Virus record (IMG/VR): IMGVR_UViG_3300032116_000210
Span: 1-59,867 of that record
Reading direction: 5' to 3' (one strand)
Length of the DNA: 59,867 nucleotides
From: a virus
Lineage: Duplodnaviria; Caudoviricetes
The stretch's first letter is position 1, and each line of letters opens with the position of its first letter. The notes beneath the pieces are model-generated. The model did not search any database. It saw nothing but the letters and a program-made list of their open reading frames with translations, and had not been told where the DNA came from. A program made the translations under genes and the position numbers. Below are positions 1 to 59,867 of this stretch, in pieces.

Positions 1-246
1 AAGCGGGCAGCGGGAGACGGTGCGGGTGTACCGGATCGTGGCGGCCAACGGGGTAGTGGACGAGCGGATCTTGCAGCGGTTGGGTGAGAAGGAGGCCGAG
101 CAAGAGGAATTTTTCAGGAACTTGGAAAGGGCGCAGGCATGACTGTGAAAGAGCGGATCTCGAGCGCGCAGAGCTCGAAGAACCTGGGCGAGGTGTCGAT
201 CGAGGACATCGGCGACATTGACGTCGTCCGGGCGTGCGGGATGGTC
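1..246 (+). repeat. Terminal direct repeat, copy 1
   Basis: Identical to 59622-59867 except position 119 (A) versus 59740 (C). It spans the helicase 3' end and the start of the Q-like gene. Confidence 0.97.
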
Positions 247-633
247 GGGGCGCAGTACCCCCTGGGCGTGAGTCTGTGGCGGCTGAAGTACGCGGCGGAC
301 ACGAGGGAGTTTCGGGCGGTGCTGGACGGGCTCACCCAGATCATGGACAAGCGGTGGCCAGACGAACCTGGCGGTACGGTGAGCACGGTTGCCGTCGTGG
401 TGCGGCATTGGCTGGATGACGTCTGCCATGCCTGTAATGGGCTGGGCTATAAGCCGGTGCCCGGTGCGCCGGTGTTGGGCGATGAGCCCTGCGATGTATG
501 CGGTGGGAGTGGCCGGTCCAAGCTGCCGAGGGCAGATGAACCGGCGGTGTGGCTGCAGGAGACGATCGCCCGCATGGAGCGGGAGGTCGCCGCCGCGATT
601 ATGAAAAAACTGAGCGCGACCTTGGAATTTTGA
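139..633 (+). CDS. Putative Q-like late antitermination protein with zinc finger
   Basis: CxxCxGxG...CxxCxGxG zinc finger (CHACNGLG, CDVCGGSG). Last gene of the rightward early operon, with an ATGA overlap with the helicase in the circular genome. Confidence 0.7.
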   Translation: MTVKERISSAQSSKNLGEVSIEDIGDIDVVRACGMVGAQYPLGVSLWRLKYAADTREFRAVLDGLTQIMDKRWPDEPGGTVSTVAVVVRHWLDDVCHACNGLGYKPVPGAPVLGDEPCDVCGGSGRSKLPRADEPAVWLQETIARMEREVAAAIMKKLSATLEF

Positions 634-1015
634 CGGCGTAGCCGTCGCGTACCACTTGCCCGCAGCAGGGGCAGATCTCCCGGTCGTCGCGGCGTTGGAT
701 GGCCCGGTGCACGGCCGACTGGTTCACGCCAATCTTCTTGGCCGCGGCGTAGACCGTCAGGCCATCCTTGAGCACCAGGTCGACGGCCTGCATGGTCTTG
801 GACCGACCAGGCCGGGGCCGGACCCAGAGAGCTTCGACTTCGTCGGGCCACTGCCGGGGCAGCCTGGTCCAGGCCTGGGCAGTGAGCTTGCCCTCCTTGC
901 GGTGGGCGGTGATGGCCTTCACGTTGTCGCGGTCTGCCGTTACGCGTAATACGTGCCGCAGGTTATCGGACCAGGGCAGATCCACGAGGAAGGACTCGAG
1001 GGGCAGCGGAGTCAT
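599..1015 (-). CDS. HTH plus zinc-ribbon protein
   Basis: Start ATG at 1015, next to the upstream stop. HTH-like LTVYAAAKKIGVNQSAVHRAI followed by CPCCG. Confidence 0.7.
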   Translation of the reverse strand: MTPLPLESFLVDLPWSDNLRHVLRVTADRDNVKAITAHRKEGKLTAQAWTRLPRQWPDEVEALWVRPRPGRSKTMQAVDLVLKDGLTVYAAAKKIGVNQSAVHRAIQRRDDREICPCCGQVVRDGYAVKIPRSRSVFS

Positions 1016-1017
1016 GG

Positions 1018-1326
1018 CTAGCCCTTTGAGGTCTTCCGGGCGCTGAGGCGCACGGTGTAGTAGGCCTCGCCCGTGCTGCTGTGGGCACGCACCAGCTGGC
1101 GGCTGGGGTTGAAGTGTTCGGCGATCGCGCGCCAGTCGATCGAGACCTTCCCTTCGTTGTGGGAGATGGCCGCGCGGTGATCGGTGCCCTCGATGACCGG
1201 CTCTTTCGAGGCGACGAGCAGCTGCTTGAGGCGGGTCTCTTCGACCTGCAGCGTGGCAATGGTGGCCTTGACCTGGGCCAGGCGGTCGACGACTCCGCCA
1301 AGTACGTCGAGGGGGTTTGTCTGCAT
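1018..1326 (-). CDS. Hypothetical coiled-coil phage protein
   Basis: ATG at 1326 with AAGGAG RBS. Helical N-terminus and short beta C-terminus. Confidence 0.75.
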   Translation of the reverse strand: MQTNPLDVLGGVVDRLAQVKATIATLQVEETRLKQLLVASKEPVIEGTDHRAAISHNEGKVSIDWRAIAEHFNPSRQLVRAHSSTGEAYYTVRLSARKTSKG

Positions 1327-1436
1327 GGTGATCTCCTTGATCAGTCTTGAGCCAGGCTGTTGTCGGCCGCCTGGATTCGCCGCGTATGCCGCCCTGGTAG
1401 CAAGGGGCATACGACAGGGCCCGAAGGCCCCATCGC

Positions 1437-2399
1437 TTAGGCCGCGAGCAGCAGGTCGAGGGCCTGCCGCTTGAGGTTGGCGCCCTGGCCCCACTGGGCC
1501 GAGACGAAGCGGTTCTCGTCGCTGCGAGCACGCACGTGGTGGTCGGCGTACTCGGTCACAGCGTTGAGCAGGCCCCAGCGGGTGCCGAAGACGCCGTCGT
1601 TCATGGCGCCCATGCCTTCGCCGTTGAAGAGGGCGAGCACCTTCTTGTAGCCGGCGGACTCCTGGACCTTCTCGCCGCTGCCGAAGAGCTTGGCCACAAA
1701 CTCGGCGGCCTCAGACTCGTGCAGGGCGCGGTTGGCCAGGGTCTCGGCCGCGTGCTTGAAGGCACCGAAGGCGGCTTCGTTCAGGCCCATGAAATTCTTG
1801 ACGGCCTCGGAGTCGAAGACCGACCGGTGGGTGATCTTCACGGCCTCGGGGGCGTCCGACAGGGCCATGGCCAGGGTGTTCTTGCAGACGACGCGCACGG
1901 TGGTGCGGCGAGCCTCAGTCGACAGCGAGCCGTCGGCACTGGTCGAGAGCAGCAGGTAGCCGCCGACCTCGTCTTTGTTGGTCAGGGCCATGGAACCGAT
2001 CTTCGCGGTGGCCCAGAAGCGCTTGCCGCCGTAGATCGTGCCGGCCGCGGAGAGGTCCAGGCCGCCTACCTTGACGATGTCGCGGAAGAACTCGAGCACG
2101 TCGGCGGGCTGCACGACCTGGTACTTGTTGGACACGACGCCGAGCGGGGCGCGGTTGTCCGAGCGGAAGAGCACGTGCTGCTCGGGCATCTGAACCAGGG
2201 GAGCGCTGGGGTCGCGGTCGACAGCGAAGCGAACGATGGACCGCTGAATGCGCCAGTCCATGCCAGCAGCAACGCGCCAGTCGTCGATTGATGCGTCGTC
2301 GGCCATCGGCTGGCCAAGACCGTGCCAGGGGGTGCCGTCAGACTGGAGATAAGCGAATTCGACGCGGCCGTCTGCGTGGGTGGTGAGTTCGTGTGACAT
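1437..2399 (-). CDS. DUF932 / phage-plasmid-like protein (TIGR03299-like)
   Basis: Characteristic PWHGLG, LGVVSNKYQVVQP, RVVCKNTL and GTRWGLLNAVTEY motifs, with GAAAGGAAG RBS. Confidence 0.88.
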   Translation of the reverse strand: MSHELTTHADGRVEFAYLQSDGTPWHGLGQPMADDASIDDWRVAAGMDWRIQRSIVRFAVDRDPSAPLVQMPEQHVLFRSDNRAPLGVVSNKYQVVQPADVLEFFRDIVKVGGLDLSAAGTIYGGKRFWATAKIGSMALTNKDEVGGYLLLSTSADGSLSTEARRTTVRVVCKNTLAMALSDAPEAVKITHRSVFDSEAVKNFMGLNEAAFGAFKHAAETLANRALHESEAAEFVAKLFGSGEKVQESAGYKKVLALFNGEGMGAMNDGVFGTRWGLLNAVTEYADHHVRARSDENRFVSAQWGQGANLKRQALDLLLAA

Positions 2400-2453
2400 G
2401 GTGACTTCCTTTCGTTTGGTTTGTGGAGCTGTTCATTCGGTCGCTCAAACACC

Positions 2454-2491
2454 GTAAGCAGAACTATCCTCTGCTTGATAGTACGTGTCAA
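2454..2491 (-). promoter_or_regulatory. Leftward sigma70-like promoter with overlapping operator
   Basis: On the minus strand TTGACA-17bp-GATAGT. Palindrome GTAAG-N5-CTATC at 2454-2468 resembles the immunity-region operators. Confidence 0.65.
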
Positions 2492-2639
2492 GCAGGGCTA
2501 AGCGCAGATGCGGGTTTTGGAAGGAAAATCGGGGCAATGAAAGCGCCGCTATCGGCTTGTGCAAGCCGTTTGTCGGGCAAAAAATAATTCCCCTACAAGT
2601 TGTAGGGGATAGCTTTTGTACGCCCTTGTTTAGCCACGC

Positions 2640-2690
2640 TTGACCTGCGCGACCGAAACCCTGAGAATCGCGGGGGGAACAAGCGCCCGT
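2640..2690 (+). promoter_or_regulatory. Late promoter A
   Basis: TTGACC-17bp-GAGAAT followed by a CGCGGG...GCGCCC leader shared with the sites at 14660 and 29191. Confidence 0.6.
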
Positions 2691-2705
2691 TTTTTGTCAA
2701 TTCAG

Positions 2706-2733
2706 AGCCGCAGCGATGCGGCTTTTTTCTTTT
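2706..2733 (+). terminator. Intrinsic terminator in the late leader
   Basis: AGCCGCA-gcga-TGCGGCT hairpin followed by a T-run. Confidence 0.8.
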
Positions 2734-2746
2734 CTGGGAGCCGCTG

Positions 2747-2992
2747 ATGGAGCGCATCACGATTGAAGTGCAGGACGACGGGCGCGTCACCGTCATGGCC
2801 GAGAGCCCGGGCGAAGAGCTCGAGCAGATGGATTTCGACTCGGTCGACGAGGCCGCGGGCGCCGTGCAAGAGCTGCTGATGGACGCAGGCGAAGACGCAG
2901 GCGAGATGGCCGAAGAGGGCGAGATGGACGCCGCGGCTATGTGGGACGAAGAGGCCTCGAAAAGGCCCCCGCAGCCGAACATGATGGCCTGA
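2747..2992 (+). CDS. Small acidic hypothetical protein
   Basis: GGGAG RBS, phage-like codon usage, very Glu/Asp rich. Confidence 0.75.
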   Translation: MERITIEVQDDGRVTVMAESPGEELEQMDFDSVDEAAGAVQELLMDAGEDAGEMAEEGEMDAAAMWDEEASKRPPQPNMMA

Positions 2993-3110
2993 TCTTCACA
3001 AACGCTTCACACGACAAGGCCTGGCCTGGCTGCGAAGCCGCGCCGGGCCTTGTTCTTTGTTGTGCAATCTGGTGCCTTGTTTAGGCACCCAACCTCAAGG
3101 AGTAGCAAAA

Positions 3111-3350
3111 ATGCAGGATTATTCGAACCCCCAGAGCCGTAACACGAGCCGCGCTGTCGGCGGCATGCTCAAGAGCGGCGCCGCCATCGGTGGCGGTGGC
3201 AACCAGACCCAGGGCAAGGGTGAGCTGCCCAGCAAGGTCTCGGTGCCCATGCCCGGCACCAACGCGCCCAGCGCCAGCCAGGGCAAGCCTGGCAGCAAGG
3301 TGAAGTCGCCCCAGGGCTTCGGCGGCGGGATCATTCCCGGGAAGATCTAA
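3111..3350 (+). CDS. Small basic Gly/Ser/Lys-rich hypothetical protein
   Basis: ATG at 3111 with AAGGAG RBS and strong codon bias. Confidence 0.75.
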   Translation: MQDYSNPQSRNTSRAVGGMLKSGAAIGGGGNQTQGKGELPSKVSVPMPGTNAPSASQGKPGSKVKSPQGFGGGIIPGKI

Positions 3351-3356
3351 GCGGCC

Positions 3357-3836
3357 ATGCGCAAGACGCGAAGCGCCTCGAACAGCAAGGCCACCCGCGT
3401 GGCCGACCTGGCCGGCGCTCCCCCGCAGCTGGCCACCAGCCAGGACCTGCTCGGCGCCAACGAGCCCCTGGTCGGCCGCCAGTACCCCAGCAAGCGCTCG
3501 GGCAAGATCCCGCACCTGATCAACCTCAAGGCCGTGGCCGAGGCGTTGATCGACGAGGGCCTGGACCCGGCGGCCGAGATCGCCCGGGTGCTCAAGGGCC
3601 GGCCGATGGTCGACGACAACGGCAACCCCGTTATCGACCCCGTCACGGGCCAGGAAGTCATGGAGCACCTGGTCGACCCCGAGATCCGGCTGCGCACCCT
3701 CAACAGCCTGCTGGAGTTCGTGCAGCCCAAGCTCAAGGCCGTGGAGGTCAAGCTCAACGGCAACCTCGAGCTCAGCTCTGAGCAGCTGGACCAGCGCCTG
3801 GGCGCCCTGATCGCCAAGGCGGCCAAATCCTCGTGA
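3357..3836 (+). CDS. Putative terminase small subunit
   Basis: Overlaps the terL start (GTGA). Helical protein with a FVQPKLKAVEV motif typical of TerS. Confidence 0.7.
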   Translation: MRKTRSASNSKATRVADLAGAPPQLATSQDLLGANEPLVGRQYPSKRSGKIPHLINLKAVAEALIDEGLDPAAEIARVLKGRPMVDDNGNPVIDPVTGQEVMEHLVDPEIRLRTLNSLLEFVQPKLKAVEVKLNGNLELSSEQLDQRLGALIAKAAKSS

Positions 3837-5305
3837 ACGACCTCGCCGATCTGACCAAGCTGGACCTGTCCAGCCTGAGCGACGACGAGAAGCGGGAGCT
3901 GTACGAGCTGCTGCGGCTGCGGGACACCCGGGCACGCCGCAACCGCCTGGCCGCCTACCGGCCGTACGCCAAGCAGCGGGACTTCCACGAGGGCGGCAGC
4001 GGCTACCGGGAGCGGCTCTTCATGGCCGGCAACCAGCTCGGCAAGACCTGGGCCGGCGCGTTCGAGGTGGCCATGCACCTCACCGGCCGCTATCCCGACT
4101 GGTGGAAGGGCCGCCGGTTCCCGTACGCCATACGGGCCATGTGCGGCTCGGAGTCAGCCGAGCTGACCCGCAAGGGCGTGCAGCGGCTGCTGCTCGGCCC
4201 GCCAGAGATACGGGAGGAGTGGGGCACGGGCGCCATCCCCCACGACACCCTGCGCGACACCAGCATGAAGGCTGGGGTCCCCGATGCTGTGAGCTCGATC
4301 GTCGTGCGGCACGTGTGCGGCGAAGACTCCGTGATCCAGTTCAACAGCTACGACCAGGGGCGGACGAAGTGGCAGGCCGACACCGTGGACCTGGTCTGGA
4401 TGGACGAGGAGCCGCCCCAGGCCATCTACAGCGAGGCGCTGACCCGGACCAACGCCACCGGCGGCCTGGTCTTCGTGACCTTCACCCCGCTGCTCGGCAT
4501 GTCCGAGGTCGTGAAGCGCTACCTGCTGGACAAGCCCGAGGGCACGACCGTCACCAACATGACGATCGAGGACGCCGAGCACTACACCCCGGAGCAGCGG
4601 GCAGCCATCATCGCCAGCTACCCGGAGCACGAGCGGGAGGCCCGGGCCAAGGGCATACCCATCTTGGGCTCTGGCCGGGTGTTCCCGGTTGTCGAGGACG
4701 GCATCAAGGTGCAGCCGTTCCCGATCCCGCCCCACTGGCCCCGCATCGTCGGTCTGGACTTTGGGATAGACCACCCCACAGCGGCCACGTGGCTGGCCTG
4801 GGACCGGGACTCGGACACCGTCTACGTCACAGACACGTACCGGGTGAAGGACGCCTCGATCGCCATACACGCCGCGTCGATACGCGCCCGCGGCGACTGG
4901 ATACCGGTCGCGTGGCCCCACGACGGGCTACAGCGCGACAAGGGGTCAGGCCTGCAATTGGCTGACCAATACCGGGCCCAGGGCCTCGCCATGCTGCGTC
5001 AGCGGGCGACATTCGACGACGGCACCGCTGGCGTCGAGGCGGGCTTAGCCGAGATGCTGACCCGCATGCAGACCATGCGGCTGAAGGTATTCGCCCACCT
5101 GGGCGACTGGTTTGAGGAGTTCCGGCTGTACCACCGCAAGGACGGCCTGGTCGTCAAGGACGGCGACGACCTGATGGCCGCCACCCGCTACGCACTGATG
5201 ATGCGGCGGTACGCCAAGACACACGAAGAGGCCGGCGCCCGCATACAGCGCGGGGCGCTACCGGTAGTGAACTTTGGGGTCTTTGACCCAGAGATGGGGT
5301 ACTGA
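3833..5305 (+). CDS. terL: Terminase large subunit (P22-like)
   Basis: RERLFMAGNQLGKT Walker A, WMDEEP Walker B, TFTPLLG motif, and nuclease GLDFG...DDLMAATRY. Confidence 0.96.
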   Translation: MNDLADLTKLDLSSLSDDEKRELYELLRLRDTRARRNRLAAYRPYAKQRDFHEGGSGYRERLFMAGNQLGKTWAGAFEVAMHLTGRYPDWWKGRRFPYAIRAMCGSESAELTRKGVQRLLLGPPEIREEWGTGAIPHDTLRDTSMKAGVPDAVSSIVVRHVCGEDSVIQFNSYDQGRTKWQADTVDLVWMDEEPPQAIYSEALTRTNATGGLVFVTFTPLLGMSEVVKRYLLDKPEGTTVTNMTIEDAEHYTPEQRAAIIASYPEHEREARAKGIPILGSGRVFPVVEDGIKVQPFPIPPHWPRIVGLDFGIDHPTAATWLAWDRDSDTVYVTDTYRVKDASIAIHAASIRARGDWIPVAWPHDGLQRDKGSGLQLADQYRAQGLAMLRQRATFDDGTAGVEAGLAEMLTRMQTMRLKVFAHLGDWFEEFRLYHRKDGLVVKDGDDLMAATRYALMMRRYAKTHEEAGARIQRGALPVVNFGVFDPEMGY

Positions 5306-5306
5306 C

Positions 5307-5504
5307 ATGGTCCAGTGGCTGGCGGTGGTCGTGTTCTGCGTGGGCGGCGAGTGCGCCTTCTGGGCGTCCATTCACGAGCCCCTGGCAAGTAAGGACGAGT
5401 GCCAGGCCCTGGCCGCGCAGGTTCACGTGCATTTCGAGGAGCAGGGCGCCGAGCTGGTTGCAGCGACCTGCCTGCCGGTCAACTGGGCCGGCAAGAGGAT
5501 CTGA
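5307..5504 (+). CDS. Small Cys-containing hypothetical protein
   Basis: ATG at 5307 directly after the terL stop. Hydrophobic N-terminus and four Cys. Confidence 0.6.
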   Translation: MVQWLAVVVFCVGGECAFWASIHEPLASKDECQALAAQVHVHFEEQGAELVAATCLPVNWAGKRI

Positions 5505-5541
5505 TCACCAGCGCAACACTTACTTTTAAGAGGAGTTAGCT

Positions 5542-5904
5542 ATGCCAACTAGACAGGCCACCCTGGCCGACATCACGCCAAGCGGCAAAGCCCGTCTTGT
5601 GACTTGGACTGGAATGAATAACGGAGACGATGGCGCGCCGGTCGATTGGGTCGACTTCGCCGACCGCTGTTTCCAGGTCAGCGGCACCTTCGGTTCCGGG
5701 GGCAGCTGCACAGTACAGGGCAGCAACGACGCTACGAACTGGGCCCCGCTTACCGACCCGCAGGGCAACGCCTTGACGTTCACTTCGCAGAAGATCGAAC
5801 AAGCCACGGAGCTGCCCCGGTATGTCCGCCCCCTGGTCACAGCCGGCGACGGCACGACAGCACTCACCATCACCCTTTGCATGAGAAAGGCCTACCAATC
5901 ATGA
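5542..5904 (+). CDS. Small beta-sandwich virion protein (putative decoration)
   Basis: Strong GAGGAG RBS. FQVSGTF...VQGSNDATNW...RYVRP jelly-roll pattern. Confidence 0.7.
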   Translation: MPTRQATLADITPSGKARLVTWTGMNNGDDGAPVDWVDFADRCFQVSGTFGSGGSCTVQGSNDATNWAPLTDPQGNALTFTSQKIEQATELPRYVRPLVTAGDGTTALTITLCMRKAYQS

Positions 5905-6419
5905 GCAACAACTATCTTGACGCCGCCGACGCCATTCGCCGGGCGGCAAAGCAGTACGAGGTTTTCGTAAAGGCCGCAGACGCCCTGGAGCGCGCTGGCT
6001 CGTTTGAGCAGGCCGCGGTCGAAGCGGAGAAGGCGGCGGCTGCAGCGGCGGCGCAGCGGGACCAGGCGGCGGCAGAGCTGGCCCAGCTGATCGAAACAGC
6101 CAAGAGCCAGGAGGCGGCTAACAAGGCGGCCTATGACCTGGCCAAGGCTGAGGCCAAAGACGTCGTCGCCCAGGCCAAGGACAAGGCGAAGGCTGAGGCT
6201 GCTGCGATTGTCGAGACTGCGAAGAAGCAGGCGGACAAGACCATCGCTGCTGCGCAGGTCAAAGCGGCAGAGCAGATCGCGATAGCTCAGACGGCTGAGC
6301 AGCGGGCGGCAGAAGTGAGCGGGAGTGTCGCCAAGTTGGAGAGCGATCTTCGCGAGCTTACTAAGCAACACGACGCTATGGTCAAGGCAATCGAGTCCAT
6401 GCGCGCTAAGTTCGTTTAA
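5901..6419 (+). CDS. Ala-rich coiled-coil protein
   Basis: ATG at 5901 overlaps the upstream stop (ATGA). Heptad Ala/Lys/Glu pattern. Confidence 0.75.
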   Translation: MSNNYLDAADAIRRAAKQYEVFVKAADALERAGSFEQAAVEAEKAAAAAAAQRDQAAAELAQLIETAKSQEAANKAAYDLAKAEAKDVVAQAKDKAKAEAAAIVETAKKQADKTIAAAQVKAAEQIAIAQTAEQRAAEVSGSVAKLESDLRELTKQHDAMVKAIESMRAKFV

Positions 6420-6430
6420 GGGGGCGTTGC

Positions 6431-8887
6431 ATGTCAGATAACACCGTCATTAACACGGGCCACGGTGGCGACACAATCGCCACGGATGACATCGGTGGCG
6501 TCAAATTCCAACGCGTCAAACTCGCTATTGGCGCAGACGGTGTCTATGACGGCGACGTTTCTGCCAGCAACGGGCTGCCTGTTGCACCGGCCAACATCGT
6601 TGGCAAGTTTCGAGACGCGTTTGAGTCTTTCGTAAACGGCGTCAACTGGACCCTGGTCCAAGATGCCAATGACATCGTTCAGCTCGACGGCAACGCAGTC
6701 TCCGCGTCGTACCTGGTCATATCCAAAGACCCGCTGTCGGTTGGTGGCGTGACCACGCTGGAGACGATCGCTGCGTACAGCATGCCGCTTGAAGTTGCTG
6801 TGGGGTTGGCTTTCTCGCAGCGCATACTGGGCCAAGAGTTGTCGGTCGAGTTAATAAGCACTGAGACGCCATCGTCTCCCGTCAATGACGTTGCGATCAG
6901 CAGCATCAGCCAGACCACGACGGTTCTGACGGTCAACACCGCCACGCCGCATGACCTCGTTCCAGGCAAGCGCATTGGTATCTATGGCTGCATCGACAGC
7001 CGGCTGAACTATCCGGCGTTGGTTGTCGCGACCACGCCGAGCGCAACACAGTTCACTTGCACCGCCGGCCCTGGCGGCACGATTCCGTCTGTCTCGTTGT
7101 CTGGCGGTGCGGACGGGTATGTGTATTTTCGATCTGCGTTGGGTTACGCGCAGAACGGCGTATCACAGATTTTTGAGAACACCAGCACAACCAACGCGTC
7201 GATGTATTCGCGTTCAGCTTCTGGCGACGCGCTGCCTTCGGGCACTACGGGTGGCAACCACGCCATAACGGTTGGAAGCGCGGCTAGCATCCAGAGCATT
7301 GTCTCTCCGTATACGTACTCGTTTTTGCCGACGTCCGAATTCAGATTCATTTTGCAAGCAGACCGGGTGCAGTGGCTGGACGCTACCGTCGATACCACGA
7401 GCGCACCAACCTCGCGTCTGCTGCGTACTCAGGTCGTGCCTGATCCGACGAAACAGTACAAGCTGCGGTTTCGGTTTACAAACAACAAGGGCCTAACAGT
7501 CCCCGCGGCAAAGATTGTGTCGGCGGTGAAGTCCGGCTCTACGACTGCGACGATCACAACGGACGGCCCGCACGGTTTGACGACTGGCAACACGGTCGTG
7601 GTTTACGGCATTCGTGACCAGACCAACTTTGCAAACCTGACAGCGCCCACCACTGCGACTGTTTTGAACAGCACGCAGTTCACCGTTGCTTTTGGTGCGT
7701 CAGCCACCGCAACCTCGTACGGCGGCATGGTGGCCGTCGGTAATGGCGCCAACGTGCCAACGGCTTTTCCAAGTTTGGCGTTGCAGTCTGCCTCAGTGGC
7801 TTCTAATGAACTGTCGCTGTCAGCAAGCGCCAACTGGTCTTGGCTGATTGGCGACTATGTAAACGTGTACGGATGCCGGGATGTGGTGTCGGGCGCAGAC
7901 CTGGGCGTTGACGGTGTATATCGGGTGGTTGATGTTTCGACGACATCAATCCGACTTGCGCCAATCAATCCCGCAACCACGCTGCCTGCGCTGTCGCCAA
8001 CCAGCTGCGGCGGCACAGTGATCAAACGCACAGATGCCCGTATCGCCTTTGTGCGCATTTTCGATTACCTGCGCGAGCGGGTTGAGGTGCAGCCAAACGG
8101 TGTCGCGGCCGCGTCTGTGCCGGTGTTTATGAACGGCGGCTCAATCAGCTCCGGTTCAATCACACCCTTAAACAACAACGCCTACTCTCTACTCACAAGT
8201 ACAAACCTTGGAGCCGGTGCGACGTACACCGGCAGCACAACTAACGCTGCCGCGTCGACAACAAGCGGTACGACTTATTTCACGGCGATCAACGTCTCAA
8301 TTGTCCACACCGCTGGCCAGACGCCTGGCACGCTGATTTTTGAGGTCGGCAGCGAAACGACGTCAACCACGCCGACCACCTGGTTTGCGCAGTTCATCGT
8401 GCCAGTCAACAGCAGCGCGAACTGGCAAACCTTCACGTTCCCTTTGACATCACGTTATTACCGTTTGCGGTTTGTCAACGGCGCCGCCGCGCAAACGGTG
8501 TTTCGGTTGGCAACGATGTCGATTTATAACGGCGCCTTTAGCAGTGAGCTCACGTTTCCAGATCCGCACTTCATCCAAATATCTACAACCACGATTGGTG
8601 CGAACGGCGTGCAGACCTCCGCCGCCCTGGATTTTGGCGACACAAACCGGCTTTACAAGCAAGTCATGTTCACTGCTTACAGCGACCAGGCGAGCGCGAC
8701 TAACGGTTTTGTGATTCAACAAAGCCGGGATAACACCAACTGGCGCCAGACTAACCAAGCAACGGTGGCCGCGGGAACTTTGACAACGATTACCTCGGAC
8801 CTCGTCTACCGCTACGTTCGGGTTGTCTACACGAACGGCAGCGTGGCGCAGACCTCATTCCAACTTGATTGCCAGGCAATTACTTAA
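6431..8887 (+). CDS. Large beta-rich virion fibre/spike protein (possible head fibre)
   Basis: 818 aa, Thr/Ser/Gly rich. N-terminal DTIATDDIGGVKFQRVKL anchor-like segment, repeated T-x-x-PH-x-L-x-x-G beta modules, and two C-terminal jelly-roll-like units. Confidence 0.65.
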   Translation: MSDNTVINTGHGGDTIATDDIGGVKFQRVKLAIGADGVYDGDVSASNGLPVAPANIVGKFRDAFESFVNGVNWTLVQDANDIVQLDGNAVSASYLVISKDPLSVGGVTTLETIAAYSMPLEVAVGLAFSQRILGQELSVELISTETPSSPVNDVAISSISQTTTVLTVNTATPHDLVPGKRIGIYGCIDSRLNYPALVVATTPSATQFTCTAGPGGTIPSVSLSGGADGYVYFRSALGYAQNGVSQIFENTSTTNASMYSRSASGDALPSGTTGGNHAITVGSAASIQSIVSPYTYSFLPTSEFRFILQADRVQWLDATVDTTSAPTSRLLRTQVVPDPTKQYKLRFRFTNNKGLTVPAAKIVSAVKSGSTTATITTDGPHGLTTGNTVVVYGIRDQTNFANLTAPTTATVLNSTQFTVAFGASATATSYGGMVAVGNGANVPTAFPSLALQSASVASNELSLSASANWSWLIGDYVNVYGCRDVVSGADLGVDGVYRVVDVSTTSIRLAPINPATTLPALSPTSCGGTVIKRTDARIAFVRIFDYLRERVEVQPNGVAAASVPVFMNGGSISSGSITPLNNNAYSLLTSTNLGAGATYTGSTTNAAASTTSGTTYFTAINVSIVHTAGQTPGTLIFEVGSETTSTTPTTWFAQFIVPVNSSANWQTFTFPLTSRYYRLRFVNGAAAQTVFRLATMSIYNGAFSSELTFPDPHFIQISTTTIGANGVQTSAALDFGDTNRLYKQVMFTAYSDQASATNGFVIQQSRDNTNWRQTNQATVAAGTLTTITSDLVYRYVRVVYTNGSVAQTSFQLDCQAIT

Positions 8888-8888
8888 C

Positions 8889-9041
8889 ATGAACGAAATA
8901 AACGAAAGCATTGCCCACATTTCCTGTCAGCACTGCGGCAAAAAGTGGCAGGTCCTCAACGACGAGGGCACCGACTGGAACGAGCCGGCGACTGCTGAGC
9001 TGTACCAATCCGAAGACCACAATTGCCAACAGGAGGGTTAA
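8889..9041 (+). CDS. Small CxxC protein
   Basis: ATG 1 bp after the upstream stop. CQHC...HNC putative zinc ligands. Confidence 0.55.
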   Translation: MNEINESIAHISCQHCGKKWQVLNDEGTDWNEPATAELYQSEDHNCQQEG

Positions 9042-9043
9042 TC

Positions 9044-9133
9044 GTGCTGCTATTGCTTTTTAATCCTGGAACAAACGGCGGCGCGCAGAGTTCAGCTTCG
9101 CGTCTTTTCGTGCGTCGGCGCAGACGCGTGTGA
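9044..9133 (+). CDS. 29-aa peptide MLLLLFNPG...FVRRRRRV (below the ORF-track cutoff)
   Basis: GTG start 2 bp after the upstream stop, AGGAGG RBS, open for 29 codons to TGA. Confidence 0.55.
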   Translation: MLLLLFNPGTNGGAQSSASRLFVRRRRRV

Positions 9134-9164
9134 TGCCGCGGTAAAGAAGAAAGAGGATTGATAT

Positions 9165-11399
9165 ATGCCCGAAATGCAAATTGAGCAGGTCGATGTCGAG
9201 ATAGAGGTCATGGACCCCGAGGCAGAGCGCGAGAAGATGGAAGAGCGCCTGCAGGCCTTCGGCCACAGCATGGCCAAGCAGCGCGACGAGTGGATACGCA
9301 ACCGCTACAGCTACGGCGTGGACAAGCGCTGGCTCGAGGACGAGGACCAGTACAACGGCAAGGACAACGTCAACCGCGCGGCGTCACAGATGATGACGTC
9401 CGTGGAGCAGGGCTACCCCGTCACCACGCAGCACGCCAAGCCGCACCGGTCGACTGTCTTTATCGGCATGACGCGGCAAAAGACCAACGCTGCAGAGGCC
9501 CGCGTGGCCGACATCCTGCTGCCCACCGACGATCGCAACTGGGGCATTCAGCCCACGCCTGAGCCTGAGCTCATGAACATGACCATGAACGAGGACATGG
9601 CGGTGGACCCCAACACCGGTCAGCCGGTCATAGACCCCAAGACTGGCCAGCCGCTGCGCAAGAAGGAGATCGCCCGGGCGGTGATGGAGATGGCGCGCAA
9701 GAAGGCCGTGGCCATGCAGACCGAGATCGACGACCAGCTGGTGGAGTGTGACTACAACGGCGAGCTGCGCAAGGTCATTCACGACGCCGCGGTGCTGGGC
9801 ACTGGCGTGATTAAGGGCCCGGTGGTGATGAACCGCACGCGCAAAGCCTGGCAGCCGTATACGGACGCCATGGGGCAGATGATCTACCAGGTCCAGATCG
9901 TCGAGGAATTGAACCCCGCCTCATTCCGCGTGGACCCACGTAACGTGTGGCCCGACCCGGGCTGCGGCGAGAACATCCACGACGGCAAAGGGATGTACGA
10001 GCGGCAGAAGCTCACGGCCAAACAGGTCCGCGATTTGGTCAAGCAGCCGGGCTACATGAAGGAGCAGATCCGCAAAGTCCTGGAAGAGGGCCCGAAGAAG
10101 TCGGCCAGTTTCCAAGAGCTCAAGGACGAAGAGCAGCGCGACCTGGCCCGCGACACCTATGAGCTGTGGGAGTACTGGGGCGAGGTCGATCACGAGGACC
10201 TCGAAGCCGCTGGCGTTGAGGTGGGCGAGAAAGACGAGCTGCGTGCCGTCAGCGCCTGCGTGGTGATGATCAACGACACGGTGGTCAAGGCGTTCATGAA
10301 CCCGCTGGACGACGGCCAGATGCCGTACGACTTCTACGTCTGGGAGAAAGTCTCGGGCAGCTGCTGGGGCTATGGCGTGCCGTATCTCATGCGCGCCCAG
10401 CAGAAGGTGTTGAACGCGGCCTGGCGCCAGATGATGGACAACGCAGGCGTGTCCTCGGGCCCGCAGATCGTGATGAACCCCAACGTAATCCAGCCGGCAG
10501 ACAAGCAGTGGCAGCTCTCCAGCCGCAAGATCTGGTTTGCCACGGATGACATGGATGACGTTAGGAAGGCCTTCGCCACGTTCGAATTCGACAGCCACCA
10601 GGCCGAGCTCGCCGGGATTATCAAGATGGCCACCGAACTGGCAGATGCCGAGACGGGCGTGCCGGTGATGATGCAGGGCGAAAAGGGCGCGGCACCGGAC
10701 ACGGTGGGCGGCATGCAGATGCTGATGAATAGCGCCAACGTCGTGCTGCGCCGCCTGGTCAAGCAGTTCGATGACATGGTGACCAAGCCGCACATCCGCC
10801 GGTACTACGACTACAACATGCTTTACAACGAGGACGAGGAGATCAAGGGCGACTTCACGATTGACGCCCGTGGCTCGAGCGCCCTGATGGTCCGGGACAT
10901 TCAGAACCAGGCGTTCTTGAACCTCCTGGCCGCTGCGGCCAATCCGATCTTCGGCATGTTCATCGACCCGAAGAAGCTCTTCGAGAAGGCGCTACAGGCG
11001 CAGCACGTCGACCCGGCAGAGGTCTTCAAGTCCGAAGAAGAGATCGAGAAGATCAAGGAGATGCAGCAGCAGGCAGCCGCGCAGCAGCCGCCCGACCCGC
11101 GCATCGCCGCAGCCCAGATCCGGGCGCAGACAGACATGCAGCGCGTGCAGGCGCAGAACCAGGGCGACCTGGCAGAGCTGCAGACAAGGCTGCAGATCAA
11201 GCAGGCCGACATCGCCGCGCGGCGTGAAGAGATGCAGTTAACCCGCGAAATAGAGATGCTAAAGATGGCTAATGCGCAAAATCTGAGCCTTGAGCAGATC
11301 AAAGCGAAGTTGGCGGATACGGCGATAAAGGAACGTGGCAAGAAGGAGCTGTTCGCTGCCGAACAGCGTCTGAAGCTCGTTGCGGGATCGGGCATTTAG
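9165..11399 (+). CDS. Portal protein (podovirus type, long C-terminal coiled barrel)
   Basis: 744 aa. AAVLGTGVIKGP, RVDPRNVWPDP and WGYGVPYLMRAQQKVLN motifs, with a Gln-rich helical tail. Confidence 0.9.
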   Translation: MPEMQIEQVDVEIEVMDPEAEREKMEERLQAFGHSMAKQRDEWIRNRYSYGVDKRWLEDEDQYNGKDNVNRAASQMMTSVEQGYPVTTQHAKPHRSTVFIGMTRQKTNAAEARVADILLPTDDRNWGIQPTPEPELMNMTMNEDMAVDPNTGQPVIDPKTGQPLRKKEIARAVMEMARKKAVAMQTEIDDQLVECDYNGELRKVIHDAAVLGTGVIKGPVVMNRTRKAWQPYTDAMGQMIYQVQIVEELNPASFRVDPRNVWPDPGCGENIHDGKGMYERQKLTAKQVRDLVKQPGYMKEQIRKVLEEGPKKSASFQELKDEEQRDLARDTYELWEYWGEVDHEDLEAAGVEVGEKDELRAVSACVVMINDTVVKAFMNPLDDGQMPYDFYVWEKVSGSCWGYGVPYLMRAQQKVLNAAWRQMMDNAGVSSGPQIVMNPNVIQPADKQWQLSSRKIWFATDDMDDVRKAFATFEFDSHQAELAGIIKMATELADAETGVPVMMQGEKGAAPDTVGGMQMLMNSANVVLRRLVKQFDDMVTKPHIRRYYDYNMLYNEDEEIKGDFTIDARGSSALMVRDIQNQAFLNLLAAAANPIFGMFIDPKKLFEKALQAQHVDPAEVFKSEEEIEKIKEMQQQAAAQQPPDPRIAAAQIRAQTDMQRVQAQNQGDLAELQTRLQIKQADIAARREEMQLTREIEMLKMANAQNLSLEQIKAKLADTAIKERGKKELFAAEQRLKLVAGSGI

Positions 11400-11417
11400 C
11401 CCCAGAAAGGATAGATC

Positions 11418-12203
11418 GTGGCGTTAACAGCAGAACAAAAAGCCTTCGTTGATTGGCAGTTGCAGCAGATCGACCCACTAACCAACCGCCGCATTGGCGA
11501 CATCGTTGCCGAGAAGGGCCTGGACCCGTACCGCGATGAGGTCGGGGCGATGGCCGACAACGCCAATCTGCAGGCGCAGAACCAGCTGGCCGCGGGCGGC
11601 AGCCCGGATGTCGTCGCCCCGTGGAAAGACCCGAACTGGTACGACAAGCAGATGGCCGCAGAGCAGGCCGAGCTCGAGCGCCGGCAGCGGCTGGACCAGG
11701 AGTGGCAGGCCTACGGTGCGGCCGGCGGCAATCTGCCCGTGCTGGGCCCGTCGAACAATCCGAACCTGGGCAACGTGCGTGGCGTGTCGCCCTACAACCC
11801 GAACCGCGGCAACCCGCCGCTGCCAGGCGCAGATCCGTTGATACCCGGCCCACAGCCGGGCGGTGGCGGCACGACTGGTGGCAACACGACGAGCGGCCAG
11901 GGCGTGATCGACGCTGGCATATCGACCAACGACAACGTGATGGGCGGCATGGGCACGACGGGCGTGGTCTACGGCCCGGACGGCAGGTCGTACAGCTCGG
12001 CGGCTGCAGCGCTGGCAGCGGGCGTGACGAACTACAGCTACACCAAGCCTCTCTTGAACCAGGGCAACCAGGGGCTCATCAACAACGCCGGCAATCAGAT
12101 GCCGACCTACCAGGTGCCCATCAACGCTGGCACAGGCGGCCTGATTACGGGCGTCAATCAGCAGCTGTTCAAGATGCCAACAGGCGTGCAGTTTCCCGGG
12201 TAA
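11418..12203 (+). CDS. Hypothetical protein, low-complexity C-terminus with GLINNAG tag
   Basis: GAAAGGA RBS. Follows the portal gene. Confidence 0.75.
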   Translation: MALTAEQKAFVDWQLQQIDPLTNRRIGDIVAEKGLDPYRDEVGAMADNANLQAQNQLAAGGSPDVVAPWKDPNWYDKQMAAEQAELERRQRLDQEWQAYGAAGGNLPVLGPSNNPNLGNVRGVSPYNPNRGNPPLPGADPLIPGPQPGGGGTTGGNTTSGQGVIDAGISTNDNVMGGMGTTGVVYGPDGRSYSSAAAALAAGVTNYSYTKPLLNQGNQGLINNAGNQMPTYQVPINAGTGGLITGVNQQLFKMPTGVQFPG

Positions 12204-12215
12204 GGAGCGCTAAGA

Positions 12216-13553
12216 ATGCAAGAACCCAAAGCCCCATATTGGAATCCAGACCTGCCGCGGTGGGAGGTCCAAGATATTGACCGCTACATCAAGAACGGCA
12301 TTCAGAGTTACCCCGAGGTATTGAAGGTGGTCAACTCTGTTGGCGGCATTGATGCCTACCGAAACATGGCATTGAATTTTCAAAAAGCCGACGCTTTGTA
12401 TCAAATTGACCACGCAAAGTGGCGCATACAAGAATCTTTGGCCAGAGGATCAAATGCTATCTCTGGCGATGAGCGGTGGCTCGCCCGGGCGTATGAAAAG
12501 GCTGCGAAATCAAACATATTTTCTGATGCGGAACGCGCCCAATTTGCGGGTCTTTCACAAGACCTGTTCTCGCAAGCAGCGGCGAACAAGATTATTGAGG
12601 AACGTCAACAGTATTTGAGTAGCAATGCAAGCAAAGTCCAAAATCAAATGTTTGACCAGATCTTTGGGCAGCGAAATGCTGAGTACGACCGATTGTCCGA
12701 GGAGCAGACGGTTCAAAGAGCCGCGGCACAAAAAGCCTACGAGAATGACATGGCCGAGGCCGCGCGGCTGCGGGACGGCGGTCTTATCCCGCCGGCAGAG
12801 TTTTCAGAACTCGTAAAAAAGCTAACCGCCAACTATTCGGGGGCATTAAACGAAATCGGCACGCAGTTCAAAGCCGCAAGGAATTCCGTTAGGGGCCTGG
12901 CAGATAAACAGCTTGCATACGCCAGTGACACGTACAACGCGATCCTTAGCGGTAACTTTGACCCAGAAAAAAAGTACGAGCTGCCCGCGATCGATTACAC
13001 CCCGGCGTCTATATCGCATTCATATAAAGCGGTGTACGCGCCACGTGAAAGCGCCGAAGTCACAGAGCAACAACCCTCCGCTGGCCAAGCGCCGACCAAT
13101 ACGCCAGCCGGTTCCGCGGCGTCAGCGCCAACTACATCGGCGCCCACAACGCCGACTACATTGGGCTCGGCTACATCGGGCCCGGCCAAATCAACACCCA
13201 CCACTCCGTCGACAGGGAGCACAACGCCTTCTCAACCAACGCGGCCAACCAAGATCGATGTGCGCGAAGCCCCGAAGGTTGCGAGAGCCCCAACGCGAAA
13301 CTCGTCTGATCTGATGGCGCGAGCCCGGGTGGTGGACCAAAGCACGCAGCCAAGTGCGGCGACGACCGGGGGCGGCGTCGTACAACAGCAGCCACAGCCG
13401 GGGCTTATCAACAACGCCGGGCTGTTGAACTACACGCCAACAATTAACGCGCCGACAGGCGCCCCTGGCCTGCTGACCAATCAGAATCCGATGCTTTACT
13501 TTTACAACGTGCCAGGGGGCCGGGCGCCCGGGCAGATGCAGGCGGGGGGCTAA
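12216..13553 (+). CDS. Hypothetical protein: helical N-domain, P/T/S linker, GLINNAG tag
   Basis: TAAGGAG RBS. Codons are AT-richer than in neighbouring genes. Confidence 0.75.
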   Translation: MQEPKAPYWNPDLPRWEVQDIDRYIKNGIQSYPEVLKVVNSVGGIDAYRNMALNFQKADALYQIDHAKWRIQESLARGSNAISGDERWLARAYEKAAKSNIFSDAERAQFAGLSQDLFSQAAANKIIEERQQYLSSNASKVQNQMFDQIFGQRNAEYDRLSEEQTVQRAAAQKAYENDMAEAARLRDGGLIPPAEFSELVKKLTANYSGALNEIGTQFKAARNSVRGLADKQLAYASDTYNAILSGNFDPEKKYELPAIDYTPASISHSYKAVYAPRESAEVTEQQPSAGQAPTNTPAGSAASAPTTSAPTTPTTLGSATSGPAKSTPTTPSTGSTTPSQPTRPTKIDVREAPKVARAPTRNSSDLMARARVVDQSTQPSAATTGGGVVQQQPQPGLINNAGLLNYTPTINAPTGAPGLLTNQNPMLYFYNVPGGRAPGQMQAGG

Positions 13554-13556
13554 GCG

Positions 13557-14219
13557 ATGTCGGTACTCGCCCGCGAACAAGACAGCTACCAGCGCGCCCT
13601 GGAGGCGTACCAGCGTCAGATCAACCGGTACAACCGCGGCGTTGACAAATACAAGACGACCCTGGTCAAGGACCAGAACGGCAATCTGTTGGTCATCGAC
13701 GGCGGCGGCAACGTCAGTGCGGTGAACTCCGGCGGCGCGTTAATTGGCGCGTCTCTGCCCCGGGGTTTTGATCAGACGGCTTACGGCGCGACCAACATCC
13801 CTGGCGGCCAGGGCTATCGGCAGCTGCGGCAAAACCCGACGGAAGTTAAGCGGGAATCCGTGACAGGAGTACGGAAGTATTCAGACGACAGCGGGTACGT
13901 CTCGCATTTAGATTTTGCCGGCAATCCTGTCTACATCACGCCGGAATGGCGGCTTGACGCTGTAGTTCCCGGGCAGGATTACGGGGATTGGGTTACGCCG
14001 ACAACGTACAACTTCAGCCGTGACGCCTCCACGTACATGGAGTCTCCGCCCGAATGGAAGAAGACCTTTGACCGCAAAGCCCCGGCGGCCACGCCGGCCC
14101 AGGTTTCTAAGATGAACGCGCCCAGCCTGGCCGAAATCGAGAGCGGTCTTGTTGGCGAAGTAATGAAGGGCAAGGGCGTGCGCTATGGCGTGCCCGTATA
14201 CCGCCCCCGCGGCGATTAA
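13557..14219 (+). CDS. Hypothetical virion-associated protein
   Basis: Starts 3 bp after the upstream stop. 220 aa. Confidence 0.7.
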   Translation: MSVLAREQDSYQRALEAYQRQINRYNRGVDKYKTTLVKDQNGNLLVIDGGGNVSAVNSGGALIGASLPRGFDQTAYGATNIPGGQGYRQLRQNPTEVKRESVTGVRKYSDDSGYVSHLDFAGNPVYITPEWRLDAVVPGQDYGDWVTPTTYNFSRDASTYMESPPEWKKTFDRKAPAATPAQVSKMNAPSLAEIESGLVGEVMKGKGVRYGVPVYRPRGD

Positions 14220-14237
14220 GAACAAGAAAGGACGAGC

Positions 14238-14606
14238 ATGAGTAAGCAAGCCGGTCAATTTGTCGCAATGGTCCTGGTCGGTAGAGACCTGGCACATCGC
14301 GCACACTGGAAAACCACCAGCTACGCGGCGCACGTAGCCCTGCAAGGGTTCTACGAGGGCGTGCTTGCCCTGCTGGATGGCTTCGTAGAGCAGTACCAGG
14401 GGCGGTACAACGAGCTTTTGGACGTGCCACTGGCCGACAACGAGTTCGAAGGGGAGATCGCCGACATCCTGGACCAGCAGGTGTCCTGGATTGAGGACAA
14501 CCGGGAGAAGATTTGCCCCCGTACAGAGTCCTCATTGCACAACGTCATCGACGAGGTGGTTGGGATTTACCAGACAACGCTGTACAAACTGCGGTTTTTG
14601 ACGTGA
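14238..14606 (+). CDS. Ferritin/Dps-like four-helix protein (DUF5856-like)
   Basis: HRAHW, YAAHVAL, DGFVEQYQGRY and C-terminal LYKLRFL motifs. Confidence 0.8.
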   Translation: MSKQAGQFVAMVLVGRDLAHRAHWKTTSYAAHVALQGFYEGVLALLDGFVEQYQGRYNELLDVPLADNEFEGEIADILDQQVSWIEDNREKICPRTESSLHNVIDEVVGIYQTTLYKLRFLT

Positions 14607-14649
14607 TTCTTGAAGTGGCTGAGGAGATACTGCGGTTTTTGACGTGATT
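14588..14649 (+). repeat. 21-bp direct repeat ACTGCGGTTTTTGACGTGATT x2
   Basis: Copies at 14588-14608 and 14629-14649 with a 20-bp spacer. Confidence 0.9.
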
Positions 14650-14659
14650 TTTTGGGTAG

Positions 14660-14745
14660 TTGCGGAAATACTAGACTCCGACGTACAATTTCGCGGGGAC
14701 CTCGCGTCCACAGAATTCATAACGGCCGCCTAGCGCGGCCTTTTC
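14660..14745 (+). promoter_or_regulatory. Late promoter B plus attenuating terminator
   Basis: TTGCGG-18bp-TACAAT, CGCGGG...GCGTCC leader, then a GGCCGC/GCGGCC hairpin with TTTT. Confidence 0.6.
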
Positions 14746-14751
14746 ATTTCT

Positions 14752-14952
14752 ATGATCGATTTCCAATCTGCCACCTGGCACCAATTGCGTAAATGGGCCG
14801 AAGAACAGCTGAAACGGGCCCGGGAGAAGAACGACGCCATTGGTCTGAACGCAGAAGACACCGCGGCATTGCGCGGTGAGATAAGAACACTAAAAAAATT
14901 CCTCGACTTGCCCAAGTCGGCAACTCGAGAAGTGGTGGTCGACCCGGAATAA
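14752..14952 (+). CDS. Small head-module protein
   Basis: SATW...ALRGEIRTLKKFLDLP pattern typical of small proteins preceding podovirus scaffold genes. Confidence 0.75.
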   Translation: MIDFQSATWHQLRKWAEEQLKRAREKNDAIGLNAEDTAALRGEIRTLKKFLDLPKSATREVVVDPE

Positions 14953-14970
14953 CGCCCGGTTGACCTTGGC

Positions 14971-15002
14971 AAAAAGGCCGCCTACGGGCGGTTTTGTTTT
15001 TT
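14971..15002 (+). terminator. Intrinsic terminator
   Basis: GGCCGCCT-acg-GGCGGTT hairpin followed by a T-run. Confidence 0.65.
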
Positions 15003-15014
15003 GGAGGCGTAACA

Positions 15015-15956
15015 GTGGAAGAAAACTTGTCGCAGGATCAACTGCAGGACATTTGGAACGAAGAGGCCACGAAACTCGGCGCTGGTGAACAACCCGCGGT
15101 CGAGCCACAGGCCACTGCGCCGTCGGCTGATGAAGCTGCGCCGCAAGCAAGCGGATCTGAAGAGCCCCCGGCTCAAGAGGCTTCCGCCGACACCCAACCC
15201 GCAGAAGAACCGGCGCCGGCCGATCCACTGGCTGGTCTCCCGCAGGAAGTCAAGGCCGCATTGGCCAAGATCTCCCAGTTGGAGCAGGCAAACGCCCAAC
15301 TGCTGCACCACGTAAAGACCGCTGAGGGTCGCGTGGCAGCGATGCAGCGTGAATTCCAGCAGGCCCGTCAGGCCGCCACGCAAGTGGCTCCGCAAGATGC
15401 GCCATCGCAGGGACAAATGGCTGCCGCAGCCAAGAACCCAGAGAAGTGGGAGCAGCTCAAGCAAGATTTCCCCGAGTGGGCTGGCGCGATGGAAGAGTAC
15501 GTCGCGGCCAAACTGGGAAGCGTCAAACCGGCAGCACCAGGCCTCGACCCGCAAGCGGTCGCCGCCTACGTGCAGCAGCAGGTTTCGCAGACCAAGGCCG
15601 AGATGGCTCGAACCATGGAAGAGGCTCGGATCGAGGGCAAGTACGAGGACTGGAAGAACACGGTCAATTCAACCGACTTTGTTCAATGGTTCACCGTGCA
15701 GTCGCCCGAGGTTCAGGCTTTAGCGAACAGCAACTCGGCGCGGGATGCAATTCGTATGTTGGACCTGTTTCACGACACGAAGAAGCGTTCTGCTACGGAA
15801 ATTCGGCAAGAGCGCGGAGCACGTCTCGCTGCAGCCGCGACCGTAAGACCTGGTCAGACACCGCCGCCCAAAACACTGGACGACATGTCGCCATCAGAGC
15901 TTTGGAACTACGAAGCCGCACAGCGCGAGAAAACTCGAGCGCAGCGCGGGTTTTAA
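15015..15956 (+). CDS. Putative scaffolding protein
   Basis: GTG at 15015 with GGAGG RBS. Acidic Pro/Ala-rich N-terminus, coiled coil, directly upstream of the capsid gene. Confidence 0.8.
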   Translation: MEENLSQDQLQDIWNEEATKLGAGEQPAVEPQATAPSADEAAPQASGSEEPPAQEASADTQPAEEPAPADPLAGLPQEVKAALAKISQLEQANAQLLHHVKTAEGRVAAMQREFQQARQAATQVAPQDAPSQGQMAAAAKNPEKWEQLKQDFPEWAGAMEEYVAAKLGSVKPAAPGLDPQAVAAYVQQQVSQTKAEMARTMEEARIEGKYEDWKNTVNSTDFVQWFTVQSPEVQALANSNSARDAIRMLDLFHDTKKRSATEIRQERGARLAAAATVRPGQTPPPKTLDDMSPSELWNYEAAQREKTRAQRGF

Positions 15957-15985
15957 TCTCAACTTTTTTTAGAAGGAAGTAAATC

Positions 15986-17044
15986 ATGTCTATTCAGAAT
16001 TACGGCACCGTTGCCTCACGGAACCTAATCCGTGCTGCACAGGGCATGCTTGAGCACGCCCAACCCATCACCGTTCTCGGTGACTTCGGCACCCAGCGCG
16101 AAATGCCGCAGAACTCCACGGACACCCTGGTGTTCCGCCGGACTCTGCCTTTTGGCGCCTCCACCACCGGCACCACGATCGAGGGCTCCAGCCGCTACGT
16201 CGGCACGCCTGACATCACTGCCAGCAACTTTGTGCTTGCAGAAGGTGTGACCCCCAACGCCAACACGATCAGCTTCCAGGACGTGTCGGTTCAGCTCCAG
16301 CAGTACGGCATCCTGTTCAAGTACAGCTCCAAAGTCGAGCAGCTGTATGAGGACGACATCCCCGGCGAAATGGTCAAGCTCACCGGCGAGACCCTGGCCG
16401 AGGTGATGGAGATGGTTCGCTACGGCGTGCTGAAGGCTGGCTCCACGGTGATCTACTCGAACGGCTCCAGCCGCTCGGGCATCAACACCGCCATCAGCCT
16501 GAACGCCCTGCGTAAGTCGGCCCGTACGCTCGAGTCCAACCGCTCCCGCCGCGTGACTTCCCGTCTCGCCCCTGGCGTGAACTTCGGCACCCGTGCTGTG
16601 CAGCCCGCCTACATCGTGTTCGTGCACACCGATGCGGTCTCTGACATCCGTAATCTTCCCGGCTTTACCCGCGTCGAAGAGTACGGTTCGTTCAAACCCA
16701 TCCACGACCGCGAAATTGGCGCTTGCGAAGACTTCCGCTTCATCAGCTCTCCGCTTCTGAAGCCCTTCCTTGCTGCCGGTTCAAGCACGCTCAACGGCAT
16801 GCTGTCTGTCGGTGCTTCGAACGTGGACGTGTACCCCTTCATCATCATCGGTGAAGACGCCTGGGGTCAGGTTGCACTCAAGGGCATGTCTGCCATCAAG
16901 CCCATCGTGCTCAAGGCCTCCCAGACCAACCACGCTAACCCCCTGGGTCAGTTTGGTTATGTCGGGGCTTCCACCTGGTTCGCCACTGTCCGCCTCAACG
17001 ACGCCTTCATGGCCCGTATTGAGGCTGGCGTGACGGCTCTTTGA
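15986..17044 (+). CDS. Major capsid protein (N4-gp56 family)
   Basis: LAEGVTP, QYG, EIGACEDFRF, DVYP and NPLGQFGYVG motifs, with highly biased codons. Confidence 0.93.
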   Translation: MSIQNYGTVASRNLIRAAQGMLEHAQPITVLGDFGTQREMPQNSTDTLVFRRTLPFGASTTGTTIEGSSRYVGTPDITASNFVLAEGVTPNANTISFQDVSVQLQQYGILFKYSSKVEQLYEDDIPGEMVKLTGETLAEVMEMVRYGVLKAGSTVIYSNGSSRSGINTAISLNALRKSARTLESNRSRRVTSRLAPGVNFGTRAVQPAYIVFVHTDAVSDIRNLPGFTRVEEYGSFKPIHDREIGACEDFRFISSPLLKPFLAAGSSTLNGMLSVGASNVDVYPFIIIGEDAWGQVALKGMSAIKPIVLKASQTNHANPLGQFGYVGASTWFATVRLNDAFMARIEAGVTAL

Positions 17045-17051
17045 TGAAAAC

Positions 17052-17082
17052 GTCGGCAGATCTTCGGGTCTGCCGACATTTT
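17052..17082 (+). terminator. Hairpin with cUUCGg loop after the capsid gene
   Basis: GTCGGCAGATC-TTCG-GGTCTGCCGAC followed by ATTTT. Confidence 0.75.
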
Positions 17083-17096
17083 GAAAGGACACTTAC

Positions 17097-17282
17097 ATGC
17101 CCGCTGAATCAGTAAATGAGCGCGTCAATCGCCTGGCAGACGGCATCGACCGGCAAGAGCTTGGACAGCTCTTGGCCGCCGTTGTGAACTGCCTGCAGGC
17201 TGTTGGCGCAAAACTGGACGCAGACACCGGTGTCGCTGACACCAACTACGCGGCCACCATCGCAACTTACGTCAAAGATTAA
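17097..17282 (+). CDS. Small capsid-associated protein
   Basis: GAAAGGA RBS. AKLDADTGVADTNY motif. Confidence 0.75.
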   Translation: MPAESVNERVNRLADGIDRQELGQLLAAVVNCLQAVGAKLDADTGVADTNYAATIATYVKD

Positions 17283-17294
17283 GGAGTTAAAGAC

Positions 17295-17735
17295 ATGTCT
17301 TACAACATTGAGCAACTCAACAGCGGCTACGTGTCGCTGACCGCCGCGGGCGTTGCCGAAGGTACCAACGCCAATACCTACAAGACGACCAACACGCTGA
17401 CCTACACCAGCAATGGCGTGTTTAAGTCCAAGGGTGCTACCGACAACGTGGCTTTCACGGCCGGCATCGGCACCGTTCCTCCCTCCAGCGCGGCGCTGTA
17501 TGCCGTGTGGATCGACGGTTCGGGCAACTTCTCTAACTCCCGCGGCCCCGTCGTGGAAGCTGGTCAGCCCTGTCCCGTGCCTGCTGCCCCGGCTAACGAT
17601 CTGACCCTGGTCGGCATGATCAAGGTCACGACGAACTCGTCGACCACGTTTACTCCCGGCTCCACTGACCTTAGCAATGCTGGCGTCACCGACGTCTTCA
17701 TGGATTGCATGGTCATGCCGGGTAGCGCGCAGTAA
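17295..17735 (+). CDS. Putative capsid decoration/cement protein
   Basis: TAAGGAG RBS. Beta-rich, in the capsid operon before a strong terminator. Confidence 0.7.
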   Translation: MSYNIEQLNSGYVSLTAAGVAEGTNANTYKTTNTLTYTSNGVFKSKGATDNVAFTAGIGTVPPSSAALYAVWIDGSGNFSNSRGPVVEAGQPCPVPAAPANDLTLVGMIKVTTNSSTTFTPGSTDLSNAGVTDVFMDCMVMPGSAQ

Positions 17736-17772
17736 TTTGTTGCCATCTCCCTGGTCCCTCCCCTGGGAGTTT

Positions 17773-17800
17773 GAGGGGCGCTTCGGCGCCCCTCTTTTTT
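17773..17800 (+). terminator. Intrinsic terminator
   Basis: GAGGGGCGC-TTCG-GCGCCCCTC-TTTTTT. Confidence 0.92.
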
Positions 17801-17834
17801 GGCACGTGTTTTCCAACCACAAGGAGTTGTAGAG

Positions 17835-18257
17835 ATGGCAAAAAATACACCCATACAGGGGATCGAAATTTCGGACGATGCGCCGGTTGTTGAAACGGTG
17901 GCCGAGTCCAAAGACCTTTCGCAGCTGGTTTCTGACGAAGCCTTCATGAACGAGCTGGTGACTGTGATGATTCATTCGACCACGGATGAGAACCAGGCAC
18001 CGCACGTGATCGTGAACTGCAACGGCACGAACCAGCCCATCATCCGCGGCTATCCGACGACGGTGAAGCGCAAGTACGTCGAGATCTTGGCCCGCATGAA
18101 GGAGACCAAGTACACGCAGGTCACGCCGAACCCGGCCGCCCCTGACGTCTCTGAGCTGCGCGCACGGCACGGCCTGGCCTATCCCTTCGACCTGGTCGAA
18201 GACAAGAACCCGCGCGGCCGCGCCTGGCTGCAGAACGTCCTGGCTGAGCCGGCCTAA
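17835..18257 (+). CDS. Hypothetical protein of the N4-like capsid/tail neighbourhood
   Basis: ATG at 17835 with AAGGAG RBS. VNCNG...IIRG...VKRKYVEIL motif. Confidence 0.75.
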   Translation: MAKNTPIQGIEISDDAPVVETVAESKDLSQLVSDEAFMNELVTVMIHSTTDENQAPHVIVNCNGTNQPIIRGYPTTVKRKYVEILARMKETKYTQVTPNPAAPDVSELRARHGLAYPFDLVEDKNPRGRAWLQNVLAEPA

Positions 18258-18949
18258 TGAATTACCTGCAGCTCGTTAACCGTGCCAGGGTGGAGTGCGG
18301 CGTCTCTGGCGCTCGCACTCCGTTGCCGACGGCGCAGAACCTGTCTGGCGAATCCTTGCGGATGGCCAGCTGGGTCAACAGCGCTTGGGTCGACATTCAG
18401 ACTTCGAAAGAAGACTGGCAGTGGTTGCGGGCGCCGGTGGAGTTCAACACGGTTACGCAGCAGCAGACCTACACCCCGACACAAGCCGGCATAGGCAGCA
18501 CCTTTGCCAACTGGAAGCGCGACAGCTTCCGGTGTTCATCGGTGGGCCAGAACTACCGGGACGAGCAGTTGCTGAACTACATGGAGTACACGACGTTTCG
18601 CAATCTGTACCAGTACGGAAACATGCGGACGACGTACGCCAGGCCCGTGGTCGTGACGATCGTGCCCGGCGTCAACAAAAGCCTGGGCTTCGGGTCTATC
18701 CCCGACCAGCCTTATGTGATTACCGGCGAGTACTACCAGCGCCCCGTGGAGCTGTCTGCGGACGTGGACGAGCCGGCGCTGCCGGATCGGTTCCACATGA
18801 TCATCGTCTACCGCGCCATGATGTACTACGGCGGGTACGAGGCTGCGCCTGAGGTTTACCAGCGCGGGGAGTCAGAATTCAAACGGCTGATGAACCGGCT
18901 CGAGCTCGACCAGCTCACGGTTCCAGTGAGCGGGCCACCTCTGGCGTAG
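18257..18949 (+). CDS. Head-tail adaptor / tail tubular protein A-like
   Basis: MNYLQLVN...WVNSAW...W.W and C-terminal EPALPDRFHMIIVYRA motifs. Confidence 0.8.
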   Translation: MNYLQLVNRARVECGVSGARTPLPTAQNLSGESLRMASWVNSAWVDIQTSKEDWQWLRAPVEFNTVTQQQTYTPTQAGIGSTFANWKRDSFRCSSVGQNYRDEQLLNYMEYTTFRNLYQYGNMRTTYARPVVVTIVPGVNKSLGFGSIPDQPYVITGEYYQRPVELSADVDEPALPDRFHMIIVYRAMMYYGGYEAAPEVYQRGESEFKRLMNRLELDQLTVPVSGPPLA

Positions 18950-18959
18950 GGGGCCTGCG

Positions 18960-21005
18960 ATGCCGCTAAAGACTCCGCCGGTCAACTATGACCTGATTCG
19001 ACTCGCCGGCGGCCTGGATCAGATCACCCCGACCCTGTCGTTGCCACCAGGCGTGGCCCGGCGGGCGGCGAATTTCGAGTGCTCGATCACCGGCGGCTAT
19101 ACGCGGATTGCGGGGTACGAGCGCTTTGATGGGCGGCCAAGCCCGTCGGACGCGGTGTATTCGATTTTGATCTGCAACATCACGGGCACCGTATCTGTCG
19201 GCAACTCCGTGACCGGGTCGAGCTCGGCGGCTACGGGCAAGGTCATTGCAGTGAGCGGCAGCAATGTCGTTCTGACGCGCCTTGTTGGGGACTTTGTTGC
19301 CGGCGAATTTTTAACCGTCGGCGGCAATACCCAGGCGCAGATTACGACGGTGCAAGGCCCCTCGGCTGACGGCCTAGAGGACGCCACCTACAAAGCCTTG
19401 GCCGCGAATGATTACCGCGCCGACATCCAGGCGGTGCCTGGCTCCGGGCCGATTCGCGGGGTGGGGCTCTACAACGGCACGGTCTACGCCTGGCGTAACA
19501 ACGTCGCCGGCACAGCAACCAACATGTACAAGTCCACAACCTCGGGCTGGACCCAGGTGGACTTGATGGCCACGTTTGATTTTGATACCGGCACCCGTGA
19601 AATCTTTCCGGGTGACACGATCGTCGGCCACACCAGCGGGGCTACCGCACTGGTCAAGGCCGTGGTTGTGCTGTCGGGCACGTGGGCCGGCGGTGATGCT
19701 GCCGGCTACATCGTGTTCACCAACATGACCGGCACCCCGGTCGCAGGCGAACACGTGTACGTGGGCGGCCTTAAAGCGGCGGAGTCTGTCGGCACGTATT
19801 CCACAACGACTTTGTCGCCAAACGGGCGGTTTGAAATTGTCGTAGCAAATTTTGGTGGCGGCACAGCCAACTACAAGATGTACGGCTGTGATGGCGTGAA
19901 CAAGGCTTTTTCTTTTGACGGCACCACGTTTGTACCGATCCGCACCGGCATGGCGGTGGATACGCCGAAGCACATTGCCTTTCACAAGCAGCACCTGTTT
20001 TTGAGCTTTGGCGCATCGCTGCAGTTCTCGTCGCTTGGCAACCCGTACAACTGGACCCCGCTGCTGGGGGCGGGCGAACTGGCGATGAACGCTGAGATCA
20101 CCAACCTGCTGCCGCTGCCCGGAGACCAGTCAAGCGGCGCATTGGCGGTTTACACCCGCACAGACACGTCTGTGTTGTACGGCACGAGCTCTGGAAACTT
20201 CCAGCTCTCCACGTTCAACACCGGCACGGGTGCCCTGGCATACACGGCCCAGAACATGGACCAGGCCTACGTGCTGGACGACCGCGGGATTATGAGCCTG
20301 GGCACGTCGCTGAACTTCGGCAACTTCTTGCCGGCGTCTTTGACGATGAACATTCGGCCGTTCATTGAGCAGCGGCTAACCCTGGCGTGTGCGAGCACGG
20401 TCAACCGAATCAAAGGTCAGTACCGGGTGTTCTTCAGCGATGGGGCGGCGGTCTACCTGACTGTGCTTAACGGCAAGGTCCTGGGCCCGATGCCGGTGCA
20501 GCTGCTGAATCCTGCGCTTTGCACCACAGAAGGCGAGGCCAGCGACGGAGGCGCCATTTCGTTTTTCGGGTCCAGCAATGGGTTTGTTTACCAGATGGAC
20601 GTCGGGACAAGTTTCGACGGCGAGTCCATCGCGGCCAACCTGAACCTCGTCTACAACAGTACAAAGTCGCCGCGGGTGCTGAAGCGCTATCGCAAGGCCA
20701 GTGTGGAGTTGACCGGCGACTCCTACGCCGAGATTGCCTTTGGCTACGACCTGGCGTACCGGTCCACGGCGCTAGATCAAGCCGTCGACCTGACATACGA
20801 AAACGACTTGCGTTCCGGATATTGGGACAGCATGACCTGGGACAACTTTGTTTGGGATGGATCTGACATTTCGCCGTCGGAAGTCGAGGTGCAAGGAACC
20901 GCTGAGAACATGGCCATTCGGATTTCGTCGGTCTCTGCGTTGTTTCAGCCCTTCACTGTCAACAGCATAGTTGTTCACTACACGCCGCGCAGAGGACTCC
21001 GATGA
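18960..21005 (+). CDS. Tail nozzle / tubular protein B-like (beta-propeller)
   Basis: GGLD...ANFE...GGYTRIAGY N-terminus, HKQHLFL...LQFS motif, position after the adaptor. Confidence 0.78.
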   Translation: MPLKTPPVNYDLIRLAGGLDQITPTLSLPPGVARRAANFECSITGGYTRIAGYERFDGRPSPSDAVYSILICNITGTVSVGNSVTGSSSAATGKVIAVSGSNVVLTRLVGDFVAGEFLTVGGNTQAQITTVQGPSADGLEDATYKALAANDYRADIQAVPGSGPIRGVGLYNGTVYAWRNNVAGTATNMYKSTTSGWTQVDLMATFDFDTGTREIFPGDTIVGHTSGATALVKAVVVLSGTWAGGDAAGYIVFTNMTGTPVAGEHVYVGGLKAAESVGTYSTTTLSPNGRFEIVVANFGGGTANYKMYGCDGVNKAFSFDGTTFVPIRTGMAVDTPKHIAFHKQHLFLSFGASLQFSSLGNPYNWTPLLGAGELAMNAEITNLLPLPGDQSSGALAVYTRTDTSVLYGTSSGNFQLSTFNTGTGALAYTAQNMDQAYVLDDRGIMSLGTSLNFGNFLPASLTMNIRPFIEQRLTLACASTVNRIKGQYRVFFSDGAAVYLTVLNGKVLGPMPVQLLNPALCTTEGEASDGGAISFFGSSNGFVYQMDVGTSFDGESIAANLNLVYNSTKSPRVLKRYRKASVELTGDSYAEIAFGYDLAYRSTALDQAVDLTYENDLRSGYWDSMTWDNFVWDGSDISPSEVEVQGTAENMAIRISSVSALFQPFTVNSIVVHYTPRRGLR

Positions 21006-23470
21006 GCAATAGCTATTACGTTCACTCGACATACCCCACCCCAAACTCACCGGGCTCGTCTGCGCAGCTGCGCGCCGAGCTCGAGCTCGTCACCGACGGC
21101 TTTGACAAGCTGCCCACTCTTTCGGGCAACGGCAACAAGGTTGTTGTCGTCAACGCAGGCGGCACGGCTCTTGTAGCAGCCAGCTCTCTCAGCGGCATAG
21201 CCATCACCCTCGGCTCAATCAATAACACTCCCATCGGGGCTGCGACTCCCTCCACGGGCAGCTTCACCAATCTCACCGTCTCTGGCACAGCCAACCTTGG
21301 CAGCACGGTCGTTATTGCCGGCGGCACGATCAATGGCACGCCCATCGGGGGCACCACGGCGTCTTCCGGCGCCTTCACCACGGTCAGCGCCTCGAGCGGC
21401 TTTACGGGCAGTTTGACCGGCAACGTGACCGGCAATGTGACCGGCAACGTGACTGGAAACGTCGCAGGCAATGTGACCGGCAACGTGACGGCATCCAGCG
21501 GCACGTCGACTTTTACCAACGTCACGATTAACGGCACGTTGAATATGGACGCCGGTACGACCGGCACCATTGAAAACCTTTCGACGCCCGTCAATTCGGG
21601 CGATGCCGCGCCCAAGGGCTACGTCGACACCCAGGTCGCCACCCGCCTAGCCCTGGCAGGCGGCACGATGTCTGGCGCGATCGCCATGAACACGAACAAG
21701 ATCACGGGCCTTGGAAACCCGACGAATGCCCAGGACGCCGTCACCAAAATCTACGTCGACAACGCGGTCCAGGGGCTGGACGCCAAGGCGTCTGTCCGTG
21801 CCGCCACGACAGCCAGTATCACGCTAAGCAATACCCAGACGATCGACGGCGTAGCGTTAGTCGCCGGCAACCGGGTTTTGGTCAAAGACCAGAGCACGGC
21901 TTCGCAGAACGGCATCTATGAGGTTGCCTCGGGCAGCTGGACTCGTACCGCAGATGCGGACACCTGGGACGAACTGGTCCACGCCTTCGTGTTTGTGGAA
22001 GAGGGCACGGCCAACGCTAGCAACGGATTTGTGTGCACGGTGCAGGCTGGCGGCACGCTGAACACGACGGCAGTCACGTTTGTCCAGTTCTCTGGCGCCG
22101 GCCAGGTGATTGCCGGTAACGGCATGTCGAAGACCGGCAATACGCTCAACGTCAATACGGCCTCTGCTTCGCGCATTGCCGTCAGTGCAGACGAGATCGA
22201 CCTGGCCCAGACGGGCGTGGCGGCCGGCACCTACAAGTCGGTCACCGTAGATCTGTTTGGCCGGGTCACGGCAGGCACAAATCCCACCACTCTGGCCGGC
22301 TACGGCATCACCGATGCCTACACCACGACCCAGGTCGATAACGCCCTAGCGCTCAAGCTCAACCTGTCTGGCGGCACCATGACCGGTGCCATCGCCATGG
22401 GCGCGAACAAGATCACCGGCATGGGTGATCCGACCAACGCCCAGGACGCCGCAACCAAGAACTACATCGATACGCTTTTTGGGTCGACGACTGCTGCTGC
22501 CGCTTCTGCGGCTGCCGCGGCGATCAGTGCGTCGAATGCTTTAACGTCAGAAAACAACGCCGATGTTTACGCCACCCTGGCTGGGCAATTTGCAACCAAC
22601 GCGGAAAACGTATACGACGCGTTTGATGACCGCTACTTGGGCAGCAAGGCTGCCGACCCAACGGTAGACAACGACGGCAACGCGTTGCTTACGGGGGCGC
22701 TGTATTGGAACAGCGTTTCTTCGATCATGAAGGTCTGGACCGGCAGCGCCTGGTCGGCGACGTACTTGCCAGCCTCGGGCTATCTGCCCACCTCTGGTGG
22801 CACGATGACCGGCAACATTACGTTTGCCGGCACTCAGACTTTCCCGGGTGTGGTGACTTCGGTTGGCCTAACGGTGCCGACTGGGCTAACTGTCAGCGGG
22901 TCTCCGGTTACGTCCTCGGGCACCTTGGCGGTATCGCTTCAAAGCGGGTACTCGATTCCAACCACGGCAAGCCAAGCAAACTGGGATTCGGCGTACACCC
23001 AGAGGCTCCAATGGGACGGCGGAAGCACGAACCTCAATGCGTCAACAGCCCGGACCTCTCTTGGCCTGGTCATCGGCACAAACGTGCAGGCCTATGACGC
23101 CAATACAGCCAAACTCAACGTCGCGCAAAGCTGGACGGCGCAGCAGACTTTCAAAGAACTCAAAGACACCGTTTACACAATCGTCGATGGCGCCGCCTTT
23201 GAGATTGACCCGGGCAACGGTTCAATTCAGATAGTGACGCTGGGCGCATCAAGAACGCCCGCGGCAACCAACTTTGAAGCCGGCCAGGTGGTGCTGCTTG
23301 GTATCGATGACGGTTCTGCCTACTCGATAACCTGGACCACCGTGAACCCAACGTGGGTCAAGGCCGGGGGCAGTGCATCGGCGCCCACGCTGGCTACGAC
23401 GGGCTACACCTGGATCATGTTTTGGAAAGTAGGCTCGACGCTTTACGGGACCGAGGTCGGCAAGCCATGA
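21002..23470 (+). CDS. Tail fibre protein
   Basis: Tandem GNVT repeats (about 21419-21490), repeated GGTMxGAIAM..KITG..PTNAQDA.TK.Y.D units, RVLVKDQ..ASQNGIY and TLAGYGITDAY fibre motifs. Confidence 0.88.
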   Translation: MSNSYYVHSTYPTPNSPGSSAQLRAELELVTDGFDKLPTLSGNGNKVVVVNAGGTALVAASSLSGIAITLGSINNTPIGAATPSTGSFTNLTVSGTANLGSTVVIAGGTINGTPIGGTTASSGAFTTVSASSGFTGSLTGNVTGNVTGNVTGNVAGNVTGNVTASSGTSTFTNVTINGTLNMDAGTTGTIENLSTPVNSGDAAPKGYVDTQVATRLALAGGTMSGAIAMNTNKITGLGNPTNAQDAVTKIYVDNAVQGLDAKASVRAATTASITLSNTQTIDGVALVAGNRVLVKDQSTASQNGIYEVASGSWTRTADADTWDELVHAFVFVEEGTANASNGFVCTVQAGGTLNTTAVTFVQFSGAGQVIAGNGMSKTGNTLNVNTASASRIAVSADEIDLAQTGVAAGTYKSVTVDLFGRVTAGTNPTTLAGYGITDAYTTTQVDNALALKLNLSGGTMTGAIAMGANKITGMGDPTNAQDAATKNYIDTLFGSTTAAAASAAAAAISASNALTSENNADVYATLAGQFATNAENVYDAFDDRYLGSKAADPTVDNDGNALLTGALYWNSVSSIMKVWTGSAWSATYLPASGYLPTSGGTMTGNITFAGTQTFPGVVTSVGLTVPTGLTVSGSPVTSSGTLAVSLQSGYSIPTTASQANWDSAYTQRLQWDGGSTNLNASTARTSLGLVIGTNVQAYDANTAKLNVAQSWTAQQTFKELKDTVYTIVDGAAFEIDPGNGSIQIVTLGASRTPAATNFEAGQVVLLGIDDGSAYSITWTTVNPTWVKAGGSASAPTLATTGYTWIMFWKVGSTLYGTEVGKP

Positions 23471-26400
23471 GCAATGTCTTAAAGATGTTGATGCGGGGCG
23501 GCGTTAGCGCGCCCCTGGTTGACCCCAACTTCAATCAGACCGTTTTATTGCTGCACGGGGACGGCAACCAGGGGGCCAACAATTTCAGCAACCCTGGCCC
23601 GACGAAATACTTAGCGTTCTCGGACAACTCCAACAACAACTATCCGATAACGGTCAACGGCGATGCGTACGGAGATAACTTCAGCCCGTACGAAGGGAAC
23701 TACAGCGCGTTTTTTGATGGTACGGGGGATTATTTAAGCCTACCGAATAATGCTGCTTTTGCTTTCGGGACGGGTAATTTCACAGTTGAATTCTGGGTAT
23801 ATGCCAATGGCAGTAGCAACACACACGGCTTAGTCGCTCCTACACAAACCGGTACATACTGGTCCTCTTTGATTTTTGGAGGGCTAATTTACTGGCAAAA
23901 TATTAACGGCACGAGTAATTTATTTAGTTATAGTTATTCCGGGTACTACGATAAATGGACACATGTTGCGTTTGTTAGAAATAGCGGCACTATCAAAATG
24001 TATTTGGATGGTGTAGAGCGGGCGTCTGCCAGTGACTCTACCAATTACACTTTGACAGCAGGCGACATTAACATTGGAAGAGATTTAGATAACTCGGCTT
24101 TACTTAGTGGTTACATATCCAATGTTCGGATAGTTAAGGGCACTGCCGTCTACACCTCTGCCTTCACCCCGCCAACAGCACCACTTACCGCTATCACCAA
24201 CACCCAGCTCCTCACCTGCCAATCCAACCGCTTTGTCGACAACAGCACCAACAACTTCACCATCACCCGCGTCGGTGACACCCGCATCTCCCCATTCCAG
24301 CCGTTCACCCTGGCGGCGAATGACAACGGTTCCGGATATTTTGATGGCACTGATGGCACGATAAACGTATCAAACATAGCCTTTACAGGCAATTTTACTT
24401 TTGAGTGTCTGTACTACCCCGAGGCTTTGGGATCTGGAGTTTCCACAAACTACTCCGTCTTGTTCGGGGAGTTTACGACCAGCAATCTCCAGGTGTACGT
24501 CAACACCAACGGGTCAATTTCTTATTACAACGGCACGTCAAACATTATTGTTTCAAGCACCGGGCTTGTTACGGTTGGTCAGTGGCACCACATCGCGCTT
24601 GTTCGGAGTGGCACAACTACAACGATGTACCTGAACGGGTCTTCTGTAGGGAGCGCGACTGACTCTGGAACAAGATCTATCGGCGCAATCGGCAACTCTT
24701 TCCCGTCGACTCCTAACTATGGCGTACGCGGGTATGTATCAAACGCCCGTTTCGTAAGTTCGGCGATCGTTCCCCCCGCTGGCGGGCCTACATCCCCGCT
24801 TACCAACGTCACCAACACCCAGCTCCTCACCTGCCAATACAGCGGCACGGTACGCAACGTGGGGTTCATCGACAGCAGCCCGTATGACTTTCCGATCACC
24901 AGGGTAGGCAACACCACCCAAGGCACGTTTAGCCCGTTCAGCTTGGGGGCGGGAATGTGGAGTAACTATTTTGATGGAAGCATAGACTGGCTAAGCGTCA
25001 CCTATGACGCAACGGCGTTTGGGTTTGGTACGAATAATCTAACAATAGAAGCGTGGATATATCCTGTAAGTTTTTCAACTTTCCCAAGTATTTTTTCTCA
25101 AAGAGGGGCGTCTGCGGGAATTACATTTAGGTTGGACTCCAGCGGAAAGCCTGAATTTTATTATGCCGGCGGTACAGGGTATTTCACCGCTAGCACAGGA
25201 GCGGCATTAAATACGTGGAGCCACGTTGCTTTGACTAGAGAGGGCAACGTATTTAAGTTGTGGCTGAATGGGCAAAATGTGGGAACGTCGGGAACGATTA
25301 CAGCAAGTATGACAAACGCTATTAACGTGGCGATTGGGCGTAGCGCTGCTAGCGCTGTAGAGTTTTACGCCGGATATTTGTCAAATCTGCGTGTTGTAAA
25401 TGGGAGAGCCGTATACACCAGCAACTTCACCCCAAGCACCGTTCCTTTAGGCGTTACTTCCGGCGGTCAGAACCCACCCCAGGGTACAGAGACCTCTCTT
25501 CTTACCTGCCAAGCTAATCGTCTTGTAGATAGCAGCACTACGCCCAGAACCGTTACCGACAACGCGACAACGGAGGTACGCGCTTTTTTTCCTTTCGCAC
25601 CCACGGCTGCTTACGATCCTGCCGTGAATGGCGGGAGTGGGTATTTTGACGGCAGCGGGGACTATCTGCGCCGCGGAACCTCCCTCGACCCGGCGTTTGA
25701 CTTTGGGTCTGGCAACTTTACGATTGAGATGTTTGTTTACCACGTCGCTCTCAAAAACTACTCCGGTTTGATTGGAGAAGTTCCGGGGACGACAAATAAC
25801 ACAATCAACTTTTATACCTTCGCCGATGGCACTGTCGGGGCCACGCTTCTTGGTGTCGGCCAACAAATGGCTTCGTCCGCAGGCGTCGCTCGCGCAAACG
25901 CCTGGCAGCACTTTGCGCTTGTCAGAAACAGCGGAGTTACCACGCTGTATGTTGACGGGGTGAGTAGGGCAACTTACTCGAGCAGCGCGAATATGGCCGT
26001 CGGCGGTTCGGCCGGTATCGGTATCGGGTCGACACACGGAACCGGGGACCTAAACGGCTACATCTCAAACCTAAGAATTCTGAAAGGGGTCGCGCAGTAC
26101 ACCGCCAATTTCACCCCACCAACAGCCCCCCTAACAGCAATCACCAACACCAGCCTGCTGCTCAACTTCGCCAACGCTGGCATCCTCGACCAGACCGGCA
26201 AGACTGTTCTGGACACGGTCGGCAACGCGCAGGTCGATACCAACGTCAAAAAGTTCGGTATGGGGTCTATGAAGTTTGATGGGACCGGCGACTACCTGCT
26301 CGTGCCCCATTCCAACGATCATCTGCTTGGCCCCGCCCCGTTCACGATCGAAATGTGGGTTAACCCCGACTCGATCGGGCTGAAAGCCTTTATCGGCAAG

Positions 26401-26760
26401 GGTGTTTCAGGCAGTACCGGCTGGGCCGTAGGAATCGATTCTTCGGGCCGGGTCGTCTTTTATTACAGCAACTCGTCGTTCAACTCTACAGGGTCAATCT
26501 CTGCGTCAACCTGGACCCACATTGCTGTTGTTCGGACGGGCATCAATTCAAACGAGACGAAGATTTACATCAACGGGTCGAACGACGGCACCGGCACGGT
26601 TGGTTTTGATTTCACTCAGACAGAGGCGATGTACATCGGTTCCGGCAGGGGCGGCAACGGGCTCTTGAATGGCTACATCGACGACCTGCGCATCACCAAA
26701 GGCGTGGCCCGCTACACCGCCAACTTCACGCCGCCCGCACAAGCATTCCCAGACAAGTAA
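23467..26760 (+). CDS. LamG/concanavalin-like repeat receptor-binding protein (five modules)
   Basis: ATG at 23467 overlaps the fibre stop. Five FDG...FT(I/V)E.W...W.H(V/I)A.VR...GY(I/L)SNLR modules. Confidence 0.9.
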   Translation: MSNVLKMLMRGGVSAPLVDPNFNQTVLLLHGDGNQGANNFSNPGPTKYLAFSDNSNNNYPITVNGDAYGDNFSPYEGNYSAFFDGTGDYLSLPNNAAFAFGTGNFTVEFWVYANGSSNTHGLVAPTQTGTYWSSLIFGGLIYWQNINGTSNLFSYSYSGYYDKWTHVAFVRNSGTIKMYLDGVERASASDSTNYTLTAGDINIGRDLDNSALLSGYISNVRIVKGTAVYTSAFTPPTAPLTAITNTQLLTCQSNRFVDNSTNNFTITRVGDTRISPFQPFTLAANDNGSGYFDGTDGTINVSNIAFTGNFTFECLYYPEALGSGVSTNYSVLFGEFTTSNLQVYVNTNGSISYYNGTSNIIVSSTGLVTVGQWHHIALVRSGTTTTMYLNGSSVGSATDSGTRSIGAIGNSFPSTPNYGVRGYVSNARFVSSAIVPPAGGPTSPLTNVTNTQLLTCQYSGTVRNVGFIDSSPYDFPITRVGNTTQGTFSPFSLGAGMWSNYFDGSIDWLSVTYDATAFGFGTNNLTIEAWIYPVSFSTFPSIFSQRGASAGITFRLDSSGKPEFYYAGGTGYFTASTGAALNTWSHVALTREGNVFKLWLNGQNVGTSGTITASMTNAINVAIGRSAASAVEFYAGYLSNLRVVNGRAVYTSNFTPSTVPLGVTSGGQNPPQGTETSLLTCQANRLVDSSTTPRTVTDNATTEVRAFFPFAPTAAYDPAVNGGSGYFDGSGDYLRRGTSLDPAFDFGSGNFTIEMFVYHVALKNYSGLIGEVPGTTNNTINFYTFADGTVGATLLGVGQQMASSAGVARANAWQHFALVRNSGVTTLYVDGVSRATYSSSANMAVGGSAGIGIGSTHGTGDLNGYISNLRILKGVAQYTANFTPPTAPLTAITNTSLLLNFANAGILDQTGKTVLDTVGNAQVDTNVKKFGMGSMKFDGTGDYLLVPHSNDHLLGPAPFTIEMWVNPDSIGLKAFIGKGVSGSTGWAVGIDSSGRVVFYYSNSSFNSTGSISASTWTHIAVVRTGINSNETKIYINGSNDGTGTVGFDFTQTEAMYIGSGRGGNGLLNGYIDDLRITKGVARYTANFTPPAQAFPDK

Positions 26761-26771
26761 GGAACTAGACC

Positions 26772-27221
26772 ATGCTGATCTACAAAGACGGGATCGTTGA
26801 CGAAGTTCAACGCTTCTTCCCTAACACCAGTTTCGCTGCCTCTGGCCCGTCCGATGAGTTCTTGTCCGAGCACGGGGCGTATCGCGTCAACACCTTTAAG
26901 CCGCACGACCCGAGAACTCAGAAGCTCGTCTCCTGCGCCCCATACCTTGAGGGCGGCTGGGCGTACACGGTCACCGTAGAAAGCAAAGCCGAAGACGAAG
27001 TCGCGGCAGACACGGCCTCTCGCGCCGCCCGGATGCGCGCACAGCGGGATCGTTTGCTTGCTGCCAGCGACTGGACCCAGGTGGCGGACGCGCCGGTAGA
27101 CAAGGCCGCTTGGGCCGCATATCGGCAGGCTCTGCGAGATCTGCCGCAAGCAGAAGGATTCCCCGATGTAGCGCTGCCGCACGACCCGAATTGGGTTGAG
27201 CCAGTATCAGCCCCAACCTAA
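26772..27221 (+). CDS. Tail fibre assembly chaperone-like protein
   Basis: RAQRDRLLAASDWTQ...WAAYRQALRDLPQ motif. Confidence 0.88.
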   Translation: MLIYKDGIVDEVQRFFPNTSFAASGPSDEFLSEHGAYRVNTFKPHDPRTQKLVSCAPYLEGGWAYTVTVESKAEDEVAADTASRAARMRAQRDRLLAASDWTQVADAPVDKAAWAAYRQALRDLPQAEGFPDVALPHDPNWVEPVSAPT

Positions 27222-27239
27222 TCCAAGAAAGGAAACACG

Positions 27240-27485
27240 ATGGACTGCGGGACACGACCAGAGTGCGCTGAAATCGCCGACAAAGCGGTCAGGAAGACCT
27301 TCGCCATACTGGGCGTGGACATTGATGACCCGGCATCAATTGAAGAGTTTCGCCAGGACCTGCGCTTTGGCAAGCGCCTGCGCCGGATCGCTGACCACGG
27401 AACCCTGGCCTTCTTCGCCGCGGTGGCCGTGGCCATCGTCGGCGCCATCTGGATCGGCATCACGCAATCGATCAAGGGTGATTAA
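27240..27485 (+). CDS. Small membrane protein (holin-like)
   Basis: One C-terminal TM helix, start of the lysis cluster, GAAAGGA RBS. Confidence 0.6.
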   Translation: MDCGTRPECAEIADKAVRKTFAILGVDIDDPASIEEFRQDLRFGKRLRRIADHGTLAFFAAVAVAIVGAIWIGITQSIKGD

Positions 27486-27953
27486 GTGCTGGCGGAGCTC
27501 GCCGCCGCCAACGCTGCTTATGCCGTCATCAAGGAGTGCATAGCCAACAGCGGCGAGATCGTCTCTGCCGGCAAGGCCCTGTTCGAGTGGTTCGACGCCA
27601 AGTCTTCTCTGCAGAAAAAGGTCGAGGAGAAGCCACCCGACCAGCGCAGCGACCTCGAAGAGTTCTTCGCCCTAGAGGAACTCAAGCGGCAGCAGCAAGA
27701 GCTCAGGGAGCTCATGATCCTTCAGGGCCGACCTGGCCTTTGGGACGACTGGCTGCAGTTCCAGGTCGACGCAAGAAAGCGCAGGGAGTCTGCGGCTCGA
27801 GAAGAGCAGGCCCGGCTCCTGGTTAAGCGCAAGAAGATTCAAGACTTCATGGAAAAGGCGCTGCTGGCTTTTTGGCTGGCAGTGCTGGCCGTTGTCGTCA
27901 CCGGCATGGTCGTCGGCGCGGCGTGGCTGTACACGATGAAAGGTAGGTTCTGA
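27486..27953 (+). CDS. Coiled-coil protein with C-terminal TM helix (lysis cluster)
   Basis: ELAAANAAY..IK...GLWDDWLQFQ pattern, TM segment at the C-terminus. Confidence 0.7.
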   Translation: MLAELAAANAAYAVIKECIANSGEIVSAGKALFEWFDAKSSLQKKVEEKPPDQRSDLEEFFALEELKRQQQELRELMILQGRPGLWDDWLQFQVDARKRRESAAREEQARLLVKRKKIQDFMEKALLAFWLAVLAVVVTGMVVGAAWLYTMKGRF

Positions 27954-28456
27954 TGCTTTCTCTTCTCTCGACCCTCGGCGGACTTCTGATCTCCGGCCTG
28001 CCCAAGCTCCTGGAGTATTTCCAGGACAGGCAGGACAAGGCCCACGAACTGGCGCTCGCGCGCATGCAGGGCGAGATCCAGGCCCAGATGATGCGCGAAG
28101 GGTTCCTGGCCCAGCAGCGCGTCGAAGAGATCCGCACCGACCAGGTGGCCATGCAGACCGACGCCCAGATGACCGTGGCGGCCCTGGAGCACGACCAGAA
28201 GGTGCTCGATCGGGCCAGCACCTGGGTGGCCAATTACGTGGGCACAGTGCGGCCGACGGTCACCTACATCTTTGTGCTCGAGCTCGTGGCCATCAACGTC
28301 TACATGATGTATTGGGCGCTGTCTCAGGACAATTTGATCACCAGCATGGACCACATCAAGATTTTTGCCGACGTCATCTTCAGTTCTGACGAGATGGCCA
28401 TGCTGGGCGGAATCATCGGGTTCTGGTTTGGGTCCCGGAACTGGAACAAAAAGTGA
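27953..28456 (+). CDS. Holin-like membrane protein
   Basis: TVRPTVTY and IIGFWFGSR motifs of three-TM phage holins. Precedes the lysozyme. Confidence 0.75.
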   Translation: MLSLLSTLGGLLISGLPKLLEYFQDRQDKAHELALARMQGEIQAQMMREGFLAQQRVEEIRTDQVAMQTDAQMTVAALEHDQKVLDRASTWVANYVGTVRPTVTYIFVLELVAINVYMMYWALSQDNLITSMDHIKIFADVIFSSDEMAMLGGIIGFWFGSRNWNKK

Positions 28457-28956
28457 ACCTGAGCAAAGTCGGTGCTACGTTAATGCACCGATACGAAGGT
28501 TTCCGCAGTAAGCCGTACCTCTGCCCGGCCCACATCTGGACGATCGGCTACGGCCACGTCCTGTACCAGGATCAGATCCGGCTGCCCATGGTCCGCAAGG
28601 AGGGCCGCCCCGGGCTGATCCGCAAAGAGTACCCGCTTAAACCGGAGGACAACCGTGTCTGGACCAAAGAAGAGATCAACCGACTATTCGAAAAAGACGT
28701 CGCAGCTTTTGAACGCGGTGTTCTTCGACTTGTTCCCAGCAGTGCTGGCAGCCAAGGCCGCTTTGACGCTCTTGTCTCTATCTCCTTCAATTTTGGGTTA
28801 GGCAACCTGCAGCGGTCATCGATCCGCATGCGGGCCAACCGGGGCGATCACGAAGGGGCGGCCGAGGCGTTCATGCTTTGGACCAAGGCTGGCGGCCGGG
28901 AGCTGCCAGGGCTGGTCCGGCGCCGGCTGGACGAGAAAAGACTGTATCTGAGCTAG
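28453..28956 (+). CDS. Endolysin, GH24 phage lysozyme
   Basis: YEG...PYLCPAHIWTIGYGH, FDALVSISFNFG and LPGLVRRR motifs. Confidence 0.95.
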   Translation: MNLSKVGATLMHRYEGFRSKPYLCPAHIWTIGYGHVLYQDQIRLPMVRKEGRPGLIRKEYPLKPEDNRVWTKEEINRLFEKDVAAFERGVLRLVPSSAGSQGRFDALVSISFNFGLGNLQRSSIRMRANRGDHEGAAEAFMLWTKAGGRELPGLVRRRLDEKRLYLS

Positions 28957-28965
28957 GAGAATTTG

Positions 28966-29211
28966 ATGAGTGCAGCCTGGACCAGGAAGGAAGGCAAGAA
29001 TCCCGAGGGTGGCCTGAACGAAAAGGGGCGCCGCAGCTATGAGAAGCAGAACCCTGGCTCGGACCTCAAGCCGCCCCAGCCCGAGGGTGGTTCTCGTAAG
29101 CGTAGCTTTTGCTCGAGAATGAAAGGGATGAAGGCCAAGTTAACCAGTAAGAAAACCGCCAACGACCCAAACAGCCGAATTAACAAGGCTTTGAGGAAAT
29201 GGGCTTGTTAA
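28966..29211 (+). CDS. Small basic protein (DUF6321-like)
   Basis: AWTRKEGKNPEGGLN...RSFCSRM...SRINKALRKW.C motif. AGGAG RBS; TTG 28963 or ATG 28966 start. Confidence 0.75.
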   Translation: MSAAWTRKEGKNPEGGLNEKGRRSYEKQNPGSDLKPPQPEGGSRKRSFCSRMKGMKAKLTSKKTANDPNSRINKALRKWAC

Positions 29212-29274
29212 AGTAAAATGTTCGCGGGCCTCGTGCGCCCGCAAAAAGCCGCCGTCCAGGCGGCTTTTTTATTT
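29191..29274 (+). promoter_or_regulatory. Late promoter C plus attenuating terminator
   Basis: TTGAGG-17bp-TAAAAT, CGCGGG...GCGCCC leader, then AAAAAGCCGCC-gtcca-GGCGGCTTTTT. Confidence 0.65.
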
Positions 29275-29285
29275 GTGGAGCAGCC

Positions 29286-30293
29286 ATGGCTACAGCTAAT
29301 AACCCCTTCGATTTAAGTACCAACGACACCGGCAACCTGCTGGGCGCCGCCACCCAAGGCATTGCCGCGGCCGAGACCACGGGCTACAACGCCGCCATCG
29401 CTGGCTCACAAGGCTACAACGCCGCCTCCGCAAACGCGCAGGGCTACAACGCCAATCAGGCGGCTACCACCAACTGGAACGTCACCGCCCCGCAGACGGT
29501 GCAAAGCCAGGTGCAGGGGATCATCGCCTCGAATTCCCCGCTCATGCAGCAGGCGCAGACCGGCGCGCTGCAGCAGATGAACCAGCGCGGGCTGATGAAC
29601 TCGAGCATGGCGGTCGGTGCGGCACAGGATGCCGTCATTCGGCAGGCCCTTCCAATCGCCCAGCAGGACGCCCAGACGTACAGCCGTTCCGGCGAATTCA
29701 ACGCGAACGCCGCCAATCAGATGGCGCAGTTCAATACCGGGGCGGAAAACACAGCTCGGCAATTCGGTGCAAGCGCGTCGAACCAGGCGAGCCTGGCCAA
29801 CCAGGCTGCGCAAAACACCGCGGCGCAGTTCACCGCCGGCGCGTCGAACCAGGCTGCGCTATCCAATCAAGCCGCGCAGAACACCGCGGCGCAGTTCACC
29901 GCCGGTGCGGCCAACACGGCGTCGCAGCAGTACGCGCAGAGTTTGAATGCGACGGTCAACAAGATGATGGACCAGAGCATGCAGATTGCCCTGGCCAACG
30001 CCGACGCCAACACCAAGATCGAACTGCAGAACATCGACGCGCAGACCCGCAAAGACCTGGCCGCAACCGAAGCCGCGTACAAAAATCAGATGCAGGCCTC
30101 GGCCAGCGCCAACGAAATCTTCCAGCAAGTCTCGAAGAACATCGCTGACCTTATGGCTAACTCAGACCTGGAAGTCGATGCCAAGCAGGCTGCGGTTACC
30201 GCGCAGAAAAATTACCTGCAGAGCGCGCTCAATGTTCTTAGCACCACCTCTGGCATCCCTGGACTGAAGAACCTCATCACGTTCACCGGATGA
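29286..30293 (+). CDS. Putative ejection/internal virion protein with Gln/Ala/Asn repeats
   Basis: GYNAA x3 and 22-aa NQAAQNTAAQFTAGA repeats. MNQRGLMNSSMA motif. Confidence 0.75.
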   Translation: MATANNPFDLSTNDTGNLLGAATQGIAAAETTGYNAAIAGSQGYNAASANAQGYNANQAATTNWNVTAPQTVQSQVQGIIASNSPLMQQAQTGALQQMNQRGLMNSSMAVGAAQDAVIRQALPIAQQDAQTYSRSGEFNANAANQMAQFNTGAENTARQFGASASNQASLANQAAQNTAAQFTAGASNQAALSNQAAQNTAAQFTAGAANTASQQYAQSLNATVNKMMDQSMQIALANADANTKIELQNIDAQTRKDLAATEAAYKNQMQASASANEIFQQVSKNIADLMANSDLEVDAKQAAVTAQKNYLQSALNVLSTTSGIPGLKNLITFTG

Positions 30294-30688
30294 CCGACGA
30301 GGAGCTGATCGAGCCGATCGTCAAGGCGATCGAGCGGGAATCAGGCCTCGGGCGAGACACGATTCAGGCCTACCTGGCTGCCTGGGAAGCGGTCCCGGCG
30401 GTGGTGGGCGGCAAGCACGTAGCAACCGCAATCTTGCGTGGCACGGAAATCCACTTCGCGCTGGTCGATGGGTGGAGGCCGCAGTCTTGCCATCGCGGGG
30501 CGATCAAAGAGTTTCTGGCGCCGCTGCTCGATAGGCGTGGGTTTCTGACCACGCGGATCTTGCACGGCAAGCCGGAGCAGAAGACGTTTGTGAAACGCGT
30601 GGGTTTCAAGCCCACCTGGCAAGACGGCACCTTTGAGTACTACATGCTTGGCCGCCTGCCGTTTGAAAGGAAAAACGATGCTAGTTAA
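30290..30688 (+). CDS. Virion-assembly protein, degenerate GNAT-like
   Basis: EIHFA...FVKRVGF pattern, located among ejection genes like P22 gp14 or T7 gp13. Confidence 0.55.
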   Translation: MTDEELIEPIVKAIERESGLGRDTIQAYLAAWEAVPAVVGGKHVATAILRGTEIHFALVDGWRPQSCHRGAIKEFLAPLLDRRGFLTTRILHGKPEQKTFVKRVGFKPTWQDGTFEYYMLGRLPFERKNDAS

Positions 30689-31802
30689 AACCATGCCCCA
30701 GCCGTTGCCGGCCGGCTACCAGAAGACCTACCTGTCCGTGGCCATGAGCCGCGCCTACAGCATGGACAACCCCGTGGGCGACCCGTTCGGCGGTCCAGCG
30801 TATGGTGAAAAGAATGGCCCCGTGGCGGCCATCGCTTTGCCAATGTTGACTATGGCTGGCACCTACGCCGCGGCGGGTTCCTTCGCTGCCATGACGCTGA
30901 TGCAGGGCCTTACTTTTGCTGGCGCCGCACTGAGTCTTGCCGGCACGGTGAGCGGTAACAAGACTCTGTCCAAGATCGGCATGATCGCTGGCGTTGCTGG
31001 CGGCGTCGGCATGCTCGCTGAAAGCGTGATGGGCACTACCATTGGCGGCACGCTAGGAGAGACCTTTGGGGGCGCCGGGAGCGCCGGAAGTACCGCAAGC
31101 GGCGCCGGCCTTTCACAAACTCCTGGGTCGGGGGTGGGCAGCCAGACGCCCGTTGTCGAAGGTCAAATGGTCGACGCGGCCGCTGGCCCAACCGCAGATC
31201 TGACCAGCGCTTCGGCCTCCTACGCAGGCGGAAACATTAACGCTGGTCCTGGCAGTGCAGCGGCGGGAAGCATTAATGCTGGCCCGGGCAGTGTGGCTGC
31301 GCCGTTGAACGCCGGCCCGGGTGCACCGATTGATCAGTTTGGTACGGCTGCTGGTGCGCCCTTTGACGCTATGGGCAATCCGACTGCCGCGACCTCACAG
31401 ATCGCTTTGAATTCCAGTCCCGGCCCCGGCGCCACTGGTGTTGGCGCTGAAGCGGCAAGTAAAGGGTTTGGGTCCGAATTCATGCAGTTCGCCAACAAGA
31501 ACCCAATGATCACCATGATGGGCTTCCAGGCGGTTGGTGGTCTGTCTGACTATCTGTCCGGCAAGACCGACGCCGAGATCGACGCCTTGCAAGCACAGAT
31601 CGGTTACGCCGATGCTCGGGCGATGCAAATTCAGGAGCAGCTCGCGCTAGAGAAACAACGCCGCGCCAATCTCAATGCCGGGTATCAGCAAGTCAACACC
31701 GGCATCAACGTCAACCCCAACGCATCGATACAACTCCCCTGGACCCCGCCGCCGCAGCCCCAGCAGGGATTAATTGCCGGCAACATGCCGCCCAGAGGGT
31801 AA
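30678..31802 (+). CDS. Putative ejection protein (Gly/Ala rich, hydrophobic segments)
   Basis: ATG at 30678 with GAAAGGA RBS. Hydrophobic glycine-zipper region and INAGPGS repeats. Confidence 0.75.
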   Translation: MLVKTMPQPLPAGYQKTYLSVAMSRAYSMDNPVGDPFGGPAYGEKNGPVAAIALPMLTMAGTYAAAGSFAAMTLMQGLTFAGAALSLAGTVSGNKTLSKIGMIAGVAGGVGMLAESVMGTTIGGTLGETFGGAGSAGSTASGAGLSQTPGSGVGSQTPVVEGQMVDAAAGPTADLTSASASYAGGNINAGPGSAAAGSINAGPGSVAAPLNAGPGAPIDQFGTAAGAPFDAMGNPTAATSQIALNSSPGPGATGVGAEAASKGFGSEFMQFANKNPMITMMGFQAVGGLSDYLSGKTDAEIDALQAQIGYADARAMQIQEQLALEKQRRANLNAGYQQVNTGINVNPNASIQLPWTPPPQPQQGLIAGNMPPRG

Positions 31803-31812
31803 GGAGAAGAAC

Positions 31813-32313
31813 ATGGCAGAAGGAATTATTCAGGAAAACATGGGTCGCCCAGAAGGCGAAGAACTCACGTTTGAAAACGTCAAGGAAAAAATTCAGATTC
31901 CGCCAGAGCTGCAAGACGCTTACGACCGCGTGGTCGTTGCTGGCATGAAGGTGATGTTCTCCAAGGAATCGCACAAGTTCATGCTCAAAGAGATGCAAGG
32001 CCAGGGGCCGGTGGCCGAGCGCCTGGGCAAGGGCATCGCTGGGCTTATGTTGATTCTGTTCAAAGAGTCAAACGAAACGATCCCGCCAGAAGTGATTATC
32101 CCTGCCGGCATTGAACTGCTCATGCGGGCTGTTGATTTTGTTCGCCGCACCGATTTGGGCGAAGTCACAAACCAAGACATCGGGGATGGCATGGAAATTA
32201 TGGTGACCACCATCCTTGAAAACTTCGGCGTAAAACCGGACCAATTCCGGCAAATGGTTAGCCAGTTTGACAACACCAATGTAGACGCTGCTGCGCAGCA
32301 GATGGGAGCCTGA
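31813..32313 (+). CDS. Hypothetical internal virion protein
   Basis: ATG at 31813 with TAAGGAG RBS. Confidence 0.78.
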   Translation: MAEGIIQENMGRPEGEELTFENVKEKIQIPPELQDAYDRVVVAGMKVMFSKESHKFMLKEMQGQGPVAERLGKGIAGLMLILFKESNETIPPEVIIPAGIELLMRAVDFVRRTDLGEVTNQDIGDGMEIMVTTILENFGVKPDQFRQMVSQFDNTNVDAAAQQMGA

Positions 32314-32314
32314 C

Positions 32315-33073
32315 ATGAGCCTGGGCGGATTAATCGGCGCCGTGATGAAACCCGCGGCCGAGGCTGGTGCGAAGTACGCCGAAAAGCGCATGGACATCGA
32401 CATCAAAAAAGAACTGGCTGCCGCGGAATCAGAGATGCGTCTGCGTGAAGATGAGGTTAGACGCCAGCGCGACATCCGCGACATCCCCGTGAAAGGCGCC
32501 GCAGAGACCGGCGTTGCGGTTGACCGCACAACTGCGGTCGGGCAAGCCCAGACCGGCGTCGACGTGGCGCGCGAAGACGCGCTTCGGCCTGGCAAAGTCG
32601 CGACTACTAAATCCACAGCGCTGGCTACGGGTGAAGCTGAGCGGGAGAACCTGGCTGCGTACGGCCGTGACGCAGGCGCCCGCGCCGGCGCACGAGCAAA
32701 GGCCGGCGACAGCGAGTCACTTGCGTCAAAGATGCAGGCGCGCCTGGCCGGCCTGGGGATCGACGAGAAACAGAAGATCCAGGCGCTCATCACCGAGTAC
32801 GAGAACCCCAGCACCAGCCCAGAGCGCAAGGCTCAGATCAAAGACTCGCTCACCGTGCGCGGAATTATCAAGCCGGGCGAGTTCGACACCGAGAAGGTCA
32901 CGACCGAGACCACGGACGACGCGGGCAACGTCACGAAGACCGAGCGCACGCAGCGCCGGACTTCCTCCACCACACCACCGAAAGGAACAAGCGGACCGAA
33001 AGAAGGAGATGAAGGCACCTCGAAGAGCGGCAAGCCAATCGTCTATCGCAACGGCCGGTGGGAGTATCAATAA
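32315..33073 (+). CDS. Putative ejection protein with C-terminal GKPIVYRNGRW mini-domain
   Basis: Tightly coupled to both flanking genes. Helical charged body. Confidence 0.75.
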   Translation: MSLGGLIGAVMKPAAEAGAKYAEKRMDIDIKKELAAAESEMRLREDEVRRQRDIRDIPVKGAAETGVAVDRTTAVGQAQTGVDVAREDALRPGKVATTKSTALATGEAERENLAAYGRDAGARAGARAKAGDSESLASKMQARLAGLGIDEKQKIQALITEYENPSTSPERKAQIKDSLTVRGIIKPGEFDTEKVTTETTDDAGNVTKTERTQRRTSSTTPPKGTSGPKEGDEGTSKSGKPIVYRNGRWEYQ

Positions 33074-36000
33074 ATGGCGTTGGTTCCCGAAGACGATCTC
33101 CCAGAAGGACTCGCCCCACGCGGGCTTGCGGTACCAGACGACGATCTGCCAGGTGCCCCGACCAAAGAAAAGGGCTTCGTCTCCAACGTCGGCGATCTTC
33201 TGGTCGAGGGCGGCAAGAGCGCGATCGCTTCGGCCCAGGTCTCGCCCGCGGTCATCAGCGGCGAGGGCGTACAGGACAAGGCTGGCCTGATTGCGCAGCA
33301 GCTGGCTAAGCCCCAGACCGATCAGCCCAAAGAACTGCGGGAAGCCAAGGGCGCCTTCAAAGACGAGGGCGAAGCCTGGGAGAAATCCCAAGGATTCCTA
33401 GAAGGCGCTGGCGCTGTCGGCCAGATGCTCTTCGAAGTCGGCCGCCAGGCCGTCACAAACCCCAAGGGCGTGGCCTATATGCTCTCCGAGCAGGCAGCCA
33501 ACATGGCCCCCGCCATCGTCGGCATGATCGCCGGCGGCAAGACCGGCGCCATGGTCGGAAGCGTTGCCGGCCCCAAAGGCGCGGCAGTCGGCGGCGTAGC
33601 CGGTGCCGTTGGCGGAGCCTTTACCGGCCAGGCGCCCCTTGAGATCGGCTCTGAATTTATCGGCCTGGTCGGAAAAGAGCTTTCCGCTCGAGGCCTGGAG
33701 CCGACCGAAGCCAACGTCGCCGCTCTATTGCAAGACCCCGAATTCACACAAGGCGCGATCAACGACGCACGCGTTAAAGGCGCCACGACCGCTGGTATTG
33801 ACGCCGCTCTTACCGTTGCCTCTGGTGGTATCGCCACCGGCCCCCGGCGTGCAGCACTCAAGACGGCCACCGAAGAGCTCGGCGCAGGCGCCGATGCGGC
33901 GCAGATTGCCAAGCGCGCCGGCGAGATCCTGGACCAGCGCACGCTTGGGCAGAAGGCGACGACTGGCGCCACGGCCGTTGGCGTGGACGTGGCTGGTGGC
34001 GGTCTGTCAGAGGCCGGTGGCCAGCTGGCGGCGTACGGCCAGGTCGACCTGGCAGACGTCGGCTTGGAAATGCTCGGCGAGCTGGGCGGTGCGGCCATCG
34101 AAGTGCCGGCCGCAGGCTATTCCGTCACCCGTGACCAGATCTCACGCCAGCGCCAGGCGCAGGCGCAGCAGCTTTTACAGCAGGCACCCGACGCCGCCAC
34201 CGCAGCGGCCGCTGCCAACGAGCTGGCAGGATCAGTGGCTGATCTCGAGGCAGCTGTAAGCCAGTACTTAACACCTGGCGGTGCCATTCCCACGCCCGAG
34301 CAGGCAGCCGCCGCCCCCGCCGGTCCCCGCGAAGACCCGACCCGGGCAATGATCGACCGGCAGGCTGGGCTCATCGCTGAGGCCCAAGCCGCGGGTACGG
34401 AATTCGACCGGCAGATGGCCCTGGACCAGGCCCAGGCTGCGCTCCCACAGCCCCAGGAAGGGCGCTCTGCTGGGTACGTCGACCTCACCCCCATGAACGA
34501 CATGCAGGCGCAGCAGCGCCTGGCAATCCTGCGCGACGAGACCGCTCGGTCAGGTGGTAATGCGCTTGCATTGGCCATCGTTCCGCACCCGGCGCAAGAG
34601 GGCCGCTTTGCCATCGGCACGCAGGCCCTGCCCGATCTCAACCTCCCCACCACGACACCCACAGTCACACCCGATCAGGCCCAATTCCAGATCGAATCCG
34701 CTGCCTTGGGCGGACAGGTTAGCCAGGCTCGCGCTGAGGACAGCGCGACTCGCGGTCCGGTCATTGACCGTGCACTGAAGAACGTCGAAGAGCGGGGCGG
34801 GGTGGCTACGCCATCCGAGGCGCGGATCTTCCAAGAGGCCGGCATTGGCCAGCCCTACGACCGCGTCGATCCCGCCCTCGAGCCGGGTCCCGCGCCGCTC
34901 ATCGAGACCGCCGGTGCTGCGCGTGAATCGTTCACGCCCAACCAGCAGCTGGCAGATCAAGAGGTCCAGGCCGACCAGGCCGCCCGCCGCCAGGCTGACC
35001 TCGCCCAGCGTGAGCGCACGACCCAGGAGCAGATCACAGCTACCAGCCAGCCGCAGGCTGCACCCGACGCTGGCCAGGTGATCTCTGCCCTGGTCACACC
35101 TGGCACGCAGCGCTCGGCCGAGCAGGTGCGCCTGGTCAATCAGGCCCGCAGCCGCTACAGCCCCCAAGACTTCAGCATCCTCGAGCGCGCCGCCACGGCA
35201 CCGTTCCAGCTGGACACGCAAGAGCGGATGCGCTTGCGTGAGCTGCGCAACCCGCCGGCTGTGCCCGAAACGAGCACGATCGTGCCCGAAACAGGCACGG
35301 GCCTCATGGGCACCCGCGTGGCCGCGCGCCTGGGGCAGCCCAGCAATGGCCGCATTGTCACGACCAACGCCAAGTTCTCCACGCAGCGTATAGACGGCAA
35401 GATCACGATCAACGACAGCGGCACGCAGCACGAGGTCCGTGTCGTCGAGCCAGCCCGCATGGGCACCGAAGGTCGTCTGCTGCAGCAGCTCGCCAGGATC
35501 TTCAACAAGCGCCTGATCGCATTCGAATCTGACACGCTGCAGGTCGACGGCTTTGTGCGCGACGAGGACAACGGGGCGATCTATATCAACGCCAAGGCTT
35601 CTGTCTCGCCGCTGGCCGTGTTCGGCCACGAGCTCACGCATCAGCTCAAGCGCGACAACCCGCAGGCCTACGCTGCCCTGGAGGCCGTCGTTCAGCGCGA
35701 GCTGGGCGAGGGCGCCATGGCGCAGTTCGAGAAGGACTACGGCGAGGGCGCCAATCTGGAGGAAATAACGAGTGACCTAGTCGGCAACCGATTCCAGGAG
35801 ACCGACTTCTGGCAGTCGGTGTTTGACGAGATCGCTGCCCAGAATTCAGAGCAGGCCCGCAACATCGTCTACCGCCTGGCCGCTGCAATCACCCGTGCGG
35901 TCAACGCATTCATGAAGGTCGTACGTCAGCCTGGATTCCAGTCTGACCAGTACGTCAAGGACCTCAACGCCGTGAAGGTGGCGGTGCGCCAGGCCCTGAC

Positions 36001-39000
36001 CACCTACGCCCAGCAGCAACGCCCTGCCACCGAGCAGGCTGCAGAGACAACGGCAGAGCCGGCCCAGCCGGCGGCCCGGCCCAGCATGGCCGAGCGGCTG
36101 CGTGAGGCGGCTCGTGCTGCTCGCACAGAGATGGGCGAGACAGTCACGGCAAGTAAGGCACGCCGCGGTGGCGTGGTCGAGCAGGCCGGCGAATTCACGA
36201 TCCGCACCCAGAAAGACGGCACGCTGGGCGTCAACGGAGACCCCGAAGCGATCCGTGCTCTGCTGCCCGAGGGCATCGCTGGCCGCGTTGTACCAGGGGG
36301 CATGGTCTTTACCACCGCCGCCGCGCCGCGTGTGCGCGCTGCGCTCGAGGGCCGCAAGCTGGCCTACAGCCGGGCAGGGCAGGTGACCGAAAAGCTGCCC
36401 ATGAAGGACGGCAAGTACGTCGGCGCGCCGGAGAAGTTCAACACCCCGGGCAAGATCACGCAGCTGCGCAAGTGGCTCAACCGCCTGGCCCGCGAAGGCG
36501 AGGCCGGCCGCTACTGGTACGAGAACAGCAGCCGCGAGGTGCTGGCCATGGTCGGCGGCAACGTCACAGAGGCCCGCAAGTTCGTGGCCCTGCTGTCGAT
36601 TTACTCGCCCCAGGCGAAGGTCGACGCCAACTCCACGTTTGCCCTGCGCGCATGGGCGCAATACAAGGCCGGCCAGCCGATCAGCGTCAAGACTGGCGTG
36701 CAGGACCGCAAGGCCCAGGAGGCGCTCGACGACGTCGACGCATTCTGGTCCGGCGAGAAGACCGGAAACTTCTTCTTCAACCTGCTGCGTGAGATTGACC
36801 CCAGCACGGCTGGCAAGCAGGGCGCCACGATCGACATGTGGATGATGCGCGCCGGTCAGTACAGCAACGACGCGCCGACTGCCACGCAGTACGCGTTCAT
36901 GGAGAACGAAACCAACCGCCTGGCGCAGGAGCTGGGCTGGGAGCCGCAGCAGGTCCAGGCTGCGATCTGGGTAGCGATGAAGGCCCGCATGGAAAACGCG
37001 GGCGTGAAAAAGCGCACCGAGGCGAGCAGCGAAAAGAAGGGCTGGATTCGCTACGAGTACCCGCTCAAGAACGGAAAGCCCCGCAAGACGCGGGTGATTG
37101 TCGATGCGCAGAAGCACCGCGACAACTGGCTCAAGCACGCCTTCGAACACGACCCCACGAAGGACGACACGCAGCAGGCGAAGTTCGACTTCAGCGACGG
37201 CTTACGGCGCCACGTCGGCCAACTGTCCTGGGAGGCCCGCCCTGGCCGTTCGACCAACGTGCTGCCGGGGGTCAATGACGCCCCGTATGAACAGCAGGTC
37301 GAGTTCCAGCAGGCCGTGCAGAAGGCGCTGCTCGATGAGAACGGTATTGACCTGCTGGCCTACAAGCTGGGCATGCTCATCGACGGCCCGGACATCTTGG
37401 CGCCAGGTGTGTGGCAGGGCGAGATTGCCGCCGGCATGCAGAAACTTGTGGCGCTTGCGCCTGCCAAAGGTGATGAAGGCAAGACCAGCATCGACCCGGC
37501 GCAGAAGAAAGCCATTGAGACCTACGCCGCGATGCTGGGGCTGCTGCTGCGCCAGGAGGGGGTGGGTTACCACCGTCCTTTCTACAACTCGGCAAAGAGC
37601 GCCAACAACGGGGTGGACCTGGTTGTCGGTCGTACCCTGTCTCCGGCCGAGGCACAAAGCCTGTGGGCGGCCATCGACCAGCGCATGCGTGCTGAAGGGG
37701 TAGAGAACTGGGAGAACAGCGCCGGAATGATCTCGTCGCCCACCGGCATGCGAGTTGTAAATTTCGGTGCCGTAAGTGACAATATCGCTTTCAGAGAATT
37801 AGTAAGGGACGCTGCCGAAACGCTGGCGATTGATGAGGTAGAGCTGCAGAGCTTTGCGAGCGACGGCGACCTGGTATTTAACGACTGGAAGGAAAGCCCA
37901 AATGGCGAAGATTATCGATCGCGGATACGCGAAGCCTACGGACCCGATCTACTCGAATGGGCCGGAACTGTTCTCGCCCCGCGCGTTCAGGCCGTCTTCA
38001 ACGAGTTCAGCTCCCGATACGGCTGGGGAGACCCCGGCCGAGTCGACACCCTCTTCGACCAGCCAGCAGCAGAAGCCGGGCCAGCCCAAGAAGTAACCAG
38101 CACCGACCCCAGCGCCGGCGATCAGAACCTACAGTTCAGCCGGCGCCGCAAGCCTGCACCCAAGAAGACAGTCAAGGCCTACAAGCTCTTCCGCGTCGAC
38201 GCACGCAAACCTGGTCAGCTCTTCCCGCTCTTCGTCAACGCCAACGACCCGGTCGACATCGGTGTCTGGCTGGACGCTGACGAGGGCCCGCTGACCGAGA
38301 AGGGCAAAGTCAAATCGAAGATTGGCGAGCTCGCCTACCGTCCCGGTTGGCATGCTGGCGATGTGCCTATTGCAACGCACATTGGCGGCAAGTCCGACCC
38401 GTCTCTGACTGCGCCAGACGTCAGGCCCGAGAACCACGTCTGGGCTGAGGTCGAGATGGCCGCCGATCGCGACTGGCAGAAGGAAGCCAACAAGCGTGGC
38501 ACCAACGCCCAGGGCAAGCTGATCGCAGGCAAGGCCCACATCACGGACCAGATCCCGACCGACGGCTTCTACCGATACAAGACCAACCCCAACATGACCG
38601 GCAACTGGCTCATTGGTGGGTCAATGAAGGTCAACCGTATCCTGTCGGATACAGAGGTCGAGCGGATCAACGCCGACGCTGGCGTGGAAGACCTGCCGCG
38701 TGAGCAGCCGTTTGACGCGGAGAAGTATGGGTTTGGTAAGGCCAAGCTCAGCCGCCAGCGCACTGGCCCCTTCTACTCGCAGCTGGCCGAGGCCATCGAC
38801 CAGGTGCCCGAGCGCCTGGCCACGCAGCCGGCTGCTCAGTGGAAGGCCTGGCTTGCTAGCAATGCAAGCAAGCTCGGGGTCAAGAAGGATGAGCTCGAGT
38901 GGTCCGGTATCAACGACTACCTGGACCTGCGCGGCAAGGACAAGGTCTCTAAGGACGAGATCGGCGAGTACCTGGACGCCAACAACGTGCAGGTCAAAGA

Positions 39001-42000
39001 CGTGCTCTACGACGACCAGATCGGAGAGAACACCAAGTTTGGTGAGTTCCAGCTGCCGGGTGGTGAGAACTACGCAGAGCTAATGCTGCAGCTGCCCGAC
39101 TCCGTCACCAAAGCCCGCGGCATTTCTGATTACCGCGTGCCGCAGATGCACCGCTACGGCAAACGCGACGCGGACTACAACCGCCTGCTGCACGTTCGCT
39201 TCAATGACCGCACCGACGCCGACGGCAACCGCGTGCTGTTCATCGAAGAGATTCAATCCGACTGGGCGCAGGAGGGTAGAAAGAGAGGGTTTGCCAAGGC
39301 TGGCGATAAGGCCTACGAAGTGCGGTTAAGCATGAACGGGGCGCGGGTCAACGCCGATGGCCAGGCCGTCTTTGCCACCCGCGAAGAAGCGCAAGAGCTT
39401 GCCGATAGAACGTCTGGCGCTCCGGCTTTCATGAATGCAGAAGTTGTTGAAATCGAAGCGCGCGGCGTATCGCAAGCCCCCTTCGTGCAAGACACCAAAG
39501 CCTGGGTCACCCTGGCCGTCAAGCGCATGCTGGTCTTTGCCGCAAGAAACGGCTACGACAAGGTGGCGTTCATCAATGGCCAGCAGTCAGCCGACCGGTA
39601 TGACTTGAGTAAGCAAGTCGATCGCGTTTCGTACTTCCCGGATTCGCAAATGGTAGTTGCTTACAAAAATGGCCGAATCGCAGCCGAGAAAAAAGTAGCT
39701 GACGAAAACGAACTAGCTGATGTCATCGGTAAAGACGCTGCGCGCAAAATTCTTGAACAGCCAGTAGAAGAAGTGGTTAACGCCCGCGGCAATCAAGCTC
39801 AAAGTTTGTCCGGCGTCGACCTCAAGGTCGGCGGCGAAGGCATGATCAAGTTCTACGACCAGATCGTGCCCCAGGTCGTCAACGACGTGCTCAAGAAAGT
39901 CGGCGGCGGCAAGCTCGAGCCAACCACCCTGGTCAACCAGGAAGGCGACTTCGACGCCGAGGATCTCGGCAACGCAACGCAGGCAGAGCTCGACCAGCTG
40001 GCAGCCGGCGGCGTGGCGATGATCCAGCCAGGCTTCACCATCACCGACGAGATGCGCGAGAAGGTCGAAGACGGCATGCCGCTCTTTTCCCGCAAGCGCA
40101 ACTACGGCACGCTGACCGCAGCCCAGGAGCAGGCGCTGCGCAACGTCGGCGGCATCGTGCCCACGCAGACCGTCAAGCAGCGCGCCGCAGAGCTCAAGCA
40201 GAAGTTCAGCCGCAGCTGGTTCTCCGGCATCTTCGACCAGTTCGCGCCGCTCAAAGAAGTCGACCAGCGGGCCTACATGCTGGCCCGTCTGTCCAAGGGT
40301 TCCGACGGGGCCCTGGAAGCGCTGATGCTCTACGGCAAACCGTTCATGAACGGCGACGTGCCCGACGTCAATGTCAACGACAAGGGCTTTATCCACGTCA
40401 TGGCCAGCCTCAAGGGCGAGCACGACCGCTTCCTCTGGTGGGTGGCCGCGCAGCGGGCCGAGAACCTCAAAGCCCAGGGCCGTGAGAACCTCTTCACCGA
40501 CCAGGACATCAGCTCGCTGAAGTCGCTCAACCAGGGCAACTTCGACGACGGCACGCCAAGGGCCCAGGCCTACGCCAACGCCCTGGTCAAGATGAACGAG
40601 TTCAACGACGCGGTGCTCGCGATCGCCGAGAAGTCCGGTCTCATCGACAGCGCGGCGCGGCAGCTCTTCAAAGACATGCCCTACGTGCCGTTCTACCGGG
40701 TCATGGAAGACGGCCTCGAGGGGCCGAGCTTTAGCTCCGGCCTGGTCAACCAGCAGGCCTGGAAGAAACTCAAGGGCGGCACGCAGAAACTCAACGAGGA
40801 CCTGCTCTCTAACGTCCTGCTCAACTGGGCCCACCTCTTCGATGCGTCTGGTAAGAACCGCGCAGCGGTGGCATCCATGCAGGCCGCAACCCAGATCGGT
40901 ATCGCGCAGCCCGTGGCCGCCGGCACCAAGGGTGCGGTCAAGGTCATGGAGCAGGGGCAGACCAAGCACTACACCATCGACGACCCCTACATCATGGAGG
41001 CCGTCACCTCGCTGAACTACCAGGCCCCTGGATTCTTCCAGCCTTTCAGCACGTTTAAGAAGTGGCTCACGATCGGCGTCACCGCCAGCCCGACCTTCAA
41101 GATCAAGAACCTGATCCGCGACTCCCTGCAGGCCATCGGCACCACGGACCTGAGCTACAACGTGGCCAGCAACGTGATGAAGGGCTTCAAGCTCGGCAGC
41201 CAGGACACCCAGACCTTCGCATCCATGCTCGCCGGCGGCGGCCTGATCCGCTTCGGCTCCATGCTCGAGGGCACCAGCCGCACGCAGTACCTGATCGAGC
41301 GGCAGGGCGGCATTCTGCTCAACGAAGGCGGCTGGAAAAAACTGCAGCGCCAGATGACCGGCCTGGTCGAGGCCTACGCAGAGGTCGGCGATCGCCTGGA
41401 GAACGTCAACCGGGCAGCGCTCTACGACCGACTGATCGCCAAGGGCTACAGCCAGGCCGAGGCCAACTTCATGGCCCGCGACCTGATGGACTTCAGCCTG
41501 CAGGGCCGCTGGCCGGTGGTTCGTTTCCTTGCCCAGTCGGTGCCGTTCCTGAATGCCCGACTTCAGGGTCTGAGCAAACTTGGGCGAGGGGCCAAAGAGG
41601 ACCCCCGACGGTTCGGCTATGTGGTCGGCGCCGTGGCGATGGCCAGCATTGCGCTGATGCTCGCCTACGAGGACGACGAAGACTGGAAGAAGCGCCCCGA
41701 TTGGGACCGCGACGCCAACTGGTGGTTCAAGATCGGCGACACCGCCTTCCGTATCCCGAAGCCCTTCGAGATTGGCGCCATCGGCACGGTGGCAGAGCGC
41801 ACCTGGGAGATGGCGTTTAACCAGGAGATGACCTGGAAGCGCTACCGCGCTCGCCTGAGCCACATGCTCTTCGAGACGTTCGCGATGGACCCCACGCCGC
41901 AGCTCATCGTGCCGATCTCCGAGATCTACGCCAACCGGGAAGGGTTCACCGGCCGCCCGATCGAGGGCATGAGCCTGGAAAAACTGCGCCCCGAAGACCG

Positions 42001-42583
42001 GGCCACCGAGAGCACCTCCAGTGTCGCCCGCATGCTGGGCCAGATGGGGCTACCCAGCCCGGTGTCCCTCGTCAAGGGCAGCTACGAGAAGCTCTCGCCG
42101 GTGCAGATCGACCACCTCATCCGCGGCTACTTCGGATGGCTAGGCACGACGGCCAGCAACATCGTGGACTTCGGGCTGCGGCCGCTAATGGGTCGTGGCG
42201 AGCGGCCTGAGTACCGCCTGAAAGACGTCTTCGTGGTGGGCAACTTCGCCGAGGGTCTACCCGCAGGCTCGAGCCGCTACGTCGACCAGCTCTATGACCA
42301 GGCGCGTATCATCGAGCAGGCCTACATGAGCTACCGCGACGCCGTGAAGAAGGGCGATCGGGAGCAGGCCAAAGAACTGCTGGCAGAAGAGGGCGACAAG
42401 ATCCGCGCCTACAAGGCGATCAACCGGATCTCGGACCAGGTGTCAGAAATCAACCGCAAAATTCGGCAGATTGAAGCTAGCAAGACCCTGTCTGCAGAGA
42501 CCAAGCGGCGGATGATTGACCAGCTGTCTCAGCGCAAGAACGCCATCGCCCAACGCAGCCAGCGGTTCGCTGCGATCGACTGA
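33074..42583 (+). CDS. Giant (3169 aa) polyvalent ejection protein: glycine-zipper N-terminus, HExxH peptidase, HhH-glycosylase-like and other effector-like domains, LPD38-like C-terminus
   Basis: Single uninterrupted ORF with consistent codon bias. HELTH at 35627, WY..SPQ..N..G.K..F..N..TID.WM.R, AYRPGWH..WAEVE, EEIQSDW and RIPKPFEIG motifs. Confidence 0.88.
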   Translation: MALVPEDDLPEGLAPRGLAVPDDDLPGAPTKEKGFVSNVGDLLVEGGKSAIASAQVSPAVISGEGVQDKAGLIAQQLAKPQTDQPKELREAKGAFKDEGEAWEKSQGFLEGAGAVGQMLFEVGRQAVTNPKGVAYMLSEQAANMAPAIVGMIAGGKTGAMVGSVAGPKGAAVGGVAGAVGGAFTGQAPLEIGSEFIGLVGKELSARGLEPTEANVAALLQDPEFTQGAINDARVKGATTAGIDAALTVASGGIATGPRRAALKTATEELGAGADAAQIAKRAGEILDQRTLGQKATTGATAVGVDVAGGGLSEAGGQLAAYGQVDLADVGLEMLGELGGAAIEVPAAGYSVTRDQISRQRQAQAQQLLQQAPDAATAAAAANELAGSVADLEAAVSQYLTPGGAIPTPEQAAAAPAGPREDPTRAMIDRQAGLIAEAQAAGTEFDRQMALDQAQAALPQPQEGRSAGYVDLTPMNDMQAQQRLAILRDETARSGGNALALAIVPHPAQEGRFAIGTQALPDLNLPTTTPTVTPDQAQFQIESAALGGQVSQARAEDSATRGPVIDRALKNVEERGGVATPSEARIFQEAGIGQPYDRVDPALEPGPAPLIETAGAARESFTPNQQLADQEVQADQAARRQADLAQRERTTQEQITATSQPQAAPDAGQVISALVTPGTQRSAEQVRLVNQARSRYSPQDFSILERAATAPFQLDTQERMRLRELRNPPAVPETSTIVPETGTGLMGTRVAARLGQPSNGRIVTTNAKFSTQRIDGKITINDSGTQHEVRVVEPARMGTEGRLLQQLARIFNKRLIAFESDTLQVDGFVRDEDNGAIYINAKASVSPLAVFGHELTHQLKRDNPQAYAALEAVVQRELGEGAMAQFEKDYGEGANLEEITSDLVGNRFQETDFWQSVFDEIAAQNSEQARNIVYRLAAAITRAVNAFMKVVRQPGFQSDQYVKDLNAVKVAVRQALTTYAQQQRPATEQAAETTAEPAQPAARPSMAERLREAARAARTEMGETVTASKARRGGVVEQAGEFTIRTQKDGTLGVNGDPEAIRALLPEGIAGRVVPGGMVFTTAAAPRVRAALEGRKLAYSRAGQVTEKLPMKDGKYVGAPEKFNTPGKITQLRKWLNRLAREGEAGRYWYENSSREVLAMVGGNVTEARKFVALLSIYSPQAKVDANSTFALRAWAQYKAGQPISVKTGVQDRKAQEALDDVDAFWSGEKTGNFFFNLLREIDPSTAGKQGATIDMWMMRAGQYSNDAPTATQYAFMENETNRLAQELGWEPQQVQAAIWVAMKARMENAGVKKRTEASSEKKGWIRYEYPLKNGKPRKTRVIVDAQKHRDNWLKHAFEHDPTKDDTQQAKFDFSDGLRRHVGQLSWEARPGRSTNVLPGVNDAPYEQQVEFQQAVQKALLDENGIDLLAYKLGMLIDGPDILAPGVWQGEIAAGMQKLVALAPAKGDEGKTSIDPAQKKAIETYAAMLGLLLRQEGVGYHRPFYNSAKSANNGVDLVVGRTLSPAEAQSLWAAIDQRMRAEGVENWENSAGMISSPTGMRVVNFGAVSDNIAFRELVRDAAETLAIDEVELQSFASDGDLVFNDWKESPNGEDYRSRIREAYGPDLLEWAGTVLAPRVQAVFNEFSSRYGWGDPGRVDTLFDQPAAEAGPAQEVTSTDPSAGDQNLQFSRRRKPAPKKTVKAYKLFRVDARKPGQLFPLFVNANDPVDIGVWLDADEGPLTEKGKVKSKIGELAYRPGWHAGDVPIATHIGGKSDPSLTAPDVRPENHVWAEVEMAADRDWQKEANKRGTNAQGKLIAGKAHITDQIPTDGFYRYKTNPNMTGNWLIGGSMKVNRILSDTEVERINADAGVEDLPREQPFDAEKYGFGKAKLSRQRTGPFYSQLAEAIDQVPERLATQPAAQWKAWLASNASKLGVKKDELEWSGINDYLDLRGKDKVSKDEIGEYLDANNVQVKDVLYDDQIGENTKFGEFQLPGGENYAELMLQLPDSVTKARGISDYRVPQMHRYGKRDADYNRLLHVRFNDRTDADGNRVLFIEEIQSDWAQEGRKRGFAKAGDKAYEVRLSMNGARVNADGQAVFATREEAQELADRTSGAPAFMNAEVVEIEARGVSQAPFVQDTKAWVTLAVKRMLVFAARNGYDKVAFINGQQSADRYDLSKQVDRVSYFPDSQMVVAYKNGRIAAEKKVADENELADVIGKDAARKILEQPVEEVVNARGNQAQSLSGVDLKVGGEGMIKFYDQIVPQVVNDVLKKVGGGKLEPTTLVNQEGDFDAEDLGNATQAELDQLAAGGVAMIQPGFTITDEMREKVEDGMPLFSRKRNYGTLTAAQEQALRNVGGIVPTQTVKQRAAELKQKFSRSWFSGIFDQFAPLKEVDQRAYMLARLSKGSDGALEALMLYGKPFMNGDVPDVNVNDKGFIHVMASLKGEHDRFLWWVAAQRAENLKAQGRENLFTDQDISSLKSLNQGNFDDGTPRAQAYANALVKMNEFNDAVLAIAEKSGLIDSAARQLFKDMPYVPFYRVMEDGLEGPSFSSGLVNQQAWKKLKGGTQKLNEDLLSNVLLNWAHLFDASGKNRAAVASMQAATQIGIAQPVAAGTKGAVKVMEQGQTKHYTIDDPYIMEAVTSLNYQAPGFFQPFSTFKKWLTIGVTASPTFKIKNLIRDSLQAIGTTDLSYNVASNVMKGFKLGSQDTQTFASMLAGGGLIRFGSMLEGTSRTQYLIERQGGILLNEGGWKKLQRQMTGLVEAYAEVGDRLENVNRAALYDRLIAKGYSQAEANFMARDLMDFSLQGRWPVVRFLAQSVPFLNARLQGLSKLGRGAKEDPRRFGYVVGAVAMASIALMLAYEDDEDWKKRPDWDRDANWWFKIGDTAFRIPKPFEIGAIGTVAERTWEMAFNQEMTWKRYRARLSHMLFETFAMDPTPQLIVPISEIYANREGFTGRPIEGMSLEKLRPEDRATESTSSVARMLGQMGLPSPVSLVKGSYEKLSPVQIDHLIRGYFGWLGTTASNIVDFGLRPLMGRGERPEYRLKDVFVVGNFAEGLPAGSSRYVDQLYDQARIIEQAYMSYRDAVKKGDREQAKELLAEEGDKIRAYKAINRISDQVSEINRKIRQIEASKTLSAETKRRMIDQLSQRKNAIAQRSQRFAAID
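37902..38096 (+). CDS. Candidate nested +1-frame gene (64 aa, MAKIIDRGYAKPTDPIYSNGPELFSP...)
   Basis: AAGGA 8 nt before the ATG. TTGTAA-17bp-GACAAT at 37755-37783 in a locally AT-rich patch. Confidence 0.45.
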   Translation: MAKIIDRGYAKPTDPIYSNGPELFSPRAFRPSSTSSAPDTAGETPAESTPSSTSQQQKPGQPKK

Positions 42584-42585
42584 TT

Positions 42586-42794
42586 CGTGTGCAGATTTTG
42601 TGCAGTGACGGGGTCAAACAACTGCACACAAGAGCGTACAAGGGCGTACTAGAGCGTTGATTTTTTGAGGTTTTGTTCTGTATGTCTATGTACGTTGGTG
42701 CCCAGGAGAGTCCTCGCATTGCACGCCTAAGTACTTGATTGTATTATTCCCGCCTGAGGGCGTGTGAAGATTCTGTCCATCGGATCTTCACACG
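42586..42794. promoter_or_regulatory. attP region; core TGGTGCCCAGGAGAG (42696-42710) is the reverse complement of a tRNA-Leu-like 3' end
   Basis: The minus strand reads CTCTCCTGGGCACCA. IHF consensus match at 42728-42740. Arm-like repeats at 42586 and 42761 (16/19 identical). Lies directly upstream of the integrase. Confidence 0.78.
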
Positions 42795-42817
42795 AGCAAC
42801 GCCGTACAGGAGGGAAC

Positions 42818-43837
42818 ATGGCAAGCGTTAAACCGTACAGAGAGGGCTGGCGGGCAGTCATTCGCCGGGTGGGTTACCCGGTCAGATCGAAGATCTTCAA
42901 GATCAAGAAGGACGCCGATGCGTGGGCTCGAGAGATCGAGTCCAGCATGGACAACAACAAGTACCGGGACCTGGCCAAGGCCAAGGAGCACACGGTCGGG
43001 GCGCTCTTCGAGCGCTTCCGAGACGAGGTCTGCCCGCATCGCAAGGGTGCGCGGTGGGACCGGGTCCGAATCAACTTCCTGCTCAAGACCGCAGAGTTCA
43101 CCAAGCGCCGGCTGGACCAGCTGCGGTTCGAAGACATCCGCGACTGGCGCGACGCCAGGCTTAAGAAGGTCTCCCCGCCTTCGGTCAACCGTGAGATGAA
43201 CCTCATCTCCGGCATCTTCAGCCACGCCATCGAGGAGTGGTCCGCACCCCTGGCCGGCAACCCCGTGCACATGGTCAGCCGACCCAAGGGCTCCGATCGC
43301 CAGCGCAACCGGCGCTGGTACGACGATGAGCTGCAGGCGGTCCTAGACGCCGCCAAATGGGACGAGAAGGTCAAGCCAAGGACCGGCAAGGAGATGATGC
43401 CGTGGGCCCTCCTGCTGGCCCTAGAGACGGCAATGCGGCCCAGCGAGCTGACCGCGCTCAAGGTCTCAGACTTCCACCCCAAAGAACGCTGCGTGCGGCT
43501 AGTCGACAGCAAGAACGGCGAGGGCAGGGACGTGCCCCTGTCGACCAAGGCCATGCAGTACCTGGCCTTTCTGACAGAAGGGCGGCGCAGCGGCGAGCTG
43601 ATCTTTATCGTGAGCTGGGAAAGCCTGGGCGCCTACTACCGGGACGCCCGCAAGAAGGCCGGCATGGCGGATTCAGATCTGCGGTTCCGGGATCTGCGGC
43701 ACGAGGCCACGACGCGCCTGAGCCGCAAGTTCAGCAACCAGCTGGAGCTGGCTGCCGTGACCGGGCACCGGTCACTGCAGTCCTTGAAGCGCTACTACAA
43801 CCCCACCGCGGCCGAGCTGGCCAAGCGGCTGGACTGA
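42818..43837 (+). CDS. int: Tyrosine recombinase / integrase
   Basis: ETAMR, SKNG, FRDLRHEATTRL and VTGH...LKRY catalytic motifs. ATG at 42818 with AGGAGG RBS. Confidence 0.95.
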   Translation: MASVKPYREGWRAVIRRVGYPVRSKIFKIKKDADAWAREIESSMDNNKYRDLAKAKEHTVGALFERFRDEVCPHRKGARWDRVRINFLLKTAEFTKRRLDQLRFEDIRDWRDARLKKVSPPSVNREMNLISGIFSHAIEEWSAPLAGNPVHMVSRPKGSDRQRNRRWYDDELQAVLDAAKWDEKVKPRTGKEMMPWALLLALETAMRPSELTALKVSDFHPKERCVRLVDSKNGEGRDVPLSTKAMQYLAFLTEGRRSGELIFIVSWESLGAYYRDARKKAGMADSDLRFRDLRHEATTRLSRKFSNQLELAAVTGHRSLQSLKRYYNPTAAELAKRLD

Positions 43838-44196
43838 GCCACCGCCGTGACCTGCGCGTGCAGGGCCTTCTTGGCCCTGTGCTTGCGCTGTTTCTCGGCG
43901 TCGGTCATGCGCTGCCGTTTGACGTCCTTGCCGGCGCCCAGCTTGTAGATCTTGGTCACGTCCCGGCCATGTCCGTCTTTGTCCCACATGCAAATGTGGG
44001 CGGCGCCAGCCCGATGCAATTCGCGGGTGTACTGAAGCACGGTCACGTAGTGCAGGCCGGTCATCTCGGCCAGCTCCTGGCAGGAGTACGTGCCCTCGAG
44101 TAGCAGCTTGATGAGCTGCGCCTGGGTGATGGCGTTGATCTTGATGATCCGCCGGCCGGTGTTGTTGGGTGGGGGTGATCTAGTCATGGTCGCCAC
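43795..44196 (-). CDS. Winged-HTH DNA-binding protein
   Basis: YSCQELAEMTGLHYVTVLQYTREL HTH plus wing. Converges on int. The start may be ATG 44187. Confidence 0.72.
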   Translation of the reverse strand: MATMTRSPPPNNTGRRIIKINAITQAQLIKLLLEGTYSCQELAEMTGLHYVTVLQYTRELHRAGAAHICMWDKDGHGRDVTKIYKLGAGKDVKRQRMTDAEKQRKHRAKKALHAQVTAVAQSSRLASSAAVGL

Positions 44197-44530
44197 CCTC
44201 CGACAGGTCCACCTCGTACGGCACGCCAGAGACCCGGTGCTTTGCGTCGGGCGCCTCCCTGGGGCCAGTCAATAGTTCCGTCTTGCGGTAGCACACGGCG
44301 CCGATCCAGGACCCCAGCGCGTTGCCGTAGTAGCCCTGGCACCAGCAGTCTTCGCCGCACGGCCCGCGGGGGTAGGTGGGCATGAGCAGGCGGTGCTTGA
44401 CACACAGGTCCTGCAAATCAAATCCGTCGATACCAATCTCATCTGGCCATTCGGCGAGCAGCTCCTGCGCGAACAGGCGCAGCGCGGCCAGGTCGCTCTT
44501 GGCCCGGGTCAACTCATCACTCAAGCTCAT
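44180..44530 (-). CDS. Hypothetical protein (Cys motif PCGEDCWC)
   Basis: Overlaps its neighbours in the early operon. Confidence 0.7.
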   Translation of the reverse strand: MSLSDELTRAKSDLAALRLFAQELLAEWPDEIGIDGFDLQDLCVKHRLLMPTYPRGPCGEDCWCQGYYGNALGSWIGAVCYRKTELLTGPREAPDAKHRVSGVPYEVDLSEGGDHD

Positions 44531-44696
44531 CTTCGGTCTCTCCTATCTGCACGTCTTCGGCCGGCATCTCGATGGTCCAGAACTGGTGCTCGCAGTTAAA
44601 GCAGAAGCGGCGGCGTTTGCTCCACCGCGGCTGCTCCGGTATGACCCTGGTCTCCCTGACCTTCGTGTAGTGGTGTTCGCAACTTGGACAATTCAT
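44517..44696 (-). CDS. Zinc-ribbon protein (NrdR N-terminal-like)
   Basis: MNCPSC...TKVRETR...RRRFCFNCEHQFWTIE, with GGAGG RBS. Confidence 0.78.
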   Translation of the reverse strand: MNCPSCEHHYTKVRETRVIPEQPRWSKRRRFCFNCEHQFWTIEMPAEDVQIGETEDELE

Positions 44697-44857
44697 TTCT
44701 TCCCTCCTGTTTCCCTCGTTCAAAAGCAATCTCATAAAACCTGCGCAGCTCCTGGTAGTTCGCCGGCTGCAGCGTGTCGACGTGAATCTTGTGCGAGTGC
44801 CACACCACCCGCGTCTTTGAGAAGCCGGCCTGCCGGGCCAGGGCCTCGAGCTCCTGG

Positions 44858-45166
44858 TCAGTCATGTCGATCTTTCCCCGTTTCATCGACACGTTCTTGG
44901 CTCATGTCGATGGCGTGTACAGGTGCAAGGTACAAACCAACATCGCCAGCCTGCGGCTTTAGGCCAAGATTAACTTTCCACTCGGTCATGCCTTGCGATG
45001 CAACCGCTGACATGTGGGCTAATTCTTTTTCCCAGATCCACGCCACCGGCTCCGGTTCAGGCTGCGCTAGTCGGTCACGCAGAGCTATGGCTGCTCGTAG
45101 TTGAATATCAGGGTTGTCGCTGTCTAACGCATCCAACGCCCTCTGCATCAGTTCACGGTCTCTCAT
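44858..45166 (-). CDS. Hypothetical protein
   Basis: MQRALDAL...QPEPEPVAW...LY motif common in proteobacterial phages. Confidence 0.7.
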   Translation of the reverse strand: MRDRELMQRALDALDSDNPDIQLRAAIALRDRLAQPEPEPVAWIWEKELAHMSAVASQGMTEWKVNLGLKPQAGDVGLYLAPVHAIDMSQERVDETGKDRHD

Positions 45167-45357
45167 TTCTCACCCCTTGCTCTGATTGCTTTGGCACATT
45201 CATTCCCATCAACATAGCGCACCATGTCGTCAACCAACTTCGCACACGCCTCACGCTCTGCTTGTATTGCCTGCTCTAGCTTTTGGCGTAACTCATCCCT
45301 CTGCGCTCGTATGCACTCAGGTCTGTCGCAGTAGTAACTACAAGTGTGGATGCTCAT
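45163..45357 (-). CDS. Hypothetical protein
   Basis: HTCSYYCDRPECI and AEREACAK...AIRARG phage modules, with ATGA overlaps. Confidence 0.72.
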   Translation of the reverse strand: MSIHTCSYYCDRPECIRAQRDELRQKLEQAIQAEREACAKLVDDMVRYVDGNECAKAIRARGEK

Positions 45358-45593
45358 CTCTTCCCTCCCACGTACACCGTCACCCCGTCCAGGTCCGTGA
45401 CGGTCTGAATAATTGGCAGCGCCACGTCGTACTGCTGCCCCCGCATCACCACCTTCCGCACAGTGAGCTGCTCGAGCTGGCGGTCTAGCGCCCGCTGGAT
45501 CTCGAGGTAGTGCCGGTGCTGCTGGTAGAGCAGCTCCTGGCGCAGCTGCTCTACCTCCCGCTGCAGCGCCTCCTTAGTCTTCTGGCTGCTCAC
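45354..45593 (-). CDS. Hypothetical coiled-coil protein (start uncertain)
   Basis: 3' part of ORF 45354..45680. The stop overlaps the next start. Confidence 0.5.
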   Translation of the reverse strand: MSSQKTKEALQREVEQLRQELLYQQHRHYLEIQRALDRQLEQLTVRKVVMRGQQYDVALPIIQTVTDLDGVTVYVGGKR

Positions 45594-45765
45594 CTGGTTG
45601 CTCAAACTGAAACCGTTCGTAGAGTTCGTTCCAGATCTCGGCCTGGATGAACTGCCGCACGTGCTCGGCCGGCGGCGCATCGTCGTGCTTGTGCGCCCGG
45701 TTCCAGCCCAGGTTGATGCCGTTCTCGATGCACTGCTCCAGCACGGGGATAAGACGCGGCTTCAC
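45574..45765 (-). CDS. Hypothetical protein
   Basis: VLEQCIENGINLGWNRAHKH motif. Coupled to the upstream gene. Confidence 0.7.
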   Translation of the reverse strand: MKPRLIPVLEQCIENGINLGWNRAHKHDDAPPAEHVRQFIQAEIWNELYERFQFEQPGEQPED

Positions 45766-46136
45766 TCTTCTACCCTTTCATACGTGGCCTCGAAGATGTC
45801 CGGCTTGCATGGGTAGTGTTCGCCCTTCACGCCGGTAATAATCCAGTCGCCGGGGCAGACGATGTGGCCACCTTCCAGCGTGTCGATCCAGCCGTGGTTG
45901 TGCATGATCTCGCCGCACTTGTCGCACTGACGCTCGCCTGCGTAAGCCTTGTCCGGGTGGCGGAAGTAGCGCACGATGTCGCCTTCCCACTTCATCTGTT
46001 TGCGATGCTCCGGCGAAAACTGCACGAGGTCGCCGGCTGCAAACCCGTCGTGCGTCTTGCTGTAGTCAAGTGGGTGATCGCCGTTCTTAAACCATTGCGT
46101 GGCCTCAATGACCACGGGCTTCTTTCTAAATTTCAT
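45762..46136 (-). CDS. Conserved phage protein (FRKKPVVIEA...GDWIITGVKGEHYPCKPDIF family)
   Basis: Recognisable widespread phage motif. Confidence 0.85.
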   Translation of the reverse strand: MKFRKKPVVIEATQWFKNGDHPLDYSKTHDGFAAGDLVQFSPEHRKQMKWEGDIVRYFRHPDKAYAGERQCDKCGEIMHNHGWIDTLEGGHIVCPGDWIITGVKGEHYPCKPDIFEATYERVEE

Positions 46137-46783
46137 TCCTCACCCCTCCCGTCGTACATCACCGTGCTGGTATCCCCCAAGCGCCACTTCGCGCGCTGCT
46201 CGACCCGGTACTTCTTGGTTGCAACTTTGAAATCGGGAAACTTCATCTCGCTGGGATTGAACGCCGGATCAAAAAATCGGCAGCGATTGTTCGGCTGCAG
46301 CGCGATCTGCCCGTTATCCAACGTAATGACGTTGTAGCTTTTGTGCTCGTCGACGGTCTCGCTGAAAGTGAAATCAGGAATGCGCGGGTCGGGATTGCAG
46401 GTATCCAGCGTGAACTGATACACGCCCGCGTGTTTTACTTTGTCCTTCCCAAGGAACTCGCACCGCAGACCTTTAAGTAGGGGCTTCTCAACTACCGTCA
46501 CGTAGTACGACAGTGCGTCCCAGATCTGCAGCACATCTAGGGGCAACATCTGGCAGCCAATCAAGTAGTCGACCGGGCGCCACAGAAAAGCGTCGATCGG
46601 CAGCTTGTCGTAGAGCGCGCCGTACTCCGGCAGATAAGTCTCGAAGCGGAAGGCTTCGCCGCGGTGCGCCTTGACGCTGCACCAGATGCCCTCGACTACT
46701 TCGCCTTTGCCGCGCTCGAAGTCGTACAGGTACTCGGCGCGGACGAATACCTTCATGGGTGGTAAGGGGCATACAAAATTCAC
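46133..46783 (-). CDS. Conserved phage hypothetical protein
   Basis: VRAEYLYD, GALYDKLP, LQIWD, EHKS and LDNGQIALQPNNR motifs. GGAGG RBS. Confidence 0.8.
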   Translation of the reverse strand: MNFVCPLPPMKVFVRAEYLYDFERGKGEVVEGIWCSVKAHRGEAFRFETYLPEYGALYDKLPIDAFLWRPVDYLIGCQMLPLDVLQIWDALSYYVTVVEKPLLKGLRCEFLGKDKVKHAGVYQFTLDTCNPDPRIPDFTFSETVDEHKSYNVITLDNGQIALQPNNRCRFFDPAFNPSEMKFPDFKVATKKYRVEQRAKWRLGDTSTVMYDGRGEE

Positions 46784-46862
46784 GCAGAACCTCCGTTTTC
46801 AGTAAGCAAATACTTCAAGGAAATTACCTATAACTGTAATAAATCTGTGAAAATCTTGGGCC

Positions 46863-47288
46863 ATGGTTCGGTTCAGGAAGGTTGACGCCCGCACACCCAA
46901 GATCCGAGAGCAGCTCCTGAAACTCCAACAGGCCTGCCTGCCTCATGACGACCCGGTCTTCCCAGAGACGGGGCAATGGTGGCTGGGGTACGCGAACCGA
47001 CAGCCGATCGCCTTCTGCCTGGTCAAGCCCTCCAAGTACTGGCTCGACACGGCCTACCTGGCCAGGAGCGGGGTGCTCTTTTTGTGGCGAGGCAAGGGCC
47101 TGCAGAAGCGAATGATCCGAATCCGGGAGCGGCACGCCCGGGCCAGGGGCTACACCTGGATGGTGTCGGACACGACCGAGAACCCGCCCAGCGCCAACAG
47201 CCTGGCCCGCATGGGCTACCAGATGTTTGACCCCAGCATGCCGTGGGGCACCGAGACCAGTCTCTACTGGAGAAAGCGCTTGCGTTAG
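46863..47288 (+). CDS. GNAT family acetyltransferase
   Basis: GV...RGKGLQKRMI acetyl-CoA motif A, and N.PSANSL..MGY. Confidence 0.88.
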   Translation: MVRFRKVDARTPKIREQLLKLQQACLPHDDPVFPETGQWWLGYANRQPIAFCLVKPSKYWLDTAYLARSGVLFLWRGKGLQKRMIRIRERHARARGYTWMVSDTTENPPSANSLARMGYQMFDPSMPWGTETSLYWRKRLR

Positions 47289-47686
47289 TGCCATTTAAGG
47301 ACCCCGAGCAGCGCAGAGCCAGACAAAAGGAATATGCGAAACGCTGGTACGAAAAGAACCGCAAGCAGCACATTGCTACCGCGGTCAAAAACAACCGGGC
47401 GCGCCGCGAGCAGTGGCTCGAATTCAAGGCGCGGCTGAGCTGCACCAAGTGCGGGGCCCGGCACCCAGCGATCATTGACTTCCACCACATCGTTCGCGAC
47501 GAGACCTACCGCTCGGTCTTCAAGCTCGCCGGCGACGGGCGTATTGCCGCGGCCATGGAAGAGACCAAGAAGTGCATCCCGCTTTGCGCGAACTGCCACC
47601 GCATCCTTCACTTCGATGAGGCGACCGAGCGCAAGCGCCGGCGCCGGAAGAAGCGGAAAAAGAAGAAGTCGCACGACGGCCCTTAG
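47288..47686 (+). CDS. HNH endonuclease-like protein
   Basis: CTKC...DFHH...KCIPLCANCHRILH. GTG start overlaps the GNAT stop. Confidence 0.85.
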   Translation: MPFKDPEQRRARQKEYAKRWYEKNRKQHIATAVKNNRARREQWLEFKARLSCTKCGARHPAIIDFHHIVRDETYRSVFKLAGDGRIAAAMEETKKCIPLCANCHRILHFDEATERKRRRRKKRKKKKSHDGP

Positions 47687-47874
47687 CGCTGGCGCAGTTT
47701 CTCGATCCACTCGACCACGTCCTGCTCGAGCCACAGCAGGCGGTTGGTGCCGGGTATGCGCAGCCTCGGGGGCAGCGTCTGCGGGCGGCGGCGGACGTCG
47801 GTCTTGATGGTGCTCACCGACCGCCCCAGCAGCGGGGCCAGGTCCTCCGGGGTGAGGGTTTTAAGGCTGGTCAT
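47683..47874 (-). CDS. Excisionase/AlpA-like HTH protein
   Basis: LTPEDLAPLLGRSVSTI...LPP...LLW...VVEWI. Confidence 0.8.
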   Translation of the reverse strand: MTSLKTLTPEDLAPLLGRSVSTIKTDVRRRPQTLPPRLRIPGTNRLLWLEQDVVEWIEKLRQR

Positions 47875-48130
47875 TCTTGGACTCCAGCTCGAGAAGCAGG
47901 TCGACGAAATGCTTGATCTTTTCCAGGTCCCGCTTGCCGCCCTTGTCCCGCCAGCGGGTGGCGTACTTGATGATGCAGCCCTCGATAAACGGAATGTTGT
48001 TGGCGTGGATGTATTCCACGGGCTGGATCTTTAACTTGCGGTAGTGGTCCCCGCCGACCTGCTGCTGCAGGGCGTTGTCGGGTTTCGGTGGTTCTGCCCA
48101 GATGTACGGCGCGGTTGTAACCATGGTCAT
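47861..48130 (-). CDS. DUF3310 (T7 gp1.7 nucleotide-kinase-like) protein
   Basis: QVGGDHY...IQP...F.EG.IIKY..RW..KGG..DL.K..HF. Confidence 0.88.
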   Translation of the reverse strand: MTMVTTAPYIWAEPPKPDNALQQQVGGDHYRKLKIQPVEYIHANNIPFIEGCIIKYATRWRDKGGKRDLEKIKHFVDLLLELESKNDQP

Positions 48131-50148
48131 CAGTCGATCTCCTTCATGTAGTACTGCGTTTCAAATCCATCGCCGCGCAGCGGCAGCTCCGGCGCCCAGG
48201 GGATCGGGCGGCCCATGATTTCTTCGGCCTGCTTCAGGGTCCACGGCCCGGCCTCGGGCACCTCCATGACCACCTCGTCGTGCACGGTGAAGAGCTGTTC
48301 GAACTGCGCCTCATCGAGTGCCAGCATGGCCTCGGCCAGACAGTCGCGGGCAATCGCCTGAGTGATGTTCTCCAGCAATTTGCCCCCGTAGGTGGGCAGC
48401 CGTTCCCACTTCTTGGTCTTCTGGTCCATCCCCTCGTACGTGAGAGAGCCGGCGCTGGCCACCACCCACCGGCTGCCGTCGGCCTTCTCGCGGTACAGGT
48501 CCTCGCCCTCGATGCGCGGCTTGACGTAGGCCAGGTCGCGGCCCGAGGGCAGAGTGATGAAGAGGAAACCAGAGACCCAGGCGAAGCACAGCTTGGCGCG
48601 GCCGCCTGCGATCGGCAGCTCGACCTTGCCGCGCGTGCGCAGTGCCCGCTTGGCTGCATCCTCGAGCGCGTACCAGAGATCGACCACCTCGGAATTGGCC
48701 TCGCGCCAGGCCTGCTTGATCGGCTCGAGCTCTTCCTCCGGCACGCCCATCTCCAGGGCGCCCATGGTCTTCAGTGCACCGGCCCCACCCTGGTACCCCA
48801 GGGCGAGCTCGGCGACCTTGCCGCGCTGCCGGTAGGGGCTCTTCTTCGTCACGCTGCCAGCGGGCAGCTTGAACATCTGCTCGGCCGAGGCCTCGTAAAT
48901 CTTGCCGTGCGTGCGGAAGACTTCAAGGCGCCACTCGCACCATGCCAGCCACGCCACCACGCGGGCCTCAATGGCGCTGAAGTCGACCGCAATGAGCTTG
49001 TGCCCCGGCCGAGAGATGAACGCAGTTCTGATGAGCTGTGAGAGGGTGTCGGCCACGCTGCCAAAGAGCAGCTCAACCGACGACAGGTCACGTTTCTTTA
49101 TCAATTCCCGGGCGAGGTTCAGATCCTTTAACTTGTTCTGCGGTAGGTTCTGAACCTGGACCAGGCGCCCGGCCCAGCGGCCGGTGCGGTTGGCGCCGTA
49201 GAACTGGGTGAGCCCGCGCACGCAGTCGTCGCCGCCCATGACCCGGGACATGGCGTGGTACTTCGACACGCTGGTCTTGGCCAGCTCCTGGCGCAGCTCG
49301 AGCACCCGGCGAACGACGTTGCTGTCGGTTGCTTGCAGCAGCAGGGGCACAGTCTTTTTGGTGAGGTCGGCGATCTCCTCGTCTTCTTCCTCCTGCAGCC
49401 AGGCCAAAAGCTGCGCCCGGCTGTTGGGATTGGACAGGCCTGTGAGGTCCATGGCCTCCTGGGTGAGGCGGTCCCGCACAACGGTGTCGCACTCGATTGC
49501 GGACTCCACGAGAACGCGATCGACTAAGACCCCCTTGTTCATCATTCGCTGGTCCAGATACCAGAGTCGCCATTCCTTGGCGGGCACCGGGAACTTGTCA
49601 ATCTTGCGGGCAATCTCCCGCTCAGCCACGACGTCGCCTGCGCAGTAGTCCTTAAACATCTCCCACTTCTGCGGGTCGTGATGCGGCTTGTTGCGCGTGC
49701 GGCCGCCGTTGCTCTTCGTCGGTTTGCAGGGCAGGCAGAAGTAGCGGATCAGCGCCCAGCCGGTGTTCTTCTTCTGCTGGTCTGCCGACAACCCAACAAC
49801 CCGGCCAACGTCAGCCAGGTTGCCGGGCAGTCCCAGGTACAGGGCGTGCACGCTGGTGCACTCCCACTGCTCGAGGGCCATGGGCCGGCGGAAGTGCCGG
49901 CTCAGGCAGGTGGTCTCGAAGGCCGCGTTGTAGGCAGTCTTCTTGACGGCCGGGTCCCACATCGCCCGCTGCACCCGATCGGGCAGAGCTTCGCGCTGCG
50001 CCAGGTCGACAACCTGGACCGGCTCCTCGTCAAACGCATAGCCAAACAAGAGGACCTCGAAGTCGGACGACTCCACGTAGCGGTGCATGCCCGCCTTCTT
50101 GAGGTCCACACTGCTGTAGGTCTCGATGTCGATTCGAAGGACCGTCAC
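48130..50148 (-). CDS. DNA polymerase family A with 3'-5' exonuclease
   Basis: DIETYS (ExoI), NAAFE, TGRWAG...QNLP, DFSAIEAR (motif A), RQRGKVAELALGY (motif B), VHDE (motif C). Confidence 0.96.
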   Translation of the reverse strand: MTVLRIDIETYSSVDLKKAGMHRYVESSDFEVLLFGYAFDEEPVQVVDLAQREALPDRVQRAMWDPAVKKTAYNAAFETTCLSRHFRRPMALEQWECTSVHALYLGLPGNLADVGRVVGLSADQQKKNTGWALIRYFCLPCKPTKSNGGRTRNKPHHDPQKWEMFKDYCAGDVVAEREIARKIDKFPVPAKEWRLWYLDQRMMNKGVLVDRVLVESAIECDTVVRDRLTQEAMDLTGLSNPNSRAQLLAWLQEEEDEEIADLTKKTVPLLLQATDSNVVRRVLELRQELAKTSVSKYHAMSRVMGGDDCVRGLTQFYGANRTGRWAGRLVQVQNLPQNKLKDLNLARELIKKRDLSSVELLFGSVADTLSQLIRTAFISRPGHKLIAVDFSAIEARVVAWLAWCEWRLEVFRTHGKIYEASAEQMFKLPAGSVTKKSPYRQRGKVAELALGYQGGAGALKTMGALEMGVPEEELEPIKQAWREANSEVVDLWYALEDAAKRALRTRGKVELPIAGGRAKLCFAWVSGFLFITLPSGRDLAYVKPRIEGEDLYREKADGSRWVVASAGSLTYEGMDQKTKKWERLPTYGGKLLENITQAIARDCLAEAMLALDEAQFEQLFTVHDEVVMEVPEAGPWTLKQAEEIMGRPIPWAPELPLRGDGFETQYYMKEID

Positions 50149-50351
50149 TCGCCGTCGCCTTTCTCCTCGACGGGCTTGGGCGCAGCAGCCAAGGCGGCTT
50201 CGGCCAAGGCATTCATCTGGGTCTTGTACTGCGCCCAGATCTCCTGCACCAGGTCGTCGACCTGCTCATGGGGCAGCTTGCGCAGCGCCCCGATGACCAG
50301 ATCAACACCGGCCGGCACCATCTTGATGTTCAGGATGGGTGGTTGCGTCAT
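50145..50351 (-). CDS. Small hypothetical protein
   Basis: ALRKLPHEQV..LV..I motif. Overlaps both neighbours. Confidence 0.7.
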   Translation of the reverse strand: MTQPPILNIKMVPAGVDLVIGALRKLPHEQVDDLVQEIWAQYKTQMNALAEAALAAAPKPVEEKGDGE

Positions 50352-50815
50352 TGCTTCTCCCCGAATTCAACGATCGCCTCGGCATGCGCGATCGCGTCAA
50401 CCTTCTGTGCAAGAGAACCTGACAGACGGATTGAAAGCGTGTCGCAGATCTCGAGGATTGCCTTCGCCAAGTAGCGGTTACGGTCGCGGCCCAGCGCCGT
50501 GCCGCGGTGCTTCTTCGTCAGCCTGGCGTTATCCCAAGGCACGCCGGTGCCCTTGCGCGCGTCGACAATCGAGCTGACGACCACCGTAAACCCGAGCGTT
50601 TCGGTGGCAATGGTGGCCAGGATGGAGTGCGGCGTGGCCCGGTATTTCTCGGCGTTGTCCTCGATGAATTTCCAGAGCTTGTATCGCCGGTTCTGGTCCA
50701 GCCCCTGGCGGGACTTGCGAATGCGCTTTGCGGTTTGAAAGTCTGGGATCTGAATCGATATACCTTCCCCCGAAAACTTGCCGCCCGTTGGCTGCGTGAT
50801 TGTTTGGTCGTACAT
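50348..50815 (-). CDS. Hypothetical basic protein
   Basis: Fills the gap between SSB and the next gene, with an AAAGG RBS. Confidence 0.7.
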   Translation of the reverse strand: MYDQTITQPTGGKFSGEGISIQIPDFQTAKRIRKSRQGLDQNRRYKLWKFIEDNAEKYRATPHSILATIATETLGFTVVVSSIVDARKGTGVPWDNARLTKKHRGTALGRDRNRYLAKAILEICDTLSIRLSGSLAQKVDAIAHAEAIVEFGEKQ

Positions 50816-50827
50816 GGCAGAACCTTT

Positions 50828-51370
50828 CTACGACAAGAAGTCGTCATCAACTGCAGAGAAGTCATCCTCGGCACGTGCGCGGCCGGACAGCGGCTCGCCG
50901 TCTGCAACCTTCTGCACGTTGTTCAGACCCGCGGCAATGCCGCGATTGCCGGCCTGGTTGTACGGGTAGAAGTTGACCGACACGCGGCCATACACGCCGC
51001 TGTAGATCTCTCCTTGGTCCAGGATGGGGTTGACCTGCGCGTCCACCACGCCGGGTTTCTGCTTGCTGCTGGCGTTGATGAACCAGTGGCCCTTGTACTC
51101 GGGCGCGTCGCGCTCGGTGTCGCCGTCACGCAGTGGCACCTTCAGGCCCGGGGGAATCTTGCCGCCCCACACGCTGATGCCTGCCTGCTTGGCCGCCTCG
51201 ATGGCAGCCTTGACCTTGTCGACCGTTGCCGTGTCCGACTTCGGGATCAGGATGCAGACCGAATACTTGGGGTCTTTTCCTTCTTCCTGGGCACGGGGCT
51301 GGAAGACGTTGACGTAAGACAGCCGGGCCTTGCCGGTTACTACTTTTGTAGCTGATGGTTTTGTGCTCAT
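50828..51370 (-). CDS. Single-stranded DNA-binding protein (DUF2815)
   Basis: RLSY, KYSV.ILIPK, PLRDGD, YSGVY, GIAAGLNNVQ and an acidic tail. Confidence 0.93.
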   Translation of the reverse strand: MSTKPSATKVVTGKARLSYVNVFQPRAQEEGKDPKYSVCILIPKSDTATVDKVKAAIEAAKQAGISVWGGKIPPGLKVPLRDGDTERDAPEYKGHWFINASSKQKPGVVDAQVNPILDQGEIYSGVYGRVSVNFYPYNQAGNRGIAAGLNNVQKVADGEPLSGRARAEDDFSAVDDDFLS

Positions 51371-51396
51371 GTGGTTTCCTTTCCTTGTGAGCTGGT

Positions 51397-52584
51397 TTAC
51401 TTGAAGTCTTCTGCAGCGGACGCCACAGAGCTAAGCGCTGGTCTCTTGTCCGACTCTTTGACCAGGGTGGGTTTGCCCGTCGGCTTGACGATCAGACCAT
51501 CAAGCAGCTGGGCGAACTTCTTTTTGCCGAGCAGGGTCTCCATGGCCGTGATCCCGCGCAGGCTGCGCTCGTAGATCACCGCCTCTTCGATGCCCGACTC
51601 GACGAGCTTGGCGGCCACCGCGTCGTGGTCGCTGTACTTGCGGTTGGCGCGGCCCTCGACGAGCTTGAACCCAGGCCAGGTCTGGCCATGCTCCTCGGCC
51701 TGCTTGAGCGCGTAGGCCTGGACCTCGCCGATCCACTTGGCCACCGCGTCCCCGCGGTCCAGAACCTGCAGGATCTGCTCCTGCGTCAAGCGCTCGGGTT
51801 CGACCAGGGCGAAATCGGCCTTGGCCAGCGCCATTGCGTAGGTCCCGCGTGCGGCGCAGGTGAACCTGGCCTTGCAGAAGCAGCTCGTGCAATGGTCCCC
51901 GGCGACGAACTCACCCTTGCCATCCCATGCCAGCTGCGCACGGGGCACGACCTGGCTGACCGCCCAGTCCAGCAGCTCGTCTACCGATATGGCCTCGGAG
52001 TCATAGTTGTTGAGCCGGGGCTGCAGCACCGTCATGCGCACCGTCTTGGCCGGATACAGGTGGGCCAGCTCGTTGTAAGCGCCCAGCCCATAGAGCCGCA
52101 TCTGGCTGTTGTCCTGCGCGCTGACCGGCACGCCCTTGCCGTACTTCAGATCGAGCACCTCGATCAGGTCGTCGGTGACGATGACCAGGTCGCCCGTACC
52201 GAACCCTTCAGGCACCCAGGGGCTGAAGTCCAGCCGCTGCTCGACCAGGATGATCGGGTCCTTGCACTGTGCACGCGCCGCGTCAATACGTTCGACCGCA
52301 ACCGCTGCCGCTGCGGCGACGTAGTCCTGTAGCTCCTGGGACCACAGCATGTTCCGGCGCAGCACGCGCCAGTTCTCGGTGTAGTCGTCCTTGCTGATGA
52401 ACCCGGCGGCGTAGCGGATCTCGTTCTCGAAGACCGTGTGCGCGTAGGTTCCTTCAGCTGCATAGGGGCTTTGCTCGTCTTCGAACTGCTCCTCAGCCTT
52501 GGCGCTGGGGGTGCAGGTCATCCACTTCTCAGAGCCGCTCGCGGACAGCTTGGCGTGAGCGCGGATGGGTATTACCTTGGTCAT
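51397..52584 (-). CDS. DUF2800 PD-(D/E)xK (Cas4-like) exonuclease
   Basis: HAKLSAS...W..C, EGT.AH, GFGTGD, DLKYGKG, Q..LY and QPR motifs. Confidence 0.93.
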   Translation of the reverse strand: MTKVIPIRAHAKLSASGSEKWMTCTPSAKAEEQFEDEQSPYAAEGTYAHTVFENEIRYAAGFISKDDYTENWRVLRRNMLWSQELQDYVAAAAAVAVERIDAARAQCKDPIILVEQRLDFSPWVPEGFGTGDLVIVTDDLIEVLDLKYGKGVPVSAQDNSQMRLYGLGAYNELAHLYPAKTVRMTVLQPRLNNYDSEAISVDELLDWAVSQVVPRAQLAWDGKGEFVAGDHCTSCFCKARFTCAARGTYAMALAKADFALVEPERLTQEQILQVLDRGDAVAKWIGEVQAYALKQAEEHGQTWPGFKLVEGRANRKYSDHDAVAAKLVESGIEEAVIYERSLRGITAMETLLGKKKFAQLLDGLIVKPTGKPTLVKESDKRPALSSVASAAEDFK

Positions 52585-52763
52585 ACAACGGCCTTTCCGA
52601 ACCTAGACAGGTCCACTGGTTTGGTCTTTCGGCGAGGTGGCTTGGCCTTGGTGAAAGGCCAAACGTCGGGCCTGTCGAGTAGCCCCAGCGAATGCCAGAG
52701 CTGGGCCAGGCGCCGCTGCTCGTCGGTTAGCGGGGCTGCTTGTTGGCCCACAGTTCCAGGCAT
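52581..52763 (-). CDS. Hypothetical protein
   Basis: ATGA overlap with the nuclease gene. GGAG RBS. Confidence 0.55.
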   Translation of the reverse strand: MPGTVGQQAAPLTDEQRRLAQLWHSLGLLDRPDVWPFTKAKPPRRKTKPVDLSRFGKAVV

Positions 52764-53005
52764 GTCATCTCCAATGCCGCGCTCGGCGGGTTGGTCTTCA
52801 GGCTGTCGTCACCACCCTGCCGGTAGGCGTCGATCACGTCCTGCGCGATGTAGGGCTGACCAGGCTCGGCCGTGAGCTTGCTTAGGGCCATGGCCACCAG
52901 GGCGGTGAAAGTCACGCCCATGATCACGCCCAGCCAGTAGTTGCCATTGGCGTGCCGCTGCGCGGTGATGTAGTCGTTTAGATGATCCATTGCGCGACCC
53001 TCCAT
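52727..53005 (-). CDS. Hypothetical membrane protein
   Basis: One TM segment. GGAGG RBS before an internal ATG at 52990. Confidence 0.6.
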   Translation of the reverse strand: MEGRAMDHLNDYITAQRHANGNYWLGVIMGVTFTALVAMALSKLTAEPGQPYIAQDVIDAYRQGGDDSLKTNPPSAALEMTCLELWANKQPR

Positions 53006-53106
53006 GCCAGGCCGGCGAACGCGCCGACCACTGCCGCCATACCTACGAAAGACAGGACCACCGCGATCAGCAGCAGGCCGACGTCTAAGAAGCCGGTGTG
53101 TTTCAT
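52978..53106 (-). CDS. Small hydrophobic membrane peptide
   Basis: ATG at 53106 overlaps the upstream stop. 42 aa, mostly hydrophobic. Confidence 0.55.
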   Translation of the reverse strand: MKHTGFLDVGLLLIAVVLSFVGMAAVVGAFAGLAWRVAQWII

Positions 53107-53303
53107 TGTTGGGTTCCCTTCGTCGATTGGTCTTTGAACCACCGCAGCGCGTCCTTGCACACGTGTTCGGCGTTGGCAGCCAGGTAGCTGCCGATGATCA
53201 GAGCCGCGGTTGGCGCGTCGCCCAGCGCCGATGGGTCGTCAAGGTGGCCCTCGAGTTCGACCGACTCGCCGGCGTCCTTGATGGTGATAGTTACTGTGGT
53301 CAT
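53103..53303 (-). CDS. Hypothetical protein
   Basis: Coupled ATGA overlaps on both sides. Confidence 0.65.
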   Translation of the reverse strand: MTTVTITIKDAGESVELEGHLDDPSALGDAPTAALIIGSYLAANAEHVCKDALRWFKDQSTKGTQQ

Positions 53304-53725
53304 AGCTGCTCCGCGTTCTTCAAGAGCTCGGCGTACTTGTCCGCCGGAACGTCGGTGAGCTTGGCCGCGCCGTAGCCGGACAGCAGCGCCTTGACTTCCT
53401 TGCCCTTGCCGCCCTGGCTGAGGCTGGCCAGCTTGGCGCGGACCTCTTCCAGGGTTACGTCAGGGGCCGAACCTTTCGCAGCGGCAGAAGTCTCGGAAGG
53501 TGCAGGCGCCGACGCGGACTCCGAGCTCGGCGAGCTGTCGGTAGTGGCAGGGGCGGCCTTTGGGGCCTTTGCCTTTTTTGGTTCGGCCGGCGCCTCGACT
53601 TTCACTTCGACCGGCTCGCCGGTGGACGCGACCGTCACCTCGCTGTTGAACTGCTCCAGCAGGCGGATCAGCTGGGCCAGCTGCGACGGGGTCTTGGGGG
53701 TTAGGGTTACTTGAATCATTGCCAT
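53300..53725 (-). CDS. Protein typically linked to DUF2800/DUF2815 modules
   Basis: Low-complexity linker followed by VTLEEVRAKL...VKALLSGYGAAKLTDVP..KY.EL. Confidence 0.82.
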   Translation of the reverse strand: MAMIQVTLTPKTPSQLAQLIRLLEQFNSEVTVASTGEPVEVKVEAPAEPKKAKAPKAAPATTDSSPSSESASAPAPSETSAAAKGSAPDVTLEEVRAKLASLSQGGKGKEVKALLSGYGAAKLTDVPADKYAELLKNAEQL

Positions 53726-53734
53726 CTCTCCTGG

Positions 53735-53908
53735 TTATTCCTGGGGTTGTTGTATGGGTGGGTAATCCAGCGGAAGCTCGAGCTGTTGCTGCTGCTCTGC
53801 GCGGATTCTTTGGAACGTGACCCTGAGGTCCGTCTCTTTGGCCGGGACGTACTTGAAGTCCGGGTCGTCGAGCCGCGGTCTAGCCGGGCTTTTGTTTTTG
53901 TCCTGCAT
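53735..53908 (-). CDS. 57-aa first gene of the leftward early operon (MQDKNKSPARPRLDDPDFKYVPAKETDLRVTF...)
   Basis: Read manually (below the track cutoff). GAAAGGA RBS and open frame to TAA. Confidence 0.68.
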   Translation of the reverse strand: MQDKNKSPARPRLDDPDFKYVPAKETDLRVTFQRIRAEQQQQLELPLDYPPIQQPQE

Positions 53909-53930
53909 GAGGTTCCTTTCTTGGATGCGG

Positions 53931-53984
53931 GTTAGGTCTGCTTACTGCCGGGGATAGTAGCACTATCCTTTTCGGGCGTGCAAA
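53931..53984 (-). promoter_or_regulatory. PL-like promoter with two operators
   Basis: Minus strand TTGCAC-18bp-TACTAT. Palindromes GTTAG-N5-CTTAC (53931-53945) and GATAG-N5-CTATC (53953-53967). Confidence 0.7.
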
Positions 53985-54010
53985 TACCACGCACCTGCGT
54001 ACACCAACGG

Positions 54011-54514
54011 TCAGGGTTGGGTAAGGACCTTAACTACGGCGGCAAGCGCGTCGGCTGGCGTTTCGGCCGATATGACCGAGGCCTTCGTGCCGACCAGGAC
54101 CAGGTGCGCCTTGGTCCCGTTCTGCTCGGCTGCGAGCTGCGCCAGCTTGGCCGCGATCTGGCCAGGGGTTTGCGCGAACAGGAACAGGTGATTGCCCTGG
54201 CGCAGGTCCGGCAAGACGTCCGGCTCTGGCGCCGGGGGCGGGCCGCTACCGGTAGTGACCCCGCCGAACTCGCCCGTCAGTTTCCACAGCGCGTTGACGT
54301 CGGCGGCGTCGTTCAACAGCCACTCGAGCGGGGCGCCCGTCATCTTGCTGATGGTGATCAGGTGATCGGTCGTGGGCTTGGTCCGGTGCTCGGCCTCGGC
54401 CGCCTCCCACAGGGCCACCGCGCCGCGGGTCACGCCGCAGTGCTTGGCCAGGTCTGCCTGGGTTAGGTCGGCGAACTTGCGCGCCTGGCGCAGTCTTTGC
54501 CAAAGCTCGGACAT
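54011..54514 (-). CDS. CI-like XRE HTH repressor
   Basis: RLRQARK..LTQADLAKHCGVTRGAVALWE...LEWLL. Divergent from the Cro-like gene. Confidence 0.88.
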   Translation of the reverse strand: MSELWQRLRQARKFADLTQADLAKHCGVTRGAVALWEAAEAEHRTKPTTDHLITISKMTGAPLEWLLNDAADVNALWKLTGEFGGVTTGSGPPPAPEPDVLPDLRQGNHLFLFAQTPGQIAAKLAQLAAEQNGTKAHLVLVGTKASVISAETPADALAAVVKVLTQP

Positions 54515-54765
54515 GATAGCCCCGCTTGTGTAGAGCGGCGGAGTGTGCAGCGGGACTGGGTAAAGAGCAAGCGCAGAGTGGTGCATTTGGGGGTAACCCT
54601 AAATCGGTCCTCACGTAAAACGATTGTTCTAAGCCACTGATTGGATGTGGCAAAGCCGGACCGCCGGCTCTGTTCGCCAGTGTCTACGTACGTACGTTGA
54701 TGCCTACCACCTTCGCGGTATTCGGCCGGTCGCAGCTGACGAACGGCAAGCGCTGGCGGACGAGA

Positions 54766-54782
54766 GTTAGCCACGCTATCAT
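54766..54782 (+). promoter_or_regulatory. OR-like operator overlapping the -10 box of the cro promoter
   Basis: GTTAG-CCACG-CTATC overlapping TATCAT, 8 nt before the cro ATG (probably a leaderless mRNA). Confidence 0.6.
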
Positions 54783-54790
54783 TCGCGGCT

Positions 54791-55015
54791 ATGACTACAG
54801 CCGAAATCATCAAAACGCTAGGGGGCCCGGCCAGCATTGGCCGGCAGTTGGGTATTCGTGGCCAGGCGGTGAGCCTTTGGATTCGCGCCGATCGGATTCC
54901 CGTCGACCGTGTGCCTCAGCTCGAGCGCATCGCGAAGCAGATGGGCGCGCCCGTGCGGGCCGAGCAGATGCGCCCGGACGTGGAGTGGTCCGTCATCCGA
55001 GGCCAGGGTGGATGA
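54791..55015 (+). CDS. Cro-like (YdaS-type) repressor
   Basis: LGG..IGRQLGI..QAVSLW...RIP...MRPDV.W. Confidence 0.88.
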   Translation: MTTAEIIKTLGGPASIGRQLGIRGQAVSLWIRADRIPVDRVPQLERIAKQMGAPVRAEQMRPDVEWSVIRGQGG

Positions 55016-55202
55016 GGTCCACCTGACCCTGAACGCCGCCGTGCTGAATCTGATTCTCCGCGGTGAAGACGTCGCCGTGCCGATCGAGGGCCTGGGACTA
55101 CGGGTAGTGCTCCGCGGCGATAACGATCTCGTGGCCATGCGTCAGCAGATGGAACACCTGGCTCTGATGCAGAGCCTGCCCACCCCCCGCAGCATCAACT
55201 GA
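55008..55202 (+). CDS. Hypothetical protein
   Basis: GTG at 55008 overlaps the cro end. Good codon bias. Confidence 0.6.
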   Translation: MDEVHLTLNAAVLNLILRGEDVAVPIEGLGLRVVLRGDNDLVAMRQQMEHLALMQSLPTPRSIN

Positions 55203-55213
55203 AAGGAGAAACC

Positions 55214-55369
55214 GTGAAAGACAAGCCGTTCTGGGACAAAGAGAACCCCAAAGACAAGCCCAAGAAGTTGACCGCGGCGCAGAAGCTCGCGGCCAAGCGC
55301 AGGGCGAAGGAGGCCGGCCGCCCCTATCCCAACCTGGTGGATAACGCCGCGGCGGCGCGCAAGAAATAG
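55214..55369 (+). CDS. 51-aa basic protein (KKLTAAQK.AAK.RA..AGRPYPNLVDN)
   Basis: Read manually. GAAAGGAG RBS, GTG start, TAG stop. Confidence 0.78.
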   Translation: MKDKPFWDKENPKDKPKKLTAAQKLAAKRRAKEAGRPYPNLVDNAAAARKK

Positions 55370-55389
55370 TTGTTGCTGTTGCTGTTTAA

Positions 55390-55480
55390 GGGCTCGGGCC
55401 GGGCTAGCTACCTGGCCGACAAGGCGGTAATTCCCTCCCTGCCGCCGCCCGTCTTTTTTCCAGGGAGTGAAGAAGGGAAC
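55390..55480 (+). ncRNA. Candidate structured cis-regulatory RNA upstream of the primase gene
   Basis: Three-helix junction followed by a U-run. A loop segment is complementary to the downstream RBS region. Confidence 0.5.
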
Positions 55481-57839
55481 TTATGTGAGCTTTGAAATGA
55501 AACGATTCGGCGCCGATGGCCCATCGTTGCACCGGGCCGGATGGGAAGTCATCCCAATCAAGGAGAAGACCAAGCGCCCGATCGTCAAGGATTGGCAGCA
55601 CGGCTTTACTGACCAGCAGATTGAGCAGTTCGCCCGCAACGGCTACGCCCGCGGGTCGATTGGCATGCTCGCCCGGCGCTTCCCCGGGGTCGACATTGAC
55701 GTGTCGGACAAGGCCTGCGCAGACGCGCTCGAGGCCGCCGTTCTGCGCGTGCTCGGGCCAGCCCCGATCAGGTACGGCAGCGCACCGAAGCGCCTGCTGA
55801 TGTACCGCACCGACGAGCCCTTTACCAAGGTCAAGGTCTTCCTGCAGGCGCCCGACGGGAGCACGAAGGGCGCCGACGGGAAGGACTACGCCGTGGAGTT
55901 TCTCGGCGACGGGCAGCAGTACGTCATCTATGGCGAGCACCCGGACGGGTTCGAGTACCGGTGGCCAGGCAATGACGGGCCGGGTGAGGTCGACGTGTGG
56001 GAGCTCACCGATCTGACGCTGGGCGGGGTGACCGGGTTCGTCGAGGCGATCGCGGAGTATCTGCCCGAAGGCTGGTCGGTGCGCCAACAGACTACCGGTA
56101 GCGCAGCCACGGTGACGGTCTCCGGCGATGCGTTTGAGAACTACCGCCCGCCGCTTGAGGACTGGGACGCAGACCGGATCAGGGCAGACATTGCCCCGCA
56201 CCTGGACCTGGGCATGGAGTACGACGATTGGATACGCGTCGGCCAGGCCTTGCATCACCAGTTCGGCGGAGCCGATGAGGGGTTCGAGCTGTGGGACGAG
56301 ATGTTCCAGGACTCGCCCAAGTACGGCGGCCGGGACTATGGCTTTGACCGTTGGCGGTCTTTCAAGACGAACCGTGGCAGCCAGCACGTCGTCACGCTGG
56401 CCAGCCTGATCAAGCAGACCAAGCCTGTACGGCAACTGGCCGTACAAAAGGAGCGCCAGGACGCGGTCGACGATCTCATTTTTGAGATAGAGCTGACCAT
56501 GCGGCCGCAGGACCTGCAGGAGCAGGTGGCGGCCAAGGTGGCACACAACGCCGACCTTTCTGACATTGACCGCGAGACCATCGCCGCGGCCATCCAGGGG
56601 CGGGCCAAGGAGCTCGGCATATCCATGCCCATCGGCACGGTGCGCGGCTGGTGCCGCCCCAGGGTGCGTTCGGACTGGCCACACGTGAACGAGGACGGCA
56701 ACCCGCTGTGCACTCTTGAGAACCTGCGCATCCTTCTGGCCAGGCTTGGGTACACGGTCCGATACAACGTCATCAAGAAGTCGATCGAGATCCTCATCCC
56801 CGGCGCAGCGTTTACCAGGGACAACCGGGACAACGCCGCCATCGCGCACGTCTACAGCGAGTGCGAGATCGTGCGCATGCCTACCAAGCACGTGGCGCAG
56901 TACCTCATCACGATCGCCGATGAGAATCAGTACAACCCGGTGCTGACCTGGATCGAGTCGAAGAAGTGGGACGGCGTGTCGCGGTTGGCCGCCTTCTGCG
57001 ACACGGTGCGGTCTGAGTCGCCGATGAAGGACCGATTGATCAGGAAGTGGCTCATCCAGTGCGTGGCCGCGGCCGCTTCGCCCGATGGCATCGCGAACCA
57101 GGGGATATTGACCTTCGTCGGTCCGCAGAACATCGGAAAGACGACCTGGTTCCAGCGGCTGGCGCCGGCCGAGCTCGATGCGATCTTCACCGGCCTGACC
57201 CTGGACCTGAAGTCCAAGGACTCGATCTTTGTGGGCGTGTCGCATTGGATCGTGGAGCTGGGCGAGGTCGACGCGACGATGCGGAAGTCAGACATCAGCG
57301 CGCTGAAGTCATTCATCACCCAGCCCATGGACAAGATCCGCCGCCCCTACGCGGCCACGGAATCCCAGTTTGGGCGCCGGACGGCGTTTGGTGCCAGCGT
57401 TAATGACGAGGTTTACCTGCACGACCCGACGGGGAACCGCCGCTTCTGGTCGATCCTGGTCGAGGGCTTTGCCTTGGACCACGAGGTCGACATGCAGCAG
57501 CTGTGGGCCGAGGTGCTGCACCTGTGGCGGGCCGGGGAGCGGTGGTTCCTGTCGAAGGAAGAGGTCGGCGAGCTGAACGCACACAACGAGGACTTCACGG
57601 TGGTCGACCCGGTGGAGGAGCGACTTGCGAGTGGGTTCGGGTGGGGCCCGGAGGTGGCGAGTTGGGAATGGGTGACGGCGACCGAGGCGCTGGTCCGGGT
57701 AGGGGTGAAAGACCCTTCGCGGGCAGCGACGATCACGGCGGGCAGGGCATTACGAAAATTGAACGGCGGGCAGAGAAGAAAGAGCAATGGGAAGGTGCTG
57801 CTCGCTGTGCCAGGGGATTTTGAAGATTTTCTAGGGTAA
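55467..57839 (+). CDS. Primase-polymerase / PriCT-2 / VapE-type helicase fusion
   Basis: N-terminal VIPIK..KRP..W, G.DID, Q.VIYG.HP. PriCT-like YDDWIRVGQALH. Walker A GPQNIGKT, ELGE, RRPY and TGNRRFW. The start could be GTG 55467 or 55485, or ATG 55497. Confidence 0.92.
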   Translation: MKKGTYVSFEMKRFGADGPSLHRAGWEVIPIKEKTKRPIVKDWQHGFTDQQIEQFARNGYARGSIGMLARRFPGVDIDVSDKACADALEAAVLRVLGPAPIRYGSAPKRLLMYRTDEPFTKVKVFLQAPDGSTKGADGKDYAVEFLGDGQQYVIYGEHPDGFEYRWPGNDGPGEVDVWELTDLTLGGVTGFVEAIAEYLPEGWSVRQQTTGSAATVTVSGDAFENYRPPLEDWDADRIRADIAPHLDLGMEYDDWIRVGQALHHQFGGADEGFELWDEMFQDSPKYGGRDYGFDRWRSFKTNRGSQHVVTLASLIKQTKPVRQLAVQKERQDAVDDLIFEIELTMRPQDLQEQVAAKVAHNADLSDIDRETIAAAIQGRAKELGISMPIGTVRGWCRPRVRSDWPHVNEDGNPLCTLENLRILLARLGYTVRYNVIKKSIEILIPGAAFTRDNRDNAAIAHVYSECEIVRMPTKHVAQYLITIADENQYNPVLTWIESKKWDGVSRLAAFCDTVRSESPMKDRLIRKWLIQCVAAAASPDGIANQGILTFVGPQNIGKTTWFQRLAPAELDAIFTGLTLDLKSKDSIFVGVSHWIVELGEVDATMRKSDISALKSFITQPMDKIRRPYAATESQFGRRTAFGASVNDEVYLHDPTGNRRFWSILVEGFALDHEVDMQQLWAEVLHLWRAGERWFLSKEEVGELNAHNEDFTVVDPVEERLASGFGWGPEVASWEWVTATEALVRVGVKDPSRAATITAGRALRKLNGGQRRKSNGKVLLAVPGDFEDFLG

Positions 57840-58090
57840 AGGGCAAAGGGAGGGGTTGTATTACCCTGACCTATTGCCCTGAGATAAGTCCTTGATTCCT
57901 CTTCCTAAAGAACCATAGGGTAATAGAGGGTAATAGATTGCTAATACATTAAGAGGAAAATGATGGGTAGAAGAGAAGAAGAGAAGAAGAGGGGAAGAAT
58001 ACATATACCCCTTTACCCAGTTATAGGTATAGAAGTTCAATGCCCTGATCACCCTATTACCCTGTCGAGGGTATTGCCCTGGGGTATTGC
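57833..58090. other. Putative replication origin with AGGGTA/TACCCT repeats
   Basis: AT- and purine-rich non-coding stretch right after the primase-helicase gene, many AGGG(T/C)A(A/T) copies in both orientations, and an IHF consensus at 57885-57897. Confidence 0.65.
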
Positions 58091-58108
58091 ACTGGTCGGG
58101 GGTGACGC

Positions 58109-58402
58109 ATGAGCGAGGCCCTGGTCGAGAAGCATTTGGTCCGTCGGGTGGAGGACCGAGGGGGCAGGGCGTTTAAGTGGATCAGCCCGGGCACTGCCGG
58201 GGTCATGGATAGGTTGGTGCTGATGCCGGTACCGCCGGAGCACCGGGCGATCGTGAACCAGTACGTGAAGCTGGTGGAGGTCAAGGACAAGAACCAGAAG
58301 ACCAGGCCGCTGCAGAACCGGGTGGCGAATTGGATCAAGGCACTTGGCTTTGAGGTGCGGGTGGTCGACAGCAAGGAGCAGATCGAGGAGGTCTTGCGTT
58401 GA
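58109..58402 (+). CDS. VRR-NUC domain nuclease
   Basis: E..VE...GG.AFKWISPG.AGV.DR...VEVK...RPLQ. Confidence 0.9.
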   Translation: MSEALVEKHLVRRVEDRGGRAFKWISPGTAGVMDRLVLMPVPPEHRAIVNQYVKLVEVKDKNQKTRPLQNRVANWIKALGFEVRVVDSKEQIEEVLR

Positions 58403-59763
58403 AGGGGCTCGCCGACTTCCGGCCCTACCAGGCGCAGGCGCTGGACTTCTGCAGGCGTACACCAAGGGGCTACCTGGCAGCAAAGGCAGGAGCAGGAAAG
58501 ACGGCTGTCGCATTGGCGTACATGGGCGAGCTGCTTTTCGATTCCTTCGAGGCGAGGCGGGTTCTGGTGGTGGCGCCGAAGCGGGTGGTGGCGCAGTGGC
58601 CCAGGGAAGCTAGGAAATGGGCTTTTGGCGGGCTTCTGAGGTTTTCCCTATACCTGGGCCCCAGGGAGGAGAGACGAGAGGCACTGGCGGCCGATACGGA
58701 GGTCTTGGTTTGTAGCTTTGAGTTCTTCCCGGAGCTGGTGAAGGAGATACGCCTGGCCGACTGGCCGTTTGACCTCGTGGTGTTCGATGAGGCGAGCCGG
58801 CTAAGGAACGGCGGCCGCCGCGGCAGCGTGACGTGGAAGGCCATGAACGCGATCAGCGCGAAGACCCAGGCCCGGATTCTGTTGATGAGCGGTTCCCCCA
58901 GACCTGGGACAGCGCACGAGCTGTATGCGCCGGTTTTTCTGTTGGACCAGGGCGCGAGGCTGGGGCGGACGCTAGGGGGCTTCCGAGCGGGTTACCTGGA
59001 GCCGGCGAAGAGCAACCGGCACACCGGGCAGGTCTACAGCTGGAAGCTGCGAGCCGGGATGGAGGCGGCGCTGTATTCCCGGGTGGCCGACCTGTACTTC
59101 GCGGTGTCGCCAGACCTTGGGTTGGAATCGGTGGTGGTTGACCGGTACGTGGGGCTGCCTGCTTCTGTGGAGCAGGCCTGCCTGGACTTACAGGCGAATC
59201 AGGTGCTGGACCTGGACGAGCTGGAGCTCACGGCACCGAGCGCGGGCACGGTATCGGGGAAGCTGCACCAGATGTGCCAGGGGGCGGTCTTCGACGACTA
59301 CGGGTCGGTGGTGGAGCTGCACGACGAGAAGCTCGAGGAGCTCGAAGAGATTCTGGAAGAGGTCGACGGGCCGGTGATGGTGGCGTACTGGTACACGCAC
59401 GACCGGGACCGCCTGCTTTCCCGGATACCGGGGGCGGTGGACATTACGACAGAGGAGGGCCTGGCCTTGGCCCAGGCGGGGCAGGCGCCGGTGGCGCTGC
59501 TGCACCCGGCTTCCGCAGGGCACGGCATCGACGGGCTGCAGGACTGGTACTCGGCGATCGTGTGGTTTGCCTTGCCTGCGTCGTTCGAGCTGTACGACCA
59601 GGCCAACAAGCGGATTGTCAGAAGCGGGCAGCGGGAGACGGTGCGGGTGTACCGGATCGTGGCGGCCAACGGGGTAGTGGACGAGCGGATCTTGCAGCGG
59701 TTGGGTGAGAAGGAGGCCGAGCAAGAGGAATTTTTCAGGCACTTGGAAAGGGCGCAGGCATGA
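58399..59763 (+). CDS. SNF2-family helicase
   Basis: RPYQ, GAGKT, LVVAP, DEAS, SG.P, HPASAGHG.D.LQ and Q...R..RSGQ motifs. Confidence 0.93.
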   Translation: MKGLADFRPYQAQALDFCRRTPRGYLAAKAGAGKTAVALAYMGELLFDSFEARRVLVVAPKRVVAQWPREARKWAFGGLLRFSLYLGPREERREALAADTEVLVCSFEFFPELVKEIRLADWPFDLVVFDEASRLRNGGRRGSVTWKAMNAISAKTQARILLMSGSPRPGTAHELYAPVFLLDQGARLGRTLGGFRAGYLEPAKSNRHTGQVYSWKLRAGMEAALYSRVADLYFAVSPDLGLESVVVDRYVGLPASVEQACLDLQANQVLDLDELELTAPSAGTVSGKLHQMCQGAVFDDYGSVVELHDEKLEELEEILEEVDGPVMVAYWYTHDRDRLLSRIPGAVDITTEEGLALAQAGQAPVALLHPASAGHGIDGLQDWYSAIVWFALPASFELYDQANKRIVRSGQRETVRVYRIVAANGVVDERILQRLGEKEAEQEEFFRHLERAQA

Positions 59764-59867
59764 CTGTGAAAGAGCGGATCTCGAGCGCGCAGAGCTCGAA
59801 GAACCTGGGCGAGGTGTCGATCGAGGACATCGGCGACATTGACGTCGTCCGGGCGTGCGGGATGGTC
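59622..59867 (+). repeat. Terminal direct repeat, copy 2
   Basis: Matches 1-246 with one mismatch. Confidence 0.97.

Follow-up and report, generated by a model that had tools for sequence, protein, structure and literature searches.

The giant protein encoded in the window, by which we mean the whole 59,867-nt stretch of phage DNA analysed here, carries a short peptide of the form hydrophobic-Ser-x-x-Arg at every module junction, making six sites in all, and this junction peptide is selected at the protein level. Our main reading, which we hold tentatively and at somewhat less than an even chance, is that the peptide is the recognition and cleavage site of the HELTH zincin built into the same chain; we infer this cleavage step only from the association between peptide and peptidase among related sequences. 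Proteins of this kind have long been predicted to be cut at specific sites, and the Ser-Arg junction peptide is a concrete but unproven candidate for these.

The phage has a temperate podophage-like genome of ~60 kb. The giant gene is flanked by the terminase, portal, major capsid and tail genes and then lysozyme; it is the final gene of the virion module, and the integrase gene lies directly downstream. Judging from this position and from the proteomics of the related proteins phi24B gp47 and JC1 gp69, the protein is probably packed in the capsid and enters the host together with the ejected DNA. At least five separately matching blocks (the zincin, the DUF7178 block, the phrog_30118 block, module D and the LPD38 module) are joined in this one polypeptide and recombine independently in relatives. 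With several unrelated domains and LPD38, the ORF fits the phage-type polyvalent proteins of Iyer et al. (2017). The Pfam LPD38 match, the PHROG blocks and the HELTH alignment support the view, already taken in a sequence-only reading of this DNA, that it encodes a large polyvalent protein in which an HExxH module is followed by unrelated cargo modules. In the layout that we propose, a conserved N-terminal region would be followed by a position-fixed zincin peptidase, swappable cargo modules B, C and D, and a conserved C-terminal carrier containing LPD38 (Table 1).

Table 1. Features of the giant gene and its surroundings (positions in the window; residues of the giant protein)
Feature	Residues	Positions	Strand	Remarks
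Giant ORF P0001		33074-42583	+	3,169 aa; LPD38-type polyvalent protein (Pfam/PHROG profiles and gene position)
N-terminal region	1-355	33074-34138	+	duplicated VPEDDLP / VPDDDLP at start, then Gly/Ala-rich stretch
ISRQR	356-360	34139-34153	+	junction peptide; alignments of 5 close relatives start at residue 357
FSTQR	768-772	35375-35389	+	candidate junction peptide ~27 residues before zincin module
Zincin-like metallopeptidase module	~795-985	35456-36028	+	contains HELTH; alignment and AF2 model
HELTH	852-856	35627-35641	+	HExxH motif
ASKARR	1026-1031	36149-36166	+	junction peptide after zincin module; relatives diverge at residues 1030-1051
Cargo module B	1032-1683	36167-38122	+	small leading domain, YSR 1098, DUF7178
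YSR	1098	36365-36373		not counted as junction peptide
DUF7178	1134-1304	36473-36985		Pfam E 1.2e-12
FSRRR	1688-1692	38135-38149	+	junction peptide
Cargo module C	1698-1887	38165-38734	+	phrog_30118, E 3.3e-68
LSRQR	1892-1896	38747-38761	+	junction peptide
Cargo module D	1897-2337	38762-40084	+	ends in conserved tail ITxEMRxKVxxGxPLF
FSRKR	2338-2342	40085-40099	+	junction peptide
C-terminal carrier module	2343-3169	40100-42580	+	conserved; contains LPD38
LPD38 (PF18857)	2868-3054	41675-42235		Pfam E 1.4e-36; 126.8 bits vs cut-off 27
Integrase		42764-43837		next gene

The duplicated peptides of the N-terminal region are present in many of the 121 proteins of the family, and residues 149-187 match the Pfam glycine zipper Gly-zipper_Omp weakly, under the cut-off (E 0.0063). 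The conserved C-terminal module, in which phrog_18222 starts at residue 2347, is matched by 1,182 giant relatives, and distant phages have no other part of the giant protein in common with it. As to the cargo, module B, which is also matched by phrog_3842, recurs as one block, 74.6% identical, at residues 1266-1933 of the relative L009. Module C has stand-alone homologues in myophages and may have an ADP-ribosyltransferase fold, for which the indication from its AF2 model (pLDDT 72.9) is weak: the VIA matches are mostly to the ART superfamily (PARP-1, Z 4.6; MbcT, 4.3; Arr, 4.1; RES toxins, DarT and ParT), all of them weak, and Pfam ART-PolyVal does not match the giant protein. Module D has no Pfam, NCBIfam or PDB-sequence match. 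Thus, of the proposal that effector domains follow the HExxH, what stands is that unrelated cargo modules do so, one of them with a weak ADP-ribosyltransferase-like model (Z up to 4.6).

HELTH and the four Ser-Arg strings listed in the sequence-only reading (YSR, FSRRR, LSRQR and FSRKR) are all where it placed them, in one frame of one ORF. FSRRR, LSRQR and FSRKR belong to one junction peptide and lie, as had been proposed, between independent domains. First, the stand-alone PHROG profile phrog_30118 (194 positions) starts 6 residues after FSRRR and ends 5 residues before LSRQR. Second, FSRKR stands 5 residues before the conserved C-terminal module, and residues 2330-2349 hold 107 mosaic breakpoints in comparison with 120 relatives; the Phe of this site belongs to the tail of module D. 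Third, in the AlphaFold2 model of residues 1668-1929, pLDDT falls below 50 at residues 1668-1687 and at residues 1891-1895, the latter covering KLSRQ. YSR 1098 is another matter: we do not count it as a member because it has no Arg at +3, lies inside a block conserved in four relatives and is without a breakpoint. It precedes the inferred start of DUF7178, whose match runs from residue 1134 at profile position 23, by ~14 residues. FSRS at residue 2378 (40205), inside the C-terminal module, is not conserved and looks like chance. On the other hand, the original list had missed ISRQR 356, FSTQR 768 and ASKARR 1026. Five breakpoints fall in the bin starting at residue 350, beside ISRQR, and five in the bin starting at residue 800; FSTQR is also kept in one relative (L016) and shares its form with the LSTER/FSTER junctions of relatives, and another relative (P0008) has RFSAARR at the position of ASKARR. 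FSTQR and ASKAR(R) flank the HELTH module. The description of the motif as [FYL]-S-R has to be amended: what is kept is Ser and the Arg at +3, and the position of the aromatic residue varies (I, A, L and F in the window).

By composition, 1.33 copies of [FYL]SR are expected in the giant ORF and 5 are observed, a number reached in 1.05% of 20,000 shuffles; for [FYL]SR[RKQ]R the values are 3 observed and 0.016 expected, with none of the 20,000 shuffles reaching it. The refined pattern [FLIMVYWA]S[RK]xR, which was defined post hoc, occurs 5 times versus 0.48 in shuffles (P about 1e-4). Elsewhere in the window there is no such enrichment, the remaining ORFs having 7 copies of the motif versus 4.6 expected. 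Its flanks are poor in hydrophobic residues (0.12-0.19 versus a background of 0.26; 108 non-redundant contexts) and the junction peptides sit in the flexible linkers that separate the modules. At the window sites, Ser is encoded by TCA, TCC, AGT, AGC, AGC and TCC, and no DNA repeat is common to these sites; as both Ser codon families (TCN and AGY) are used, it is the amino acid that is kept.

The motif is conserved at the corresponding junctions of relatives. When compared with module boundaries across homologues, as had been suggested, [FY]SR is enriched at them: in the 121 family proteins, 176 of 226 copies are no more than 20 aa away from a breakpoint peak, where about 51 are expected. The companion idea of a module-exchange junction is borne out as well, since relatives swap or delete modules exactly there. 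The relative L009 equals L008 minus one 515-aa module, which was removed exactly between the junction copies CTGAGCGAGAAGCGC and TTCAGCGAGAAGCGC, and the 300 nt to the right of the deletion are 100% identical in the two. Given that every module boundary carries the same peptide, the junction peptide would also act as a point at which recombination swaps or deletes modules.

Comparison of the 121 relatives points to two junction dialects: hydrophobic-S-x-x-R, which goes with the window-type HExxH zincin, and [FY]SR followed by a small residue, which goes with the other proteins. In proteins with the window-type zincin, 69 of 129 copies of hydrophobic-S-x-x-R lie near breakpoints (18% of the sequence covered), versus 39 of 180 in proteins without it (21% covered). 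For hydrophobic-S-[RK]-x-R at internal junctions, the 26 proteins with the zincin have 27 of 44 copies near breakpoints and the remaining 95 proteins 1 of 14; for [FY]SR[AGST] the corresponding counts are 3 of 7 and 52 of 59. Among proteins of at least 2,600 aa with the module D tail, those in dialect A all have the window-type zincin (11/11) and those in dialect B never do (0/10). What follows module C or the module D tail differs between proteins, being either S-x-x-R or A-x-G-G-x-V, and of the 52 copies of module C that could be classified, 51 have one dialect on both flanks; from these patterns, the junction belongs to the system and not to the module. The zincin-dialect association has few independent events behind it, as the zincin state switches six times along the tree of C-terminal modules (sign test p at least 0.125).

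The peptidase itself can be described as an HExxH with a conserved downstream Glu and, with weak indications from modelling, a zincin-like fold. H852, E853, H856, E897 (35762-35764) and D901 (35774-35776) do not vary among the 11 aligned sequences, which have 26-73% identity, and we infer that E897 would be the third ligand of the zinc site. The AF2 model of the module has a pLDDT of 87.3 and a pTM of 0.85. The upper VIA matches are mostly zincins, the best being the anthrax lethal factor catalytic domain (Z 5.7), with all Z below 8; the alignments include 1yqy_A (Z 5.7, rmsd 4.6 over 138 aa), 8sln_A (5.2), 9g0j_A (5.1), 6fpc_A (5.0) and 6sna_A (4.0). A Foldseek search with the model returned nothing at an E of 0.001 or better. 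No Pfam peptidase family matches the module at cut-off, M48 coming to E 0.047 and 14 bits against a cut-off of 20.3, and no other Pfam peptidase model at E up to 5 and no NCBIfam peptidase matches it. The module has the HExxH helix and the downstream Glu in common with the anthrax lethal factor catalytic domain, PPEP-2/3, PprI/IrrE and ArdC, a likeness at fold level only, from which family membership cannot be claimed. Its place is constant: of the 25 relatives listed, 22 have HExxH between residues 729 and 1139, just behind the N-terminal region, and the other three, which look N-terminally cut, have it at residues 57, 92 and 186.

In the proposed process, the HELTH zincin would release the modules from one another, either in the head or once the protein has been ejected, by cutting at the flexible linkers, each of which would present hydrophobic-Ser-(Arg/Lys)-x-Arg. 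It speaks for cleavage that an enrichment of hydrophobic-S-x-x-R at internal junctions is confined to proteins with the window-type zincin. Against it speak (i) the [FY]SR-small peptide, which is just as frequent in relatives lacking HExxH, (ii) the few independent events behind the zincin-dialect association, (iii) the weak fold matches of the zincin (Z 5.7 or lower) together with the lack of a Pfam peptidase match at cut-off, and (iv) three points from other proteins taken up below: the peptidoglycan role suggested for the peptidase of phi24B gp47, the unprocessed delivery of N4 virion RNA polymerase, ArdC and TraC1, and the lack of such punctuation in Bcep22 gp75. Many zincins cut on the amino side of a hydrophobic residue, and Phe, Leu and Tyr N-termini are marked for rapid degradation by the bacterial N-end rule (ClpS-ClpAP). 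If the HELTH zincin cuts in this way, the released modules would start with Phe, Leu or Tyr, and since the N-end rule degrades such proteins, the injected effectors would carry a built-in timer. This timer belongs to a wider version that we consider improbable, in which the junction peptides form a cleavage code whose dialects are specific to lineages and are each read by a zincin that is fixed in position and evolves along with its dialect. If true, such a code would be shared by a very large pool of injected polyvalent proteins, as 11,753 relatives are counted for modules C and D by themselves.

It is unlikely, but still the most serious of the alternatives, that the peptide is never cut and instead serves in the linkers as a tag for docking, as a hinge or for threading, which a partner in packaging or ejection could recognise or which could space the modules for packing and threading through the tail. 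A short, exposed linear motif in flexible linkers, with lineage-specific dialects that are uniform within a protein and present with or without a peptidase, would suit such a tag. Moreover, according to Iyer et al., the virion RNA polymerase of N4 is packaged unprocessed despite its peptidase module, and ArdC and TraC1 also carry such peptidases yet are delivered unprocessed (PMC5512222). However, no candidate reader was identified, and the window-type dialect tracks a peptidase family and no other visible module. The stand-alone copies of module C, which are presumably not packaged, are without the tag, which is compatible with cleavage and tag alike.

A lower probability attaches to cutting by another protease, of the host or the phage, with the zincin being an effector or a wall-degrading enzyme. 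Consistent with this, HExxH is missing from the cargo of 33 of the 121 relatives, and these show the same mean [FY]SR count as the rest (1.85 versus 1.83), while no Pfam peptidase was found in any of the 11 of them scanned. For the metallopeptidase of gp47, the authors of the phi24B study suggest peptidoglycan as the substrate and not gp47 itself (bioRxiv 10.64898/2026.04.10.717836), and an effector role for such peptidases is also allowed by Iyer et al. (PMC5512222). On the other hand, neither a prohead protease nor any other protease was found among the window genes with PHROGs and Pfam, the motif is not enriched in the other ORFs of the window, and the dialect follows the zincin type within one protein family, which a common host protease would not explain. 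We give about the same low weight to the peptide being a mere evolutionary seam, without protein function, where cassettes recombine. The exact ends of the L008/L009 deletion at two junction copies and the piling up of breakpoints at the motif would fit a seam, but the window sites share no DNA repeat, the use of both Ser codon families shows that the amino acid is what is kept, and the dialect around one and the same module varies between systems while its two flanks agree, unlike a passive scar. Chance occurrence in an Arg- and Ser-containing protein, which could account for YSR 1098 and FSRS 2378 and would fit the commonness of the loose hydrophobic-S-x-x-R pattern and its lack of enrichment at junctions in relatives without the window-type zincin, is highly improbable overall, and for the three-site core set it is ruled out by the shuffles, the conservation at the same junctions in relatives and the breakpoint enrichment.

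Returning to cleavage by the built-in zincin, Iyer, Burroughs, Anand, de Souza and Aravind (2017, J Bacteriol) predicted that the peptidase processes the polyvalent chain into units, and listed LPD38 as confined to polyvalent proteins of the phage type (PMC5512222). The giant protein resembles theirs in its many unrelated domains, LPD38, embedded zincin-like peptidase and mosaic cargo, and is unlike their set in that its zincin matches no Pfam peptidase model at cut-off. The main text of that paper contains none of "FSR", "linker" and "boundaries", and no description of a junction motif was found in it or in the other literature searched. Among other LPD38 giants, mass spectrometry found phi24B gp47 (bioRxiv 10.64898/2026.04.10.717836) and Burkholderia phage JC1 gp69 (51 unique peptides; PMC9144972) in the virion, and gp25 of E. 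coli phage PTXU04 is needed for infection (PMC11879866); the available portions of these three papers contain no mention of processing of the giants. These three proteins and Bcep22 gp75 have the same C-terminal module and likewise stand last in the virion module, with PTXU04 gp25 being 28% identical over about 770 aa of it, and only this C-terminal third is common to the giant protein and the distant phages examined. Comparable Ser-Arg punctuation is absent from the LPD38 giant of Burkholderia phage Bcep22 (gp75) and from the giants of PTXU04, CF418P1, phiARM81mr, Vibrio phage 1.232.O, Pag-Yong1, Palmer and VvAW1. In MARTX toxins and viral polyproteins, effector or enzyme modules on one chain are freed by a built-in protease that cuts short linker motifs; these proteases are of the cysteine or serine class, and their cutting has been demonstrated. 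The giant protein may be analogous in organization, with no homology implied, but unlike in these systems its candidate protease is a zincin and its cutting is putative.

The giant protein of the window is a known kind of protein that carries a real, conserved junction code. The window itself appears to span an entire phage genome: the 25 bases at its start are found again at 59,622 and the 25 at its end at 222, pointing to an assembly or terminal overlap of ~246 bases that is inexact end to end, and the window is therefore probably the whole of a circular or terminally redundant genome of ~59.6 kb. Among 50,697 phage records, relatives were found only for the last third of the giant protein (61 records; best match Achromobacter phage CF418P1, 39%), and every match inspected forms the C-terminus of some other giant protein. 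Because of its Pfam and PHROG domains and these C-terminal-only phage matches, we regard it as a phage-type polyvalent protein as described by Iyer et al. 2017 (PMC5512222). The LPD38 protein gp47 of phi24B is abundant in virions and is a proposed ejection protein (preprint, bioRxiv 10.64898/2026.04.10.717836), the LPD38 protein gp69 of JC1 is virion-associated (PMC9144972), and infection by PTXU04 requires its LPD38 relative gp25 (PMC11879866). The 1,135-aa product of another window gene has 4-5 repeated stretches that match PHROGs of baseplate wedge or virion structural annotation; a repetitive tail fibre or spike is its probable identity.

Features of the window and of the giant ORF
Feature	Position	Details
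Terminal overlap	1-246 and 59622-59867	
Terminase	3833-5305	
Portal	9165-11399	
Major capsid protein	15986-17044	
Tail genes		
1,135-aa repeat protein	23353-26760	+ strand
Lysozyme	28453-28956	
Giant ORF	33074-42583	+ strand; 3,169 aa; last gene of virion block
Duplicated N-terminal peptide	33074-33170	residues 1-32
Modules C and D, searched part	38150-40084	
Integrase	42764-43837	
DNA polymerase, exonuclease, primase/helicase		elsewhere in window
Junction site ISRQR	residue 356	
Junction site FSTQR	residue 768	
Junction site ASKAR(R)	residue 1026	
DUF7178	residues 1134-1304	Pfam
phrog_3842	residues 1143-1306	PHROGs
Junction site FSRRR	residue 1688	
phrog_30118	residues 1698-1887	PHROGs; stand-alone family, 194 positions
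Junction site LSRQR	residue 1892	
Junction site FSRKR	residue 2338	
phrog_18222	residues 2347-3162	PHROGs
LPD38	residues 2868-3054	Pfam, E 1.4e-36

The strings that the sequence-only reading had picked out, HELTH and four [FYL]-S-R strings, are all present in the giant ORF where it had placed them. The form [FYL]SR[RKQ]R occurs three times against 0.016 expected (0/20,000 shuffles), and the other ORFs of the window, a list that includes some doubtful ones, show no motif enrichment (7 vs 4.6 expected). L008, a close relative from IMG/VR, has LSEKR and PLFSEKR in place of the window's LSRQR and PLFSRKR; L010, another such relative, has PLFSAAR at the place of PLFSRKR; and after the zincin module the relatives diverge at ...ETVTAS(K/P/R)AR(R/N), where one of them (P0008) reads RFSAARR. 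Position 3 is thus not always Arg, and the residues kept in the window lineage are therefore Ser and an Arg at +3, the Ser being preceded in most cases by a hydrophobic residue. The earlier pattern stands as a Ser-Arg junction peptide but not with Arg at position 3 as a constant, since L008 and L010 carry E or A there. Five of the six window sites fit the stricter form [FLIMVYWA]S[RK]xR, where shuffled sequences give 0.48 (post hoc P of about 1e-4). YSR at residue 1098, previously counted as a member, had to be dropped: it fails the pattern, lies within a block that four relatives conserve and coincides with no breakpoint, although it stands only about 14 residues ahead of the inferred start of DUF7178.

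To place these sites in a family, the C-terminal module was searched against 5.8 billion proteins, which returned 1,182 giants. The best 120 of these come, where source names are given, mostly from Comamonadaceae and other Burkholderiales, and their cargo is highly varied (including ART-PolyVal, PBECR nucleases, LPD1/3/5, ParB-like domains, helicases). An [FY]SR or x-S-x-x-R string stands 5-25 residues ahead of the conserved C-terminal module in most relatives (counts of 72/96 and 23/25). When mosaic breakpoints were derived from an all-against-all BLAST of the 121 family proteins, 176 of 226 [FY]SR strings had a breakpoint peak no more than 20 aa away, where about 51 would be expected. Once the C-terminal junction is excluded, 99 of 1,354 internal peaks have the motif (41 expected), and thus most computed peaks are either not junctions or junctions of another form. 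The flanks, taken from 108 non-redundant contexts (<50% identical to one another across their central 33 residues), are low in hydrophobic residues (fraction 0.12-0.19 vs 0.26), and 65% of the five residues following the motif are A/G/S/P/Q/T. The earlier view that the motifs fall between globular domains holds for FSRRR, LSRQR and FSRKR; in an AlphaFold2 model of residues 1668-1929 (27 sequences, pLDDT 72.9), pLDDT drops below 50 at 1668-1687 and 1891-1895.

Two observations concern the family at large. At the N-terminus of the giant protein a short peptide stands twice (VPEDDLP ... VPDDDLP), and many of the 121 proteins likewise begin with a repeated aromatic/acidic peptide of 6-8 residues, followed by K-P-K and a Gly-rich region; the peptide varies by lineage (NPFDQFD, FSYEDAFG, WWKQG or GPWSNY, each twice) and could be a docking or packaging signal. 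Separately, a scan of a genome-contig collection returned three loci, the closest of which (L016, on a metagenome-assembled genome contig) is 85% identical in the C-terminal module and has a bin label, which may be unreliable, from another bacterial group than the named relatives.

Two findings speak against the motif being the N-terminal tag of once-separate genes: none of the 121 family proteins starts with it, and stand-alone module C begins MNETIIAYKLFRV with the motif absent. In three shorter gene calls, however, the motif does form the start (P0303 MQFSR, P0353 MYSR and P0386 MSRQR). Gene breaks at a junction were found in none of 10 related metagenome loci, five of whose ORFs reach the locus edge. 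Met at position -1 is 7-fold enriched before [FY]SR (19/108 contexts); this enrichment and the gene calls could reflect internal starts or natural splits at junctions.

No DNA repeat or recombination site common to the window's motif sites was found, and these sites draw on both families of Ser codons (TCA, TCC, AGT, AGC, AGC, TCC). Recombination nevertheless uses a junction site: a 515-aa module of L008 is missing from the otherwise equal locus L009, the deletion lying exactly between CTGAGCGAGAAGCGC and TTCAGCGAGAAGCGC, with 300 nt at 100% identity on its right flank. As this deletion runs between motif copies, the module-exchange junction, which the sequence-only reading had offered as an alternative to cleavage, has been seen directly in nature.

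Cargo modules C and D were scanned profile-free against 1.84 billion representatives; 11,753 proteins matched at E <=1e-3, 4,162 of them at E <=1e-30, and those listed are 263 to 6,796 aa long, often with several matched stretches. Among the best 150 of the 11,753, the sequence upstream of module C is either [FY]-S-x-R-x-K-P (e.g. FSLRRKP, FSERTKP) or A-K-G-G-S-V-x-E-P-K, and that downstream is either x-[KR]-x-S-x-x-R (e.g. IKRSTQR, VKRSAPR) or A-x-G-G-x-V; we refer to the window-type and Gly-Gly forms as dialects A and B. The two flanks agree in 51 of 52 classifiable copies of module C (43 B/B, 8 A/A, 1 mixed); in the other 44 of the 96 copies, one or both flanks were unclassed, ambiguous or missing. 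Module D ends in a conserved tail, ITPEMRxxVxxGxP[LM][FY], after which S-x-x-R stands in 19 cases, x-x-G-G in 10 and neither in another 10; the Phe at site 2338 is part of this tail. The same modules thus occur with different, matched junction forms, so the junction is a property of the protein system rather than of the module. Around the same modules in other lineages (P0122-P0271), the second dialect reads A-(K/D/E)-G-G-x-V. No such punctuation was found in Bcep22 gp75 and seven distant giants (PTXU04, CF418P1, phiARM81mr, Vibrio phage 1.232.O, Pag-Yong1, Palmer and VvAW1).

Short stand-alone homologues of module C occur in rV5-like myophages and start right after the motif position, and many short module-C proteins share one ending, ...THAHHLEIEERPL. 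The structural neighbours of its model belong mostly to the ADP-ribosyltransferase superfamily (Z <=4.6), a lead according to which it may be ADP-ribosyltransferase-like. Pfam, PDB sequence, ESM Atlas and NCBIfam searches gave no function for modules B and D: PDB sequence searches with all six segments of the giant protein returned nothing meaningful, NCBIfam had no match to it, and the ESM Atlas search with module D yielded unnamed clusters (best score 0.85) and no lead. The cargo modules are likely counter-defence or host-takeover enzymes.

The zincin module (residues about 795-985) can be aligned with modules of 24 other family proteins (25 in a separate listing), and H852, E853, H856, E897, D901, G904 and N905 are invariant in an 11-sequence alignment (26-73% identity). 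Its structure model is confident (pLDDT 87.3, pTM 0.85). VIA-align of this model against 48,161 chains returned mostly zincins in the upper rows (anthrax LF catalytic domain, Z 5.7; PprI, 5.2; PPEP-3, 5.1; PPEP-2, 5.0; ArdC and Wss1, 4.0; BepA, 3.7; thermolysin, 3.3), all with Z under the level of safe fold identity; Foldseek with the zincin and module C models found nothing at E <=0.001, and Pfam gave M48 alone, below its cut-off (E 0.047). In 22 of 25 listed relatives the HExxH lies at residues 729-1139, directly behind the conserved N-terminal region; it lies at 57, 92 and 186 in the other three, which look N-terminally cut. This constant position fits a fixed part of the system better than shuffled cargo.

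The built-in zincin would cut the giant protein at the junction peptides, a plausible candidate role for the code to which, from sequence comparisons, we give a little under an even chance. In its favor, when the C-terminal junction is excluded and each context counted once, hydrophobic-S-x-x-R lies near a breakpoint in 69/129 cases in the 26 proteins with a window-type zincin (18.4% of sequence covered), and the stricter S-[RK]-x-R in 27/44, whereas the other 95 proteins show no enrichment (39/180 vs 20.9% covered; stricter form 1/14). The pattern is reversed for [FY]SR[AGST] (3/7 vs 52/59). Moreover, in the independent set of representatives of at least 2,600 aa with a module-D tail, the zincin is present in 11/11 dialect-A and 0/10 dialect-B proteins. 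Against this role, the zincin state changes only six times on the C-terminal module tree, so no test is significant; when zincin type and C-junction dialect were compared by independent pairs, there were only 5-6 pairs (p >=0.125), and the fixed-window S..R scoring was noisy. In addition, the 33/121 relatives that lack a cargo HExxH carry as many [FY]SR (1.85 vs 1.83); in those scanned, a Pfam peptidase was found in 0/11, and their FSR stands 20-55 residues ahead of ART-PolyVal, PBECR1 or MuF_C. Complex prediction of the zincin with Zn and junction residues 2318-2360 (score 0.01, mark 0.32) speaks neither for nor against this role.

As for other readers of the motif, no prohead protease was found among the window genes with PHROGs and Pfam. 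Self-cleavage of the Nup98 type takes place at Phe-Ser, but is unlikely here because the motif is located outside folded parts, in linkers that are variable and disordered. A twin-arginine signal, with whose generally known consensus the motif was compared, is ruled out since no hydrophobic stretch follows.

Cutting by the built-in zincin would accord with the main text of Iyer et al. 2017 (PMC5512222), where polyvalent proteins are predicted to be processed by their own peptidases into working units; the words "FSR", "linker" and "boundaries" are absent from that text, and full-text searches of the literature on polyvalent and LPD38 proteins yielded no description of a junction motif or named cut site. 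If the junctions are not cut sites, they still form a conserved linear motif of a protein class on which at least one cultured phage depends to infect. If they are, module boundaries could be read from sequence in thousands of unannotated giant phage proteins, and cargo modules could be expressed singly. The six candidate sites defined here, together with a candidate protease whose catalytic residues are named and a rule checkable in relatives, namely that dialect follows peptidase type, make the processing predicted in 2017 simply testable.
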